This document shows, in pieces, positions 1 to 64,000 of a DNA stretch of 64,000 nt; the stretch's first letter is position 1; every line of letters begins with the position of its first letter. The translations under genes and the position numbers were made by a program. Source of the stretch: an uncultured Acidobacteriota bacterium (lineage in GTDB: Bacteria > Acidobacteriota > Vicinamibacteria > Vicinamibacterales > 2-12-FULL-66-21). The DNA lies in contig CAVRXL010000010.1 in assembly GCA_963725145.1 (NCBI GenBank), positions 986,693 to 1,050,692 on the forward strand. Reading direction: 5' to 3'. The notes under the pieces were generated by a model, which saw only the letters and a program-made list of their open reading frames with translations, was not told where the DNA came from and ran no database searches.

Positions 1-3000
1 GGTCGGGCCGGGGCCGATGCTGTTGTTCGACGCGCCATTCTGTATGCTCACGCCGACCGCGTTCGGTAGAACGCCGGTGTGCCCGATGTTCATCCCGATC
101 GTGTTGCCGAGGACGACGTTCGACGTCGCGGCCGCGCCCGACAGCAGAACGCCCGCGCCGGTGTTGCCGGAGATGAGGTTGCTCGAGCCCGGAGCGTCGC
201 CGCCAATCGTGTTGCCGGGGGCTTGGATGAAGACGCCAGCGCCCCCGTTTGCCACAGCCGCCGTGCCTGCCGCGTTCGTGCCGATGCGATTCCCCTGCAC
301 CAGGTTCGCCGGGCCGCTCGTGATCGTTATGCCGTTCGAGGTGGATGAACCCGAGATAACGTTCGTCGCGCCGGCGGCGGTGCCGCCGATGACGTTGTTC
401 GACGCGCCGCTCTGAATGGTGACACCGCCGAGGTTGGGCCGGGCGGCACTGCCCGCCGGATCCAGGCCGATGAAGTTCCCAACGACCGTGTTATTCGTTG
501 CGGCGGCTCCGGCGATGAAAATGCCTCCCGAGGTATTGCTGGAAATGACGTTCCGGCCCGCGGCCGACGTGCTGCCGATTCGGTTACCTGATGTGCTTTC
601 AATGACAATGCCAGTCACGTTCCCGGTCGCGACGCCTGCAGGCGTCACACCGATGTAGTTCGCTTCGACGACGTTTCCACCGTTGCCGAGGATCCAGATA
701 CCGGAACTCGGGAAGCCGGTGATGGAGAGCCCGCGAATCGTGCTCGCTCCGGCGTTGATCCGAAGGCCGCTGCCACTGCCGCCAAATCCGGCGGACAGCT
801 GCACCAGCGGCACGCCGGCGTAGCCCGGCTGCGTCGTCGCGTCGACGACGGCCGGATCCGTGAGCTCTGGCAGCACCGACGGGGCAGGAATCACGTGTGG
901 TCCGGCGCCCGGGATGTTGAAGTTGATCGTGTCTGTCTGCCCGACGTTCGCGTTCGCGTCGAGGATCGCCTGCCGCAGCGAGCCGGCGCCAGTGTCGGCG
1001 GTGGTCGTCACGGTAAAGACCGCGGCTCCCGCCGCAGCCGTCCGACACGCCGAGAACTCGGATGTGTTGCCGGCCGGATCGGTCGCCGTCCCCGTAACCG
1101 CCTGACCGCTGGGAACGGTCGGAGCGAACGTGACGTCGAACGACGCGTTGCCGGCGGCATCGGTCGTGACTTGCGCCGAACCGACGAAGGTCTGCCCCTC
1201 GCCGTTGCCGGACGGGTCGCACGCCGGGCTGGCAAAGAACTCCAGCGTGGACGTCGTGTTTGCTGCGCTGTTGAGCGTCCCCAGGATCCGCGTGCTGTTT
1301 GTCTGGGTCGCCGACGCGATCACCGGAAAGTTCTGCAGGTTGTTGGCGCCGACGTCGGCGTCGCCCGGGTCGTTTGCCGTCACTCCGTTCGGACCGAGAT
1401 CGATTCCGATGTTCCCGTTGCTGAAGATGGAATTACCAGAGACGCGATTTCCGGTGCCAGCGCTGATGAGGATGCCGTTTCCGGTATTGCCCGAGATCAG
1501 GTTCCGGACGGTGCCCCCCGTCGACCCGCCGATAGTGTTGTTGGCGCTCGAGACGAGAATGCCGGAACCATTCGGTCGCGCAATCGTGCCGGTCTGGTCG
1601 GTGCCGATGTGGTTGCCTTCAACGGTGTTCCCAGTCGACGCCGTGTTGATGTTGATCCCCGGGCCGGTAAATCGATTGATCGCCAGCCCGCGGATCGTGC
1701 TGCCGCTCGACCCGGCCGCGAGGACGACGCCGTTCGCCACAACGCCGTTGCCGTTCAACTCGATGAACGGCGTGCCGTTAGGGTTCGCCTGCGACGCGCC
1801 GTTGATGATGACGCTGTCGGTCAGGTTCGGCAGCGCGCTCGCGAGCGTAATCGTCTGCGCTCCGCCGCCGCCGATGTTGAACGCGATCGTGTCGCGCTGA
1901 CCCGTGTTAGCGTTCGCGTCGATGATCGCCTGCCGCAGCGAGCCCGGACCGGAATCGGCCGTACTGGTGACCGTGAACGTCGCCGTGCCCGGCGTGATCG
2001 TCGTCTGCTGGAACGCGGTGTTGTTGAAGAAGTCTTCGTCGACCTGATCGCCGATCGCGGTCGCGACGTTGAAGCGCGTGCCGTTGACCGCTCGAACAGT
2101 CATGGTAATCGACACGGTCTCATCGACCTGGATCGTCCCAACCGGACACGTCAGCGACCCCGCGAGCGGCGTGCACGTCCCGGTGACCATGCCGACGAAC
2201 TGGATGTTCGGTGCCGGCAGCGAATCGGTGACGACGACGTTGGTCGCGACGTCCGGGCCGTGGTTGGTGACCGCGATCGTGTAAGTGAACAGGGAATTCA
2301 CCGCGACCGGATCGGCCGAATCGGTCTTCACGACCGACAGCTCGGCGGTCCCCGTCTGCGCACCACATCGATTGAGGAACACCGACAGCTGGCCCGACCC
2401 CGCGCGCGCCACGAGGATGTCGGGCCGCGCGTCGCCGTTGACGTCGCCTACCGTCAGCGTGTTCAACGCCGGGCCGGTCGTGTAGTTGCCCGTGAAGTGG
2501 AACGTCCCGTCGCCGTGGCCAATGAACACGGACATCGTGCCGCCGCTGACATTGGCGATGTCGAGGAAGCCGTCGCCGTTCACGTCGGCCGTCGCGCCGT
2601 GGAACGGGCCGAAGCTGGACGGAATGACCTCGGTCGGGCCGGCGAACCCGCCTCCCGGAGTACTGAGATACACGCTGACCGCGTTGCCGCCGACGGCGCC
2701 CGATACGAACATGATGTCGGGCCGTCCGTCGCTGTTGAGATCGCCGGTCCGACGCACGCGCGGGTTCGCGCCCGTGTTGAGGGTCGCGGTCGCGGTGAAG
2801 GTCCCCGTGCCGTTGTTCGTGAGCACCGAGATCGTCGCGTTGGCGCCGTTGCCCGTCACGATGTCGATGTCCCCGTCGCCGTCGTAGTCGTCCAGCACGA
2901 CTTCGCGCGGCATCTGACCGGACGGCAGCACGATCTGAGGCGTGAAGTCGCGATTGGCCGGCACTCCAACCAGCAGCCGTGCGACGGAGCCCGCTGCCTG

Positions 3001-6000
3001 CGCACCTATCACCAGGTCGAGGTTGCCGTCGCCCGTCAGGTCGGCCGTCGCGATGCCGAACGGGTTGATGGCGCCGACGGGAATCGTGCTGACCGCCGGG
3101 AACCCGCCGCTTCCGTCCCCATACCCGATGCTGACGGAGTTGCCGAGCTGGTTCGCTGTGGCGAAGTCGAGGTTACCGTCGTTGTCGAAGTCAGCCGCCA
3201 CGATGCCGTTCGGATTGCTGCCGACGGTGATGAAGACCGGCGCCTGGAACGTGCCGTTGGCGTTGCCGCGCAGGAACGCGACCCGGCCCGCGGTGCTGGC
3301 GTCGGTCACGACCAGATCGATGATGCCGTCCTCGTTGAAGTCGCCGAGCGCCGACATGTACACGTTTGAGCCGGCGGCGAAGTTCGTGGGCGAGCCAAAG
3401 CTGCCGTTGCCGTCGCCACACAGGGGGAACGGCGGCGTCACCGTCGTCGTCTGGACCGCCGTGTTGTCGGAGAAGTCCGGATCGGCCTGGTTCCCAATCG
3501 CCGTCGCCGCGTTCGTCCTGACGCTGTTGTAAGCCCGGACCCTGAAGACGATCGAGGCCGTCCCGTCGACCGGAATCGTGCCGACCGGGCAGGTCATCGC
3601 GTCGTCGCCAACGAACGTGCAGGCGCCAGACACCATTCCCGCGAAGACGAAGCTCGGCGCCGGCAGCGCGTCGCTGACAACCACACCGGTCGCCACGTCG
3701 GGGCCGTGGTTCGTCACGGTGATCGTGTAGGTCAACTCGGTACCCGGCGTGACGGGATCCTGCGAGTCCGTCATCGTGACCGACAGGTTCGCGCTGCCCG
3801 TCTGCGTGCCGCAGCGGTTGAGCAGCACCGCCAGCCCCGCGTTCTCCTGGGCCAGCAGGATGTCGAACCGGCCGTCGTCGTCGACGTCGCCGAGCGTGAG
3901 GTTGCCAGGATCGGTGCCGACGGCATAGGCGACGGGCGGCGCGAAGTTCCCGGCGCCGTCCCCCCTCATGACCAGCACCGTGCCGCCGGTAAACGTGACG
4001 AAGTCCTTGAAGCCGTCGCCGGTCAGGTCAGCGGCGGCGCCGTCGTGCAACTCGGCCGAGACCGGGCCGATGTCCACCGGGCCGGTGAACGTGCCGGTTG
4101 CGCTGTTGAAGTACACGCTTGCAACCGCCCCGCCGGTCACGATCCGACCGAACAGGATATCGGGCCTGCCGTCGCCGTTCAGATCGCCGACGGAACGGAT
4201 GCCGAGCATGGGCCCTGGCGTCAGCCGCGAGACTTCCGTGAACGTGCCGGTTCCGTTGTTCCTCAGAACCGAGATCGAGTTGTCGGCGGCGTTGCCGGTT
4301 GCGATGTCGACGAACCCGTCACCGTTGAAGTCCTCCAGGGCGATGCCGACCACCTCGGTCCCGGACGGAAGTGGAACCGGCGCCAGGAACCCGCCGGCGC
4401 CGTCGTTCCGCATCAGGTACGCGAGGCCGCCTTCGTCCTCGACGCCAATGACGAGGTCGAGGAAACCATCACCGGTCAGATCCGCGACGAAGGCCCCGCC
4501 CGGATTGTCCAGACCGGTTGGGAAACGCGTCACCCTGGGGAACCCGCCGGCGCCGTTGCCGTACAGGACGGTGACCTGGGTGTTCTCATTCGCCGTCGCC
4601 ACGTCGAGATTTCCATCCCGGTCGAAGTCGCCGACGGCGATGCCGTCAGCGCCAGCCTGGAAGTACACGGGCGGATCGAAGGTGCCGTCGCCGTTTCCGA
4701 TCAGGAGCTGGATGCCGCGGGGATTGCCGGTATCGTTGGTCGCGACGACGTCGACGAAGCCGTCCTCGTTGAAGTCGCCGAGGGCGGCGATCTCCGTGTT
4801 GCGGCCAGCCGGATAGATCACAGGCGGGCCGAACGTGCCGGTCAGGCACGGCCCGAACGAAACGACCGCCGTACTGGTCGCCGCGACGTTGTTGGCGGTC
4901 GGATCGGTTTCCACAGCATCGACGGTCGAGGTGCTGGCGTGAATGCCGACCGCCGTCGCCCGGACCCGGATCGTCACTATGGTGGACGCACCGCTCGCGA
5001 GCGTTCCGATCGAACAGTCGGCCGCTTGCGCTGAAACGTCGCACTGGACCGACGAAGACAGGAAGGTCACGCCGGCGCCGAGCGTCTGGGTCAGACGCAC
5101 GCCGGTCGCGGGCGACGGCCCGTCGTTCGTGACGGTGACCGTGTAGATCAGCTCACCGTTGAGCAGGACCGGATCCGGCGCGTCGGTCGTCGCCACGCGA
5201 AGGTCGGCGGCCAGCGCCGACGCCGTCGCCGTGAGGCACCCGGAGAACTCCGCCGTATTGCCGTTCGGATCGGTGGCCGTCGCCGTCACGATGGTCGCGG
5301 TGCCGACGACAGCCTGGAAGCTCGCGTTGCCGTCGGCGTTCGTCGTCACCGTCGTCGATCCGAGGAAGGTCTGCCCTTCTCCGTTGCCGGAAGTGTCGCA
5401 CGCGGCGTTGGTGAAGAGCTCGATCGTGAACTGCGTCTGCGCCGTGCTGTTCAGCGTGCCCTCGACGGTCGTCTGGCCGCCATTCAGCGTAGCCGACGTC
5501 AGCACCGGGAAGTTCTGCAGGTCGTTCGCGCCGACATCGGCGTCGCCCGGATCGTTTGGCGTCACGCCGTTCGATCCGAGATCGATTCCGATGTTCTGGT
5601 TTCCGAAGATCGCGTTCCGGCTGATTCGGATGGCCGTGCCGGTGCTGATGTTGATCCCGCGGCCGCCATTGAAGGCGATGACGTTACCCTCGCCGGCGCC
5701 GGTGCCGCCGATCGTGTTGTTGCTTGCCAGCGACACGTTCACGCCGTCGGTTGTGTTCGCCAGGGCCAGCGTCCCGGTCACGTCGGTTCCGATGCGATTG
5801 CCCCGGACGAGCGTACCCGTGACGGAATTGCCAATCGACACGCCTGTACCGGTATTCCCGGACACGACGTTGCCCTCGCCCGGCGCAGCGCCGCCGATTA
5901 TCGTCCCGGTGACGGCGTCATGAATGTTGATGCCAACGCCGTTGCCGATCGCAGCGGTCCCCGCGGCGTTCACGCCGATGTGGTTGCCCTGGATGATCGT

Positions 6001-9000
6001 GCCGGACGCGTTCGTCCGGATCTGAATGCCTGCGCCGTTGCCGGAGATGACGTTCCGTGCGGCGCCCGCGCCGCCGATCGTCGTGTTGACGGCGCTCACG
6101 ATGTCGACGCCGATCCCGACGTTGGCGACCCGGATGGTCCCGGTGGGATCCGTGCCGATGAAGTTCCCCTGAATGACGCTGCCGATGGCGGCCGCTCCAA
6201 CGACGGTGACGGCGTGATTCGCGTTACCTGAGACCACGTTGCCGGCGCCGGGCGCCGTGCCGCCGACCGTGTTGCCGGGCGCTCCGTTGATGAACACACC
6301 GCTCTGAATCCCGAGGTTGGGGAGCGCACCCGTGCCGCCGACGGTCGTGCCGATGAAGTTGCCCTGCACGACGTTCCCCGTCGTCGTGTCGCCAAGGAAG
6401 ACAACGCCGCTGCCCTGGTTGCCCGAGATGAGGTTACGTGCACCGGCCGACACGCCTCCGATACGCGTCCCGGTCGCGCCGTTTTGAACGAACAGCCCGC
6501 TGCCCAGGTTCCCCAGCGCGCCGGTGCCGGCCGGCGTCGTCCCGATGTAGTTGCCCTCGACGACGGTGTTCGGGCTGCCGGTGATGATGATGCCGTTCGT
6601 GTTGCCCGAGATGACGTTGCGCGCGGCCGCCGTGACTCCTCCGACCATCGTCCCTGACGCGCCGCCAGTAATGTGGACGCCCGGATTGTTCGGCAGCGCG
6701 GCCGTGCCGGCGAGGTTCGGACCGATTACGTTGCCTCTGACGAGGGTGCCCGTGGCCGCCGCGGTATCGATCCTGATGCCGCTCCCGACGTTGCCCGAGA
6801 TGAGGTTGCCCGCGCCCGCCGCGTCGCCGCCGATCGTGTTCCCGGGGGCGGTGATGAAGACACCCGCCCCGCCGTTCGGCACCCCGATCGTGCCCGCCGC
6901 ATCGGTGCCTATCCGGTTGCCCTGAACGATGTTGGCCGTCGCGCCGGTGGTAACCGAGACGCCGCTCGAGAGGTTCGCCGATCCCGAGATGACGTTTTCG
7001 GAACCCGGCACGGTGCCGCCGATCACGTTGGCCGACGCGCCGGTCTGGATGACGATGCCGCCGTTGTTCGGCACGGCGGCCGTTCCGGCCGGATTCAGGC
7101 CGATGAAGTTGCCGAGGACGAAGTTGTTGGTCGACGCGGCGCCGTTGATGTTGATGCCGACCGACGTCGTGTTGCCCGAAATCACGTTCCGCTGGGCGGC
7201 GACCGTCCCGCCGATGCGGTTGTTCGCCGAGCCGTTGATCGAAATGCCCGGCACGTTCCCGCTCGCGACGCCCGCCGGCGTCACGCCGATGTAGTTGCCC
7301 TCGATGATGTTGAGGCCGCCGGTCTGGATCGCGATGCCGGAACCGGAGAATCCGGTGATCGACAGGCCGCGGATGGTGCTGCCGCCGCTGTTGATCTGAA
7401 TGGCGCGTCCGCCGCCGCCGGCCACGGCGTCCAGCCGGACGACCGGCACGCCGAGGTAGCCCGGTTGCGTCGTCGCGTCGATGACGACCGGATCGGTAAT
7501 CGTCGGCAGCAGCGCTGGAACGGCGATCGCATGCGGCCCGGGTCCCGGAATGTTGAAAGCGATCGTGTCGAGCTGCCCCGTGTTCAGGTTCGCGTCGACA
7601 ATCGCCTGCCGCAGCGAGCCAGGACCGCTGTCGTTCGTGTTGAGGACGGTCAGCGTGAGGGCGCCGGCGTCGACCACCGTCGTCTCGAAGTCGGAGTTGT
7701 CGGCCTGCGCCGGATCGTACTCGGCTGCCGTGACGGTCGCGGAGTTGGTCTTCGTCCCGCCTGCTATCGCACGTGCGGTGATGGTGATCGTCGCGGTTCC
7801 TGCCGGCGGGATGTCGCCGAGCAGACACTGCACGGCGCCGCCGGTGAGGCCGCAGGTCCCCTGCGACGGTGTCGCGGTCAGGAAGCTGATGCCGGACGGC
7901 AGCACGTCGGTCACGGAGACGGACGTTGCGCCGTTCGGTCCGTTGTTCGTGACTTCGAGCGTATACGTGAGCTGCGCTCCATTGGCCACGGGGTCCGGTG
8001 CGTCGGTGACCGACAGCGAGAGATTCGCCTCCGCCTGTCCGCAGGAGTTGCGCAGCACGCGCAGCCCGCCGTCCGGGCCGCCCACGGCGATGTCGACTCG
8101 ACCATCCCCGGTCAGGTCGATCGGAACGGGGTTCGTGAAGATCGGGGCAGCGAACCGCGCCGCCGCACCAAAGCCGCCCGTTCCATCACCCAGCTGGATC
8201 ACCAGCGAGCTCGTGTCGAGGTCCCACGCGACGACATCGAGGTTGCCGTCGCCGTTGAGGTCGGCCAGCGTCGGCGCTGTCATGCGGAAGCCTGACATCA
8301 CGACGACCGCGGCTCCGAACCCGCCCGCTCCGTTTCCAGGCAGCATCGTCACTCGCTGTGCGGGCGCGGTGCCGTCTCGGACGATGAGATCGAGATTGCC
8401 GTCCTCGTTGACGTCTCCGAATGAATAGACGCGACCCTCGGTTTGAGTCGGGATCTGGACCGCCGCGGCGAATCCGCCCTGCCCGTCGCTGTTCAGGATC
8501 GAGATCGCGGTACCGGTCGAATGGCCGACGGCGATATCGGCCACGCCATCTTCGTTGAAGTCGGCCACGACCACGGTGACCGGATTCGCACTAACTGTCA
8601 GCGTGACGGGCGGGCCAAAGGCCCCCGCCCCGTCTCCGTGGAAGAGCCTGAGGCCGCCGGCGACTGCGGCAACCACGAGATCCTGATCGCCATCCCCATC
8701 GAGGTCAGCGGCCCGGACGCCCAGCGGAGTGCCGGCACCGATCGGCAGGGTCGGACCCGCCGCCAGACCACCCGTCCCGTTCCCGAAGAGGACGATGACA
8801 GCAGCGGTCGTCCCGCTTCCCGCGCCGGCGGCCACGTCGAGGTTGTCGTCTCCGTTGAAGTCGGCGACCGCCAGCGACCAGGCCTGCATTCCAAACGGGA
8901 CAAACGTCGACTCGGTAAAGCCGCCTGTTCCGTCGTTCACGACGAGCGCCACGCCGCCGAGGGTCGGCGACTGGTTCGCCATCACGAGGTCCGTCGCGCC

Positions 9001-10499
9001 GTCTTCGTTGAAGTCGCCGCGCGTGAGCTCGAACGGCGTCGAATTGAATGAGTAGGTGCCGAACGGTCCGGAGAACGAAATCGAGCACGCACTGAGCTCC
9101 ACGTCCGTCGTTTCGCTGTCGCTGTTGTTCGACGGCGTCGGATCGGCCTGATCCGCGGCAACCGTCGCCGTCACGACCGGACTTCCCGGCGCGTCGGCAC
9201 GCATCGTCACCGTCACCGTCGTCGTTGCCAGAGGCGCGAGGGTCCCGAGGTTGCACGGCGAGCCGAAGACGCAACCGTTGGTCGCGGACACGAACGTCAG
9301 GCCGGCACCAAAGGTGCCAACGAGCGTGACGTTCGTGGCTGGCGCGGGACCGTTGTTCGTGACCTGGAACGCGAAGTCGGCGTTCTGCCCGACGGTGACT
9401 GTCTCAGGCGATGTGAGGGTGATCGACAGCTCCGCGGTCAGCGCCGTTCCGACGATCTCGATCGGCTCGCTGACGAAGTTGTTCCCCTCGTTCGTCTCGG
9501 TGGTTTCGCTGAGCTCGTCGACCAGGACGCCGATGAAGTAGCTCCCGGGCGCGGTGGCAGACGGAATGGTGACGGTCGGCGCGCTCCAATCGAACCCGCC
9601 GCCGATGGGGAGCTCGGCGTTCGTATTGACCGTGCCTCCCAGCCGCACGTCACTGGCCGTGATGACGGCGTCGGTGGAGAGGTAGAAGCCATTGCTGATC
9701 GTCTCGTCGGCGGCGTTGCCCGGGCCAGTGCCCTGGTTGTGGTGCCGCCAGGCCGACAGCGTGACCTGGCCGCCGGGCGCCGTCGCGAGGGTCGTCGCCG
9801 CCGGCACGTAGTTGGCCACCACCAAATCGGGGAACGTGATGGCGCCGGGCTGCGTGCCCTCGGGCTGCACCACGCCGTCGACGACGTTGGTCGACACGGA
9901 GTCGACACGCGCCACGACGTCCGCGACGTCTTCCGGCCTCAGCGTCGGTCCGCCCGCCGCAATCGGCGTGAGACGGGTCGCGCGCAGTGTGATCTTGATT
10001 TCGTCCGGAACGACCGTCGAGTGGGCGTCTTCGTTCCCCTCGTCGCCGTGCGAGTTCTGTCCCTCCGCTCCACCTTCGGGCTCCACCCAGAAGGTCGAGA
10101 TCTGCGGCGAGGAGATCTGCGGGCTCGAGATCTGCGGGTTGCTGATCGTCGAGATTTGCGGGCTCGAGATCTGCGGGATCGGCACGTTGCTGATCACCTG
10201 CACCTTCGGCACCAGGGCGGGCTCGCAGCCCGTCGCCGTCTGCACGAAGCCCGGGACGAGGCTCGTCCGGGTCACGATCAGCTGGAACTGGTAGTTGCCG
10301 CTCGCGATCAACGCTTCCACGCCCGGCACGTTCAGCAGGGCCTCGTACTGAGTGGTCGTGTTGCCCTGGTTCTTGACCGTCCAGGTCACGTCCATGCCGT
10401 TGACTTCGCCACCGACCGCCGGCGTCGAGATCTGCGGCGACGAGATCTGCGGCCCCGCCTCACCCGGCGTGGAAATCTGCGGCGTGGAGATCTGCGGCT
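1..10499 (-). CDS. giant modular adhesin-like surface protein, distal part (partial, continues past the left edge): CARDB and DUF11-type Ig-like domains, FG-GAP/VCBS repeat blocks, several GSLRQAI-headed parallel beta-helix (PbH1) modules
   Basis: It is absent from the ORF track because it has no stop inside the window. None of the listed minus-strand ORFs left of 10500 lies in this frame (codons at 3k+1..3k+3), which fits one uninterrupted frame. My own reverse-complement translations: 1-132 [44 protein letters not shown] (beta-helix turns); 2416-2448 [11 protein letters not shown] (FG-GAP/VCBS); 7561-7660 [33 protein letters not shown]; 7921-8028 [36 protein letters not shown] (DUF11-type); 9440-10080 [36 protein letters not shown]...[13 protein letters not shown] (CARDB-type). 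The long plus-strand ORFs here are mirror images of these repeats. Confidence 0.8.
10097..10177 (-). repeat. coding tandem repeat, 15-nt units encoding PQIS(S/T), cluster A (5 PQIS)
   Basis: The plus strand shows gagatctgcggN units. The minus-strand translation is [34 protein letters not shown]. Confidence 0.9.
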
Positions 10500-13064
10500 C
10501 GAGATCTGCGGCGTGGAGATCTGCGGGCTCGAGATCTGCGGCGCGCGGTTGGAGAACGTGGAGATCTGCGGCGACGAAATCTGCGGGTTGTGGATTTCCG
10601 AATCCTCGATGGTCGCGCCGCCAAACCCCGGCGCGGTCGCGGGGACCTCGGTCAACGCCGGGTTCGTCGGGTCCGGGTTGAGGATGACGCGCGCCCGCAG
10701 CCCGTCGGTCTTGAGCGCGCCGCCGATGGCGACGATCTCCTGAGCGATCACGCGCACCGACGCCGTCTGGTTCGCCGACGGCTGCACCCACAACGTCCGC
10801 GTGTGGCCGGAATTGGCGAAGATCTGCACGTCCCGGACGTCGTCGGCCGCGGTGAATGAGAACTGATCGAACGAGCCGTCCACGCCGCCCGCCTCGTTGT
10901 CCTGTAACGTCAGGCGGAAGAGGCGATCGACCGGCGTGCGGTTCTCGAAGTACGTGACGAACGACCGCTGGATGTTCAGCGGCTTGAAGCTTTGCGGCGC
11001 CCCGGCCACCAGGCCCGCGATTTCCGCGAAGTACGGGTTCGAGTTCCGCGTGGCCACCTGCCCGCAGCTCGACGGCAACGGCGTGCCCGGGTCGGTCGGG
11101 TCGATCGGCTTGATCGCCTGGTACCCGGTCCAGGGGGCGTTGATGTCCGGCTTGAGCGTGACCGGGTCGACCGGAAACTGCACGTCGCGGTTGTCGGTCC
11201 ACATCGCGAGCAGCGAGCTCGGCTCGGTCGCCCACTTCCACGTGCTGCCGCTCTCGAAGACCTGCGAGGTGGCCAGGGCGGAGTAGTCGCCGAAGAACGC
11301 CCGCAGTCCGCCGCTGTACATCGTCAGGTTCGGCCGATGCACCTTCTTGTACCCGGGCGCCGTCTCCGCCAGCTGGGCCGGGGACGAGTTGGCCTTGATC
11401 GGATACTGGGACACCTGCACGGAAGGAGCGACGCGCTGGCCCGTGACCGGGTCGAGGCGCGCCACGCGGACGTCCATCTGCCGGCCGATCCCGCTGATGA
11501 AGCTGGTCTCGAAGGGCTGCGCCAGCTCCTCGCGCGCCTCGTGATAGAGGAGTACCAGCTGGGGATTGGTCGTCCCGCTGATGTTCAGCGCCGGCTGCAC
11601 TTGTGGCCCGGACGGCCGCGTCACGATGGGGCCGACGCCCGGCTGCTCCAGGTGTTCCTTGCGCGGCCCGGCGTCCACCGCCTTGCGGGCCGTCCAGCTC
11701 CAGCCGCCGTCGGTCGACGTCGACAGCACGATGCGCGGGCTGCCGGTTGCGAGCGGCTGGCCGAACGTCGCGGAGGCGGGATTCACATCCACGCGCTCCT
11801 GCCAGACCGCGAACAGCTTCGACCGGCCGTTGACCACGCCCGCGACCAGCTGCGGAAACGCGAGCGACCGCGCCGTCGCCGTTTCGGGGGGCCCCGGCTC
11901 GCTCGTGAACTGATCGAACGGCTTGAGGTTCGACGCCTTGAGCTGTTTGATGATGTCTTTCAGGCTCCTCGCCGGCCACCAGTGCGTGATCGGCGTCGCC
12001 GGCAGAAACGTGCGCCCCCTGTCATACGACTTGGAAACCACCATGAGCGGCCATTTGTCGTAGAAGAGCCGCCACGCGAGATACACCGTCCCGTTGAGGG
12101 GATCGACCGCCAGCGTCGTGCCGTGGTTGCGGAGGAAGCCGAGCGTCAGGAGCGGCATCGTCTTCGTCCAGGTCGCGCCGCCGTTGGTCGAGCGCGCCAC
12201 GACGACCTTGCTGTTGTCGCCTTCCAGGAACACCGTGTAGGCGACATACAGCGTTCCGTCCTGATCGACCGCCATCGCCCCTTTGTCGAGGAACGGGGCG
12301 GGGACCGTCGACGTCACGTGCGCGGTCGAGCGGTCAATCTCGATCGTGCGTTCGTAATTGAAGCAGGTGCCGCCTTCATGGTTGTTGCGGTCCGTGTAAC
12401 TGACGTGGTACATCCGGCTCTCGCCGACGTTGCCGTTCGGGAAGCGGACGAACGCGAGGATGAGGAGATGCATGCGTCCCGCCGGGCCCGGGACGAGGAC
12501 GGCGTCGGTCGTCTCGGCATGCCCGCCTTGCGCGGCGGCCGCATTGCTGAACGCCTTGATCGGCGACGCCAGCGAGGCCTCGGAGAAATCGAGCGGGCTG
12601 CCCGGAACCGCGCCGCCTATCCACGAGCGCCCGCGGTTGCACGAGCGATAGACGCCGGTCCACGCGCCAATCGAAGCGGCCGATCGCGAGAGAAGCCGAT
12701 GCGCCGGTTTTCCAAACAGCCTCGCGAACAGCCGCGTGAAGATGTTCATGTTCCCGCCGAAGAACTGATCCTGCGGGAAGTCGACGAACCGATAGTCGTT
12801 GCCGGCCGCCAGAAGATGATCGGGGTTTCTCACCGAGGCGGCGAGGACGGTTTCGTTCTGCCGCTGCATCTGCACGTCGGCTTTCACGAGCGCGGCGGGG
12901 TCGGTCGGATCGAAGATGCCGGCGGCGGCGTTGATGTTCGGTCCCGGCTGCGGCTTGACGTTCGCGCCGCCGTGCGGCGACTGCTGGGCGTTCAGGAACG
13001 CGTGCGCCGAGATCGCCATGACACAGGCGAGACACGACGCCATCAGGCGTGGCTTCATCACCAT
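10386..13064 (-). CDS. signal peptide + BNR/Asp-box sialidase-like beta-propeller; probably the N-terminal head of the giant protein at 1..10499
   Basis: Track ORF of 892 aa. ATG at 13064, with a second ATG at 13058 about 6 nt after GAGGG. Signal-like N-terminus [22 protein letters not shown]. Asp-box motifs STNGGATW and STDGGWSW, plus FGDY and WTDNRD propeller signatures. The last ~36 residues ([18 protein letters not shown]...) look like off-frame junk after a 1-nt slip at 10496-10497. Confidence 0.8.
10427..10587 (-). repeat. coding tandem repeat, 15-nt units encoding PQIS(S/T), cluster B (9 PQIS when frame-corrected)
   Basis: Units are gagatctgcggN plus a 3-nt spacer. Clusters A and B flank a CARDB-like domain ([29 protein letters not shown]...). 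Confidence 0.9.
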
Positions 13065-13314
13065 CCCTCACGAATGGAGGAACATCACGCGGCTGCTCAG
13101 CCGCATTCGCCGTGATTTCCGTTGCCGGAGATAGAGAGCTTCCCCTGCGGCGGGTGATCGTTCGCAAAAAATAGCCGAGGGGAGCGCAGATTATCGGCCC
13201 GTTGACCGACCGGCGCAAGAGCGTTCTTGTGAAACTTGCTGGTCACTCACAGGTGGGGAATAGTCACGCAGACGAAGGACTTTTCTCAGCTCCGCGCGGG
13301 AGGAAAGTGTGGCG

Positions 13315-13343
13315 TTGTCCGGTCGCATCTTTCAAGCCATAAT
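13315..13343 (+). promoter_or_regulatory. sigma70-like promoter TTGTCC-N17-CATAAT for kinase 1
   Basis: TTGTCC at 13315-13320 and CATAAT at 13338-13343, with a 17-nt spacer. The same architecture and a near-identical leader precede the paralogous kinase at 16452-16480. Confidence 0.5.
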
Positions 13344-13385
13344 GTCCCCTCTCACACCTAAGGCGCCCGGAGGTGCCAGCAACAT

Positions 13386-16300
13386 TTGGTATGCCCTCAT
13401 TGCGGAGCGAGTGCCGCCTCGCGCGCTGGGCAGTGTACGCAGTGCGGCAGGAGTATGCCCGGCAACCGCGTTGCCGCCGCGACTCTCACCCCGTTCCCGG
13501 CCGTCCCGCCAACTCAAATTGACGACGCGACGCGGCTGGCCTCCGAGCCCGGTGGCCTGAGCGCGCGTCCTGCCGGCGCTCCGCCGGGCGCGCTGGCTAC
13601 GGGCGATCCGTTCGGCACCCGTTACCGCATCATCCGCGTGCTCGGCGCCGGCGGCATGGGGATCGTCTATCAGGCCTGGGACGAGGAGTTGGGCGTCGCC
13701 GTGGCGCTCAAGGTCATCCGGCCCGAAGTCAACGCCGACCCGATCATCGCAAAGGAGCTCGAAAAGCGATTCAAACGCGAGCTGCTGCTCGCGCGCAAGG
13801 TCTCCCACCACAACGTGGTCCGCATCCACGACATCGGCGAGGTGGAGGGCACGAAGTACATCACGATGACGTTCGTCGACGGGCGCGATCTCGCCACGAT
13901 CCTGAAGGCGAGCGGGCACCTGTCGGTCCCCGAGACGCTTCATCTCGTGCGACAGCTCGCGGCTGGACTTCAGGAAGCTCACGCCGCCGGCGTGATTCAC
14001 CGCGACCTGAAACCGGCCAACATCATGGTCGAGGGCGACACCCTGCTCATCATGGACTTCGGCATCGCCCGCTCGGCGGTCCACACAATCGAGGGGGGCG
14101 GCTCGTCCGAAGCCATGACGCTGTCGAAGAGCGCGCTCGCGACGGGAGCGACGATGCAGGGCGCGATCGTCGGGACCGTCGCATACATGTCGCCCGAGCA
14201 GTCCAAGGGGCAGCCTGCCGAAGAGCGGTCGGATATCTACTCGGTCGGCATGATCATGCGCGACATGCTGGTGGGACTGCGCCGCATCGAAGACCCGACG
14301 ATTGCCCTCAACGACCTGATGGAGCGCGTCCAGCACGCGCCGAAATCGGTGAGGGAGATCGATCCGGCGATTCCGGAAGCGGTGGATCGTGTGGTGACGC
14401 GGTGCCTGCAGCCGGATCCCGCCGCACGGTATCAAAGGGTCTCGGACCTGCTCGCGGACCTCGACGGCCTGGATGCGGAAGGGAAGCCGCGGCCAAAGGT
14501 CCGGCCGCTGACGAAGCGTCTGGTCTACGCCGTCGGGACTGTCGTCCTGATGCTGCTCGGCGGCACGTGGTGGCTGGCGCGCTCGCCGGCGCCCACGGTC
14601 GTGCCCGACCCGGTATCGGTGCTCATCGCCGATTTCGAGAACACATCGGGCGATCCCGTGTTCGACGGCGCTGTCGAGCAGGCGTTGAGCATCGCGATAG
14701 AGGGCGCCTCGTTCATCACGGCCTATCCGCGTCGGGACGCCGCGACGCTGGCGGCGCGCATCGGTGCCGGCAGCAGGCTGGACGAGAAGACGGCACGCGT
14801 CCTGGCGGTACGCGAAGGGATCAGATATGTGCTCGCCGGCGCCATCGTGCCGCGTGACGGCCGGTTCGACCTGTCGGTCCGGGCCGTCGATCCCGCGAGC
14901 GACAAGGTGGTGAAGACGGCTGCCGGGACCGCCCGGGACAAAGGCGCGGTGCTGCAGGTGATCGCCTCGCTGGCGGCGGAGGTTCGCGAGGCGCTCGGCG
15001 ACACGGCGCCAGAAAGCGCGCGGCTCGCCGAGGCCGAAACCTTCACAGCCAGCTCGCTCGAGGCGATGGCGGCCTACACGCGCGGGCAGGCGTTGAACGC
15101 CGCCGGCAAGCCGCGCGAAGCGCTCAACGCATTCCAGGCAGCCGTCGCGCTCGATCCGGCATTCGGACGGGCCTATATCAACATGGCGTCCATCTACACG
15201 AACCTGAAACAGGATGCCGACGCCAAGACCCAGTACGAGCTGGCACTCAAGTACCTCGATCGGATGACGGCCCGCGAGAAGTACCGGACGCTCGGCGTCT
15301 ACTACCTCGGCACCGTGCGAGACTACCAGCAGGCCATCGACAACTTCGAGTTGCTGGTCAAGGAATATCCGGCCGACAACATGGGGCACGCCAACCTGGC
15401 GCTGTCGTACGTCTTCGCGCGGAACCTGCCGCGAGCGATGGAGGAAGGCAAGAAGGCGACGGAGATCTACCCCCGGAACCTTCTGCAGAGGACCAACTAC
15501 GCGACCTACGCGATGTACGCGGGCGACTTCGCGACCGCGCGGGCCGAAGCGTCGGCCGTGCTCAAGGAGAACCCGAAATACGAATACGCCGGACTGACGC
15601 TGGCCCTGTCGATGCTCGCGCAGGAAGCGGAAGCCGAGGCGCGCCAGGAATACGCTCGCCTCGCCGACGCCAGCCCCCTCGGACGTTCGCTGGCGGCGAT
15701 GGGAGAGGCTGATCTCGAGATGTACTTCGGCCGCCACAAGGCGGCTATCGGAATCCTCCAGGCGGGGATTGCGATCGACGAGAAGGAGACGGCCAGCTTC
15801 AACGCCGCGCAGAAACAGGTGGCGCTCGCCGAAGCCCATCTCGCCATGGGGGATCGTCGCAGCGCCGCAGCGGCGGCCGCCCGTGCCGCCAGCCTGAGCG
15901 ATCTCGAAAGCGTCTTGTTTCCGGCCGCACGTGTGCTGATCGCAACCGGCCGGAGCGACGACGCCCAACGGATCGCGGATGGCATGGGGAACGTCATCCA
16001 GAGTCAGACGCGCTCGTACGGCCGGCTGATCGCGGGAGCGCTCGCTCTACAGCGGAAGCGGTACCCCGACGCCATCGACGCCATTCGGGAGGCGTTGAAA
16101 CTCCACGACTCCTGGATCGGACACGCGCTGCTGGGCGAGGCGTACACGGCAGCGGGCCAGCACGCCCAGGCGCTGGCTGAGTTGGAGCTGTGCCTGAAGC
16201 GGCGCGGGGAAGCAACCGACGCATTCTTCGCGGATACGTCGACGCTGCGGTACCTGCCGCCGATCCATTACTGGCTCGGGCGCGCGCAGGAGGCGCTCGG

Positions 16301-16415
16301 CGCCACCCCGGCCGCGCGCGCCAGCTACCAGCGGTTTCTGGACCTTCGCCCGAGCGCCGACCCGCCTGATCCGCTGGCGGCGGACGCCCGAAAACGGTCG
16401 GGCCAGAGATCCTGA
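13386..16415 (+). CDS. Hanks-type Ser/Thr protein kinase with N-terminal zinc ribbon, one TM helix and an extracytoplasmic sensor + TPR region
   Basis: Track ORF of 1009 aa. The TTG start lies 11 nt after GGAGGT. Motifs: CPHCG...CTQCG zinc ribbon, GAGGMGIVY, AVALK, HRDLKPANIM, DFGIA, GTVAYMSPE. TM helix LVYAVGTVVLMLLGGTWWLA. TPR-like C-terminal half. Confidence 0.9.
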   Translation: MVCPHCGASAASRAGQCTQCGRSMPGNRVAAATLTPFPAVPPTQIDDATRLASEPGGLSARPAGAPPGALATGDPFGTRYRIIRVLGAGGMGIVYQAWDEELGVAVALKVIRPEVNADPIIAKELEKRFKRELLLARKVSHHNVVRIHDIGEVEGTKYITMTFVDGRDLATILKASGHLSVPETLHLVRQLAAGLQEAHAAGVIHRDLKPANIMVEGDTLLIMDFGIARSAVHTIEGGGSSEAMTLSKSALATGATMQGAIVGTVAYMSPEQSKGQPAEERSDIYSVGMIMRDMLVGLRRIEDPTIALNDLMERVQHAPKSVREIDPAIPEAVDRVVTRCLQPDPAARYQRVSDLLADLDGLDAEGKPRPKVRPLTKRLVYAVGTVVLMLLGGTWWLARSPAPTVVPDPVSVLIADFENTSGDPVFDGAVEQALSIAIEGASFITAYPRRDAATLAARIGAGSRLDEKTARVLAVREGIRYVLAGAIVPRDGRFDLSVRAVDPASDKVVKTAAGTARDKGAVLQVIASLAAEVREALGDTAPESARLAEAETFTASSLEAMAAYTRGQALNAAGKPREALNAFQAAVALDPAFGRAYINMASIYTNLKQDADAKTQYELALKYLDRMTAREKYRTLGVYYLGTVRDYQQAIDNFELLVKEYPADNMGHANLALSYVFARNLPRAMEEGKKATEIYPRNLLQRTNYATYAMYAGDFATARAEASAVLKENPKYEYAGLTLALSMLAQEAEAEARQEYARLADASPLGRSLAAMGEADLEMYFGRHKAAIGILQAGIAIDEKETASFNAAQKQVALAEAHLAMGDRRSAAAAAARAASLSDLESVLFPAARVLIATGRSDDAQRIADGMGNVIQSQTRSYGRLIAGALALQRKRYPDAIDAIREALKLHDSWIGHALLGEAYTAAGQHAQALAELELCLKRRGEATDAFFADTSTLRYLPPIHYWLGRAQEALGATPAARASYQRFLDLRPSADPPDPLAADARKRSGQRS

Positions 16416-16451
16416 GTCCCTCCCGACTGGTTGCGGCTACCGCCTAACGCA

Positions 16452-16480
16452 TTGTCGCGCAGGGGCTTTCAGGTCATAAT
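16452..16480 (+). promoter_or_regulatory. sigma70-like promoter TTGTCG-N17-CATAAT for kinase 2
   Basis: TTGTCG at 16452-16457 and CATAAT at 16475-16480, with a 17-nt spacer. The downstream leader CCCCTC..GGCGCCCGGAGGTGCCA..TTGGTATGCCCTCATTGCGGAGCGAG is conserved with the kinase 1 leader. Confidence 0.5.
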
Positions 16481-16519
16481 GGCCCCTCCCCACCCTTGGG
16501 CGCCCGGAGGTGCCACCAA

Positions 16520-19500
16520 TTGGTATGCCCTCATTGCGGAGCGAGCGCCGCGGCGCAGGGCGGGATGTGTCCCCAATGCGGCAAGAGCGTGACGGCCAAC
16601 CGCGTCGCGGCCGCCACCTTGACCCCCTTCCCACCGGTTCCGCCGCCGCCGCTTCAACCGCCTGACGACGGCGGAGAGACGCGCCTGTCATCCGATCCGG
16701 GCGGGCTCGCCGCGCGTCCACCAGGCGCGCCGCTAGGGGCGCTGGCACCTGGCGATGCGTTCGGACCCCGCTACCGCATCCTTCGGGTGCTGGGGGCGGG
16801 CGGCATGGGAATCGTCTATCACGCGTGGGATGAGGAGCTCGGCGTCGCCGTGGCGCTCAAGGTCATCCGACCCGAAGTCAGCGCCGACCCCGCGACCGCG
16901 AAGGAGCTCGAAAAACGGTTCAAGCGCGAGCTGCTGCTCGCGCGTCAGGTCACCCACCACAACGTCGTCCGCATCCACGACATCGGCGAAGTCGAAGGCA
17001 CGAAATACATCACGATGTCGTTCATCGACGGCCGCGATCTGTCAACCGAGCTCAAGACGTCGGGCCATCTGACGGTCCCCCAGACGCTGCTTCTCATCAG
17101 GCAGCTCGGCGCCGGTCTCCAGGCGGCGCACGGTGCGGGCGTGATTCACCGGGACCTCAAGCCGGCCAACATCATGGTCGAAGGGGAGACCGTGGTGATC
17201 ATGGACTTCGGCATCGCCCGCTCGGCGGTCCGGCAGGTCGAGGGGAACGTGATGCAGGGCACGATGCCGCTGTCGCGGAGCGCCCTCGTCACCGGCGCCA
17301 CGATGCAGGGGGCGGTCGTCGGCACGGTCGCGTACATGTCGCCCGAGCAGGCCAAGGGGCAGCCGGCGGACCAGCGGTCGGACATCTACGCGGTAGGCAT
17401 GATCATGCGCGACATGCTCGTCGGCATGCGCGACGTCGAGAACCCGACGGACGCGCTGAACGAGCTGATGGCGCGCGTCGAGCACGCGCCGAAGCCGGTT
17501 CAGGAAATCGACCCGTCGATCCCTGACGAGGTCGACCAGATCGTGACGCGGTGTCTGCAGCCGGACGCCGCCGCGCGGTATCAGAACGTTCAAGAGCTGC
17601 TGGCAGATCTCAACAGGCTCGACGCTCAGGGCCACCCGCTGCCCAAGATCCGGCAACTGACGAAGCGGATTGTTGGCGCCGCCGCCCTGTTGGTGCTGAC
17701 GCTGATCGGCGGGACATTCTGGCTGGCTCGCACGCCCGCCCCGCCGCCGGAGCACGAGCCCGTGTCGGTCGTGATCGCGGATTTTCAGAACGGCACGGGC
17801 GATGCGGCGTTCGACCGTACGCTGGAACCGATGCTCAAGCTGGCGCTGGAAGGCGCGGGGTTCATCACCGCCTTCGACCGGACGCTCATCCGGCGCAACC
17901 TCGGGGTCACGCCACCCGAGCGGCTGGATGAGCGCGCGGCTCAGGAGTTGGCAGTCAAGCAGGGCCTTGGCGTCGTGCTCTCCGGCTCGATCGACCGGCA
18001 AGGGACCAATTACGCCGTTTCAGTCAAAGCGACCCAGGCGGTCACCGGGGACGTCATTACCACCGCTCGCGGCAGGGCCTCCAGCAAGGAGGGCGTCCTC
18101 AGCGCCGCGGCGACGCTGGCGAATGAGGTTCGCGAGGCGCTCGGCGACGAGACCTCGGACTCGGTCAAGCGCTTCGCGATGGAAACGCTGTCGGCCACGT
18201 CGCTGGAAGTCGTGCGGGATTATGCCGTCGCGATGGACGCGCAGTCCAACAGCAGGTTCGAGGAGGCCCGAACCGGCTTCCTGAAAGCCGTGGGGCGCGA
18301 CGCGAACTTCGGGATCGCCTGGGCGGCGCTGGCCATGGCGTCGTACAACCTGGATCAGCAGCAGGACGCCGAGAAGTACATCAAGGAAGCCGTCCGTCAT
18401 CTCGACAGCATGACGGAGCGCGAGCGGTACCGCACGCGCGGAAACTTCTACATGATCACCGGTGACTATCAGGCGTGCGTGAAGGAATACAGCGATCTCC
18501 TCGCGCGGTATGCCGCTGACGTCGCCGCGCACAACAATCTCGCGTTGTGCTCGACCCAGTTGCGGAACATGCCGAAGGCCGTGGAGGAGATGCAGATCGC
18601 GGTCAAGATCCTTCCGAAGCGGCTGCTGTACCGGGAGAACCTTGCGCTGTACGCGGCCTACTCGAGCGATTTCCAGACCGCGGAGCGGGAGGCGCGTGCT
18701 ATACCGGAGCCACGCGTCTTTGGCTTGATGGCGCTCGCGTTCGCTCACCTCCTGCAGGATCCGCAGACACCCGATCAGTTGGTGCTGGCCCGCGATGCGT
18801 ACGACAAAGTCGGAGCGACCAACCAGCAGGGCGCGTCTTACATGGCGTCAGCTCTGGGCGACCTCGCGATCTACCAGGGCCGTTTCTCCGATGCCGCGCA
18901 GATTCTCACTCAGGGCGCCGCCAAGGACCTCGAATCCAACGATCTGGAGCTCTCGGCGAGCAAGCTCGCCGCGCTGGCATACACCCAGCTGCTACGACAG
19001 CAACGAGCCGCCGCGATTGCTGCCGCCGACAAGGCGTTGGCGACCAGCAAGGCGGTGAAGATCCGCTTCCTGGCGGCGCGGATCTTCGTCGAGGCCGGCG
19101 CGGCCGCGAAGGCTCGGGCCCTCGCCGCCGGCCTCGGCTCGGAGCTCCTCGCCGAGCCTCAGGCGTACGCGAAGATCATCGAGGGTGAAGCGGCGCTGAA
19201 GAACCGTGACGCGCGCGGGGCGGTCAAGGCTTTCATCGAGGCCAATACGCTGCTCGACACCTGGATCGGACACTTCGATCTCGGGCGCGCGTATCTCGAG
19301 GCGGGCGCCTTCACGCAGGCCGACTCCGAGTTCGACCGCTGCATCAAGCGGCGAGGCGAGGCGCTGTCGATGTTCCTGGACGAGGACCCCACTTACGGCT
19401 TCTTCCCGCCCGTCTATTACTACCAGGGGCGCGTCCGTGAGGGTTTGAACAACGACGGGTTCGCCGAGTCGTACCGTCTCTATCTCAGCATCCGGGGCGA

Positions 19501-19552
19501 GTCGAAGGAAGACGCGCTCCTCCCGGATGTCCGCCGCCGCGCGGGGAAGTAG
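16520..19552 (+). CDS. Hanks-type Ser/Thr protein kinase, tandem paralogue of 13386..16415 (zinc ribbon, TM, TPR)
   Basis: The track ORF 16496..19552 is in the same frame. By analogy with the paralogue I prefer the TTG at 16520, 8 nt after GGAGGT, which gives MVCPHCGAS. Motifs: GAGGMGIVY, AVALK, HRDLKPANIM, DFGIA, GTVAYMSPE. The C-terminus is TPR-like. Confidence 0.88.
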   Translation: MVCPHCGASAAAQGGMCPQCGKSVTANRVAAATLTPFPPVPPPPLQPPDDGGETRLSSDPGGLAARPPGAPLGALAPGDAFGPRYRILRVLGAGGMGIVYHAWDEELGVAVALKVIRPEVSADPATAKELEKRFKRELLLARQVTHHNVVRIHDIGEVEGTKYITMSFIDGRDLSTELKTSGHLTVPQTLLLIRQLGAGLQAAHGAGVIHRDLKPANIMVEGETVVIMDFGIARSAVRQVEGNVMQGTMPLSRSALVTGATMQGAVVGTVAYMSPEQAKGQPADQRSDIYAVGMIMRDMLVGMRDVENPTDALNELMARVEHAPKPVQEIDPSIPDEVDQIVTRCLQPDAAARYQNVQELLADLNRLDAQGHPLPKIRQLTKRIVGAAALLVLTLIGGTFWLARTPAPPPEHEPVSVVIADFQNGTGDAAFDRTLEPMLKLALEGAGFITAFDRTLIRRNLGVTPPERLDERAAQELAVKQGLGVVLSGSIDRQGTNYAVSVKATQAVTGDVITTARGRASSKEGVLSAAATLANEVREALGDETSDSVKRFAMETLSATSLEVVRDYAVAMDAQSNSRFEEARTGFLKAVGRDANFGIAWAALAMASYNLDQQQDAEKYIKEAVRHLDSMTERERYRTRGNFYMITGDYQACVKEYSDLLARYAADVAAHNNLALCSTQLRNMPKAVEEMQIAVKILPKRLLYRENLALYAAYSSDFQTAEREARAIPEPRVFGLMALAFAHLLQDPQTPDQLVLARDAYDKVGATNQQGASYMASALGDLAIYQGRFSDAAQILTQGAAKDLESNDLELSASKLAALAYTQLLRQQRAAAIAAADKALATSKAVKIRFLAARIFVEAGAAAKARALAAGLGSELLAEPQAYAKIIEGEAALKNRDARGAVKAFIEANTLLDTWIGHFDLGRAYLEAGAFTQADSEFDRCIKRRGEALSMFLDEDPTYGFFPPVYYYQGRVREGLNNDGFAESYRLYLSIRGESKEDALLPDVRRRAGK

Positions 19553-19564
19553 AGAAAGGAAAAA

Positions 19565-19591
19565 CCGGCGAGCACCTCGAGTACTCGCCGG
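19565..19591 (-). terminator. intrinsic terminator hairpin between convergent genes
   Basis: CCGGCGAG (19565-19572) pairs with CTCGCCGG (19584-19591). On the minus strand the hairpin is followed by TTTTT (complement of aaaaa at 19560-19564). It lies between the kinase stop (19552) and the metalloprotease stop (19630). Confidence 0.65.
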
Positions 19592-19629
19592 CTCCTATCC
19601 GAATTCGATTGTGCGACCGCGCGGTGCCT

Positions 19630-22600
19630 CTACGGCTCGGGTTGGACCCGCCTCGCAATCCCGAATTCGCCTACCGCGAATCCGTTCGCTCCAGCTTCCG
19701 TCGTCACGACGATGCTGGTGATGGTTGCGAAGTCTGAGTAGAAGGCGAAGCCGCGCGCCCCGCCTTCGCCGTCAATCACGGCTTCGGTGCTCGTTTCGAA
19801 TACCTCGCCGTCGCTCGTCGTGATCGTGAAAAGGAACGGCTGACGGGTATTCGGTTCAGCATAGAAGTAAAACCCGGTCGTTCCTGCAGGTAGCGTCATC
19901 GTGAGCGTCGTCGCGTCGCGCCCCTCTCCCACATAGTCGAAGTAGACATCACCCGTGAAACCGTGGCTCCAGGTGACCCACACACAGGGCCCTTCGGCCG
20001 TGTTTGCCGTGCGATGGGCGACGGAGGTGTCGAACGTGAGAACACCCCCCAAAGGCGACGGCACGGTGGTCACGTCCGCGCCGCACTCGCGCGTGTCGTT
20101 GAACGGAGTTATCTCCTGCTCGCCGAGCGTGGCGGGATCGCCGAGTGTGGCGGGCGGTGCTTCGACCCCGAGATCCTGGAAGCAGATGGTTATGGGCGTA
20201 ACGACCTTTGCGTAGTTGGAGATCGGGCTCAAGGAACCGTCGTCGAACCTGGCCTTGACGAAGTAGGCGAGGTTCGGCCCGCCGCAGGCAAAGTCGTCGA
20301 AGTATGTCGTCGGTACGCTCTCCTCTCCCTCTTCCAACTCCACGATCGCGAACGGAACGGTCGGGAGAGTCGCAGGCGGGAACGGCGCCTCTGGATCGTA
20401 GGCGAACTTGAAGATCTCATAGGAGGCGACCGTTCCGAGGCCAGGTGCCTGCCAGTCGAGTCTCACAGGCAGATCACCATCGCCCTCGGTCACGCATTCG
20501 CCCTCGCCGTCGGTCAGGCAGGCTTCAAGCTCGATCGGCGCGGGTGGAGCATCGCCCGCCATCGCCAGCACGACCTCGAGAGGGATTTCGTCGAAGGACT
20601 CGCCTTCGGCACCGACATTCGTGTCTCCCAGTCCGAATGCGCCGCGGCCGGTGTCGCCGCGTCCGGTATCGCCGCGTCCGGTATCGCCACGGCCGGCAGT
20701 CCCCGTATCGCCGCGCCCGGTGTCGCCGCGCCCGGTATCGCCACGCCCGGTGTCGCCGCGCCCGGTGTCGCCGCGCCCGGTGTCACCACGCCCCGTGTCG
20801 CCGCGACCGACGTCGAGGGACATTGGCCCCACCATGAGCGTGCTATCCGAGTCCTTGCTGATGAACTGTCCCCCGACATTTCGCCTGATGCCGAGCTGAT
20901 TCAGACGAATGGCGGCCCATTCGTTCTCGCTCGACGCCAGCGTCGTGGGGCTGCCGTCGAAGTTGACGTCTTGTGTGAACGAGGGGGCCTGGGTGTCCAG
21001 CGTCCCGTCGGAATTCCAATCGATCGGGCCGACGGCCGCGCCGTCGACGCGCACAGACGGAAGATCTCCTGCGAGCAGAATCGTTCCGTCGCAGTGCCTC
21101 GTCGCCGCGGCTGCCAGGCCGTTGAGATTGCTGGTGGCCAGGGGCGCATACCAGCTGGAACGGTATAGCGGTCCCCCTGCCAAGGGAGTATCGAGGAGCG
21201 AAGTCTCGTCGATCCCGACGCCAGGGGCTATGACCTGGCGGGAGTAATCCATCTTGACTTCGCCCTGCAAATTGACCAGTCCGTGCAGCTGATACAGCCA
21301 ATTCATCGTGCTGAGCTGGTGTGGCGCGCAGTTCTTTTTCCTTTCAACCGCCGGGTCGAGCGACGCCGGTCCGCCGTGCGCGAGCTCGAAGCCGTGTCCG
21401 AGCTCATGGAACAACGTGGCGCCCTGATACTGGTCGCTCCCGATCGGCAGCCCATCGGCGTTCAGAAACGCTCCGAGCGTCACCATCCCGTCGCCGCCGG
21501 GGAAATCGTTGATGCCGGAGTTGGTCACAGCCCTGTGGAAGTCCGGGTTGGTCTCCTGGCAGATTTCATCTGGAGTGTCGAGGTCCCCGTCGGCGTCCGG
21601 TCCGTCAACCAGACAGGATGCCTTGGGAATGCCCAGCGCGTGAGCGAACAGCACGTAGCGGTGCGTGTCCATTCGGTTGCTGTCGAATCGCCTCTGGCAC
21701 GTATTGCCGGGCAGATCGCAGGGGTCGTCCCCGTTGGGAAGGAGTGGAGGCGGGTTGAAGACCTCGTCCCTCAGGAATCGAAAGCCGGTCTTCCAACCCA
21801 CCGTCCCGGGAATAGGACCAACCGTAGCATCTGAAAACTGGCAGACGGTCGGATCATTCGGATCCGGGGGGCAAACGGTAATCGATTCATCAATCGCCTC
21901 GCCGCCCCGGGCCAGGTCCGACTGGACAAGAGCACAGCGTGGCTGCCAGGCCGCCTGGCAGGCTGCGGCCGTGGGCAACGGCGGGTAAGGCTGACCGGTA
22001 GCAGGATCGACGTTCGGCGCCTGGTAGTTACCCCCGACGTCTATGTGGACGTTGATGCCGGTGCTTCCATCGGGGTTGTTCACAGGAGCGTTCTTGAACG
22101 CCGTGCTCATGAGGCTCAGCGCCTTCTCGGTGGGCAGGTGTGAATGCGGAGGTCTCGGTACGCCCGCGTATGACGTGACAACGCCGGTGTGCATGTAGCC
22201 AATCTCTACGAAGAGATCCTTCGTCATCGGGTTGGCGCGCATTGCGTGCAGGTCGGGCTGCTTTGGGCTGTTCGGATCCGCTGGATCGATTGGCGCTCCT
22301 CCGGGAGTGCTTTCCCAGACGTCCAGCTTGCCATCCCTGTCCGTGTCCCTGACCGGCGTGTTGAGCACGAGCGCGCTCCAGGAGACGCAATCAGGCACGA
22401 GCAGGCCCGGGTCGACTGTCATGATCGCCGCGCCGTTGTTCTCCTGCAAAGCGACGTTGGCCGTGAAGTTGTCCCACTTGGGGCCGTTCGCGCTTCTGAA
22501 GGGATTCGGGAAGGTCTGGCCGTTGATCTTCAGCTGCTCCGTCAGAAGCAGCCGGCCGTCTCCGACGACATGGGTCATCTTGGCTGACTTGGCACCCTGG

Positions 22601-22791
22601 CTCGCCATTTTCGGGTCATAGAACCCAATCATCCGCTGCGTCCAGGACTGGAACGCTCGCTTGGTGGAACCACCGTCGTAGATGGTGATCCCTTTCAGCA
22701 GCTCGCTCTGGTCCCTGTACAGGACGACCAGGCTGGCGCCGACTGCACGCGGCGCCGTAAGGAACCCCGGTTCGATCGCCGCTCTCGTCAT
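19630..22791 (-). CDS. metzincin-like zinc metalloprotease domain protein with tandem GRGDT repeats (main body; the N-terminus is encoded upstream in shifted frames)
   Basis: Track ORF of 1053 aa. Zinc site LFHELGHGFELAHGG (HExxHxxExxH). Ca-binding-like DTDRDGKLD and DADGDLD motifs. GRGDT x10. The ORF has no signal peptide of its own; the upstream fragment supplies one. Confidence 0.8.
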   Translation of the reverse strand: MTRAAIEPGFLTAPRAVGASLVVLYRDQSELLKGITIYDGGSTKRAFQSWTQRMIGFYDPKMASQGAKSAKMTHVVGDGRLLLTEQLKINGQTFPNPFRSANGPKWDNFTANVALQENNGAAIMTVDPGLLVPDCVSWSALVLNTPVRDTDRDGKLDVWESTPGGAPIDPADPNSPKQPDLHAMRANPMTKDLFVEIGYMHTGVVTSYAGVPRPPHSHLPTEKALSLMSTAFKNAPVNNPDGSTGINVHIDVGGNYQAPNVDPATGQPYPPLPTAAACQAAWQPRCALVQSDLARGGEAIDESITVCPPDPNDPTVCQFSDATVGPIPGTVGWKTGFRFLRDEVFNPPPLLPNGDDPCDLPGNTCQRRFDSNRMDTHRYVLFAHALGIPKASCLVDGPDADGDLDTPDEICQETNPDFHRAVTNSGINDFPGGDGMVTLGAFLNADGLPIGSDQYQGATLFHELGHGFELAHGGPASLDPAVERKKNCAPHQLSTMNWLYQLHGLVNLQGEVKMDYSRQVIAPGVGIDETSLLDTPLAGGPLYRSSWYAPLATSNLNGLAAAATRHCDGTILLAGDLPSVRVDGAAVGPIDWNSDGTLDTQAPSFTQDVNFDGSPTTLASSENEWAAIRLNQLGIRRNVGGQFISKDSDSTLMVGPMSLDVGRGDTGRGDTGRGDTGRGDTGRGDTGRGDTGRGDTGTAGRGDTGRGDTGRGDTGRGAFGLGDTNVGAEGESFDEIPLEVVLAMAGDAPPAPIELEACLTDGEGECVTEGDGDLPVRLDWQAPGLGTVASYEIFKFAYDPEAPFPPATLPTVPFAIVELEEGEESVPTTYFDDFACGGPNLAYFVKARFDDGSLSPISNYAKVVTPITICFQDLGVEAPPATLGDPATLGEQEITPFNDTRECGADVTTVPSPLGGVLTFDTSVAHRTANTAEGPCVWVTWSHGFTGDVYFDYVGEGRDATTLTMTLPAGTTGFYFYAEPNTRQPFLFTITTSDGEVFETSTEAVIDGEGGARGFAFYSDFATITSIVVTTEAGANGFAVGEFGIARRVQPEP
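20621..20812 (-). repeat. coding tandem repeat, 15-nt units encoding GRGDT (7 copies, GTA, 3 copies, then degenerate GRGAF GLGDT)
   Basis: Minus-strand reading: ggt cgc ggc gac acg / ggg cgt ggt gac acc / ggg cgc ggc gac acc ... The protein segment is DVGRGDTGRGDTGRGDTGRGDTGRGDTGRGDTGRGDTGTAGRGDTGRGDTGRGDTGRGAFGLGDTN. Confidence 0.95.
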
Positions 22792-22905
22792 CGTCGGCGA
22801 AAAGCTTCCCCGCGTCTGGTATCTCGAGACGATGCTTCGCCGTCAGCGACTGTTTTCCGGTGCCGGGATCGATCGTCAGGAATCGGAGCGCGTCGACGCG
22901 GTACG

Positions 22906-23391
22906 TCACCATCCTGCGGATGCCGGGTATCGCGAGGCTCCAGCAGGGGGGCGTCGCGAGCTCCCAGTTGAGCGCCTTTGCGAACGTCCCGGAGCCCGGA
23001 CGTTGGACCCCGGCGCCATGAATGGCCCGAGGTCGAAGCCGTTGAACTTCGCGCTGTCTATGCCGGAACCTCGGAAGCCGGTTCGTTCCGACGTCTGCAC
23101 GTACAGGAACGCGGCGACGATGTCGGCCGCGACCGGTACGCCATTGGGACCGCCCAAGGCCCCAAGCTCCGGAATATCGACAACGGCTGTTCCGTTGACG
23201 CCCTTCCGCCACAGGCTGATGCCGCGGACGACGTGGTCCCCGGTGATGAAATAGTTCTTGAAGAGCTGCAGCGTGCTCTGAACCGGCGGCGGAGGGTTCG
23301 TCGCGCTCAACGGCGGCCCGCCCATCCAGTGCCCGGTGGCGGCGAACACCAGGGCGATCGTCGCAGCGCCAACGAGGCGGCGTCTCGTCAT
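22906..23391 (-). CDS. N-terminal fragment (signal peptide + first ~125 residues) of the RGD metalloprotease gene
   Basis: Track ORF of 161 aa. Signal-like start MTRRRLVGAATIALVFAATGHW. The sequence is credible up to ...FNGFDLGPFMAPG, then becomes an Arg-rich off-frame tail. A protein-like sequence continues in the frame of ORF 22616..23422 (GSGTFAKALNWELATPPCWSLAIPGIRRMVTYRVDALRFLTIDPGTGKQSLTAKHRLEIPDAGKLFADDDE). Confidence 0.6.
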   Translation of the reverse strand: MTRRRLVGAATIALVFAATGHWMGGPPLSATNPPPPVQSTLQLFKNYFITGDHVVRGISLWRKGVNGTAVVDIPELGALGGPNGVPVAADIVAAFLYVQTSERTGFRGSGIDSAKFNGFDLGPFMAPGSNVRAPGRSQRRSTGSSRRPPAGASRYPASAGW

Positions 23392-23583
23392 GGCTGACTC
23401 TGCGGTCGTGTGTGTCCGTCACGATCCGTATTCAGTCTGGAAACGGCGGCGTGGAAACACTTCGTCATGACACCCTCGATCGGCTGGAGAGCAGCCGCAT
23501 CAGAGATAACGACATCGGACCCCGGCGCGGACTACTGCGCCGCGACTTTCAGGAACAAGAGCGTTGCGGGAGGAGCGGAGATT

Positions 23584-23745
23584 ATGGTGGAGGAGGCCCC
23601 TACCGGCGCAAGAGAAGAATTGGCCGATTACGGGAAATTCCGCGAAGCGCATGGCGCCCTCCTTGCCATGGCTCGCTTGGGGGGGAGCGTGCTGACGCTT
23701 TTGGACGTCGGCGCCGTCGGCAAAGTTCCCGAAGCGCGGGCGTAG
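23584..23745 (+). CDS. possible small ORF (53 aa) in the 390-nt divergent spacer
   Basis: ATG at 23584, 9 nt after GGGAGGA. Product MVEEAPTGAREELADYGKFREAHGALLAMARLGGSVLTLLDVGAVGKVPEARA. I recognise no motif. Confidence 0.2.
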   Translation: MVEEAPTGAREELADYGKFREAHGALLAMARLGGSVLTLLDVGAVGKVPEARA

Positions 23746-23781
23746 CGCGAGCGCGAGGCGGGCCTATGTTACAGTCCCGGC

Positions 23782-25176
23782 GTGACTTCCGCTTCAACCG
23801 CGGCTTCCGCCGCGCCGGCGGCGCGCGACAAGGCTCTCGTCCAGGCAATCGGCCTGCCGACGGCCATCCTCTTCGTCATCGGCAGCGTCGTCGGATCCGG
23901 CATCTTCATGACCACCGGCATCATGGCCGATGCCTTGCCGTCGACCACCCTGCTGCTCGTCGCCTGGACGGCCGGAGGGCTGCTCGCGCTCGCCGGGGGG
24001 CTCACGTACGCCGAAATGGGGGCCATGTTCCCGCGCTCGGGCGGGGTTTACGTGTTTCTCCGCGAGGCGTGGGGACCACTCGTCGGCTTTCTGTACGGCT
24101 GGGCCGCGCTCCTCGTCGTCGTGAGCGGAGGGATCGCCGCGGTGTCGGTGGGCTTTGGTGAGTGGGTCGGGTACTTCATCCCGTCGTGGTCGAGCTCGAG
24201 GATTCTCGGCTCGGCGACGATCGCAGGGCTCAACTGGACCATAACCGCTGCGCAGATCACCGGCGTGTGCGCGATCGCGATCCTCGGTACGATCAATTAC
24301 GTCGGCGTCCGATCGGGAAACATGGTCAACGCCGTCATGACGGCGGCGAAGGTGAGCGGGCTCGCGATGCTGCCGCTGCTGGCGCTCGTGGTCCAGCGCG
24401 TCGATCCGGTGTTCACGCCCGTTGTCCCTGATGTGCCGCGCCCGGCGGCCGCGTTCGGCGTCGCGATGATCGCGGTGCTCTGGACATACGAGGCGTGGTA
24501 CTTCGTCACGTATGCGGCGGGGGAGATCAAGGATCCGCGACGCAATCTTCCGCGCGCCCTGCTGTACGGGATCCTCGCGCTGACAACGATCTACCTGTCG
24601 GTCAACCTCGCGTACTTCTATTCGCTGCGGCTCGACGAAATGCGCGGCGTCGTCAGGATCGCCCAGCATTCGGCGACGGCGCTCGTCGGCGACCGCGGCG
24701 CCACCTTCATCGCCGTGACGGTGGTCATCTCGACGTTCGGCTGCAACGCAGCGGCGATCCTCGCCGGGTCGCGGCTGCTCTACGCGATGTCGCAGGACGG
24801 ATTGTTCTTTCGCGTCACAGGGCTCGTGCACCCGCGATATCGGACTCCGCACGTCGCCATTGTCGCGGTGACGCTGTGGTCGATCGTGTTGACGCTTTCC
24901 GGCCGGTACGATCAGCTGTTCACGTACGTCATGTTCGCGTCGATTCTCTTCAGCGTCGCCGGGGGGCTCGCCCTGTTTCGTCTACGGTTCACGCGACCGG
25001 ACACGCCGCGGCCGTACCGCGCGTGGGGCTACCCGGTCGTGCCGGCGCTCTTCATCGCCGGTGGCACCGCCTTCGTGCTCAACACTCTGCTCGAGCGGCC
25101 CGGCGAGTCGCTGACGGGGCTCGGTCTCCTCGCGCTCGGTCTGCCGGCGTATTGGTACTGGACGAAGCAGCCCTGA
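23782..25176 (+). CDS. APC-superfamily amino acid permease
   Basis: Track ORF of 464 aa with a GTG start. About 12 hydrophobic segments. N-terminal signature GLPTAILFVIGSVVGSGIFMTTG is typical of APC transporters. Confidence 0.85.
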   Translation: MTSASTAASAAPAARDKALVQAIGLPTAILFVIGSVVGSGIFMTTGIMADALPSTTLLLVAWTAGGLLALAGGLTYAEMGAMFPRSGGVYVFLREAWGPLVGFLYGWAALLVVVSGGIAAVSVGFGEWVGYFIPSWSSSRILGSATIAGLNWTITAAQITGVCAIAILGTINYVGVRSGNMVNAVMTAAKVSGLAMLPLLALVVQRVDPVFTPVVPDVPRPAAAFGVAMIAVLWTYEAWYFVTYAAGEIKDPRRNLPRALLYGILALTTIYLSVNLAYFYSLRLDEMRGVVRIAQHSATALVGDRGATFIAVTVVISTFGCNAAAILAGSRLLYAMSQDGLFFRVTGLVHPRYRTPHVAIVAVTLWSIVLTLSGRYDQLFTYVMFASILFSVAGGLALFRLRFTRPDTPRPYRAWGYPVVPALFIAGGTAFVLNTLLERPGESLTGLGLLALGLPAYWYWTKQP

Positions 25177-25190
25177 AGGGCTGCGCTACG
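25167..25190 (+). repeat. REP-like conserved hairpin element, copy 1 (GCAGCCC-tgaa-GGGCTGC-GCTACG)
   Basis: A 7-bp stem with a 4-nt loop that straddles the permease stop codon. It matches 23 of 24 nt with the copy at 63972-63995. Confidence 0.7.
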
Positions 25191-25199
25191 AAATCAGAG

Positions 25200-26150
25200 A
25201 TGCACTTCGTCATCCTCGGATCGGGCGCCGTCGGCGGGTACTACGGGGCGAAGCTGGCCAGGGCCGGTCAGCGCGTAACGTTCATCGCGCGCGGCGCGCA
25301 CCTCGCCGCCCTGCGCGAGCGCGGCATGGAGATCGTGGCGCCCGAAGTCGAGAGCTTCACGATCCGCGCGGAAGCCACGGACGATCCACGACAGGCCGGC
25401 ACACCAGACGTCGTCCTCCTGGCCGTCAAGACCTATGACAACGGCACGGTCCTGCCGATGCTCCGGCCGATGCTCGGACCTTCGACCGTCGTTCTGACGC
25501 TGCAGAACGGCGTCGACAGCGCCGATGAGACGGCGGCCGTCGCCGGGGAAGCACGCGTGCTCGCCGGGCCGACGTACATCGCGACCGCTCTCGAGGCGCC
25601 GGGCCGGATCGTCCAGACCGGCACGCACCGACGGATTGTCTTCGGCGAGGTCTTCGGCTCCCGGGGCCTCACCGATCGCGTGAAGGCGATCCGGGATGTG
25701 ATGCTGGGAGCGGACATCAAGGCCGAGGTCGTCGACGACGCGAGGCCGATCCTGTGGGAGAAGTTCATTTATCTTGCGCCCTTTGCGGGGTTCACGGGTG
25801 CGATGCGGCTTCCGGCAGGGGCCATCCTCGACGATCCGTTCATCCGCGCGCAGTTCCTCGCGGCCGCCGGCGAGGTCGAGCGCGTCGCGCGCGCCGAGGG
25901 CATCGCGCTTCCCGCGGACCTCGAGGCGCGGCTGGCGCCTTACATGAACGCGCTTCCTCCCTCTACGCGGTCCTCCTTGTTGATCGATTTGTCGCAGCAG
26001 AAGCGGATTGAAGTCGAGGCGCTCCAGGGGTCGGTCGTGCGCCGCGGCGCGCGCGCCGGCGTCCCGACGCCGATCATGTCGACGCTCTATGCCGTCCTGA
26101 AGCCCTACGTGGAGGGCGCGCCGAAGACCCGGGCGATGATGGCCTCGTAG
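25200..26150 (+). CDS. panE: 2-dehydropantoate 2-reductase (ketopantoate reductase, ApbA/PanE family)
   Basis: ATG at 25200 inside track ORF 24495..26150. Rossmann N-terminus MHFVILGSGAVGGYYGAKLARAG. Family-typical LWEKFIYL and SSLLIDL...IEVEAL motifs. 316 aa. Confidence 0.8.
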   Translation: MHFVILGSGAVGGYYGAKLARAGQRVTFIARGAHLAALRERGMEIVAPEVESFTIRAEATDDPRQAGTPDVVLLAVKTYDNGTVLPMLRPMLGPSTVVLTLQNGVDSADETAAVAGEARVLAGPTYIATALEAPGRIVQTGTHRRIVFGEVFGSRGLTDRVKAIRDVMLGADIKAEVVDDARPILWEKFIYLAPFAGFTGAMRLPAGAILDDPFIRAQFLAAAGEVERVARAEGIALPADLEARLAPYMNALPPSTRSSLLIDLSQQKRIEVEALQGSVVRRGARAGVPTPIMSTLYAVLKPYVEGAPKTRAMMAS

Positions 26151-28429
26151 CGCGGGTGACCCTTCAGAGGCTCGAACATCGGGTCCGAGCCGAAGAAGAC
26201 ACAGTGTCCGGATCGTGTCTCGACGAGCTGACCCATAAGGTCCAGCGAGGCATCGATCTCTCCGAGGCCGATGTGGGCCGCGATGAAGATCTGCGGCGCC
26301 CGGTCGCGCGCGCCGGGAATGGAGTTCATCATCGCCACACGGGATCGCCAATACGCCTCGGGCGACTGGGTCGCGAGGGGCATGGCGAGCGTCGCGGCCT
26401 CGTCGATCCGTACGCCGAGGTTCTGCAGCGCGCTCGTCGCGTAGCGTGCGGCCCGCGGAAAATCGCCGAGCTGCTCGCAGGCGGTGGCCGCGACCGCGTT
26501 CGCCTCATGGAACCCGGGGTCGAGCTCCAGGATGTGATGTGCTTGCCGTATGGCGTCGTCGTATCGGCGCGCCTGGTACAGGGCCCAGCCGAGGTTCAGA
26601 TTGAAGAGAAGCGAGAGCGGCTCGAGCTCCACCGCGCGGCGACTCTCCTCGATGCAGGCATCGGGTCGCTGCTGCGTACCCTGGTAAATTCCGTAGAAGG
26701 AACGCGCCAGCCCATGTGACGGGCTGAGGTCGAGCGCGCGTTTGAATTCACGCTCGGCCTCGCTCCAGCTCCACGTGTGGAACATGTGCACCAGCGCGAG
26801 CGTGTTATGCGCGTCTGCCAGGTTGTCGTCGAGCTCCATGGCGCGCCGCGCCGTGTCGCGCGCCTTCTGCCAGCCCTCGCCGGGGTCGACCAGATGATAA
26901 AAGGCGAGTGCGCCGTAGGTGTCGCCGAGGCCGGCCCAGGCCGGAGCAAAAGAGGGATCGAGCGCGACGGCGCGCTCGAAATGCGCCGCGGCCGCTCGAA
27001 AACCGTCCGGCGTCCAGCGGTTCCAGTGATAGCGGCCGCGGAGATGTTCCTGGTAAGCGTCGCTGCTGCCGGTCTTCTTCTGTGTGAGGCGCTTCTTCTG
27101 CTCTCCCGTCAGCCGGATGCGCAGCGCTTCCGAGATGTGCCAGGCAATCTCCTCCTGCACGCCCTGCACCTCGGACAGCGGCCGGCGATACTGCTCGCCC
27201 CACAGCTGTGATTCGGTCGCCGCATCCACGAGCTCCGCCTGCACGTTCAGGAGGTCGCCGCGCTGCGCGATCCGACCGGTCAGGAGGGTCCGCGCGTTGA
27301 GCGCGAGCGCCGCGGCGCCCGGATCCGTCTGCACGCCCTTGTACCTGAACACCGATCCGCGCGGGACGACGCGCAGGCCGGGAAGCTGCGACAGACTGTT
27401 GATGATGCTCTCGGTCAGGCCGTCGCTGAGGTACTCGAGATCGTCGCTCCCCGCGCTCTGGAAGGGGAGCACCGCAATCGACTTGCCGCGCGGCACTCGA
27501 CGCTTGCTGGCGGCGGCGGCGCCGGTTCCAGTGAGGAGCGCCTGGAGCGCGAAAGCGACGTCCCGCGCGCTGCTGAACCGGCGCTCCGGCGCCTTCGCGA
27601 GGCAGTGTTCGAGGACGCGCCCGAGCTCCGCAGGAGCGGGCGGATTGAGCGCCGGCAGCCGCGGCGCGGGGTCGCGCAGCGTGGCGGCCATGATCTCCTG
27701 CGGCGTCCGACCCGCGAAGGGACGCCTGGCGGTCAGCATCTCGTACAGGACGCAGCCGAGCGCGAACAGATCGCTGCGGGCATCGGCCGGCAGACCCTGG
27801 ACCTGTTCGGGCGACATGTACCCGATCGTCCCGAGCACGATGCCGGGAACCGTGCCCAGAAACGTCGCGGCATCTTTTTCGGCGTCCGGGACGATGGCGG
27901 GCCGCCGCGCGAGGCCGAAGTCGAGGATCTTGGGCCCCTGTCCGACGGGCAGGAAGATGTTTTCCGGCTTGAGGTCGCGATGGATGACATCCTTGCCGTG
28001 CGCCGCGGCGAGGCCTTCGGCAACCGACGTCGCGATCTCGACCGCCGCGCGCCACGGCAGCGGGCCCTGGAGCAGGCGGGATCGGAGTGTCTCCCCTTCG
28101 AGGAGCTCCATCACCGCGAACAGCGTGTCTTCGGCGCGCGTGAACTCGTAGATCGCCACGATCCCGGAGTGCGACAGCGCGGCGATGGCGCGCGCCTCCC
28201 GCTCGAACCGCTCACGCGCCTCGGGATCGGACGACAGGTGTTCGGGGAGCATCTTGATCGCGACGTGCCGCCCGAGCCGCGTGTCGAGCGCGCGATACAC
28301 GACGCCCATGCTGCCGGCGCCCAACGGCTCGACGATCTGATACTGGCGAAGGAGGGAACCGGACTGTACGGACAAGATGTGTGGAACCCACCTCAATGCT
28401 GATTTCTGAATGCTGATTGCTGAATGCAC
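26105..28429 (-). CDS. Hanks-type Ser/Thr protein kinase with C-terminal TPR sensor region
   Basis: Track ORF of 774 aa. Motifs: GAGSMGVVY, VAIK, HRDLKPENIF, DFGLA, GTIGYMSPE, then KSIAVLPFQSAGSDDLEYLSDGLTESIINSL and TPR repeats. The first ~18 codons translate the heptamer tract, so the true start may be the TTG at 28375. Confidence 0.85.
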   Translation of the reverse strand: MHSAISIQKSALRWVPHILSVQSGSLLRQYQIVEPLGAGSMGVVYRALDTRLGRHVAIKMLPEHLSSDPEARERFEREARAIAALSHSGIVAIYEFTRAEDTLFAVMELLEGETLRSRLLQGPLPWRAAVEIATSVAEGLAAAHGKDVIHRDLKPENIFLPVGQGPKILDFGLARRPAIVPDAEKDAATFLGTVPGIVLGTIGYMSPEQVQGLPADARSDLFALGCVLYEMLTARRPFAGRTPQEIMAATLRDPAPRLPALNPPAPAELGRVLEHCLAKAPERRFSSARDVAFALQALLTGTGAAAASKRRVPRGKSIAVLPFQSAGSDDLEYLSDGLTESIINSLSQLPGLRVVPRGSVFRYKGVQTDPGAAALALNARTLLTGRIAQRGDLLNVQAELVDAATESQLWGEQYRRPLSEVQGVQEEIAWHISEALRIRLTGEQKKRLTQKKTGSSDAYQEHLRGRYHWNRWTPDGFRAAAAHFERAVALDPSFAPAWAGLGDTYGALAFYHLVDPGEGWQKARDTARRAMELDDNLADAHNTLALVHMFHTWSWSEAEREFKRALDLSPSHGLARSFYGIYQGTQQRPDACIEESRRAVELEPLSLLFNLNLGWALYQARRYDDAIRQAHHILELDPGFHEANAVAATACEQLGDFPRAARYATSALQNLGVRIDEAATLAMPLATQSPEAYWRSRVAMMNSIPGARDRAPQIFIAAHIGLGEIDASLDLMGQLVETRSGHCVFFGSDPMFEPLKGHPRYEAIIARVFGAPST

Positions 28430-28455
28430 TCAGCACTCAGCATTCCACATTCAGC
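28393..28455. repeat. 7-nt-periodic degenerate repeat tract, inverted halves (TGAWTKC x5, then AYTCMRC x4)
   Basis: tcaatgc tgatttc tgaatgc tgattgc tgaatgc | actcagc actcagc attccac attcagc. The right half is an imperfect inverted copy of the left half. Confidence 0.8.
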
Positions 28456-28461
28456 ATTGGG

Positions 28462-29025
28462 CTATTCGTGATACTTCAGCTCCCGTCGTCGTCGCGCCCA
28501 CGTGCCGTCTCCTGCCGGCTCGAAGACGTGACAATGATCCATCTCGCCGCCGTACACATGCAGCGTGACGGATGGACCGTCCGGGCGAGCGTTCGACAGC
28601 GTGTGATATTCGAACGGCGGGATGAGACACCCGGCCGATCCGACGCCCGCCGTCACGCGCGTGCGCTCCTCGAAGCGGTACGAATCGCCGGCGCGTCCCA
28701 CCAGGTCGAACTGCGCCACCTCCATCCGGCCGTCGACGACGCACTCGACGCACCAGATGCCGGCGTGGTCGTGCAGCGCGGTTCCCTGACCCGGGCCCCA
28801 CGTCATGGCGACGACCGTGTAGTGGCCCTCCGGATCGCGATGGAACAGCCTGCGCGCGTACGTATCGGGGCGAGGCTCGCGGAAATGCTCGTCGAGCGGT
28901 AACGGACCGTCGCGGAGCATTGTCTGCAGCGCGGTCTTCACCTGCTGAGCAACCGCCGCGGTGTCGCCCGCGCGAACCGCCTCGTCGAGCCGCGCGCACA
29001 ACGTCTCGCGCCCCGTAACTCGCAT
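28462..29025 (-). CDS. cysteine dioxygenase type I-like cupin
   Basis: Track ORF of 187 aa. Cupin core with the 3-His site GTALHDHAG ... FEYHTLSN. The length and the WGPGQGT motif are typical of bacterial CDO homologues. Confidence 0.7.
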   Translation of the reverse strand: MRVTGRETLCARLDEAVRAGDTAAVAQQVKTALQTMLRDGPLPLDEHFREPRPDTYARRLFHRDPEGHYTVVAMTWGPGQGTALHDHAGIWCVECVVDGRMEVAQFDLVGRAGDSYRFEERTRVTAGVGSAGCLIPPFEYHTLSNARPDGPSVTLHVYGGEMDHCHVFEPAGDGTWARRRRELKYHE

Positions 29026-29028
29026 ACA

Positions 29029-29856
29029 ATGCGGATCATAGCATCACCCGCCGTGGTCCTCATCGTGATGGCCGCCGGCGCCGGCGCCGGGGGCCTCGGC
29101 GCGCTGCTCGGGATCGGCGGCGGGGCGTTTCTCGTTCCGTTCCTCAATCTTGTTGTCGGTCTGCCGTTTCTCTCGGCCGCGGGTATCAGCCTCATGACCG
29201 TACTCGGGACCTCCAACGCGGTGTCCATGCGGAGTTCCGGCCGCCAGCTGATCAATCTCCGTCTGGGCATGGTGCTGGAAGTTGCGACGGTCACCGGCGC
29301 CTTCGTTGGCAGCCTCACCGTCGGGATGCTCTCGGATCAACATCTGCAGCGGCTGTTCGCGATCGTGACCGCCGGGATCGCACTCCTCATGTTGACGCGC
29401 CTCGACCGCCGCAACGTGATCCTGGATCCGACCGTCGATCCGGGCGCGCTCGGTGGCCGCTACCATGAACAGGAGAGCGGCGGCGAAGTGGTCTACCGCG
29501 TCCGCCGGCTCCCGCTCGGTCTCGGCGTGTCGTTTGTCGCGGGCGTGCTGTCGATCCTCCTCGGCATCGGCGGAGGCATCCTGAAAGTGCCGGCGCTGAA
29601 CGCCTGGTGCGGCGTCCCGATCCGCGCGGCGGCGGCGACGAGCGCGTTCATGATCGGCGTGACGGCGCTCGCCGGCGCTCTCACGTACTACGTCCGAGGG
29701 GAGGTTCGGCCGGAGCTGGCGGCGGCCGCGGTCCTCGGCGTCCTGGCGGGATCGCGCGCCGGCTTCTGGATCGCCGACCGTACCCGCGCAAAAGGATTGA
29801 AAATGCTGATGGCGGTTGTCCTGGGCGGCATCGCCGCCATCTATTTCGTCAAATGA
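29029..29856 (+). CDS. TauE/SafE (DUF81, TSUP) family sulfite/organosulfonate exporter-type membrane protein
   Basis: Track ORF of 275 aa. Two repeated halves each carry LGIGGGxxxVP motifs (LLGIGGGAFLVPFL and LLGIGGGILKVPAL). Confidence 0.8.
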   Translation: MRIIASPAVVLIVMAAGAGAGGLGALLGIGGGAFLVPFLNLVVGLPFLSAAGISLMTVLGTSNAVSMRSSGRQLINLRLGMVLEVATVTGAFVGSLTVGMLSDQHLQRLFAIVTAGIALLMLTRLDRRNVILDPTVDPGALGGRYHEQESGGEVVYRVRRLPLGLGVSFVAGVLSILLGIGGGILKVPALNAWCGVPIRAAAATSAFMIGVTALAGALTYYVRGEVRPELAAAAVLGVLAGSRAGFWIADRTRAKGLKMLMAVVLGGIAAIYFVK

Positions 29857-30149
29857 AGCAACACGACGTGCTCGGCCGGCTGCTCACCGCAGGGATAGCG
29901 CTCAGCACCACGTGTCTCGTTGCCGGCCTCACCCTCTCGCTCGTCGATCGCGCACTCGGTCCGGAGCACGCCGGACTTCATCCTCTCATCGACGCTGGGC
30001 TGATTATTCTGATGGTGACGCCGCTCGTGCGCGTGCTGGTCTCGCTTGCCGAAGAGATCCGCGACCGGAACTGGTTCTTCGCCGGGATCACCCTCATGGT
30101 CGTCGCGGTGCTCGGCGCGACGCTCTGGACGGCGCTGCGTTACGTCTGA
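29853..30149 (+). CDS. DUF1634 small membrane protein (usual partner of DUF81 genes)
   Basis: The ATG at 29853 overlaps the TauE stop (ATGA). 98 aa, MKQHDVLGRLLTAGIALSTTCLVAGL..., three hydrophobic helices. It lies inside track ORF 29607..30149. Confidence 0.65.
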   Translation: MKQHDVLGRLLTAGIALSTTCLVAGLTLSLVDRALGPEHAGLHPLIDAGLIILMVTPLVRVLVSLAEEIRDRNWFFAGITLMVVAVLGATLWTALRYV

Positions 30150-30171
30150 ATACCTGGGATCATGATGCCGG

Positions 30172-31278
30172 ATGCCACCACCCGTTGATTGTGCGCGCTG
30201 GACGACGACGCTGACGGCGTCGTATCTGGCGATCACGGCCGCGTTGATTGCGACCCTCGGGAATACCGTTCCAGGCCGCGTCTGGCTGGTCGCGATGCAC
30301 CTGACGCTCTCCGGATCGTTGCTGCTCCTGAACCGCGCGAGGCCGTCGGCAGGGATCCTTCGCGTGATTCGGGACTGGCATCCATTGATGCTGTTTCCTC
30401 TCCTCTACAAGGAAGTGGAGCTGCTCGCGGCGGGCATTGGCGACTGGCGGTTGACCGCGGCGATTCCGGCCTGGGAGTCGGCGCTGTTCGCCGGGCACCC
30501 GAGCCTGTACCTGAGCGAACGGCTGGCGTTCGTGCCGCTGTCCGAGTACCTGCATTTCTGCTACCTGTCCTACGTGATCGTCATTCCATCGGTGACCGCG
30601 TACTGGTACGTCAGCGGACGGCGGGCGGCCTTCGGCGAGCTGCTGCTGATGCTCTCGACCGTGCTGCTGGGGAGCTACCTGTTCTTCATCCTGCTGCCGG
30701 TGGACAGCCCGTACTACCTGTCGCCGCGCCTGGGCCCGCCGTTCTCCGGCCACTTCTTCTTCGATCTCGTTCATCAGATGTCGGCGCGCGGCGGCGCGCG
30801 CGGCGGCGCGTTTCCCAGCGCGCACGTGTCGGGTGCGGTCGTCGTGAGCCTGGTCGCGTGGCGCCACCAGCGCCGGCTTGGTTACCTGCTCGTCCCATTC
30901 ACCGGGAGTCTGATGATCGCCACCGTGTACGGCCGCTTCCACTACGTCCTCGACACGCTCGCCGGCGGGGCCCTCGCGATCGCCGTCGTGGTGGGGTATC
31001 GATATCTTTCCGGCGACGGGCCCGGTGAGATCTATTCCGATCGCAGCGCCTGCAGCACGTCCACACGCGACGCACGGGAAGCTGGCAAAAGCGACGCGAG
31101 GATGGCCGCGATCACGAGAAGCGTCGCCGCTCCGGCGATCGGCAGCACGCCCGGCATCCGGACCACGCCGAAGAGCCCGCTCGCGAACCGCGTCAGCGCG
31201 ATTCCGCCGAGCGCACCGGCGACGATTCCCGCGGCGGCTATCACCGCGCCCTCGCCGAGGACGCGGGTCAGCAGGTGA
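30172..31278 (+). CDS. PAP2-superfamily membrane phosphatase / phosphotransferase-like protein
   Basis: Track ORF of 368 aa. PAP2 motifs SAHVSGA and GRFHYVLD. The last ~80 codons are antisense to the convergent permease gene, so the real C-terminus is doubtful. Confidence 0.65.
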   Translation: MPPPVDCARWTTTLTASYLAITAALIATLGNTVPGRVWLVAMHLTLSGSLLLLNRARPSAGILRVIRDWHPLMLFPLLYKEVELLAAGIGDWRLTAAIPAWESALFAGHPSLYLSERLAFVPLSEYLHFCYLSYVIVIPSVTAYWYVSGRRAAFGELLLMLSTVLLGSYLFFILLPVDSPYYLSPRLGPPFSGHFFFDLVHQMSARGGARGGAFPSAHVSGAVVVSLVAWRHQRRLGYLLVPFTGSLMIATVYGRFHYVLDTLAGGALAIAVVVGYRYLSGDGPGEIYSDRSACSTSTRDAREAGKSDARMAAITRSVAAPAIGSTPGIRTTPKSPLANRVSAIPPSAPATIPAAAITAPSPRTRVSR

Positions 31279-33476
31279 CGCGGCGCGGATCCGAGAGCGA
31301 GGCGGATGCCGAACTCGCGCGTGCGTGCGCTCACCGAAAACGCCAGCACGCCCGCGACACCCACGATCGCGATCGTCAGGGCCACGAGCGCGAAGCCGCC
31401 GAACACCATCGCGTTCAAGCGATCGGGCGCGAGCACCTCGGCACGGACGTCCTCCAGGGTGGCCATCCGTCCGAGGGGCTGCTCCGCCGAACTCTGACGA
31501 ATGATGCGCGTAATCGAAGGCACGAGCGTATACGGATCTTCCGTTCGCGTGTGCACGAACAGCCGCCCGGCGCCCCCCACCTGGGCCAGCGACTGGTAAA
31601 CCGTCATGGCAGGTCCCGGCAGGATGTTCTCGTCGTCGACGTCCGCGACCACCCCCACGATCCGCCGCGGCTCAGGGCTGAGGCCGCCGAACTTTATGGC
31701 GCTTTCATCGGTCCACATCAGCCGGCGGTTGACGGCGGCATCGACGCTCGCGAACATCCGCTGCGCAACGCTCTGGCTCACGATGACGACCTGGTCGCCA
31801 TCGAGCCGGTCGTGCTCATTGAAATCGCGGCCGGCAAGAATCGGCACGCCCATCGATGCAAAGAATCCCGGCGACACCGTCCGGGGGCGGCAGCGCGGAT
31901 CTTCCTCGCCGTCCACTCTGGCGTATCCTTCGACCGAGAACTGCAGGTAGAACCCTCCATCCCGCCAGGGCATCGACGATCCAGCCGACACGCGATCGAC
32001 GCCGGGCAGCTGCTCAATCTGCCGCATGATGTCCTGGTAGAACGCGAGTATCTGAGCTTCCGTCCGGCCGTAAGACATCACCGGCACCGACACGGCGAGC
32101 ACCTGCCGGATCTTGAAGCCGGTCGGAGCGCGCTGTAGCGCGATGAGCGTCGTCAACAGCATACCGGCCCCGGCGAGCAGCACGAACGACGCGGCAATCT
32201 GCGTGACGGCAAACAGCCGGAGGCGGCGGTTGGTGCCCGACGTGAGGCGCACGCTTCCGGTGGAGAGCCCCAGCCCGCCGGCGGCGTCGGGGAGACGCGG
32301 CACGAACGCGAGCAGCACCGCCGCCGACACGGCCAGGCCCACGCCGATCCACAGCAGGCTGGCGTCGACCGTCAGGTCGAGGGCGCGGACAGAAAAGCGG
32401 GACGCGTACTGGCTGAGCACGGGCACCATCCACAGCGCGACGATCACACCGAGCAGGGCGCCGCTGCCGCAGAGCAGCAGGCTTTCCGCGAGCAGCGTCC
32501 GGCGCAGCGCTCCGGGGCCGGCGCCGAGCGCTGCCCGTATGGCCAGCTCGCCTTCCCGCCGGACCGACCGGGCCAGGATCAGGTTGGCGACGTTGGAACA
32601 CGCGATGACGAAGATCAGCGCCGATGCGGCCAGCAGGACGAGCAGCACCGTTCGTGCCGGCGATGTGATTTGATCCCGCAGCAGCTTCGCGTCGATCCGA
32701 AGGTCCGACTTTGGCGGGTACGCTTCGGGGTGTTCCTTCTGGATCGCGCCGTAAACGGCGCGCAGCTCGGCGCGCGCCGCCTCGAGATCCGCTCCGGGCG
32801 CCAGGCGGCCGAACAGCTCGGTCATGCGATGCGTGCGGCCCGTCGTCATCGTTGCACCCAGGTGGTGCGGGCTCGTGACGACGTTCGCGATGATCTCGGT
32901 CTCGGTGGGATAGGGCACGGATGGCTCGAGGATGCCGATGACCGTCGCCACGCGCACGCCCAGACGCACCGTCCTGCCGATGACATTGGGGTCGCTGTTC
33001 AGCCCCGTGGTCCAGAAGCGATGCGTCAACACCACCACGCCCGCGGCATTCGGGCCATCGTCTGTCGCCTCGATGAGGCGGCCGCGCACGGGCCGCAGAC
33101 CCATCACCGTGAAGTACGAGCCGCCGACGACGCCCGCGCGCACGACACGAGGCTCGCCGAGGCCGACCATCGTGAAGCCGATGGTCGAGAAGTCGCCAAT
33201 CGCCGTCACGGTTTTCATTCGTGAGCGTAGATCGATGAGTTCGGGCACAGAGAAAGTGGCATTCTCGACGGGAATGCCCGGCGCGCTCTGGCGGATGTAG
33301 ATCAGCCGCGATTCGTCCCGATTGACGAGCGGCCGCAGGAGCACGCCCCGGACGACGCTGAACATCGCCGCGTTGGCGCCGATCCCGAGCGCAAGCGTCA
33401 CGATGACGGTCAGCGCCAGCCCCTTGGCGCGAGTCAGCGACCGGAACGCACATTTCAAGTCGGCGACGAAGTTCAT
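31032..33476 (-). CDS. ADOP-family duplicated FtsX/MacB-type ABC transporter permease
   Basis: Track ORF of 814 aa. The N-terminus MNFVADLKCAFRSLTRAKGLALTVIVTLALGIGANAAMFSVV is typical of the acidobacterial duplicated orphan permease family. Two FtsX-like halves. Confidence 0.85.
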   Translation of the reverse strand: MNFVADLKCAFRSLTRAKGLALTVIVTLALGIGANAAMFSVVRGVLLRPLVNRDESRLIYIRQSAPGIPVENATFSVPELIDLRSRMKTVTAIGDFSTIGFTMVGLGEPRVVRAGVVGGSYFTVMGLRPVRGRLIEATDDGPNAAGVVVLTHRFWTTGLNSDPNVIGRTVRLGVRVATVIGILEPSVPYPTETEIIANVVTSPHHLGATMTTGRTHRMTELFGRLAPGADLEAARAELRAVYGAIQKEHPEAYPPKSDLRIDAKLLRDQITSPARTVLLVLLAASALIFVIACSNVANLILARSVRREGELAIRAALGAGPGALRRTLLAESLLLCGSGALLGVIVALWMVPVLSQYASRFSVRALDLTVDASLLWIGVGLAVSAAVLLAFVPRLPDAAGGLGLSTGSVRLTSGTNRRLRLFAVTQIAASFVLLAGAGMLLTTLIALQRAPTGFKIRQVLAVSVPVMSYGRTEAQILAFYQDIMRQIEQLPGVDRVSAGSSMPWRDGGFYLQFSVEGYARVDGEEDPRCRPRTVSPGFFASMGVPILAGRDFNEHDRLDGDQVVIVSQSVAQRMFASVDAAVNRRLMWTDESAIKFGGLSPEPRRIVGVVADVDDENILPGPAMTVYQSLAQVGGAGRLFVHTRTEDPYTLVPSITRIIRQSSAEQPLGRMATLEDVRAEVLAPDRLNAMVFGGFALVALTIAIVGVAGVLAFSVSARTREFGIRLALGSAPRHLLTRVLGEGAVIAAAGIVAGALGGIALTRFASGLFGVVRMPGVLPIAGAATLLVIAAILASLLPASRASRVDVLQALRSE

Positions 33477-33634
33477 AGGGCTCCTGTGACACGGCGGTAT
33501 CGCACCTTACATGCCAGAGGGTGCTAAAGCACAACGGCTTAAGGAACAATGGATTACAGCTCGCCTCCCCCGGGGCGATCCGTCCGATCATGGAACGGGT
33601 ACGTCCGGAGGCGCGCAAACAGAAGGGAAGCTTG

Positions 33635-34690
33635 TCAGGTGGTCTGATCGCGAATGGGCATCGCTTCGGGGCTGCCCGGTATCCCCTCGCTTCCGACGCT
33701 CGCCGCGGTCTCCTTCAGCCGTTCGGTCGCGGCGTGCCGCATCCGGTCCAGCAGATCGGCGATTCGCTGCGCCTGGCGGATGATGGTGGCCAGATCGCGC
33801 TGAAGCGCGGGGTCCGGGTGCTCGCGCTCGAGCAGGTCGCAGTGTCCGATGATCGTCTGGAGCGCGCCGTTGATCTCGTTGGCGGTCGACAGCGTCAGCT
33901 CGGCCATCGCTTCCATCATGCGGTACCGTCCGAGCGACAGCTGGAGCTGCTGCGCGACGTACGCGACGGCGAGAATCTCGGCGATCGGCCAGAGCGTCTT
34001 CAAGTCCATCTCGGTGAATGCGTTCCGCGCGCGCGAGACGACATTGATCGTGCCGACCGCGCGCCCCTTCGAGATGAGCGGCAGCATGATGACCGATCCG
34101 AAGCCGGCGCTGTGGAGGACGTTGGCGTCCAGGTAGTCGGCCGCCACCAGCGAGATGTCGGGAATCGTCATCGGCTCGCGGCTTCGGACGACCGCGCCGA
34201 TGAGCGTGCGCCCGACGCCGAACTCCAGCTCGGGCCGCGGCCGGTTGCGCCGTTCCTCTTCGGTGACGCGTGCGGTGAAGGTCTGGAAGTGCTGGCCGTC
34301 GTCGCGAAGCAGCGCGAGCCCCATGCGATCGCATGGCACCATCCGCGCGATCCTGCGCGCGAGCGCCTGGAAGGCAAGCGTCACGTCGGGGGCGCGCGCG
34401 ATCACCTGCAGCACGTCGTTCTGCGCCTCGAGCTGCTCCATCTGGGTGAGCGTCACGCGGTGAGCGCTCTCGCGCCGCTCGAGGCTGGTCGCGAGGCCGC
34501 CGATCTGCCGCGAGGCGATCAGGCCCAGCCAGATGATGAGCGCCCAGACGGTCAGGAGCTGGATGAAGAGGCCGGAGGTGTGACCGAGGACCTCTCCGCC
34601 GACGAGCGCCGACACCCCGAACTGGATAACGGCCGCCGCCGCCACGCTCATCCAGATGGTCCGCGACGAGGTCTCGCGCCGGGGGGTCAT
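33635..34690 (-). CDS. membrane-anchored GAF domain protein with degenerate histidine-kinase DHp helix and no ATPase domain
   Basis: Track ORF of 351 aa. Two N-terminal TM helices, a GAF-like core, then STANEINGALQTIIGHCDLL where Asn sits at the expected phospho-His position. The ORF ends ~60 aa later, and only 158 nt remain before the next gene. Confidence 0.65.
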   Translation of the reverse strand: MTPRRETSSRTIWMSVAAAAVIQFGVSALVGGEVLGHTSGLFIQLLTVWALIIWLGLIASRQIGGLATSLERRESAHRVTLTQMEQLEAQNDVLQVIARAPDVTLAFQALARRIARMVPCDRMGLALLRDDGQHFQTFTARVTEEERRNRPRPELEFGVGRTLIGAVVRSREPMTIPDISLVAADYLDANVLHSAGFGSVIMLPLISKGRAVGTINVVSRARNAFTEMDLKTLWPIAEILAVAYVAQQLQLSLGRYRMMEAMAELTLSTANEINGALQTIIGHCDLLEREHPDPALQRDLATIIRQAQRIADLLDRMRHAATERLKETAASVGSEGIPGSPEAMPIRDQTT

Positions 34691-34730
34691 TGCGTTAGCG
34701 TCTCGGGCCCGCGCGTTGCGTATCCAGGGG

Positions 34731-37490
34731 TCACTCCGCCAGGGTGTAGGTCGAAGGCACGGGTCTCAACGGGCGATCGAACCAGAGCGGCCGGCGCAGC
34801 CCGCCCGGCCCTGGGGCCGGCCGGGTTCTGGCCATCCATTCTTTATAGATCTCGTGCGATCGCGCCGTGTCCACCATGATATCCCCGTAACTGTCTGACG
34901 GCCCGGCCTTTTCGAGTCGGACGCGCTGGTGCCAGCAGTGCATCCCGCTGACCGGATCGGGCTGCACCGGGAAGGTCAGGTTCTGATGCACGCCGACCTC
35001 GGTCCACCAGATCCGGCCGCTGTCGGCATCAGTGCTTTGAAACGGCTGCGCGCCGTGCACCTGATGCATCACGTACCGGCCGTTCTCGTCGCGCGCGATG
35101 CGGACGAGCGACGAGGCCGCGCGCGCGCCTCCCTGATCCTCGTGGAGCCGCCAACGTCCGAGGTGGTGCGACATCGCCAGGATGCCGGGCCGGATCCCTT
35201 CGGTCACCCAGGCCCGTGTCACGAAGTGGCCGATCTGCGTTGATACCTTCACGAGGTCACCGGTGGCGATCCCCAGCCGCCGGGCGTCCGCCGTCGAGAT
35301 CCACAGGGGATTGCTCTGCGAGATCTCGTAGAGCCACTTGACCGGCGATCGCGTGTGGATCAGCGTGGGGAGCCGGAAGTTGGGAAGCAGGTCGAACTCG
35401 CCCTCATCCCTCTTCAGCTCTCGCCAGTGAACGTGGCCCGGAACGTACCGAGGGAGCGTGTGCTCGGGCCAGCCCCAGTCGGCGAGCGTCCGCGAGTACA
35501 GCTCGAGCCGGCGGGTGGGCGTGGTGAACCCCGCGCGCGCAACTCCGTCGACGAGCGCGCCGACGACCGCCCCGTCCCGCGTCACGACCTGGCGCCCGTC
35601 GTCCGCGCGCGTGCCGGTGAGCTCGTCTCCCGCGAGCGCGCGCTCGTGCGCGCGGCTGTACGACTTGTCTTCGACCTGGAACACGCCGTACTTGCGCATG
35701 TACGCAAGCGGCGTGAGCCCCTCGCGCGCGGCCGCCTCGGGTAAACCCGGTACGGCGTTCTCGAAGATCCACCGGTAGTACTCGTCGACGGTCACCCGCT
35801 CGCCCGGCCGATACGGCGACTCGAAGAACCGTCGGATCCCGAGCGAGCCGTCCGGATCGATCGCCCAGCTCAGCGCGATCCAGAATTCGTTTTCCTCCCA
35901 GACCTCGCCCGGATTCGCCTCCCACGTCGCCGAGATTTGCTCACCGCGTTTCTCGCGCGCGACCCGCAGGACCGGCTGGCGGAAACCGATCCACTTCGCG
36001 GCGTGCGTCTCCTGGCTCATGACGTCATGCCGCTCGGTGCCGAGGCCCATCGGCAGGACGTAGTCGGCGAACCAGGCCGTCTCGCTCCAGATCGGCGTCA
36101 GCGCGACATGGCACCCGATCAGCGATTCGTCCTGCAGGACCTCCATCCACGTGAAACCGTCAGGGTTGGTCCAGAGCGGGTTGTAGACGCGCGTGAAGTA
36201 CGTGTCCAGCCGCCCGCGTCCTTCCTTGAGGAAGTGCGGCAGGAGGAAGCTCATCTCGAAGAACGCGAGAGGGAACTCGCGGGGGAACAGGAGCTCGTTC
36301 CAGTACCCCGGCGCCGGCGGCGGATTCGGGTGCTTTGGCACGAACTTGTTCGTGACGTGCAGGTTCACGCCGCCGACCGATCCCACCGAGCCGGTCAACA
36401 CGACGAGCAGATACAGACACCGCGTGATCTGCCAGCCCCAGAGGTTTCCAGCGGCGGCGGCGCGCCAGCTGTGCGTCGCGAAGCGGTCCCCCGCGCGCGC
36501 GATCGCTCGTGCCGCCTCGACGATCCGCGCCGCGGCGACGCCCGTCTCCCGCTCGGCGTACTCCGGCGTGAATTCCGCGTACTCCTGGCGAAGCGCGGCG
36601 ATGAAATTGTCGAAGGTCGGCTCGACGCCGGGATGCTCCGACGCGAGATACTCGCGCCAGTTGACCCAGTTCCGGACGAACTCGCGGTCGAAGAGGTTTT
36701 CGTCGAGCAGGATCCTGGCGATCGCAAGCAACAGCGCGCCTTCGGTGCCGGAGTACGCGGGCAGCCAGAGGTCAGCCTTCGCGGACGTGTTCGACAGCCG
36801 CGGGTCGATCACGATGAGCGTCGCGCCGCTCGTCTTGCCTTCCATGATGCGCTGCGCGTGCGGGTTGAAGTAGTGCCCCGACTCGAGGTGCGAGGAGAGC
36901 AGCAGGATCGTGCGGGCGTTGGCGTAATCGGGCGACGGGCGGTCCGCGCCGGTCCACAGGAAATGTCCGAGCCGCGCGGAGGAGGAACAGACGTTCGTGT
37001 GGCTGTTGTGGCCGTCCATCCCCCAGCACTGCAGGACGCGATTCGCGTAGCCGTCCTCACCGGGACGGCCGACGTGGTACATGACCTCCCGCCGGCGCCC
37101 TTCCTGAATCGCGCGCCGGATTCGGCCGCCGATGTCGGCCAGGGCTTCGTCCCAGGTCACGCGGCGCCAGGTACCCGATCCCCGCTTGCCTTCACGCTTC
37201 AACGGGTAGAGCACGCGGTCGGGATCTTCCAGCTGATTCGGCGTCACGACGCCTTTGGCGCAGGTGCGCCCCCGGCTGCCCGGATGAACCGGGTTGCCCT
37301 CGATCTTGCGAACCTCGAGCGTCTCCTTGTCGACGTAGCTGATGATTCCGCACGCCGACTCGCAGTTGAAGCAGATGCTCGGGATGATCCAGTAGCGGCG
37401 GCGCTCCTTCCGCGGCCAGGCCGTGGACTCGTAGTCGGTGTAGTCGTCCCATTCGGAGGGATCGGGATGCGAACGGAAGGGAGTGGTCAT
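34731..37490 (-). CDS. molybdopterin (bis-PGD) oxidoreductase catalytic subunit, no Tat signal
   Basis: The ATG at 37490 overlaps the upstream stop (ATGA). 919 aa beginning MTTPFRSHPDPSEWDDY. FS0 cluster motif CFNCESAC...RGRTCAKG. Mo-ligand region HTNVCSSSARLG. The first 274 aa of track ORF 34731..38312 are an off-frame extension. Confidence 0.85.
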   Translation of the reverse strand: MTTPFRSHPDPSEWDDYTDYESTAWPRKERRRYWIIPSICFNCESACGIISYVDKETLEVRKIEGNPVHPGSRGRTCAKGVVTPNQLEDPDRVLYPLKREGKRGSGTWRRVTWDEALADIGGRIRRAIQEGRRREVMYHVGRPGEDGYANRVLQCWGMDGHNSHTNVCSSSARLGHFLWTGADRPSPDYANARTILLLSSHLESGHYFNPHAQRIMEGKTSGATLIVIDPRLSNTSAKADLWLPAYSGTEGALLLAIARILLDENLFDREFVRNWVNWREYLASEHPGVEPTFDNFIAALRQEYAEFTPEYAERETGVAAARIVEAARAIARAGDRFATHSWRAAAAGNLWGWQITRCLYLLVVLTGSVGSVGGVNLHVTNKFVPKHPNPPPAPGYWNELLFPREFPLAFFEMSFLLPHFLKEGRGRLDTYFTRVYNPLWTNPDGFTWMEVLQDESLIGCHVALTPIWSETAWFADYVLPMGLGTERHDVMSQETHAAKWIGFRQPVLRVAREKRGEQISATWEANPGEVWEENEFWIALSWAIDPDGSLGIRRFFESPYRPGERVTVDEYYRWIFENAVPGLPEAAAREGLTPLAYMRKYGVFQVEDKSYSRAHERALAGDELTGTRADDGRQVVTRDGAVVGALVDGVARAGFTTPTRRLELYSRTLADWGWPEHTLPRYVPGHVHWRELKRDEGEFDLLPNFRLPTLIHTRSPVKWLYEISQSNPLWISTADARRLGIATGDLVKVSTQIGHFVTRAWVTEGIRPGILAMSHHLGRWRLHEDQGGARAASSLVRIARDENGRYVMHQVHGAQPFQSTDADSGRIWWTEVGVHQNLTFPVQPDPVSGMHCWHQRVRLEKAGPSDSYGDIMVDTARSHEIYKEWMARTRPAPGPGGLRRPLWFDRPLRPVPSTYTLAE

Positions 37491-39001
37491 GAGAGTGGCA
37501 CGCTTTGGCCCGCCTCGACCCAGATGTATTCCCAGGCGAACCCGCCCGCGAGCGCGAGCACGGCTGCGGCGGTCGTCGCGGCCGTCAGCGACGGGGTTGC
37601 GAGCAGCAGCGCGAGCGGAACGAGTCCGCCGCCCGCGACCGCGAGTCCCCAGAAGAGCCGAGCGTACGCGCCACGCCGGATCGTGCCGACAGCCAGCTCG
37701 TGATGCACGCTCGGGCTGGGCGACAGCAGCGTCTCGAACGCCAGAAAGACAAGATGCGCGGCGACAGACACGGCGAGGACTCGCACGAGAAACATCGACG
37801 CGGCGGCGTCGGCGTCGACGAATCGTGTGGCGATGAGGAGCGTCGCGGCGCCGGCCGCCGCTGCCTGCGCGAGAAGATCGACCGCCGCGTACGGCCCCTG
37901 CCACAGATCCCGAGCGAGCCCTTGCGCGAACAGAAACCCGGTATAGGACGTCGCGAGGATTGACGCGACGATGGCCGGCACGACGAGCCAGCCGATGAGC
38001 CCGTCGGCGCGCAGCCAGCCGGCCAGCAGCCACAACGTGGCGATCGCTCCGTGGGCGGTGAGAAAGTAGGCGCCCCAGACCATCCAGGATCGCCAGTTCG
38101 GACGGATGAGAATGTAGTAGAACCGCTCGGGACGTTCGAGGTCGGCCACGAGAACGATCGCGGTAAGTATCCCGAACACGACCGCGATCGCCGGCCCTAC
38201 GACAGTCGTGATCGCGTCGCGCCAGCCCAGCCACCAGAGAAAAGCCGACAGGAAGAGGGCGCCGGTCGCGATTCCCTTTGTCAGGAGGTAGATCGCCATG
38301 TCGAAGCCCCATGGCTTCTCGTGGGGGACGTCGTAGTCGACCCGCGGAAGCCCTGGCGCGGCGGGGTCCTCCGTCGGGGCGCCGAGCGGACGCAGGTGGA
38401 CCTGCCCTTCCTTATAGATCAGCGGCCGCGCCGAGATCTCGGGCCGGATGACGCTCTCCTCGGCGCCCAGGTAGAGGACCTTCGGTCCGGTGCCTTTCTC
38501 CGGCTTCCGGACCATGAACGCCTCGCGCTGGTAGATCCGCGACACCTCGCTCGCAGGATCGTCGAGGTCGCCGAAGATCCGGCACTCGGTCGGACACACG
38601 CTGACGCACGCCGGCAGCAGCCGGTTCTCGACCCGGTTCGCGCAGAAGTTGCATTTCTCCGCTGTGCGCGTGTTCGGGTCGATGAACAACTGATCGTACG
38701 GGCAGGCTTCCATGCAGGCGCGACAGCCGATGCAGGAGTCACTGTACAGATCGACGATGCCGTCGCGCCGTTTGAAGAGCGCATTGGTTGGACAGATGCG
38801 CACGCACGGCGCGTCGGTGCACTGATTGCAGAGAACCGGGAAGAAGAACCGTCGCACTTCCGGGAAGACGCCCTTCTCGACCGTTTTGACCCAGCACCGG
38901 TTCACGCCGATCGGGATGTCGTGCTCGGCCTTGCACGCAATCGTGCACGCGTGGCAGCCGATGCATTTGCGAAGATCGATGGCGAACCCGTAGGTTGGCA
39001 T
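37487..39001 (-). CDS. fusion of a 4x[4Fe-4S] ferredoxin subunit (PsrB/DmsB-like) with an NrfD/PsrC-like membrane anchor
   Basis: Track ORF of 504 aa. Cys clusters CIGCHACTIACK, CNQCTDAPCVRICP, CIGCRACMEACP and CNFCANR...CVSVCP are followed by a multi-helix hydrophobic C-terminal half. Confidence 0.85.
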   Translation of the reverse strand: MPTYGFAIDLRKCIGCHACTIACKAEHDIPIGVNRCWVKTVEKGVFPEVRRFFFPVLCNQCTDAPCVRICPTNALFKRRDGIVDLYSDSCIGCRACMEACPYDQLFIDPNTRTAEKCNFCANRVENRLLPACVSVCPTECRIFGDLDDPASEVSRIYQREAFMVRKPEKGTGPKVLYLGAEESVIRPEISARPLIYKEGQVHLRPLGAPTEDPAAPGLPRVDYDVPHEKPWGFDMAIYLLTKGIATGALFLSAFLWWLGWRDAITTVVGPAIAVVFGILTAIVLVADLERPERFYYILIRPNWRSWMVWGAYFLTAHGAIATLWLLAGWLRADGLIGWLVVPAIVASILATSYTGFLFAQGLARDLWQGPYAAVDLLAQAAAAGAATLLIATRFVDADAAASMFLVRVLAVSVAAHLVFLAFETLLSPSPSVHHELAVGTIRRGAYARLFWGLAVAGGGLVPLALLLATPSLTAATTAAAVLALAGGFAWEYIWVEAGQSVPLS

Positions 39002-39034
39002 TCTGTATTCTGGATTCTGAATTCTGGATTCTAG
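39000..39034. repeat. 7-nt tandem repeat ATTCTGN x5
   Basis: attctgt attctgg attctga attctgg attctag. It fills the 37-nt spacer between the methylase stop (39039-39041) and the FeS-NrfD ATG (39001-38999). Confidence 0.9.
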
Positions 39035-39038
39035 ACCA

Positions 39039-42000
39039 TTACCGAAGAGCCTGCCACGCGCTCAGGACCGCGGCACGGCGGCTGGCCGGCACCAGCGGAA
39101 ACGTGTCGAGCACGTGCGAGAGCTCATCCGCGGCGAGGCCGTAGAGCGCCGCGGCACGCGCCTGGGCGCTCGCCGCCGCCTGGTCGTCGTCCGGGTTCGC
39201 TTCAAGACGACACGCCAGTCTCTCCAGATCCGTGTACGCGATCGATCCGCGGTCGGGCCGCGGGACCGGCAGCCGTTCGACGATTGCGGCAGACAGATGC
39301 GTCCCGATCCGCTGGCGGACGAGGAAGTTCGCGATGTAGCTGTTCAGCAGCGCGCACAGCACGCGTTGATCCTTCGTCGGCATCGCATCCTTCAGACAGA
39401 ACACCGTGTGGGTGGTCACGCAGCCCGCGGGCACGATTGCGGCGATCAGCGACAGGCGGTTGCCGGCCGATGCGACGTCGCGATAGGCGAGCCGCGGCCG
39501 AGCGAACCGATCGCCGCCGAGTCGCGCGCGCGCCTCGTCGGCCGGCAGGCTGAATCGCGATCCGCGGAGATCCACGGCGAACGGCGCAAGCTGCTTCCCC
39601 TCGACGATCGGCAGCCCCTCGCCCGGCTGCCGGAATGCCTCCGCATCGTCGGTCGCGTTCAGTTCCCGCCCGAAGCGGGCGCGCCAGCCCTGGACGGATC
39701 CGAGCTGGGGCGCGGCGGCGGCCTTCTCGGCGATCCGAAGGTCGGCCTGAGTGCGTATCTCGGGGATGACCAGCTGATCGCCGGTCAGGCGCGCGAGGAG
39801 CTGAGGCGTGAGCGTCACGGGGAACGCGTCGCGCGGCGCGCCGCCGTCCGGAATGCGATCCAGCGCGCGTGCGTCGCGCTCGCCGAAGCGGCAGGCGATC
39901 GCGCCGGTGCATCCGCCACGCGTCGCGGTCAGGAGGAGGAAGCGCAAGCTCCGATGTATCGGGAAGACGGCCTCGCGATTCTCGAAGCCGACGATCGAAT
40001 CGACGATGGAGCGCTCGAGGAGGTGGCGGCGCAAGGCCGCAGAGCCCTGGTCCAGGGCGAGGCTGGACGGCAGGATCAGCCCAAGCCGTCCCTCGGGCGA
40101 TAGCAGCGACAGGGCTCGTTCGAGAAAGAGTTGATAGAGGTTCGCGTGGCCGCGACCCTGGAGCAGATACAGCCCACTCCCGCGCGTGAACCGGACGAGC
40201 GCTGCGGCATCCCGATGATCGCCGCGCAGCATCTCCCACGGTGGGTTGCCCAGGATGGCGTCGAAACCGGCCGACGGGAGGGGTGCACCCGCGGCGTCAA
40301 AGAAGACCTCGGGGAACTCGAGCGTCCAATGAAGGAAGCGCCTCTCCAGCGCGGTGGCCGCGGCCAGGGCCAGCCGGTTGTTCGCGTGATGAGGGGGAAG
40401 CACACGCGTGCCGCCCCCAATCTCGGCGGCCAGCGCGTCGTATTCGCGCCGATCGGGAGCGCCGGACAGCGCGGGCCAGAACCACGCGGCACACCAGAGA
40501 TCCGCGACTTCGCGCCAGCGCGCCAGCGGCGCGCCGCGCCCCGCGAGGGCGGCGAGCGCGCGCTCCTTTCGACGCACGGCATCGACGGTGTCGTCCGGAT
40601 CTTCCGCGATCCGCGCTCGCCCGACGGCTGTCTGGCCAAGCGATCGTTCGAGGCCCTCCGTGTCGTCGAAAAGATGCGCGCCCTCGTGCCGGGCTCCGGT
40701 CCTCCGCCGTGTCCGTGAGTTCGTGCCGGGTGGCTGGCGCAGCAGATCCGCTGCGGATGCGCCGACGAGGCTGTCTCCGTCGCGAAGCCGATGGTCGAGA
40801 AACGTGAGGGGGCGATCGGCCGCCAGCGTCGCAAGCCAGAGCGAGAGACGGCCGAGCTGCACCGCCGTGGGATTGAGATCGACGCCGAACAGGCAGCGCT
40901 GCGCCACGGCGCGTCTCAGGCGAACGCCCGCCGCAGCCACCGCCGGAGATGACCGATCGCGTGAATCCAGGAGCTCGTCCAGATCCTCCCCGTCGCGAAT
41001 CAGCGCGCGTTCGCAGGCGTCGGCGAGGTAGCGGCAGGCAGCGACGAGAAACGCGCCGCTCCCCATCGCGAGATCCAGGATGCGGAGCGACAGGATCTCG
41101 CGGGCCGAGCGACGCTCGACCAGCGGGTGCAGCGTCCGACGGACGAGGTACTCCGTGAGAGACCGCGGGGAGTAAAACGATCCGGTCTGTTTTCGGGTCG
41201 ATCTGTTCGTGCCCGATGCGTTATCGGTCGTGAGATCCAGGACGCTTTCGTACACGGCGCCGAGCTGTTCAACACCAAGATCCCGATACGAGACGCGGCG
41301 CCGGCCTCCGTCCCCCGAGACGGTGGACAACGCGAGAAGCACCGAGCGCACCGTCGTGTCGTTCACGCGCCGGGACTCGCCGAGCGGAGTGCGGGCGGGC
41401 TCGAACAACCGTCCGTTGAATGGTGTGACGACGAGCTCGCCGGCGTGGCAGCCGGCATGCGCAAGCCGCGACGTGGCCTGAAGCGCCGACCATAGACCGC
41501 GGCTGCATCCGGCCAGGGCCTGCTCGGTCAGCGCGCCGATCGCGTACGCCCTGCGATACGTCGGATGCCACACCGGGACGAGCCCGCGCGCCTCCGCGAA
41601 CAGGAGAAAAAGGATTCGATACACGATCGTCAGCGCCTGATCCGCCGCGCGTGCTCCGAGCGCGCGGGTGAGCTCCCTGACCGAGGCGCGCACGCCGTCC
41701 TCGAGCGCCGCCCCTACCGATACCTGGTGCGCGTCCGAAAGCGCGAGCGCCCGGTCGATGACCGCTCCGCCGCCGCGCGTGAACGCCTCCGCTCGAAGCA
41801 GGCCCCACAGCACGCCGAAGGTACCGGCGTCGCGGAGGACGAGATCCAGGTTGAACTCCAGATATCGCCTCGAGAAAGTGCGGCGCGCGTCGACGATCCG
41901 GAGGTCGCGGCCGTTGTGACAAAGCGCCCACGCCGCTCCAGCGGCGATTCCAGCGGTGACCGCCCCGCGCCAGGCGCTCTCGAGAGGCGCACCCCATGGA

Positions 42001-42317
42001 GCGACCAGTAAGATGATCGAAACGTCCGACCGCCCGATGCCGCTCGACGGCCCGAGCGCAGACGTGAGGTGGCCGGACGGGAGCGGGTCGACGCCCGCCG
42101 CGTGGAAGCCGAGCAGACTCACGAGCGGTCCGGCCGCCAGGTCGAATACGGCGCGCACCGACGAGGCCGGCCCGAGCTCCGAGAGTCCCGACAGAACCGA
42201 CCGGGCGCGCCGCCGGGCGGGCTCTCTCTCCGTCTCGCCGAGCTTCCCCGCGAGCGCGGACGCCAGCTGCTCCTGAAGGAACTGCAGCGAGAAGAGCGAG
42301 CCTGAGAGTCCCCTCAC
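39039..42317 (-). CDS. large N6-adenine DNA methyltransferase of type IIG / BREX-PglX / DISARM-DrmMI architecture (N-terminal nuclease-like domain without an obvious catalytic triad, MTase core, TaqI_C-like specificity domain)
   Basis: Track ORF 39039..42452. I place the start at the GTG at 42317, which overlaps the helicase TGA (GTGA). Motifs: LDLAMGSGAFLVAA (SAM binding), FGVDLNPTAVQLGRLSLWL, ILGNPPWE (NPPW catalytic), and C-terminal LCALLNSYIANFLVRQ...VERLPVP. Confidence 0.85.
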   Translation of the reverse strand: MRGLSGSLFSLQFLQEQLASALAGKLGETEREPARRRARSVLSGLSELGPASSVRAVFDLAAGPLVSLLGFHAAGVDPLPSGHLTSALGPSSGIGRSDVSIILLVAPWGAPLESAWRGAVTAGIAAGAAWALCHNGRDLRIVDARRTFSRRYLEFNLDLVLRDAGTFGVLWGLLRAEAFTRGGGAVIDRALALSDAHQVSVGAALEDGVRASVRELTRALGARAADQALTIVYRILFLLFAEARGLVPVWHPTYRRAYAIGALTEQALAGCSRGLWSALQATSRLAHAGCHAGELVVTPFNGRLFEPARTPLGESRRVNDTTVRSVLLALSTVSGDGGRRRVSYRDLGVEQLGAVYESVLDLTTDNASGTNRSTRKQTGSFYSPRSLTEYLVRRTLHPLVERRSAREILSLRILDLAMGSGAFLVAACRYLADACERALIRDGEDLDELLDSRDRSSPAVAAAGVRLRRAVAQRCLFGVDLNPTAVQLGRLSLWLATLAADRPLTFLDHRLRDGDSLVGASAADLLRQPPGTNSRTRRRTGARHEGAHLFDDTEGLERSLGQTAVGRARIAEDPDDTVDAVRRKERALAALAGRGAPLARWREVADLWCAAWFWPALSGAPDRREYDALAAEIGGGTRVLPPHHANNRLALAAATALERRFLHWTLEFPEVFFDAAGAPLPSAGFDAILGNPPWEMLRGDHRDAAALVRFTRGSGLYLLQGRGHANLYQLFLERALSLLSPEGRLGLILPSSLALDQGSAALRRHLLERSIVDSIVGFENREAVFPIHRSLRFLLLTATRGGCTGAIACRFGERDARALDRIPDGGAPRDAFPVTLTPQLLARLTGDQLVIPEIRTQADLRIAEKAAAAPQLGSVQGWRARFGRELNATDDAEAFRQPGEGLPIVEGKQLAPFAVDLRGSRFSLPADEARARLGGDRFARPRLAYRDVASAGNRLSLIAAIVPAGCVTTHTVFCLKDAMPTKDQRVLCALLNSYIANFLVRQRIGTHLSAAIVERLPVPRPDRGSIAYTDLERLACRLEANPDDDQAAASAQARAAALYGLAADELSHVLDTFPLVPASRRAAVLSAWQALR

Positions 42318-44839
42318 CGCCCTCGGTCCACTCGAGGTCGAGACGTCCTTCCACTTCGTGACTCGGCCCGCGCGACGAGCGCTAGTTCCGGCGGCTCCGT
42401 AACCATGCTTCGCGACCGCTCGAGCCGATCGATCCGTGACGCGAGATCGCACGCGAGCGAGAGGCGGGCGGACTCGTCTGCCTGAGCCCGATCGAGCGCA
42501 CGGCGATCGAAGAGCGCCGGCTGCACCTCATGGTCTTCCTCGGGGCTGGGAGAGCCGATGGCTCGCCAGCGCGCGAGCAGCCGGTCCAGCGCGGCATTCC
42601 GGAACCGCTCAACGTCGCGGAGGCGGGACGAGTAGTACGTGCCGTCGACGTTCTGCTCGGTCGCGGCAACGAGCGTAGAGTCAACGATTCGGCCTGCACC
42701 GTCGCGGATCTCCGATCGATAGACGAACAACGAACGGTTGTCGGACACGAGCCGGTCGAGGCCGTTTCGCCGCCGCGCCAGCCGCGCAGGCGTCAGTTCG
42801 AGCAGAAGAGGACCGCGTTGTGCCGATTCCCTGGCCTTCCGGATCGGGGCGGCCTCCGCGCACGCCCTCGCAGCCAGCCTCTCGATCTCATGGGGAATCT
42901 CTGCATCTTCATGTGTTCGTGCCGTGAGTGGTGACGGCAGTCTGCTGCCGCCGAGGATGGCCTCCGCCACCACCGGTTCCGGCCACACATCGTCGAACCA
43001 CCCTGCCTGACGCGCGCGCCGGATGCGCGCCACGAGGCGTCCCAGCACGAGCGATTCGGCCGTGCCGCGCGCGACCAGGTGCAGCACGTGCGGCGCGCGG
43101 CGCTGGCCGTACCGGTCGACACGGCCCGCGCGCTGCTCGAGTCGAGCCGGGTTCCACGGCAGCTCGAAGTTGATGACCCATCGGCAGCGGGCGTGCAGAT
43201 TCAACCCTTCGCCCGCGGCGTCGGTAGCAAGCAGGAGCGAGACCGTTCCGTCGTTGAGCGCGTTCGTCGCCGCGCGGCGCTCGTCGCGCGACAGGCCGCC
43301 ATGGAGGATCGTGTGCCGGCGGACGGAGGACAACCGGGTCGCGAGGTGTTCCAGCGTGTCGCGATATTCCGTGAAGACGATCGCCGCTTCGCGCGTGCGT
43401 CCGAGCAGCCGCTCCAACGCGCGAAGTTTGCTCTCGCGTGTGACGGAGGCGGCCGCCGCGGCGAGGGCGGTCAGCACGTCTCGTTCGGTCCTGCTATCGA
43501 TGAGGCCGGGTGCGCCAAGCACGGAGTCGGAGACCGTATCGTCGGCTGATGTCTCGCCTTCCTGATCAGGGTCGAACCGCAGCGCGATCTGACGAGCGGA
43601 AGTGTCGCCAGGTTGCTCCAGGAGCGCCAGCCGCCGTTCGATCGTGCGGCCCGCTGCCCAGGCGCTCGACAGCGCACGCTTCCTGAGCACGATCATGGCG
43701 AGCTTCGCCGCCGGCGAGGGTGTCTCGCGCCAGACTCGGGACGTGTAGCGGTCGAGGAGACGATGAAGCCTGCGCTCCTGCGAGGTCAGCCGGATTCTGA
43801 ACAACCGCGTTCGACGGGTCGGGACCTCGGCCCCGAGCGCGGCTCGGGAGCGTCGAAAGACAACGAAGTCGCGATCGACCGTGACATCGGAGGATGGTGC
43901 TCCGGTCGCGCGGAGCGCGGCGTAACCCTCGCGATCCGATGCGAACGGCGTCGCCGTCAGCAGGATGACACGTGCCGCCCGTCCGGCGGCACGATGCAGC
44001 GCCGCCCCTCGCTCGGTTCCCGGGGCGGCGAGATGCGCCTCGTCTGCGATCGCCAGGTCCCACCAGAGTCCGTCGATCCCGTGCAGGACTTCGCGCCGCT
44101 TCAGAAAATCGAAGGACACGACATATACGCCGGGCAGGGACCACGGGTTGACGCCGGGTGGCAACTCCCGCGCGGCTCCGGCCAGAAACGCCGCGTCCGC
44201 GACGATGCACGGCTGTCGGAAGCGAGCGAGCTCGTCGGCCCATTGATCGCGAAGTCCGGCCGGCGTCACGATGAGGACGCGCTCGGCTTCACCGCGCGCG
44301 GCCAGTTCCGCGAGCGCGATCAACGCCTGGACGGTTTTGCCCAACCCCACAGCGTCCGCGATCAGAACGCGCGACGCCGCACCCCGTGCCAGCGCCAGCG
44401 CGGGCTCGAGCTGCCACGGCAGCAGGTCAATCGCCGCGCGGTGCGCCGCCTGGAGTCCGCAGGCGGGCCGCACAGCGGCCGCTTCGCCGGCGAGCGCGCG
44501 CAGCCACGCCCGCCGTGAGACGCGAGGTACATCGACGGGCGCGCCACCAGCGAAGTCGAGTCGGGCGTGGCCACCGACACCCAGCGGCTCGAGACGGTCG
44601 AACGGCGCGAGAAGAACGAGCTCTTGCCTGTCGTTGGACGACGAGATCCCGGCGAGCTGCACCTCCAGGCAATCGCTCCACGGCCTGGTCCCCGCCACGC
44701 GCCACCGACGGCCGCGCGCCGTGACGCGCTGGCCGGCGTGCAATTCCTGCCACATCATCCGCGTCCGTGAAGTGAACTTTCTGCCACGTTCGCGCTCCGA
44801 ACGGGCTCCGACGACGTCGATCGGCAAGCGGAATGCCAC
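42314..44839 (-). CDS. SNF2/RapA-family helicase-related ATPase
   Basis: Track ORF of 841 aa with a GTG start. Motifs: ADAVGLGKT, IADEAHLAA (DEAH), LLTATP, LATDAAGEGLNL, QRAGRVDRYGQ. About 230 C-terminal residues are unassigned. Confidence 0.88.
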   Translation of the reverse strand: MAFRLPIDVVGARSERERGRKFTSRTRMMWQELHAGQRVTARGRRWRVAGTRPWSDCLEVQLAGISSSNDRQELVLLAPFDRLEPLGVGGHARLDFAGGAPVDVPRVSRRAWLRALAGEAAAVRPACGLQAAHRAAIDLLPWQLEPALALARGAASRVLIADAVGLGKTVQALIALAELAARGEAERVLIVTPAGLRDQWADELARFRQPCIVADAAFLAGAARELPPGVNPWSLPGVYVVSFDFLKRREVLHGIDGLWWDLAIADEAHLAAPGTERGAALHRAAGRAARVILLTATPFASDREGYAALRATGAPSSDVTVDRDFVVFRRSRAALGAEVPTRRTRLFRIRLTSQERRLHRLLDRYTSRVWRETPSPAAKLAMIVLRKRALSSAWAAGRTIERRLALLEQPGDTSARQIALRFDPDQEGETSADDTVSDSVLGAPGLIDSRTERDVLTALAAAAASVTRESKLRALERLLGRTREAAIVFTEYRDTLEHLATRLSSVRRHTILHGGLSRDERRAATNALNDGTVSLLLATDAAGEGLNLHARCRWVINFELPWNPARLEQRAGRVDRYGQRRAPHVLHLVARGTAESLVLGRLVARIRRARQAGWFDDVWPEPVVAEAILGGSRLPSPLTARTHEDAEIPHEIERLAARACAEAAPIRKARESAQRGPLLLELTPARLARRRNGLDRLVSDNRSLFVYRSEIRDGAGRIVDSTLVAATEQNVDGTYYSSRLRDVERFRNAALDRLLARWRAIGSPSPEEDHEVQPALFDRRALDRAQADESARLSLACDLASRIDRLERSRSMVTEPPELALVARAESRSGRTSRPRVDRGR

Positions 44840-44881
44840 AAGGAGGAGGTAAGAGGTAGGAGGCGGGAGGCAAGAAGTAGG
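44840..44881. repeat. 7-nt-periodic degenerate repeat AGGYRRG x6, abutting the helicase start codon
   Basis: aaggagg aggtaag aggtagg aggcggg aggcaag aagtagg. On the helicase coding strand this reads as a pyrimidine tract ...cctcctacctcttacctcctccttGTG with no Shine-Dalgarno. Confidence 0.85.
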
Positions 44882-44993
44882 GCCCCCTTGACTGGAGGGG
44901 CCGTGGGGCGCAGCATGGATCGATTCCCCAGAAACTCCGCGCGCGGCTTGCCGCGCCGAAGCGGCTAGTGTCCAGTTACGCCGCGAAGGCGGG

Positions 44994-45353
44994 ATGAGCG
45001 TGAGTGACGCTTCGAGTCAGGTCGTGATCTGTCCGGGGTGCAGCCGCCGCGTCCCGCGACGTGTCGACGTCTGCCGATGCGGCTTCCGGCTGGCAGCGGT
45101 ATACGGCAGCCCGCCCGAGACGTCGTTTGACGTCGGGACGCCGGAAGCGCGGCCGCGCCGTTGGGTCCCGATCCTGGTGATCGGCGCTGGGGCTGGCGCT
45201 GGTCGGCGCCGGCATCTGGTACACATCTCAGCGCCGGACAGCGGCCTCGCAGGCCTCGGTTCCGGCGCCGTCGCCACAGGTCGGTTCAGCGTCCCCTCAG
45301 GCGCTTGCCGCGCCGCCACCCGGGTCGCGCCTCCAGACGCCTGGCAAGGCTGA
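44994..45353 (+). CDS. zinc-ribbon N-terminal fragment, probably the true 5' part of the S1 protease gene (frame lost near 45180)
   Basis: Track ORF of 119 aa. It starts MSVSDASSQVVICPGCSRRVPRRVDVCRCG (CxxC...CxC). Sequence after WVPILVIG becomes Gly/Arg junk. Confidence 0.55.
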   Translation: MSVSDASSQVVICPGCSRRVPRRVDVCRCGFRLAAVYGSPPETSFDVGTPEARPRRWVPILVIGAGAGAGRRRHLVHISAPDSGLAGLGSGAVATGRFSVPSGACRAATRVAPPDAWQG

Positions 45354-45444
45354 ACCCCCCGGAACCATTCGAACCCCCGGAACCCTGGGAACCCCGGGAG
45401 CCCCGGAAACCCCGGGAACGCTCGAAGAAGTTATCAGCCAGGCA

Positions 45445-46395
45445 ATGCCCGCCGTCGTCTCGATCGAGACCTCAACGACGCGGGGCAGCGGCTTCTTCAT
45501 CTCGCCTGGCCTCGTGGTCACCAACGCCCACGTGGTCGAGACCAACGGCTACGTGACCGTCAGGCTCGCCGCCGGGCAGGCGGTCAACGGACGCGTGACC
45601 CTGACGAACGCGGAGTACGACCTCGCGCTCGTGCGGGTCGATCCCGTTCAGCCGGACCAGAGCGTGCTGCCGCCGCGCTCGGCGCTGGACGTGCGCGTCG
45701 GCCAGGAAGTCATCGCGATCGGATCGGCGCTTGGCGTCCTGCAGAACACCGTGACGCGCGGAATCATCAGCGGGGTCCGCCGAGCCGGGTCCGTCGTGCT
45801 GCTGCAGACCGATGCCGCGATCAATCCTGGAAACAGCGGCGGACCGCTGCTGGATCGCAACGGCCGCGTGATCGGCGTGACGACGATGAAGGTCGGACAG
45901 TCGGCAGAGTCGATCGGTTTCGCCGTGGCGATCGATTACGCGCTGATGCTCGTGGCCGGCAAACAGTCGTCGTCGCCCTCGTCGTCGGCCCCGCCGCTGT
46001 TACCCTCGCAGCCACCCCGTCCGAGCGCGCCTTCCCCGGCCGACGACGCGCGAGAAGCGGGCGTCCAGGCATTCGAGCGCGCGATGCAGGTGCTCGAAGA
46101 ACGGGCAGACCAGATCGACGGCGCGTGGGCGGCGTTCCGAGCTCGCTGTTCCCCCCGCGCGCGCGGGGCGACAGGCGATCGCGAGTGGTTCGGGATATGG
46201 GACGACCGTGCCCAGCTGGGTACGCAGGTCAGAGACTGCGCCACCTGGCTCGACGACATCGTCCTGGCGGCCAACCAGGTGCGCTCTGCGATGGTGACGG
46301 CCGACGAGCTCGCTCGTCGAGCGCAGGTCTATCCGGGTGTTCGACGCGAGATCAGGCGTCGGCACAAACTCGACTGGACCGGCTGGGAACGGTAG
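45445..46395 (+). CDS. trypsin-like (S1C/HtrA-type) serine protease domain protein; the frame is open back to 45181 and encodes a TM helix with no start codon
   Basis: Track ORF of 316 aa. His region VVTNAHVV, DLALVRV, and serine motif NPGNSGGPLLD. The same frame upstream reads SALGLALVGAGIWYTSQRR...PGTLGTPGAPETPGTLEEVISQA. Confidence 0.85.
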   Translation: MPAVVSIETSTTRGSGFFISPGLVVTNAHVVETNGYVTVRLAAGQAVNGRVTLTNAEYDLALVRVDPVQPDQSVLPPRSALDVRVGQEVIAIGSALGVLQNTVTRGIISGVRRAGSVVLLQTDAAINPGNSGGPLLDRNGRVIGVTTMKVGQSAESIGFAVAIDYALMLVAGKQSSSPSSSAPPLLPSQPPRPSAPSPADDAREAGVQAFERAMQVLEERADQIDGAWAAFRARCSPRARGATGDREWFGIWDDRAQLGTQVRDCATWLDDIVLAANQVRSAMVTADELARRAQVYPGVRREIRRRHKLDWTGWER

Positions 46396-46405
46396 CCTGG
46401 CCTAA

Positions 46406-47734
46406 TTAAGAAACCGACTTTGCCGTGACGCGTCGGATCCGGCAGCCGGTCGGATAGGAAATGGTCGCGATTGCCGGCGGGATGCGAAGCACTCCCATAG
46501 GCCCCTCGTCACTTCCATTCGACGAATCTCCATTGCCGTTGGCGTGGCTCGCTTCTGTCTCCTGAAGCCTTCGCGCCCACATCGCGAGCGGCGGAAGCCG
46601 CTGCACGAGGCGAACGGGCCGCGGCGGCTCTGGCGCCGGCGGCGGAGGCTCGGGGATCGAGAACGGCGCCGGAGCCTGAGCGGCCGGAAGCGGAACGTCT
46701 ACCACCACCGGCGCGGCCTGAAACACGCGCGTCTCCTCGACAGGTGGCGTCGGCGGTGGCGCCGGGTTGACGACCGGCGGCGCCAGCACAACGGGCGTCT
46801 CGGTGACCACCGGTGTCTCGTCGATGATCGGGACGTCCGGGATCACCCGAGGCTCGTCGACGACGGGCGCCGACTCGACGAACGGCTTGATGACTCTCTT
46901 CGGCTTGACCTTGGCGAAGAGTACCGACCCGAAGATTTGCGGCTCGGCCTCCGCCTCGGGCTCGGGCGTCGGATCGGCGATCGGTGCGGACCCGACAGCC
47001 TCTTCCTTCGACAGCAGCTCACCGAGTGAGTTCACCGAGTAACCGACCGGCGGCTGCTCCGGAGCTTTCGCGACGACCGGCTCAGGGGCAATCGAGACGA
47101 TCGGCTCCGGAGCCTGGACGACAGGCTCATAAGCCTGGGCAACGACCGGCTCGGGCTCGTACGCGACGATTGGTTCGGGGGCGGCGACGAAAACAGGCTC
47201 GGCCGGCGCCTCTCCGACCATCTCGACGGCAGGTTCAACGGCCCGTTCAGCCGCGGTCTCGGCGGCTGTTTCAGCGGCGCGCCGAGCGGTGCGCTCCGCC
47301 GCGATCTTCGCCGCCTCGGCGTTGGCCTTCAGATCCGCCGCGGTCTTGAGGTAGCCGGCTATCTGCTCGGCGAACACGACGGGGTCGCAGCCCTGGGTCG
47401 GGACATCCTCGGTCTTCCTCTTCCGGAAGCCAAACAGTCCCCGCTTCGACTTCCCGTCTGCCGCATCGGACCACGCGAGCAGTGGGATGGTGAGCGTCTG
47501 GAGGTGTTCGGCCCCCTCGAGGGTCCGCAGATGCGCGATCAGTTCCTCTTCCTCACGCGGTGAAAAGAGAGCCGTGACGAGGATGAGATCCGGCGCCTTT
47601 TTCTTGATGGATGCGATCGCGCCGTCCTTCGAGTCGACGACCGTCAGCTGCGCGCCGGAGACGCGGTCCTTGACCACGTGCGAAAGCGCAGCCGCCTGCC
47701 GCGGGTCCGACTCGATGGCGAGGATGTACGACAC
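46406..47734 (-). CDS. pseudo-receiver (REC-like, lacking the phospho-Asp) protein with a long Pro/Glu/Val-rich repeat region
   Basis: Track ORF of 442 aa. The N-terminus ILAIESDPRQ...APDLILVTALFSP has Thr where the phosphoacceptor Asp is expected. EP(I/V)V repeats: PEPIVAYEPEPVVAQAYEPVVQAPEPIVSIAPEPVV. Confidence 0.6.
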   Translation of the reverse strand: MSYILAIESDPRQAAALSHVVKDRVSGAQLTVVDSKDGAIASIKKKAPDLILVTALFSPREEEELIAHLRTLEGAEHLQTLTIPLLAWSDAADGKSKRGLFGFRKRKTEDVPTQGCDPVVFAEQIAGYLKTAADLKANAEAAKIAAERTARRAAETAAETAAERAVEPAVEMVGEAPAEPVFVAAPEPIVAYEPEPVVAQAYEPVVQAPEPIVSIAPEPVVAKAPEQPPVGYSVNSLGELLSKEEAVGSAPIADPTPEPEAEAEPQIFGSVLFAKVKPKRVIKPFVESAPVVDEPRVIPDVPIIDETPVVTETPVVLAPPVVNPAPPPTPPVEETRVFQAAPVVVDVPLPAAQAPAPFSIPEPPPPAPEPPRPVRLVQRLPPLAMWARRLQETEASHANGNGDSSNGSDEGPMGVLRIPPAIATISYPTGCRIRRVTAKSVS

Positions 47735-47900
47735 GTGGATATCCGGACCGAACGGCGCAAGGCGCGTGCCGCGCCGGCCGTACGTGAAGAATCGAGAAAC
47801 AAGCCTGTTTTGAGGGGTTTGGCGCGAGAGCGTCGGGCGCCCGGGATCGGCGCTCGCCTCATCCCGAGGCTGTGGGTTACAGAATTGTGCCGCGCTGCGG

Positions 47901-48188
47901 TCAGGTCTTCAACATGAAGAGGAACAGCACGCCGGAGACCACGGCGAATATGAGGAAGGGCCCGTTGTCGATGCTCTGGTCTTTCAGCGCGTCGACGAGC
48001 GAGCCGCCGAGGTCCGTGATCCTGTCGCCCCAGGGTGTGACGGCTCCGCCCATGGGATCGTCCAGGATCGCGCCCGCCTTCATCCGCACGCGCGGATCGA
48101 CGGAGACGAGCACGGAGATGATCACCACGAGACACAACAAAGAGCCGATGGTTTCCTTGGCGCCTAGTTTCATTCGGGTCTTCGCCAC
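47901..48188 (-). CDS. small two-helix membrane protein, unknown function
   Basis: Track ORF of 95 aa with hydrophobic helices SLLCLVVIISVLVSV and PFLIFAVVSGVLFLFML. Confidence 0.5.
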   Translation of the reverse strand: MAKTRMKLGAKETIGSLLCLVVIISVLVSVDPRVRMKAGAILDDPMGGAVTPWGDRITDLGGSLVDALKDQSIDNGPFLIFAVVSGVLFLFMLKT

Positions 48189-48603
48189 CTGAGATGAGGC
48201 AAGCGTCGTGCCGCGCGATTTCAGGCGAGTGTTCGGGGCAAACTGCGCAGGGCCGCGATTGATCGGGCCGCCGTCTGACGGATCGCGTGGGTCGATTACG
48301 AAATCATCTGCGGCCAGGACCCACTGCGGATTTCGGTGTCGCGGTTACGAAAACAGCGGCAGTTCTGTGCCCCGGTCGGGGCCGCACAACCCGGATTTTT
48401 GGTCCATTCGCACCCTCCAACCCACTGAGTTTCAACGCCTTACGGTGTGAGCGGATCCCTCGAGTGGCCTCCGGGCATGGCCGTTGCCTTTGTCGGGCCC
48501 GTGACGCGGCGTTGTGCCGCGTTCGGTTCGTCAACCCCAGTAAGCGGCCGACACGCCGCGCACAGCATCGCTGTAGACAGCGGTGCAATTGAGGGAGGGC
48601 CTC

Positions 48604-48786
48604 ATGGATCGTCTAGTTCGCTTCGTGAAGTCGCTTGGGCGCAAGGAAGAGGGTCAGGACCTGCTCGAGTACGCGTTGCTCATCGCTCTGATCGCGCTCG
48701 TCGCGGTGGCGGCGGTGACGGCGGCCGGGTTCGAGGTTCAGCGAATCTTCGAAGACATCGCTGCGAAGCTCGCGGCGACTGCCTAA
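48604..48786 (+). CDS. flp: Flp-family type IVb/Tad prepilin 1
   Basis: ATG at 48604, about 5 nt after GAGGGAGGG; the track ORF starts at the GTG at 48583. Flp motif EEG/QDLLEYALLIALIALVAV. 60 aa. Confidence 0.85.
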   Translation: MDRLVRFVKSLGRKEEGQDLLEYALLIALIALVAVAAVTAAGFEVQRIFEDIAAKLAATA

Positions 48787-48803
48787 CGACGGACGAACTC
48801 GGG

Positions 48804-48833
48804 GGGCCGGCGGCGCGCAAGCGCCGCCGGCCC
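48804..48833 (+). terminator. strong hairpin just after flp1 (13-bp stem, GCAA loop); likely attenuator or terminator
   Basis: GGGCCGGCGGCGC gcaa GCGCCGCCGGCCC, followed by ttcac. It sits between the two pilin genes. Confidence 0.55.
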
Positions 48834-48852
48834 TTCACTCTGGAGGCTCCCG

Positions 48853-49023
48853 ATGCGTGCGCTGCTTCGGCTCGTCCATGACGAGAGCGGGCAGGACCTG
48901 ATGGAGTACGGCCTGCTGATGACGCTCATCGCGATCGTTGCCCTCGCTGCCGTTACCAGCGTCGGCGTGACGATCCGGGACGTCTTCTGGAATGCCATCG
49001 CCGCGATGATGCAAAGTGCCTGA
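48853..49023 (+). CDS. flp: Flp-family prepilin 2 (56 aa, below the track length cut-off)
   Basis: My translation: MRALLRLVHDESGQDLMEYGLLMTLIAIVALAAVTSVGVTIRDVFWNAIAAMMQSA, stop TGA at 49021-49023. GGAGG lies 5 nt upstream. Flp motif G/QDLMEYGLL. Confidence 0.8.
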   Translation: MRALLRLVHDESGQDLMEYGLLMTLIAIVALAAVTSVGVTIRDVFWNAIAAMMQSA

Positions 49024-49516
49024 GGGTATCGCGCTCGCAGCGGTTCTGGCTGGAGCCGGAACGGGCGCTGCGATTGACATTAGGACGCGCCGCATTCCCA
49101 ACGCGATTACGTTCGGGATGGCGGCCCTGGGCTTGACGCTCGCAGCCACCGGGTTGAGCGGCGTCTCGCCGGCGTCCTCATTGGTGGGTTTGGTGCTGGG
49201 CCTCGTGCTGATGCTGCCCGGCCACTTCTTCGGCGCGACGGGCGCCGGGGACGTGAAGCTGATGGCGGCGGTCGGCAGCGTGCTCGGCCTCGAGCGGATC
49301 GTGCAAGCGTTCCTGTTCACGGCGATCGCAGGTGGCGTGCTCGCGGCAGGCCTGGCGATCGCGAACCGGCGCCTCGGCGCCACCGTTCGGCGGACCGGGA
49401 AACTGGTGACAGCGCCGGGAGACGCCAAACGGGAGATCGAAGCGCCGGACGTGGGAAATCGTTTCGCGTACGGCCCGGCAATCGCGGTGGGGGCGGCCCT
49501 TGCCGCGCTGATGTGA
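49016..49516 (+). CDS. cpaA: A24-family prepilin peptidase CpaA/TadV
   Basis: Track ORF of 166 aa. The two catalytic Asp contexts are AAIDIRTRRIPN and GAGDVKLMAA. Confidence 0.85.
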   Translation: MPEGIALAAVLAGAGTGAAIDIRTRRIPNAITFGMAALGLTLAATGLSGVSPASSLVGLVLGLVLMLPGHFFGATGAGDVKLMAAVGSVLGLERIVQAFLFTAIAGGVLAAGLAIANRRLGATVRRTGKLVTAPGDAKREIEAPDVGNRFAYGPAIAVGAALAALM

Positions 49517-49543
49517 CCCGATGAGAAACGAGGCACCGTAGTC

Positions 49544-50383
49544 ATGCGTAACAAGCTCTTCGTCGTTCTTCTGCTCGCGGTCACGACCGGAAGCGGTCTG
49601 GCTTACGCGACCTACAACTACATGAATTCGAAGCAGGCGGCGGGGCAGCCCGTCAACGCGCCGACCCAGGGGGTCGTCGTGGCGGCGTCGGACCTGTCGC
49701 TCGGCAGCGAACTGAAGAGCGACGACCTCAAGGTGACGCAGTTCCCGAAGGGCCAGGCGCCCGAAGGAACGTTCGCGCGTCCCGAGGAAGTCATCGGCCG
49801 CGGCCTCATCGTGAACGTCGTCCGCAACGAGCCGATCCTCGGCGCGAAGCTCGCGTCCAAGGAAGCCGGCGCCGGCCTGCCGCCGATCATCCCCGCCGGC
49901 ATGCGCGCGATCTCGGTGCGGGTCAACGAAGTCATCGGCGTCGCCGGCTACGTGCTGCCCGGCACCCGCGTCGACGTGCTCGCGACGGCGAGCCCGAGCA
50001 GCAACCAGGCCGACATGATCACCAAGGTCGTGCTGCAGAACATCACCGTGCTGACCGCCGGCACGCGGCTGGAGCAGGACGACAAGGAAGGCAAGCCCGT
50101 CCAGGTCACCGTGGTGACCATGGCCGTGACGCCGGAGCAGGCGGAAAAGCTGGCGCTGGCCAGCACCGAAGGCAAGATTCAGCTCGCGCTGCGCAACCCG
50201 CTCGACACCAGCACGCCGGAGACACCTGGAATCCGGCCGGCGTTGCTGCTCGGGACGGCGCGGCCCGTGCGGATGGTCCAGAAGGCGGGGAAACCCGGTC
50301 AGGCTCCTGTTCTCGTAGCCGAGCCTGCACCGACTGTGGAAGTCATCCGTGGCGACAAGCGCGCCACCGAAGTTGTCCGATAG
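49544..50383 (+). CDS. cpaB: Flp pilus assembly protein CpaB/RcpC
   Basis: Track ORF of 279 aa. N-terminal anchor, SAF-like domain, and the RcpC motif PAGMRAISVRV...GYVLPGTRVDVL. Confidence 0.85.
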   Translation: MRNKLFVVLLLAVTTGSGLAYATYNYMNSKQAAGQPVNAPTQGVVVAASDLSLGSELKSDDLKVTQFPKGQAPEGTFARPEEVIGRGLIVNVVRNEPILGAKLASKEAGAGLPPIIPAGMRAISVRVNEVIGVAGYVLPGTRVDVLATASPSSNQADMITKVVLQNITVLTAGTRLEQDDKEGKPVQVTVVTMAVTPEQAEKLALASTEGKIQLALRNPLDTSTPETPGIRPALLLGTARPVRMVQKAGKPGQAPVLVAEPAPTVEVIRGDKRATEVVR

Positions 50384-50399
50384 GAGGCCGGAGTACGCC

Positions 50400-52514
50400 A
50401 TGAGAAAGTGGCTCGCGCTCGTCATTCTCGTCATCTTCGTCGCCGAACAGGCGCCGCTTCTCGCCGCAGGGCAGACGGCCGCGTTCGGCAACGGCGCGAC
50501 CCCAGGCGCCAACTCCGCCACATCGGCAACCACGATCGACCTTCTGGTCGGCCGTTCGACGCTGCTCAACGTGGGCGCGACGATCGCGCGCGTGTCGTTG
50601 ACCGTACCTGACATCGCCGACGCGCTCGTTACCACGCCGTCGCAGCTGCTCATCCACGGCAAGAAGCCGGGGACGATCTCGCTGTTCGTGTGGGACCGCA
50701 GCGGCGGAATCAAGACCTACGAGGTCTCCGTGCGCCGCGACCTGAGCGCTCTGGGCGAACAGCTCCGAGGGCTCTTTCCCGGCGAGCCGATCAGCGTCCA
50801 CGGCAGCGGCAAGGACGTCGTCCTCTCCGGCACCGTCTCGAGCAAGTACGTCGTCGACAAGGCCGCGGAGGTCGCGGGCGGCTACGCCGACGGCAAAGAT
50901 GGCGTCGTGAACCTGCTGAAGCAGGTGGAGGGGGTCGCGTCTAATCAGGTGCTGCTGCGCGTCCGCTTCGCGGAAGTGAGCCGCAGCGCGCTGCAGGAGC
51001 TCGGCGCCTCGTTCTTCACGGGGCCCGGCGGCTTCCACGACTACGTGTCCCGCGTCACGACGTCGCAGTTCCCGTCGGTGAACTTCGACGAGATGACCCG
51101 CACTTCGATCCAGGGCCCGCCCGAGAACTGGGGCGGCGGCCGTGACGACGTGACGGCGACGGGCGGCCGGATGACGTTCAGCGACTTCCTGAACATCTTC
51201 CTGTTCAACAACAAGTACAACGTCGGCACCGTGATCCGGGCGCTCTCCGAGAAGGGCCTCTTCCAGAGCCTCGCCGAGCCGAACCTCGTGGCGACCAACG
51301 GCAAGGAAGCCAGCTTCCTGGCCGGCGGCGAGTATCCCTATCCGGTCGTGCAGGGCGGCGGCGCGAACACGTCGGTCACGATCACCTTCAAGGAGTTCGG
51401 GATCCGGCTGAAGTTCACGCCGACGATCCTGGGCGACGACATCGTGAACCTGAAGGTTGAGCCCGAAGTCAGCGCGCTCGACTTCTCGAACGCCGTCACG
51501 ATCGAGGGCTTCCGCATTCCCGCGCTGTCCACCCGCCGGACGAACACCGAAGTGGAGCTGCGCGACGGGCAGACGTTCGCGGTGGCCGGGCTGCTCAATA
51601 ACACGCTGACGACGTCGCTCCGCAAGATCCCCGGGATCGGCGACATCCCGATCCTCGGCTGGCTCTTCAAGAGCAAGGCGTTGCAGAAGAACGAGACCGA
51701 GCTCGTCGTGATCATCACGCCGCACATTCTGCGGAAGGGATCGCCGGGCGCCGCGACGGGTCTCCCCAACGTGGTCGAGCCGTTCCTCGGCAAACCGGAT
51801 AAGCAGGTCTCGCCGCCGCCGGCTCACCTCGGATCGCCGCGCTACCCGACGCAGGGTCAGCAGGGTCCGAAGGGTCCCGCGTCACCGTCGGAGGCCGCGG
51901 GTGCGGCGACCGACGGCACCGCGCCGACGATGGCGCCGACGCCAGCGCCGGTCGCGCGACCGGTCGCCAACCCGACGGCGCCTGCCAGGCCGGCGCCGCA
52001 GCCGTCGAGCGTGCCCGCTCAGCCGGCCCAGAAGCCGGTGGTGCAGCCGCAGCCGCAAGCGATGCCGCAAACGCCGCAGACGACGCCGATCCGCATGGAG
52101 CCTTCGCAGGGGGTGCCCGCTCCGACCGCGCCCCGGACGGCGGCGGCTCCGAGCGCGGTGCCCGCGTCCGCGGCCGCGCCGGTGACCAAGGAAGAGCAGA
52201 AGCAGCTCGAGGCGGCTTCCAAGAAGATGTCGGAGGATCGCAAGCGCGCCGAGGAGATGTCGTCGAAGCAGGCGATCAACGACGCGAAGAAGGCCAAGGA
52301 AGACCGCAAGGAAGCGGAGGAGCGCGCGAAGGAGCAAGCCAAGCGCGACTCCGCCAACGCCAAGAAGGCAGAGGAACTTCGGAAGAAGCAGGCGGAAGAA
52401 GACGCGAAGCGCAACAAGGCGATCGCGGACGCCGCAGCTCGCCTCAAGGAGGCGCAGGCAGAATACCAGTCTGCCGTGAAGACCAATGCCGAGAAAAAGC
52501 CGCAGGAGAAGTAA
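50400..52514 (+). CDS. cpaC: Tad secretin CpaC/RcpA with a ~245-aa low-complexity C-terminal extension
   Basis: ATG at 50400, 12 nt after TAGGAGG (track ORF from 50349). Signal peptide MRKWLALVILVIFVAEQAPLLAAG, a BON-like domain, and the secretin core LAEPNLVATNGKEASFLAGGEYP...IPGIGDIPILGWLFKS...ELVVIITP. This is followed by a Pro/Ala/Gln-rich and then a Lys/Glu/Ala-rich tail. Confidence 0.88.
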   Translation: MRKWLALVILVIFVAEQAPLLAAGQTAAFGNGATPGANSATSATTIDLLVGRSTLLNVGATIARVSLTVPDIADALVTTPSQLLIHGKKPGTISLFVWDRSGGIKTYEVSVRRDLSALGEQLRGLFPGEPISVHGSGKDVVLSGTVSSKYVVDKAAEVAGGYADGKDGVVNLLKQVEGVASNQVLLRVRFAEVSRSALQELGASFFTGPGGFHDYVSRVTTSQFPSVNFDEMTRTSIQGPPENWGGGRDDVTATGGRMTFSDFLNIFLFNNKYNVGTVIRALSEKGLFQSLAEPNLVATNGKEASFLAGGEYPYPVVQGGGANTSVTITFKEFGIRLKFTPTILGDDIVNLKVEPEVSALDFSNAVTIEGFRIPALSTRRTNTEVELRDGQTFAVAGLLNNTLTTSLRKIPGIGDIPILGWLFKSKALQKNETELVVIITPHILRKGSPGAATGLPNVVEPFLGKPDKQVSPPPAHLGSPRYPTQGQQGPKGPASPSEAAGAATDGTAPTMAPTPAPVARPVANPTAPARPAPQPSSVPAQPAQKPVVQPQPQAMPQTPQTTPIRMEPSQGVPAPTAPRTAAAPSAVPASAAAPVTKEEQKQLEAASKKMSEDRKRAEEMSSKQAINDAKKAKEDRKEAEERAKEQAKRDSANAKKAEELRKKQAEEDAKRNKAIADAAARLKEAQAEYQSAVKTNAEKKPQEK

Positions 52515-52541
52515 TAAACGCAAGGCTACATGGGGCGGGTT

Positions 52542-52572
52542 CCGAGGCGAGCGCAGAGTGCGCTCGCCTCGG
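52542..52572 (+). terminator. 13-bp perfect hairpin between cpaC and tadE (operon-internal attenuator or processing site)
   Basis: CCGAGGCGAGCGC agagt GCGCTCGCCTCGG. Confidence 0.45.
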
Positions 52573-52597
52573 CGTCCGCGCGTTTGAGGGGTGAGCC

Positions 52598-53059
52598 ATG
52601 GCGCTTCGAATCTTCAGGCGACGGCGCGACGCCAAAGGGGCGAACCTGATCGAAGCGGCGATCATGACGCCGCTCATTCTGCTCGTGACCTTCGCGATCG
52701 TGGACTTCGGGGCCATCTTCTACGTCTGGCTGGCGCTGCAGAACGGCGTCAGCCAGGCCACGCGCTTCGGCGTGACCGGGAACACGATCGGCTCGATGTC
52801 CCGCGAGGACTCCGTCAGGCGGGCGCTGCAGGATGCCACGCCGACGCTCACGATCCCGAACGCGAACATCACCTTCAGCAACATGCCCGTGGGCGGCTCG
52901 ACCTGGTCCAGCGGGATTGGCGCCGAAGGAGCCGTCGGACGGGTCACCGTCACGTACTCGTGGTCGCTGTTCACTCCGCTGGTCCGCGTGTTTTTCAGCT
53001 CGGGCCAGATCACGATCAGCGCCGAGTCCACGATGACGAGCGAGCGCAGGTTCCTATGA
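52598..53059 (+). CDS. tadE: TadE-like pseudopilin
   Basis: Track ORF of 153 aa. TadE N-terminal motif GANLIEAAIMTPLILLVTFAIVDFG. Confidence 0.8.
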   Translation: MALRIFRRRRDAKGANLIEAAIMTPLILLVTFAIVDFGAIFYVWLALQNGVSQATRFGVTGNTIGSMSREDSVRRALQDATPTLTIPNANITFSNMPVGGSTWSSGIGAEGAVGRVTVTYSWSLFTPLVRVFFSSGQITISAESTMTSERRFL

Positions 53060-53655
53060 ACAGTCAACCTTCTCGTCGACTGCTTCGCGGCGCCAGCGGC
53101 CAGAGCGTGATGGAGTTCGCGCTCATCATGCCGCTCATCCTGATGGTCGTGCTGGGCGTGATCGAGGTCGGCGTGGCGATTCTCGACAAGCATGCGGTGA
53201 CGCGCATGGCGCGGGAGGGCTCGAACCTCATTTCCCGGGACACGACGCTCGAGGATGCCAGGAACGCGATGAGGACGATGAGCAGCCGTCCCGTGGATTT
53301 TGCCAGCACCTCGACCATGATCTTCTCCGTCTTGAAGATGGGGTCGAGGCCGGGGACGGCCAACTTCAACCGGCTGTTCCTCTATCAGCGCCATCGCTAC
53401 GGAGCGCATCCGAACGGCAGCCTGTTGGCGACGGCGGGGTCGGCAACACCCGGCGGACCTCCCAACTACGAGTTCGCCAACCCCGACAACAACGGGAGTC
53501 TCCGGATCACGAACGCGCCGCCCCAGCTAGTCGTTTCCCCGGGCGGACAGATCTACGTCACGGAAATCTGGACGACGCACACGCTCTACACGCCGATGAA
53601 CAATTTCGGGTTCTTCAACATTCCGACGACGCTCTATTCGATCGCCTATTTCTAG
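53056..53655 (+). CDS. TadE/TadF-like pseudopilin
   Basis: The ATG at 53056 overlaps the previous stop (ATGA). 199 aa. Motif GQSVMEFALIMPLILMVVLGVIEVG. It lies inside track ORF 52591..53655. Confidence 0.75.
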   Translation: MNSQPSRRLLRGASGQSVMEFALIMPLILMVVLGVIEVGVAILDKHAVTRMAREGSNLISRDTTLEDARNAMRTMSSRPVDFASTSTMIFSVLKMGSRPGTANFNRLFLYQRHRYGAHPNGSLLATAGSATPGGPPNYEFANPDNNGSLRITNAPPQLVVSPGGQIYVTEIWTTHTLYTPMNNFGFFNIPTTLYSIAYF

Positions 53656-53701
53656 CGTCAGGCGGCTCGGACGGCCGCGACACCGGAAAGGCTTGACGAC
53701 A

Positions 53702-55132
53702 ATGAAGAAACAAAGACTCTCCAGCGAAAAGGGTTTTGCGCTGATCTACCTGGCGGTCACCCTGACCTTCCTGCTCGTCATGACGGGTCTTGCCCTCGAC
53801 GGGGGCCGGGCGTACGTGGTGAGAGCCCAGTTGTCGAAAGCCGTCGACGGCGCGGCGCTGGGAGCGGCACGCATGCTCAACAGCGGGAACCCCGTTCAAG
53901 AGGCGACGTCGATTTTCCGGTCGAATTTCCCCACCGGCTGGATGGGGACGACCTCGGTCACCGGACCCGCGGTCAACGTGACCACGGATAACGTGAACGG
54001 CGTCAACATCGTCCACGTGTCGGCGACGGCTGTCCTTCCGACCACGTTCATCTCGCTCGCCAACATCAGTCAGGTCACCGTCGCCGCCGAAGGTGAGGCG
54101 CAGCGCCGGATGGTGGATCTCGTGCTCGCGCTGGACGTCTCGGGCTCAATCGGTTGGCGGTGGCCGTACGTCAGGGATGCCTCCCGGTCGTTCGTCAACG
54201 CGTTCTCGAGAGACTACGATCGCGTGGCACTGGTGTTCTATTCGACCGCAAGCCAGGTCATCGATGCCATGCCGGCGAGCCGCGGCTTCGACAAGCCCAG
54301 GGTCATCGCAGACATTCCGGACGCGCTCCCGGGCGGCAGCACGAACATGGTGATGGGTATTTATCGAGCGTGGGACGAGCTGCGCACCGTTCCCAGCGGC
54401 CAGCAGTCCGGCCTCCGCGTCATCGTGCTGTTCACCGACGGCGCCTCCAACAGCGTGCCCGGGCTCTGGGACGGCTCAGGCACGTCGAAGGGGTACAGAA
54501 GCTCGGACTTCCCGAAGAACAATCCCGACCCCGACAACATGACGTGGGACAATCCGGGCGTCTCGGGGTTGTTTCACACGGAAACTGCCGTGCAGAATCC
54601 GTCGTTCAGCTTCACGCCCTTCTGGAGCGCCACGACGACACACGCGTCGGCGCGCTGGATGCCGGTGCAGAGCTTCCACTCGCAGCGTCGAAGCGCCGGC
54701 ATGCCGTCGTCGTTTCCGCTGCAGTCGGGTGCGATTACCATCAACGGCGTTTCGCAGAGCAATGCCGTTCCCGCCGGGCGTGGATTGCGGAACTTCAACG
54801 CGGCGGCAGGACGCTACCCGGCCGACGTGTGGAACCTCAACAACGCCTCGCGAAACCTGGTGGAAATCATCGCCAACGAAGCGCGAAACGATGCCGACGG
54901 CGACTATCCGATCCGAATCTTCTCGATCGGCATGGGCGAGCTCGTGCAGTACAACCTCGGTACGCGTCGCGAGACGTCCGAGAGCATTCTGATGCGCGTC
55001 GCAAACGATAAGGACTCTCCGGACTTCAACTCGGCGCAGCGCGAGGGCAAGTACTACTTCGCGCGGACGGAAGCTGACGTGGACGCGGCGTTCCAGTCGC
55101 TGCAGGCGCAGATCATCCGCTTGAGCAAGTAA
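53702..55132 (+). CDS. tadG: TadG-like pilus protein with a von Willebrand factor A domain
   Basis: The track ORF starts at the TTG at 53693; I prefer the ATG at 53702, 10 nt after GGAAAGG. TadG N-terminal motif GFALIYLAVTLTFLLVMTGLALDGGRAY. VWA MIDAS motif DLVLALDVSGS...GSTNM...LFTDGASN. Confidence 0.8.
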   Translation: MKKQRLSSEKGFALIYLAVTLTFLLVMTGLALDGGRAYVVRAQLSKAVDGAALGAARMLNSGNPVQEATSIFRSNFPTGWMGTTSVTGPAVNVTTDNVNGVNIVHVSATAVLPTTFISLANISQVTVAAEGEAQRRMVDLVLALDVSGSIGWRWPYVRDASRSFVNAFSRDYDRVALVFYSTASQVIDAMPASRGFDKPRVIADIPDALPGGSTNMVMGIYRAWDELRTVPSGQQSGLRVIVLFTDGASNSVPGLWDGSGTSKGYRSSDFPKNNPDPDNMTWDNPGVSGLFHTETAVQNPSFSFTPFWSATTTHASARWMPVQSFHSQRRSAGMPSSFPLQSGAITINGVSQSNAVPAGRGLRNFNAAAGRYPADVWNLNNASRNLVEIIANEARNDADGDYPIRIFSIGMGELVQYNLGTRRETSESILMRVANDKDSPDFNSAQREGKYYFARTEADVDAAFQSLQAQIIRLSK

Positions 55133-55157
55133 CAGTAATGGCGGCGACGAAACCGTC

Positions 55158-55191
55158 GGCCGGGCCACGGAACTGTAGCTGAGGCCCGGCC
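55158..55191 (+). other. 9-bp-stem hairpin downstream of tadG
   Basis: GGCCGGGCC, a 16-nt loop, then GGCCCGGCC. There is no U tract. Confidence 0.35.
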
Positions 55192-55344
55192 GATTGCTCG
55201 CCCCTCGCAACAGGCAAGCTGTTCTAAATCAATCACTTAACTCACAAAACGCCGCCGGGGGATGGCGGCACAGGCGTTGCGATTCTGTTTTAGCCGCACT
55301 TTGTACGTGCGGCCCCAGTTTCGACAGAACCGGACACTTTTGAC

Positions 55345-56526
55345 ATGGCCCAGCTCGCCGCGCTCATTATTTCGCAGGACGAGGAATTCCGCCGCCAGGC
55401 CACGCAGCTGCTGCGCGCCGGCGGCGTTCCCATCGGCATCGTCGAAGGCCGCGGAGGTGAAAATGCCGCGGCCGACGTCGGTGTCGTAGACGTCCGTTTC
55501 GACCTCGCGTCCGGGCTCGCCGCGATCGAGCGCCTCCGCGCGGGGCACCCCTCCATTGCCATCTTCGCCGTCGCGGCGGAGGCGAATCCGGACGTCATTC
55601 TTCAGGCCATGCGCGCCGGCGCCAACGAGTTCTTCGCCTGGACGGCGAACGACCCGAGCGCGCACCGGACGATGGAAGATTCGTTTCACGGCGCGATCCG
55701 CCGGACGGCGGCGCGCCGCGATGCGGCGCATGCCAGCACGCGCCAACCGTGCGTCACGCACGTCTTCTTCGGCGCCAAGGGCGGCGCGGGGACGACGACC
55801 GTCGCGGTCAACAGCGCCGTCGAGCTGGCTCGTCTGACCAAGAAAGCCACGCTGATGCTCGACCTCAAGCCCTGCGGCGAGGTCGCGCTGTTTCTCGGGG
55901 TCCGCCCGCGGTTCACGATCCTCGACGCGGTCGAGAACCTGCACCGTCTGGACAAGGATTTCCTGAAAGAGCTGATCACGAAGCACAAGTCCGGCCTCGA
56001 CATCCTGGCGGGCGCGGAGCAGTTCGAGCGGCCCAACGCGCAGGACGCCGCGGCGCTCGAGGAGCTGCTGCGCGTCCTCACGAGGATCTACGACTTCATC
56101 GTCGTGGACGCCGGGAACGTCGTGAACGCCTGTGCGCTCGCGGCGCTCTACGGCGCCGACACGCTGTTTCTCGTCACGAATCCGGACCTGCCGTCGGTCC
56201 GCAACGCGCAGCGGTTCGTCGAGCGCGTGCGGCAGCTGGGCGCCGGCGGCGAGCGCATCCGGGTGCTGCTCAACCGCGCATCCGATCAGATCTTGATCGC
56301 GCCGCGCCAGATCGAGACCGCCCTGGGCTACTCGATTCACCACACGTTCTCGAGCGACTACCGCACCGTCTCACAGGCGCTCAACTCGGGTGTGCCGCTC
56401 ACGCTCGCGAATCACTCGGAGATCTCGGAGCAGTTCGGCGCGTTCACACGAAACATGGTCGGCATCAAGGCCGAGCCGGTCGACTCGGCGCCGACGAAGA
56501 AGGCCAGGTTCTTGGGATTGTTGTAG
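55345..56526 (+). CDS. cpaE: CpaE/TadZ: receiver-like N-domain + ParA/MinD-type ATPase
   Basis: Track ORF of 393 aa. Deviant Walker A GAKGGAGTTTVAVN. The receiver-like N-terminus has no obvious acidic pocket. Confidence 0.85.
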   Translation: MAQLAALIISQDEEFRRQATQLLRAGGVPIGIVEGRGGENAAADVGVVDVRFDLASGLAAIERLRAGHPSIAIFAVAAEANPDVILQAMRAGANEFFAWTANDPSAHRTMEDSFHGAIRRTAARRDAAHASTRQPCVTHVFFGAKGGAGTTTVAVNSAVELARLTKKATLMLDLKPCGEVALFLGVRPRFTILDAVENLHRLDKDFLKELITKHKSGLDILAGAEQFERPNAQDAAALEELLRVLTRIYDFIVVDAGNVVNACALAALYGADTLFLVTNPDLPSVRNAQRFVERVRQLGAGGERIRVLLNRASDQILIAPRQIETALGYSIHHTFSSDYRTVSQALNSGVPLTLANHSEISEQFGAFTRNMVGIKAEPVDSAPTKKARFLGLL

Positions 56527-56617
56527 GCGGTGTGGCGGACCTGAGAGGTCCGCCCTCCTTGCGATTGGCAGACAGGTGACGTGGAGCGCGGGCCTCTTAG
56601 GCCCGCGAAGGTAAACG

Positions 56618-57949
56618 ATGGCATATCCGGCACCGACGAATCCTCCGCATCGGCCCAAGCCCGAGGCGCAGCTGCGCCCGCAATATATCGAGCTGAAGGC
56701 CTCGGTTCACAAGAAGCTGCTGAACCGGTTGAACCTCGAGGCGCTCGCGTCCGCCGACCGCTCGCGCGCGGAGAGCGAGATCCGGACGCTGCTCTTCGAG
56801 CTGATCGCCGAGGAAGGCACGCCGCTCAGCATGACGGAGCGCGAGGCGATCCTTGGCGACGTGATCGACGAGGTGTTCGGCCTCGGGCCGCTCGAGCCGC
56901 TGCTGCGCGACCCGACCATCAACGACATCCTGGTCAACACGTTCAAGCAGGTCTACGTCGAGCGGTCCGGCAAGCTCGAGCGGGTCGCGGCCGGCTTCCA
57001 GGACGACAAGCACCTGATGCGCGTGATCGACCGCATCGTGTCGGCGGTCGGCCGGCGCGTCGACGACAGCTCGCCGATGGTCGACGCGCGCCTCCCGGAC
57101 GGCTCGCGCGTCAACGCGATCATCGCGCCGCTCGCGGTGGACGGCCCGCTGCTCTCGATCCGGCGCTTTCCGGCGGAGCGGTTGAAGGGGACGGATCTCG
57201 TCAACCTGCGCGCCATCACGCAGCCGATGCTCGATTTCGTCGAGCACTGCGTCCGTTCGCGCCTGAACGTTCTGGTCAGCGGAGGCACGGGCGCCGGGAA
57301 GACGACGCTGCTCAACGTCATGTCGTCGTTCATCTCCGAGCGCGAACGTATCGTGACGATCGAGGACGCCGCCGAGCTGCAGCTTCACCAGGAGCACGTG
57401 GCGCGGCTCGAGACGCGGCCGCCGAACGTCGAAGGCAAGGGCGCGGTCCGGCAGCGGCAGCTCGTCATCAACGCCCTGCGTATGCGCCCCGACCGCATCA
57501 TCGTCGGCGAGGTTCGAGGCGAGGAAGCGCTCGACATGCTGCAGGCGATGAACACCGGCCACGACGGCTCGCTGACGACGGTCCACGCCAACAGCCCGCG
57601 CGACGCGCTGTCGCGTATCGAAACCATGATCGCGATGGGCGCGACGAACCTGCCGGAGCGCGCGATGCGGCAGCAGATCGCCGCCGCCATCCAGCTCGTC
57701 GTGCAGCAGACGCGAATGAGCGACGGCACGCGCAAGGTCACGACGATTTCGGAGATTACGGGCATGGAAGGTGACGTCATCACCATGCAGGAAATCTTCG
57801 TCTTCGAGAAACTCGGCCTCACGCAGGACGGCAAGGTCGTCGGACGGTTCCGCGCCACCGGCGTGCGTCCCAAATGCTGCGAGCGCCTCAAGGCCTGCGG
57901 CGTCGTCCTTCCCCCGAACATGTTCGAGGGCGTCATGGAGGTTCGCTGA
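56618..57949 (+). CDS. cpaF: CpaF/TadA secretion ATPase
   Basis: Track ORF of 443 aa. Walker [14 protein letters not shown], Walker [12 protein letters not shown], and [16 protein letters not shown]. Confidence 0.92.
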
Positions 57950-58911
57950 TGGTTCTGCTCGCCTTTCTCTTCGGCGCGGGCGTCGTCATCGCGCTGTTCT
58001 ACGGCTCGACCGGTCTGCCCGAGCAGATGGCGCGCCGCCAGATGCAGGGGCGCATCGACGAGCTCGTGCGCGGTCCGCTCGGCGACGAGGTGGGCTCGAC
58101 GGATCTGATCAAGGGGGACGCCACCGGGATGGTGCCCGTCCTCGACAGAGTCATCGGCCAGACGTCCCGTGGCCTCTCGATGGCGAAGTTCATCGAGCAG
58201 TCGGGCGTGAAAACGACCGTCAGCGGCCTCCTCGTGATGTCGGCCGGGCTCGCGGTCGTCGGCTTCTTCATCGGCGCGATGATGAGCGTGGTCCTGCTCG
58301 TGCGGGTCGTCGTCGCGCTCGTCTTCGCCGCGATTCCGACGGTCATGATCAAGGTCAAGCGCCAGCGCCGCTTCAACAAGTTCGAGGAGCAGTTCCCCGA
58401 AGGGCTCGACCTCATGTCGCGCGCGCTGAAGGCGGGACATGCGTTTTCGACCGGCCTGAAGATGGTGGCGGACGAGATGGAAGACCCGGTCGGTCCCGAG
58501 TTCCGCAAGACGTTCGACGAGCAGAACTTCGGCCTGCCGCTCAAGGACTCGCTGGCGAACCTGATCGAGCGCGTGCCGTTGCTGGATGTCCGCTTCTTCG
58601 CGACGGCGGTCCTCATTCAGCGCGATACCGGCGGCAACCTGGCCGAGATCCTCGAGAACCTCGCGTCGGTCGTCCGCGAGCGCTTCAAGATCCTGCGCCA
58701 GGTGCGGGTGTACACGGCGCACGGGCGGTTCACCGGCTGGGTCCTGCTCGCGCTGCCGGGCGCGCTGGCGGTCGCGCTGGCGTTCATCAATCCGGACCAC
58801 ATGAACCTGCTCTTCCGCGAGCGGATCGGCCAGACGCTGCTCGGCATCGCGGCGGTGATGCAGTTCATCGGCTACATGTGGATTCGCGTGATCATCAAGA
58901 TCGAGGTGTAA
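57949..58911 (+). CDS. tadB: TadB (T2SS-F family inner-membrane platform protein)
   Basis: ATG at 57949 (TGATG junction with cpaF). 320 aa, starting [19 protein letters not shown]. It lies inside track ORF 57874..58911. Confidence 0.85.
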
Positions 58912-58912
58912 C

Positions 58913-59827
58913 GTGGCGACGCTGATCCCGCTGCTCGCGTTCGTGTTCGGCATGCTCGTGATCGTCGTGACGGGCATGATGCTGATGGGGGGCCGGACGG
59001 CGGCGATCGATCAGCGGCTCGAGGAGCTGTCCGGTTTCGTCGAGCGCCCCGAGGAGAAGAAGGCCCGCTTCGAGTCGTTCGCCGGCATGATGAAGCGGAT
59101 AGGCGAAAAGGCTCCGCGCTCGGCCAAGGAGCTGGGCACGCTGCGCCTGCGCCTCGTGCAGGCCGGCTTCCGGCGCGAGGAAGCGCTGACGATCTTCTTC
59201 GGCATCCGCGTGTTCCTGGCCGTCGGCCTGTTCCTGCTGTTCTCCATGCCGATCATCTTCCGTCCCAACCTGCTGGCGGCGATGGCCGGCGTGTTCGGCG
59301 GCTACCTGATGCCGGGTATCGTGCTCGCGCGCCTGTCGAAGCGTCGTCAGCACAGGATCCGCTGCTCCCTCGCCGACGCCCTCGACCTGCTCGTCGTCAG
59401 CGTCGAGGCGGGGCTCGGCCTGGACCAGGCGCTGATGCGGGTTGCCGCCGAACTGGAGTTCGCCTATCCCGAGCTCGCCGGCGAGCTGAAGCTGATCAAC
59501 CTCGAGCTGCGCGCCGGTAAGCCGCGCTCCGAGGCGCTGCGCAACCTGGCGGAGCGCACGGGCGTCGACGACCTGAATTCGCTCGTCACGATGCTGATCC
59601 AGACCGACAAGTTCGGCACGAGCGTCGCGCAGTCGCTGCGCGTCTTCTCGGACACGCTGCGGACCAAGCGGCGGCAGCGGGCGGAGGAAGCGGCGGCGAA
59701 GACCGGCGTCAAGATGGTGTTCCCGCTCGTGTTCTGCATCTTCCCGGCAATCTGGGTCGTGACGATCGGCCCGGCGGCGATCAAGTTCATCACCGTCCTG
59801 ATGCCGATCATCGACAACACGAAATGA
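58913..59827 (+). CDS. tadC: TadC (T2SS-F family inner-membrane platform protein)
   Basis: Track ORF of 304 aa with a GTG start 1 nt after the tadB stop. Confidence 0.85.
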
Positions 59828-60228
59828 CACCGAAGGGGCTGGTCGAGGGGAACGGAAACGGAAACGGACCGATCGTGCTCGCGCGCGACACGGAGACGGG
59901 CCGGCTGCTCGCGGACCGCGTCGCGCTGGCGGTCACGCGCTCGGCCCGGCGCAAGGGGCTGCTCGGCAAGGACGGCCTGGGACGAGGCGAGGCGCTGTGG
60001 ATCGCGCCGTGCCGCGGCGTCCACACCATGGGGATGCGGTTCGCGATCGACGTGGTCGCGCTCGATGGCGATGGCCGCGTGATCGACTGCGTCGAGGACA
60101 TGGCCCCCTGGCGGCTCCGCCTGCCGCGATGGGGCACGGCCGGCGTGCTCGAGCTGGCCGCAGGCACGCTGGCCGCCGCCGGTACCCGTATCGGGCACGT
60201 GATTACGTTCGAGCACCCGAGGAAATAA
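59824..60228 (+). CDS. DUF192 (COG1430) domain protein
   Basis: Track ORF of 134 aa; its start overlaps the tadC stop. DUF192-like core ...GLLGKDGLGRGEALWIAPCRGVHTMGMRFAIDVVALD... Confidence 0.6.
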   Translation: MTPKGLVEGNGNGNGPIVLARDTETGRLLADRVALAVTRSARRKGLLGKDGLGRGEALWIAPCRGVHTMGMRFAIDVVALDGDGRVIDCVEDMAPWRLRLPRWGTAGVLELAAGTLAAAGTRIGHVITFEHPRK

Positions 60229-60298
60229 GGGGACTAGGCACTAGGGACTAGGCACTCAGGACTGGGCACGACGAGGCACGAAGGACGAGGGACGAAGC
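60229..60298. repeat. 7-nt-periodic degenerate repeat tract (RGGSACT x5, transition, ACGARGS x4) filling the DUF192/AAA+ spacer
   Basis: ggggact aggcact agggact aggcact caggact gggcacg acgaggc acgaagg acgaggg acgaagc, then agat ATG. Confidence 0.9.
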
Positions 60299-60302
60299 AG
60301 AT

Positions 60303-61643
60303 ATGTCTTATCCACTGGCAGTTGAGTCACACTCGCGCTTCGGCCCGCCGCCTCCGGCGCCGCCGAACTCGCTCGCCGACTCCGGATTGCGGTCGGACCA
60401 GGCCTCGGAGCTGCTGCTCAAGACGCTCATCACCGGCGAGCAGTCGGGCACCTCGCTCTCCGACCGCATGTGCCTGCCGTACTCGATCCTCGAGGGGCTC
60501 CTGGAGCACGCGCGCGTCGAGAAGCTCGTCGAAGTCCGGGGCGCGGCAGGGACCGGCAGCGCCGGGTATCGCTACGCGCTCACCGATCTCGGCCGCGATC
60601 GCGCCGGGCACTTCCTCGATCTGTCGCGGTACATCGGGCCCGCGCCCGTGCCGCTCGCGCAGTACATCGCCTACATGCGCGCGCTGACGGGCGGTCGCGG
60701 CTATCTCGATCGCGATCGGCTGGTCAGCGGTTTCACGCACCTCATCGTCGGCGGCGACATGCTCGAGCAGCTCGGCCCGGCGGTGAACTCCAACAAGTCG
60801 CTCTTCATCTACGGTCCTCCGGGCAACGGCAAGACGGTGGTCGCCGAGGGGATCGGCCGGGCGCTTGGCGGCGAGATCTTCATCCCGTACGCCATCGACG
60901 TCGACGGCCAGATCATCACGATGTTCGATCCGGTCAACCACCTTCGGGCGGACAGCGCCGCCAGCTCCCAGACGATCGTCGCCGGCATCGGCCACGACCG
61001 GCGCTGGGAGAAGATCCGCCGGCCGGTCGTCACCGTCGGCGGCGAGCTGACCCTCGAGATGCTCGACCTTACGTTCAACCCGATCGCGCGGTTCTACGAG
61101 GCGCCGATCCAGCTCAAGGCGAACGGCGGCGTGTTCGTCGTGGACGACTTCGGCCGCCAGCGGATTCCCGCGCGCGATCTGCTCAACCGCTGGATCGTGC
61201 CGCTCGAGAGCCGCGTCGACTACCTCACGCTGCACACGGGGCGGAAGTTCGAGGTGCCGTTCGACGTGCTCGTCGTCTTCGCCACCAACTTGAAGCCCGA
61301 GACGCTCGCGGACGAAGCGTTTCTGCGCCGCATCCCGTACAAGATCTACGCCCGGAATCCTACGGTCGACGAGTTCACGAGGATCTGGGAGCTGAATTGC
61401 CGGCGGAAGAGCCTTGCGTTCGAGCCCAAAGTCATCGAGTACCTCGTGCGGAAGTACTATCAGCCGCGCGGCCTCCAGCTTCGCGCCTGCCACCCGCGCG
61501 ACCTGATCGAGCAGGTGGTCGACCGCTGCCGCTTCGAGGGCAAGCCCGCCGCCATCTCGCGCGAGCTGCTCGACGCCGCCTGCGCCAGCTACTTCATCGA
61601 CGAGCAGGCGAGCGAGCGCGCCGCCGCCGAAGGGATGCGGTGA
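60303..61643 (+). CDS. AAA+ ATPase of unknown function
   Basis: Track ORF of 446 aa. Walker A GPPGNGKT, Walker B GVFVVDDFGRQ, conserved LNRWIVPLE...FLRRIPYKI. The N-terminal ~150 aa are unassigned. Confidence 0.75.
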   Translation: MSYPLAVESHSRFGPPPPAPPNSLADSGLRSDQASELLLKTLITGEQSGTSLSDRMCLPYSILEGLLEHARVEKLVEVRGAAGTGSAGYRYALTDLGRDRAGHFLDLSRYIGPAPVPLAQYIAYMRALTGGRGYLDRDRLVSGFTHLIVGGDMLEQLGPAVNSNKSLFIYGPPGNGKTVVAEGIGRALGGEIFIPYAIDVDGQIITMFDPVNHLRADSAASSQTIVAGIGHDRRWEKIRRPVVTVGGELTLEMLDLTFNPIARFYEAPIQLKANGGVFVVDDFGRQRIPARDLLNRWIVPLESRVDYLTLHTGRKFEVPFDVLVVFATNLKPETLADEAFLRRIPYKIYARNPTVDEFTRIWELNCRRKSLAFEPKVIEYLVRKYYQPRGLQLRACHPRDLIEQVVDRCRFEGKPAAISRELLDAACASYFIDEQASERAAAEGMR

Positions 61644-61644
61644 G

Positions 61645-62382
61645 ATGACTGTCCGGTCTGCCGCCGCCGCCCTCAGACCGTTTCTCCCGCGCGAATGGTC
61701 CGTGCGCGTGGGCGTTCCACGCACCGCGGATGGTCCGAGCCTCGATGCCGCGCCGGACGCCCGGGGCGAGTCCAGAGGCGCCGACCTCGCGGACGCGCTC
61801 GGCCGCCTCGTCATCGTCGTCCTGTTCTCGCTGCTTGCGGTGCGGATGGGGCGCGACTTCCTGGAGACGGCGCGACTCACCGGGCTCCTTCTGCTCACTG
61901 GTGAGCTGCTCGTCGTCGCGCTGACCGTTCTGCGGCGTCCCGCGATGTTCGTGAACCGCAGCTGGCGCGCGCGGCTGCTGACCGGCTGCTCGCTCGTCGG
62001 GCCGCCGCTCGTCGCGCCCGTGACCGCGGCCGGACTGGTCGGCGACGCCGTTACCGCCATGATCTCGGCGGGAGGCCTTCTCATCACGATTGCCGGCAAG
62101 GTCGCTCTCGGCCGCAGTTTCGGCCTCATGCCGGCCAACCGTGGCATCGTCTCCACCGGCCTCTATCGAGCCGTGCGGCATCCCATCTACGCCGGCTACC
62201 TCTTGACGCACCTGGCCTTTCTGATCGCGCACCCGTCGCCCTGGAACATCGCCGTTCTCATCATCGCGGACGCCGCTCTCCTCGCGCGCGCCGTCTGCGA
62301 GGAAAAGACGCTGGCTCGCGATCCTCAATACGTCAGCTACCTGGAGAAAGTCCGCTGGCGGGTGTTGCCGGGCGTTTTCTAG
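61645..62382 (+). CDS. ICMT/PEMT-family membrane methyltransferase
   Basis: Track ORF of 245 aa. Hydrophobic helices plus the family motif GLYRAVRHPIYAGYLL...EEKTL. Confidence 0.7.
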   Translation: MTVRSAAAALRPFLPREWSVRVGVPRTADGPSLDAAPDARGESRGADLADALGRLVIVVLFSLLAVRMGRDFLETARLTGLLLLTGELLVVALTVLRRPAMFVNRSWRARLLTGCSLVGPPLVAPVTAAGLVGDAVTAMISAGGLLITIAGKVALGRSFGLMPANRGIVSTGLYRAVRHPIYAGYLLTHLAFLIAHPSPWNIAVLIIADAALLARAVCEEKTLARDPQYVSYLEKVRWRVLPGVF

Positions 62383-62459
62383 ACACGTCGGCTGTCGCGG
62401 ACCGAAGCCCGTCCCGCACGCAAGCGGCCTCCCTCCTGCTGAGGGTTGCCCTCGCCGCT

Positions 62460-63956
62460 GTGCTGTTTGCGTGGCTCAGTCACACCAGGACCGACCCGGA
62501 TCTCTGGGGTCACGTGCGGTTCGGCCAGGACATCGTCTCCACCCGCGCCATCGCCGCGGTCGACAGCTACTCCTTCACGTCCGATCGACCGTGGATCAAC
62601 CACGAGTGGCTGTCCGAATGCCTCATGTACGCGGCCTATGCCGCGGGTGGGCCTGCCGGCCTGGTGGCGCTCAAGGTGCTGCTGCTGGTTGCCGTACTCG
62701 GTGCGGTCTTCGTGGCCCTCGGCAGACAGTCGGTCACAGGAGCGAGCCGGGATCTCCTGCTCGCCGTGGTAGTGCTCGGGACGTTCGGCCAGATCAACCA
62801 CATCCGGCCTCAGGTCTTCTCGCTCGCCGCCTTTTCCTGGCTCCTCGTGCTGCTGACCTCCGCGGCAGGCGGGCGCGCCACGCTGTTTTTGGTACCTGCG
62901 CTGTTTGTCGCCTGGGTCAACATGCACGGCGGCTGGATCGTCGGCGGCGCCACCCTCGCGCTCTGGACGGCGTTCAGTCTGGGCCGCCGTCGCGCCTCCG
63001 GCGCTTTGGCGAGCCCCGCCGAAGCTTCAGCGGAGGCGGGCGCTGCCGTGCCGCGCGCCGTGAAGATACGGCTGACCGTCTGCGGCGCGCTCAGCCTGCT
63101 CGCGACGCTGGTCAATCCGTACGGCTGGAAAATGTGGCTGTTCCTCTGGAACACCGTCGGCTTCAGCCGGGCAGAGATCAGCGAGTGGCAGCCCGTCTTC
63201 CGCCTCGGCCCGGCGGTGCTCATTGTCTGGTCCGTTCTGGCGCTGGCCGCAGTCGCCGCCGCCGCTCGAGCGTTCGCCCATTCCGAACACCCCGTCCGCA
63301 GGGTGGCGGTCGTCCTGTTTCTCGGCCTCGCTTCGTTCCAGGTCAGCCGGCTTCGGGCCTTCTTCGCCATTGCGCTGGTCGTCCTCCTCGGTCGGGAGCT
63401 GGTCCTCGTGCTGGACCGGTTCCGGCGTCGGCGGGACGCTGCCGCTCCGCCGCCAGGACGCGCCGCCCTGGCCGCCGCCGTGACAATCGCGTGCGTGCTC
63501 ATCGCCGGCGGGGGAGCGGCGGTCGCCCGGAACCTGGGCTGCGTGAGGATGGATTCAACCGGCCTGCCGGACGCGCAGGTCCCCGAGTTCGCTGCAGCCC
63601 ACCAGTTGCAGGGTCGGCTCGCGGTGTGGTTCGACTGGGGCGAGTACGCGATCTGGCACCTTGGTCCGGCGCTGTCAGTTTCAGTCGATGGCAGGCGCGA
63701 GACGGTGTACTCAGACGACGTGCTCCGGCGACACCTGATGTTCTACTACGTGCCTTCGACGCGTCAGCAATTCCTCGACGAGGTCCGTCCGGACTACATC
63801 TGGCTGCCATCCCATTTGCCGGTCGTCGAGAGCCTGCGTTCGGACGGGTGGAAAGAGCTGTTTGCCGGGCCGGGCTCGGTGCTGTTGGGCCGCACCGGGG
63901 AGCCACGTGGCTCTTCGCCTATCGGCGCTGCCGGCCGGTGTTTCCCCGGGCCGTAA
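62460..63956 (+). CDS. polytopic membrane protein, possibly GT-C-like glycosyltransferase (speculative)
   Basis: Track ORF of 498 aa with many hydrophobic segments and a soluble C-terminal ~120 aa. The hydrophobic sequence continues in frame upstream of the GTG at 62460 (ASLLLRVALAA), so the start is uncertain. Confidence 0.5.
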   Translation: MLFAWLSHTRTDPDLWGHVRFGQDIVSTRAIAAVDSYSFTSDRPWINHEWLSECLMYAAYAAGGPAGLVALKVLLLVAVLGAVFVALGRQSVTGASRDLLLAVVVLGTFGQINHIRPQVFSLAAFSWLLVLLTSAAGGRATLFLVPALFVAWVNMHGGWIVGGATLALWTAFSLGRRRASGALASPAEASAEAGAAVPRAVKIRLTVCGALSLLATLVNPYGWKMWLFLWNTVGFSRAEISEWQPVFRLGPAVLIVWSVLALAAVAAAARAFAHSEHPVRRVAVVLFLGLASFQVSRLRAFFAIALVVLLGRELVLVLDRFRRRRDAAAPPPGRAALAAAVTIACVLIAGGGAAVARNLGCVRMDSTGLPDAQVPEFAAAHQLQGRLAVWFDWGEYAIWHLGPALSVSVDGRRETVYSDDVLRRHLMFYYVPSTRQQFLDEVRPDYIWLPSHLPVVESLRSDGWKELFAGPGSVLLGRTGEPRGSSPIGAAGRCFPGP

Positions 63957-63971
63957 GCAGCCCTGTTCCAT

Positions 63972-63995
63972 GCAGCCCTAAAGGGCTGCGCTACG
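63972..63995 (+). repeat. REP-like conserved hairpin element, copy 2 (GCAGCCC-taaa-GGGCTGC-GCTACG)
   Basis: It matches the copy at 25167-25190 at 23 of 24 nt. A half copy, agcagccctg, lies at 63956-63965. It sits 16 nt after the stop of the last gene. Confidence 0.7.
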
Positions 63996-64000
63996 TTTTA

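Follow-up and report, generated by a model that had tools for sequence, protein, structure and literature searches.

An SNF2 helicase and a PglX-like adenine methylase kept as a two-gene pair with a predicted sigma-54 promoter in Vicinamibacterales

Here we report that a natural bacterial lineage retains, alone, intact and under selection, a module composed of an SNF2 helicase and a PglX-like methylase, which is common to class 1 DISARM, ARMADA and type 3 BREX and is mechanistically unexplained. The pair was found in the window, that is, the whole 64-kb stretch of DNA analysed here. The initial annotation had noticed an SNF2-type helicase next to a PglX/DrmMI-type methylase, and this observation as a whole was confirmed; of its interpretation, the protein identities and the absence of partner genes held, but a defence-island setting, the start and length of the helicase, and the repeats as boundaries did not. 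We tentatively propose that the two genes form a sigma-54-transcribed, vertically inherited and non-nucleolytic module for SNF2-assisted chromosome methylation, which stems from the modification pair of DISARM-I, ARMADA and type 3 BREX. Its features suggest that the Vicinamibacteria, a class of soil Acidobacteria, have re-used a defence module, which they keep in their core chromosome, as a regulated DNA-marking device.

The two genes and their products

Two ORFs lie on the minus strand of the window, 42314..44839(-) and 39039..42452(-). The genes meet in a GTGA stop/start overlap (42314..42317, minus strand), made up of the stop codon TGA of the helicase (42316-42314) and the start codon GTG of the methylase (42317-42315); this overlap of two large genes had been described before, and its coordinates were found to be correct. 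GAGGG stands ahead of the methylase GTG, and the overlap would couple the translation of helicase and methylase. The same 4-nt overlap occurs in the relatives L001 and L088; elsewhere among the relatives the gap between the two genes is 14-76 nt, and in one of them (L089) a 2.8-kb insertion separates them. L089 was at one point considered to lack the methylase, which was rejected because the full contig shows an intact methylase beyond the insertion.

The helicase gene (42314..44758, minus strand) encodes a Swi2/Snf2 ATPase/translocase of 814 aa, as assigned by Pfam, PADLOC, NCBIfam, an AF2 model and Foldseek. The protein had previously been read as 841 aa from GTG 44839, which is wrong: since this GTG belongs to the -24 element of a predicted sigma-54 promoter, the start was moved to ATG 44758. 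The DrmD profile match starts at residue 34 of the helicase, and a homologue with 93% identity is annotated at 814 aa. Pfam recognized SNF2-rel_dom and Helicase_C, and PADLOC gave 265 bits for DrmD (3.7e-79) and 202 bits for BrxHII. The NCBIfam model DISARM_DrmD (NF038317) reached 294 bits against a cut-off of 610, over profile positions 3-809 of 1021; judged by these profiles, the helicase is a DrmD homologue and not an equivalog. Nor is it a RapA equivalog (NCBIfam RapA, 117 bits vs a cut-off of 576); RapA is its closest solved structure and sequence (phmmer, 1.9e-28).

The AF2 model of the helicase (pLDDT 81.5) comprises an N-terminal Tudor-like beta-barrel, the SNF2 core and a RapA-like C-terminal alpha+beta region, and its best Foldseek matches are to RapA over the full length (about 1040 aligned columns). 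The ~230 C-terminal residues that were once thought unassignable are instead part of this full-length RapA-like architecture. The RapA-like domain order and the presence of motifs I, II (DEAH), III and VI mark the protein as a Swi2/Snf2 ATPase of the RapA/BrxHII/DrmD type, and GLGKT, DEAH, TATP and QRxGRxxRxGQ are invariant across 39 homologues; the Walker A lysine is K116 of the 814-aa protein. In the alignment of these 39 homologues, the C-terminus has no conserved acidic/lysine (nuclease) set, and it matches the inactive domains of RapA. The C-terminal linker, which has low pLDDT in the model, carries the near-invariant motif QPALFDRR (42500..42523, minus strand; translation checked), whose Q, L, F and R are kept in at least 90% of homologues and whose flanks vary; its Q, L and F are Q746, L749 and F750 of the 814-aa protein. 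This motif resembles the QxxLF sliding-clamp-binding motif, and a function of this kind is speculative. A link to the NCBIfam model 'pilus expression-regulating Snf2 helicase' was rejected, despite nearby Tad pilus genes, at 72 bits vs a cut-off of 1100, and a literature search on this link returned nothing relevant.

The methylase gene (39039..42317, minus strand) encodes an N6-adenine DNA methyltransferase of 1092 aa (Pfam, PADLOC, TIGR02987, AF2 and Foldseek), to which a database protein (P0121) is 100% identical with an identical start. It is composed of an inactive nuclease-like N-domain (~50-160), a helical domain (~186-360), a gamma-class MTase core with a long insertion (~400-800) and a target-recognition domain (TRD; ~800-1092). 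Pfam found Eco57I and N6_Mtase, PADLOC type IIG models matched, and TIGR02987 covered residues 859-1087 in the C-terminal half. The PADLOC DrmMI model scored 372 bits (1.5e-111), with a best stretch of only residues 371-754 (profile positions 548-937 of 1347). The PADLOC results bear out the earlier description of the two proteins as DrmD-like and DrmMI/PglX-like, and all the motifs then quoted for helicase and methylase were found in the translations. The C-terminal alpha/beta TRD is visible in the AF2 model (pLDDT 79.5), for which Foldseek ranked BREX PglX/BrxX (full length) first, followed by CamA and TaqI. In sequence terms, the enzyme is shown to have an intact SAM-binding site and NPPW site as well as its own target-recognition domain; the D415/GSG SAM motif and NPPW (691-694) are invariant in 39-40 homologues.

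The N-terminal domain of the methylase follows an alpha-beta-beta-beta-alpha-beta topology like that of restriction endonucleases, and both the homologue alignment and the AF2 model gave no catalytic D/(D/E)xK in it, in agreement with the nuclease-like domain lacking a PD-(D/E)xK triad that had been noted earlier. The positions expected for the catalytic D and (D/E)xK read LTSALGP and LLVAPW, and W108, W116, W130, R140, D143 and R146 are what is invariant in this region. With nuclease catalytic residues absent from both proteins, the previous statement that neither contains an evident nuclease also stands.

Promoter and flanking repeats

A -24/-12 element of the sigma-54 (RpoN) type, TGGCATTCCGCTTGCC (GG-N10-GC), was identified by promoter motif match at 44823..44838 on the minus strand. 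It is the sole sigma-54 match across the 64-kb window, in which 0.02 would be expected, and five close relatives carry it unchanged. In 43 of 68 loci (~1.7 expected), the 300 nt ahead of the helicase contain the pattern [T/C]GG[C/T]A[C/T]-N5-TTGC, with a density of 2.13 sigma-54 elements per kb upstream of the helicase vs 0.055 per kb elsewhere. The operon has a candidate promoter of the form TGGCAC-N5-TTGC, at a suitable upstream distance and conserved in orthologues, and the pair is predicted to be sigma-54-transcribed, a feature conserved across the clade.

With the transcription start placed from the promoter position only, a 5' untranslated leader is predicted at 44759..44812 (minus strand). 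It holds a hairpin, CGTTCGGAGCGCGAACG (44803-44787), and its sequence is conserved in the window, L007, L001, L088 and L089. Another conserved block, GGAGTTTCTGGGGAATCGATCCATGCTGCGCCCC (44905..44938, minus strand), lies upstream in the window, L007, L088 and L089, and we infer it to be a candidate activator (bEBP) site. Genes for enhancer-binding proteins (GAFTGA) are located 1.3-5 kb upstream in 13 related loci; no GAFTGA ORF was found within the 64-kb window.

The 7-nt tracts that were reported to bracket the pair are both present, but their sequences are unrelated and they are not element boundaries. A CCTCCTA-like heptanucleotide microsatellite of ~5 copies (44840..44881, minus strand) abuts the -24 element; it was identified by eye, reads CCTCCYN x ~5 and received no TRF score in the window. 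The other tract (39000-39032) is a 7-nt repeat with 4.7 copies according to TRF. The copy number at the promoter tract varies, with 7.3 heptamers in L007 (a 96%-identical relative), 1 in L088 and 0 in both L089 and L001. The tracts were considered as boundaries of a mobile element, which was rejected on account of their different units and the absence of related arms. Since each tract stands at a promoter, the units are unrelated and the dS of the pair matches that of its flanks, the two tracts are, from their sequence and position, promoter-proximal microsatellites.

Distribution, gene neighbourhood and selection

About 70 species-representative genomes of Vicinamibacterales/Acidobacteriota carry an orthologue of the methylase, with 43-53% identity over residues ~3-1090; many of the loci belong to MAGs labelled MFD (e.g. 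CAWJYM01, OY970174.1). Among these loci, all of which were selected through the methylase orthologue, the helicase stands immediately upstream of the methylase wherever enough flank is available. Two housekeeping contexts recur: in one, the pair lies among HU/QueF/Smr and SucA, and in the other it is accompanied by an uncharacterized 442-aa protein together with FeS-NrfD/Mo-enzyme/GAF-kinase genes. In the window, the pair is flanked by a protease and a respiratory Mo-enzyme operon. A ~950-aa gene directly downstream of the methylase in 8 loci was considered as a third component and rejected, as it encodes 2-oxoglutarate dehydrogenase E1.

No DrmA/B/C, PglZ or BrxC was found in a Pfam search of 20 flanking ORFs of the window, which supports the earlier statement that these partners are absent from the 64 kb; YprA/DrmABC, PglZ and BrxC were likewise not found within 10 kb of the pair in the ~70 genomes. 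An HMM for YprA, built from four ARMADA-type proteins of 1740 aa (DEAD + Helicase_C + MZB), had no match among all window ORFs of at least 80 aa and none in L001-L077, and it matched only L082-L086. PADLOC on 31 window ORFs gave kinase-type matches only, among the 25 of 40 families listed, and PADLOC and Pfam on 65 representatives of neighbour clusters gave nothing defence-specific, among the 25 of 44 PADLOC families listed. The kinase models concerned (PD-T4-6, mad6 and MkoA) match generic Ser/Thr kinases, and the RtcR models match a generic sigma-54 activator. A cognate nuclease was not found within 10 kb of the methylase in any of the ~70 genomes.

Relatives with 24-30% identity, from other phyla and plasmids, lie mostly in ARMADA-type or other defence loci; no close relative was found on plasmids, where matches had at most 30% identity. 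The possibility raised initially, that homologues are embedded in complete DISARM/BREX loci, does not apply to the ~70 orthologous loci and applies only to these distant relatives. PADLOC and NCBIfam also assigned the pair to no named two-gene system, as the initial annotation had supposed. Nothing in the context points to the defence-island setting considered at that stage, and conserved core-genome synteny is seen instead.

The pair is under purifying selection (dN/dS 0.19-0.31), and its dS equals that of the flanking genes. Pairwise identities of helicase and methylase correlate with r = 0.80, which shows that the two proteins co-evolve. The target-recognition domain matches the catalytic core in conservation and is not hypervariable; its identity is about 50% among orthologues, a level that does not imply the same target motif. 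The median pairwise identity is only about 46%, and the pair evolves about twice as fast as the neighbouring respiratory genes. Because the grouping by context structures methylase identity weakly, strict vertical descent across the whole class is not claimed, and some intra-class transfer of the pair is possible.

Proposed function and comparison with known systems

In the reading that we favour, the pair would descend from the SNF2 plus PglX-like methylase arm with which class 1 DISARM, ARMADA and type 3 BREX carry out modification. An enhancer-binding protein would activate the sigma-54 promoter, so that helicase and methylase are produced at a constant ratio, and the methylase would recognize a short and probably asymmetric motif of the host chromosome and place m6A on one of its strands. 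The SNF2 motor, as the partner of the methylase, may track along duplex DNA and deliver it to its sites, or may alternatively clear nucleoid proteins or RNA polymerase and thereby open the sites; such a role would be comparable to that presumed for BrxHII, DrmD and ArmA in the larger systems. The output would be a methylation mark and not DNA cleavage. Because the core-genome synteny is fixed and the specificity domain is not hypervariable, this mark would most likely act in transactions of the cell's own DNA, namely gene regulation or replication- or repair-linked marking. With 64 kb of the source genome covered by the analysis, the mark may also tell self from non-self for an effector whose gene lies at another locus. 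A more far-reaching form of the proposal, which we regard as unlikely, is a domesticated chromosomal epigenetic machine, in which an ATP-driven remodeller-type motor is required to install m6A on nucleoid-packaged DNA under a sigma-54 bEBP switch, maybe with QxxLF(DRR) as a replisome tether and tuning by the heptamers. The partnership of DDM1/LSH with DNA methyltransferase would be the eukaryotic counterpart of such a motor and methylase.

It is possible, although we doubt it, that the pair is a minimal anti-phage or anti-plasmid system, in which the methylase marks self and the SNF2 motor, with or without a trans effector, blocks the replication of unmethylated DNA without cutting it, either in a BREX-like form or as DISARM/ARMADA whose YprA helicase is provided in trans. 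Defence proteins (DrmD, BrxHII, DrmMI and type IIG) do give the best profile matches, and the 24-30% identity relatives mostly occupy defence loci. Moreover, ARMADA defence requires both ArmA and ArmB (10.1101/2025.09.15.676423; PMC13463889), and deletion of drmD and drmMI in Serratia abolishes protection against one phage (10.1101/2021.12.28.474362). However, the ~70 genomes offer no defence-island context, neither protein has an effector domain, the plasmid relatives are all distant, synteny is conserved with dS equal to the flanks, the specificity domain lacks the hypervariability of armB in E. coli, and expression is predicted to be sigma-54-dependent rather than constitutive. The synteny, the dS, the specificity domain and the promoter together favour domesticated, regulated methylation over mobile defence. 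DNA cleavage would be expected from a type IIG or split type ISP-like restriction-modification system with a cryptic nuclease in the methylase N-domain or the helicase C-terminal domain and motor-driven, translocation-coupled cutting, which seems very improbable. Helicase, MTase and TRD make up the type ISP domain set, and PADLOC type IIG models and the topology of the N-domain point the same way. Yet LTSALGP and LLVAPW occupy the catalytic positions, the structures most similar to the methylase belong to the non-nucleolytic PglX/BrxX and to the orphan CamA, and no acidic/lysine set is conserved in the helicase C-terminus, which matches inactive RapA domains (PMC12839542).

Since no solved structure or sequence is closer to the helicase than RapA, it could be a RapA-type factor that recycles RNA polymerase, next to an orphan methylase to which it is unrelated, their adjacency being operonic convenience. 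This is improbable, given that the two genes stand side by side wherever a locus has enough flank, that they are often translationally coupled and that their identities correlate, that the pairing recurs in DISARM-I, ARMADA and BREX-3, that the NCBIfam RapA score falls far below its cut-off, and that the helicase has a single N-terminal barrel vs the tandem pair of RapA (PMC12839542). Scarcely credible is a decaying remnant of a class 1 DISARM or ARMADA operon minus the YprA/DrmABC genes. The two genes are homologues of those that stand first and second in these operons, but the ORFs are intact with catalytic motifs invariant in 39-40 homologues, the pair is kept across ~70 species with a conserved promoter, and both genes remain intact even with a 2.8-kb gene inserted between them; the selection data, including the low dN/dS, effectively refute this explanation.

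If the favoured reading of a regulated chromosomal methylation device is true, the pair would represent a defence module exapted for epigenetic housekeeping and, to our knowledge, the first remodeller-dependent DNA methylase in bacteria; a protective pair would amount to an exclusion system of two genes and no nuclease. It offers a minimal system for studying the contribution of the motor to the methylase, free of other components. Our literature search found no description of a stand-alone SNF2 plus methylase system and no paper on a Vicinamibacteria methylome.

Class 1 DISARM with its DrmD and DrmMI was reportedly described by Ofir et al. in 2018. In this system the SNF2 helicase DrmD likewise precedes the N6-adenine methylase DrmMI, and these two give the best PADLOC/NCBIfam matches; in contrast, the core triplet drmA (helicase), drmB (DUF1998/MZB) and drmC (PLD) is absent here, and the present helicase and methylase fall short of the DrmD and DrmMI profiles by ~200 aa and ~250 aa, respectively. 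A precedent for one-strand methylation comes from DrmMI of Serratia class 1 DISARM, which modifies one strand of the non-palindromic site ACACAG (10.1101/2021.12.28.474362). The experimentally studied homologues DrmD/DrmMI, ArmA/ArmB and BrxHII/PglXI all act in anti-phage systems (10.1101/2021.12.28.474362; 10.1101/2025.09.15.676423; PMC13463889; PMC12839542). ARMADA types I/II have the same adjacent order of helicase and then methylase and share both protein architectures, with ArmA (BrxHII/RapA-like SNF2) and ArmB (PglX-like MTase), and the distant relatives L082, L083, L085, L086 and plasmid pMESIL01 are ARMADA-type operons. ARMADA is defined by the YprA-family helicase ArmC (DUF1998/MZB), with ArmD in addition in type II (10.1101/2025.09.15.676423; PMC13463889), whereas YprA-family ArmC is missing from the window and the ~70 orthologous loci. 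ARMADA also occurs in defence islands with a variable armB, while the present pair is syntenic, belongs to the core genome and is predicted to be sigma-54 driven.

Type 3 BREX (BrxHII + PglXI) and the DUF499-centred/Hma-type tripartite systems likewise combine an SNF2-type helicase with an N6 methylase, and the helicase in them consists of Tudor, Swi2/Snf2 and inactive REase domains (PMC12839542). The nearest solved structures to the present methylase are BREX PglX/BrxX; however, it has a long helical N-region, PglXI being described without one (PMC12839542), and PglZ, the BrxC/DUF499/HmaC ATPase, BrxA and BrxF were not found in the window or the neighbour clusters. With type IIG and type ISP enzymes (MmeI, LlaGI), the present methylase has in common a gamma-class N6A MTase and a C-terminal TRD in one polypeptide, as well as a nuclease-like N-domain; it differs in its missing catalytic residues, and the motor, which is fused in type ISP, is here a separate Swi2/Snf2 protein. 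Dam, CcrM and C. difficile CamA are likewise lineage-wide, with a fixed chromosomal context and no cognate nuclease nearby, and the present methylase shows this conservation of an orphan methyltransferase in ~70 species genomes and two syntenic contexts. Dam, CcrM and CamA act alone, whereas the present enzyme is a PglX-like multi-domain protein obligatorily linked to an SNF2 ATPase, and CamA is among its best structural matches.

Gene models and protein architecture of the pair

The ORFs 42314..44839(-) and 39039..42452(-) both exist in the window, and all the motifs quoted in the initial annotation were found in their translations. The proposed GTGA overlap was confirmed by the coding-strand sequence and by the start of the database protein P0121: the helicase stop TGA (42316-42314) and the GTG that opens the methylase frame (42317-42315) both lie inside GAGGGCGGTGAGGGGA, and the same GTG is used by P0121 (100% identical over 1092 aa). 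The helicase start had been placed wrongly at the GTG at 44839, which overlaps the G of a TGGCAT hexamer. Because the DrmD profile match starts at residue 34, a 93%-identical homologue is annotated as 814 aa, and an ATG is present at 44758 (protein start MMWQELHAGQ), the helicase gene spans 42314-44758 and encodes 814 aa. GC content is 0.69-0.70 across the pair and close to this value in the flanks.

The helicase contains SNF2-rel_dom and Helicase_C domains (Pfam) and matches DrmD (3.7e-79) and BrxHII (3.7e-60) in PADLOC. Its NCBIfam scores were 294 bits for DISARM_DrmD (cut-off 610) and 117 bits for RapA (cut-off 576); judged by these profiles, it appears to be related to the two families without being an equivalog of either. 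RapA provides its closest solved sequences, and full-length RapA gave the best Foldseek matches of its model (~1040 aligned columns). BrxHII has a Tudor / Swi2-Snf2 / inactive-REase / alpha+beta architecture (PMC12839542), which the modelled helicase shares. Walker A, DEAH, motif III and motif VI are invariant among the homologues, and the C-terminus showed no nuclease-like conservation among them. The C-terminal linker carries QPALFDRR (42500-42523, minus strand), a near-invariant Q-x-x-L-F-D-x-R across the clade with poorly conserved flanks, which resembles the QxxLF motif for binding the beta sliding clamp; four distant related loci (L078, L080, L084 and L087) have comparable QxxLF strings, though not at this position.

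The methylase (39039..42317, minus strand) contains Eco57I and N6_Mtase domains (Pfam) and matches DrmMI (1.5e-111) and then type IIG models (PADLOC), while its last 230 residues align with TIGR02987 (Alw26I/Eco31I/Esp3I methylase family) over the C-terminal half of that profile. Its model (pLDDT 79.5) matches BREX PglX/BrxX over ~1000-1080 columns (Foldseek), followed by orphan CamA, M.BseCI and M.TaqI. The alpha-beta-beta-beta-alpha-beta-beta topology of residues ~54-156 resembles that of a restriction-endonuclease core. We agree with the initial annotation that this N-domain has no PD-(D/E)xK triad, because the strands expected to carry D and (D/E)xK read LTSALGP and IILLVAPW, and the invariant residues are W108, W116, W130, R140, D143, R146 and R150. 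Neither protein of the pair holds a nuclease, and their sequences predict an intact SNF2 ATPase and an intact N6-adenine methylase with its own target-recognition domain (TRD).

Relatives and genomic contexts

At E <= 1e-10, the helicase has >2100 and the methylase >4400 database relatives, the named ones being Vicinamibacterales/Acidobacteria. The helicase preceded the methylase without DrmABC in all five neighbourhood look-ups (helicase identity 40-82%), so that the absence of these genes noted initially in the window also holds for these homologues; YprA-bearing loci were seen only among distant relatives. Scanning species-representative genomes with the methylase alignment, through which all loci were chosen, yielded 80 loci. 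About 70 are Acidobacteriota, mostly Vicinamibacterales (43-53% identity over residues ~3-1090), and identity falls sharply to 24-29% in other phyla. By tblastn, every locus with sufficient flanking sequence to judge adjacency had the helicase directly upstream of its methylase.

When the neighbouring genes were clustered, two contexts recurred. Context A (~24-30 loci) has HU, QueF and Smr upstream and often 2-oxoglutarate dehydrogenase E1 downstream. In context B (~15-21 loci), to which the window belongs, an unknown 442-aa protein is encoded upstream, and FeS-NrfD/Mo-enzyme, GAF-kinase and TauE genes lie downstream. The Mo-enzyme operon between methylase and GAF histidine kinase is present or absent among relatives. 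PADLOC on 65 neighbour-cluster representatives gave only generic kinase and sigma-54-activator families among the matches listed. L090 and L091, two independent assemblies of a relative at 89-93% identity, have an MFS-spermine/spermidine-synthase fusion gene of 2.8 kb (L090 6545-9094, minus strand) inserted between the two genes on the opposite strand; it takes the place of the final ~16 helicase residues, and helicase and methylase remain intact.

Among distant relatives, L082, L083, L085 and L086 encode 1740-aa DEAD + Helicase_C + MZB proteins in the ARMADA type I arrangement. L084 has a strong match (966 bits) to the YprA/MZB HMM, in a partial ORF where the locus ends, and also encodes a McrB-like AAA_5 protein that contains a DpnI-type domain. 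The available flank of L078-L081 showed no YprA-type gene; L079 encodes an AAA_5 ATPase. Among plasmids, the best relative (30% identity) has, beside brxL, an operon of genes for the helicase, the methylase, an 1838-aa DEAD helicase and an exonuclease.

The window itself is ordinary chromosome. Downstream of the pair are genes for an FeS-NrfD fusion, a molybdopterin oxidoreductase, a GAF histidine kinase, MacB/FtsX and TauE; upstream are a trypsin-like protease and a Tad/Flp pilus operon, and Ser/Thr kinases lie farther away. The YprA/MZB HMM matched no window ORF of at least 80 aa, and PADLOC on 31 window ORFs gave only kinase-type families among the matches listed. The mechanical 1193-aa molybdopterin oxidoreductase ORF (34731-38312, minus strand) overlaps the FeS-NrfD gene (37487-39001, minus strand); since its Pfam domains begin at residue 310 and orthologues have ~924 aa, its true start lies near 37400-37500. 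A giant open frame at 1-12021 (minus strand; at least 4007 codons, no PADLOC match) runs off the window start and overlaps a good-looking ORF at 10386-13067 (weak BNR match); it is possibly a giant surface or repeat protein. Two sizeable, conserved ORFs matched no Pfam family, namely 19630-22842 (minus strand, 1070 aa) and 46406-47734 (minus strand, 442 aa), the latter being a syntenic neighbour upstream of the pair in ~21 genomes.

Promoter, repeat tracts and selection

Upstream of the helicase, TGGCATTCCGCTTGCC (44838-44823, minus strand) agrees with the consensus for sigma-54, including its GG-N10-GC spacing; such a site is unique in the 64-kb window (0.02 expected) and identical in L007, L001, L088 and L089. 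In 43 of 68 loci the pattern [T/C]GG[C/T]A[C/T]-N5-TTGC occurs in the 300 nt that precede the helicase, against ~1.7 predicted by control windows, and the density of sigma-54-like sites in this stretch is 2.13/kb versus 0.055/kb in the rest of the loci. These data identify a conserved putative sigma-54 promoter of the pair. In 13 loci (L031, L032, L036, L039, L041, L042, L043, L049, L060, L064, L070, L073 and L075), an enhancer-binding-protein gene (GAFTGA motif) precedes the helicase by 1.3-5 kb, and its product is a candidate activator of this promoter; no such gene was found in the 64-kb window. In many context-A loci the upstream gene is on the same strand as the pair, and in L005/L006 it encodes Response_reg + Sigma54_activat. 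Across related loci, 26 sigma-54-like -24/-12 sites form a secondary cluster 3-4 kb upstream of the helicase start (-3000 to -4000), which implies that the conserved neighbourhood holds a further sigma-54-dependent gene. A conserved hairpin, CGTTCG-GAGCG-CGAACG (44787-44803, minus strand), lies in the inferred 5' leader of the helicase transcript and is unchanged in five relatives with helicases of 81-96% protein identity.

A CT-rich heptamer microsatellite (CCTCCTA-like, 44881-44840) abuts the -24 element, and its copy number varies between close relatives: ~5 in the window, 7.3 in L007 (7415-7465), one in L088 and none in L089 and L001. Each copy gained or lost moves a conserved upstream block by 7 bp relative to the promoter, so the tract could tune or phase-vary expression. 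The other tract, CAGAAT[C/T] x 4.7 at 39000-39032, lies between the methylase stop and the FeS-NrfD ATG and holds -10-like hexamers including TAGAAT. Orthologous loci have GATATAGT in its place, 8-12 nt before this ATG, which suggests that the respiratory transcript may be leaderless or have a very short leader. Given the TAGAAT hexamer and GATATAGT, this tract is therefore part of the FeS-NrfD promoter and not a boundary of the pair, which the initial annotation describes as bracketed by both tracts.

Measured against L007 and L001, dN/dS was 0.26-0.31 for the helicase, 0.19-0.22 for the whole methylase and 0.27-0.35 for its TRD, compared with 0.05-0.09 for neighbouring respiratory genes and 0.17-0.21 for the trypsin-like protease. 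Both genes are thus under purifying selection. The dS of the pair (0.10-0.12 versus L007, 0.27-0.30 versus L001) equals that of the flanks, so the pair diverged together with them. Pairwise identities are only weakly structured by context A/B; we therefore claim that the pair is co-inherited and long resident, but not that its descent is strictly vertical in every lineage.

Function and relation to known systems

Helicase and methylase are always linked, in loci with enough flank, and co-evolve (pairwise identities, r = 0.80 over 48 loci); they stand alone in core-genome contexts across a whole bacterial class. We propose that the pair would be a methylation module, regulated and non-nucleolytic, whose motor assists the methylase and whose mark most likely serves endogenous functions. 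The main rival reading is a minimal or trans-completed defence system, as all characterised homologues are defensive and missing components could lie beyond the 64 kb in view; we consider this the less likely of the two. A cryptic nuclease within the pair is disfavoured by the N-domain lacking catalytic residues and by the pattern of conservation in the helicase C-terminus, and decay of a remnant by the purifying selection on both genes (dN/dS 0.19-0.31). A RapA-like role of the helicase in transcription is likewise disfavoured, as its identities track those of the methylase.

The proposed methylation module probably goes back to the pair that serves as modification arm in DISARM-I, ARMADA or BREX-3. 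Searches with PADLOC and NCBIfam assigned no named two-gene system, consistent with the initial proposal; a two-gene SNF2 + PglX-like system is named neither in these libraries nor in the literature found. The proteins are familiar, and it is their stand-alone, lineage-fixed, sigma-54-controlled configuration that is, as far as we found, undescribed. The ARMADA paper describes the SNF2 + methylase pair only alongside YprA helicases; the sources on ARMADA are Bell et al. (10.1101/2025.09.15.676423) and an EHEC study (PMC13463889). In E. coli ARMADA, armB is reported to hold most of the variation between islands, whereas the methylase TRD here is as conserved as the catalytic core (column conservation 0.58-0.77).
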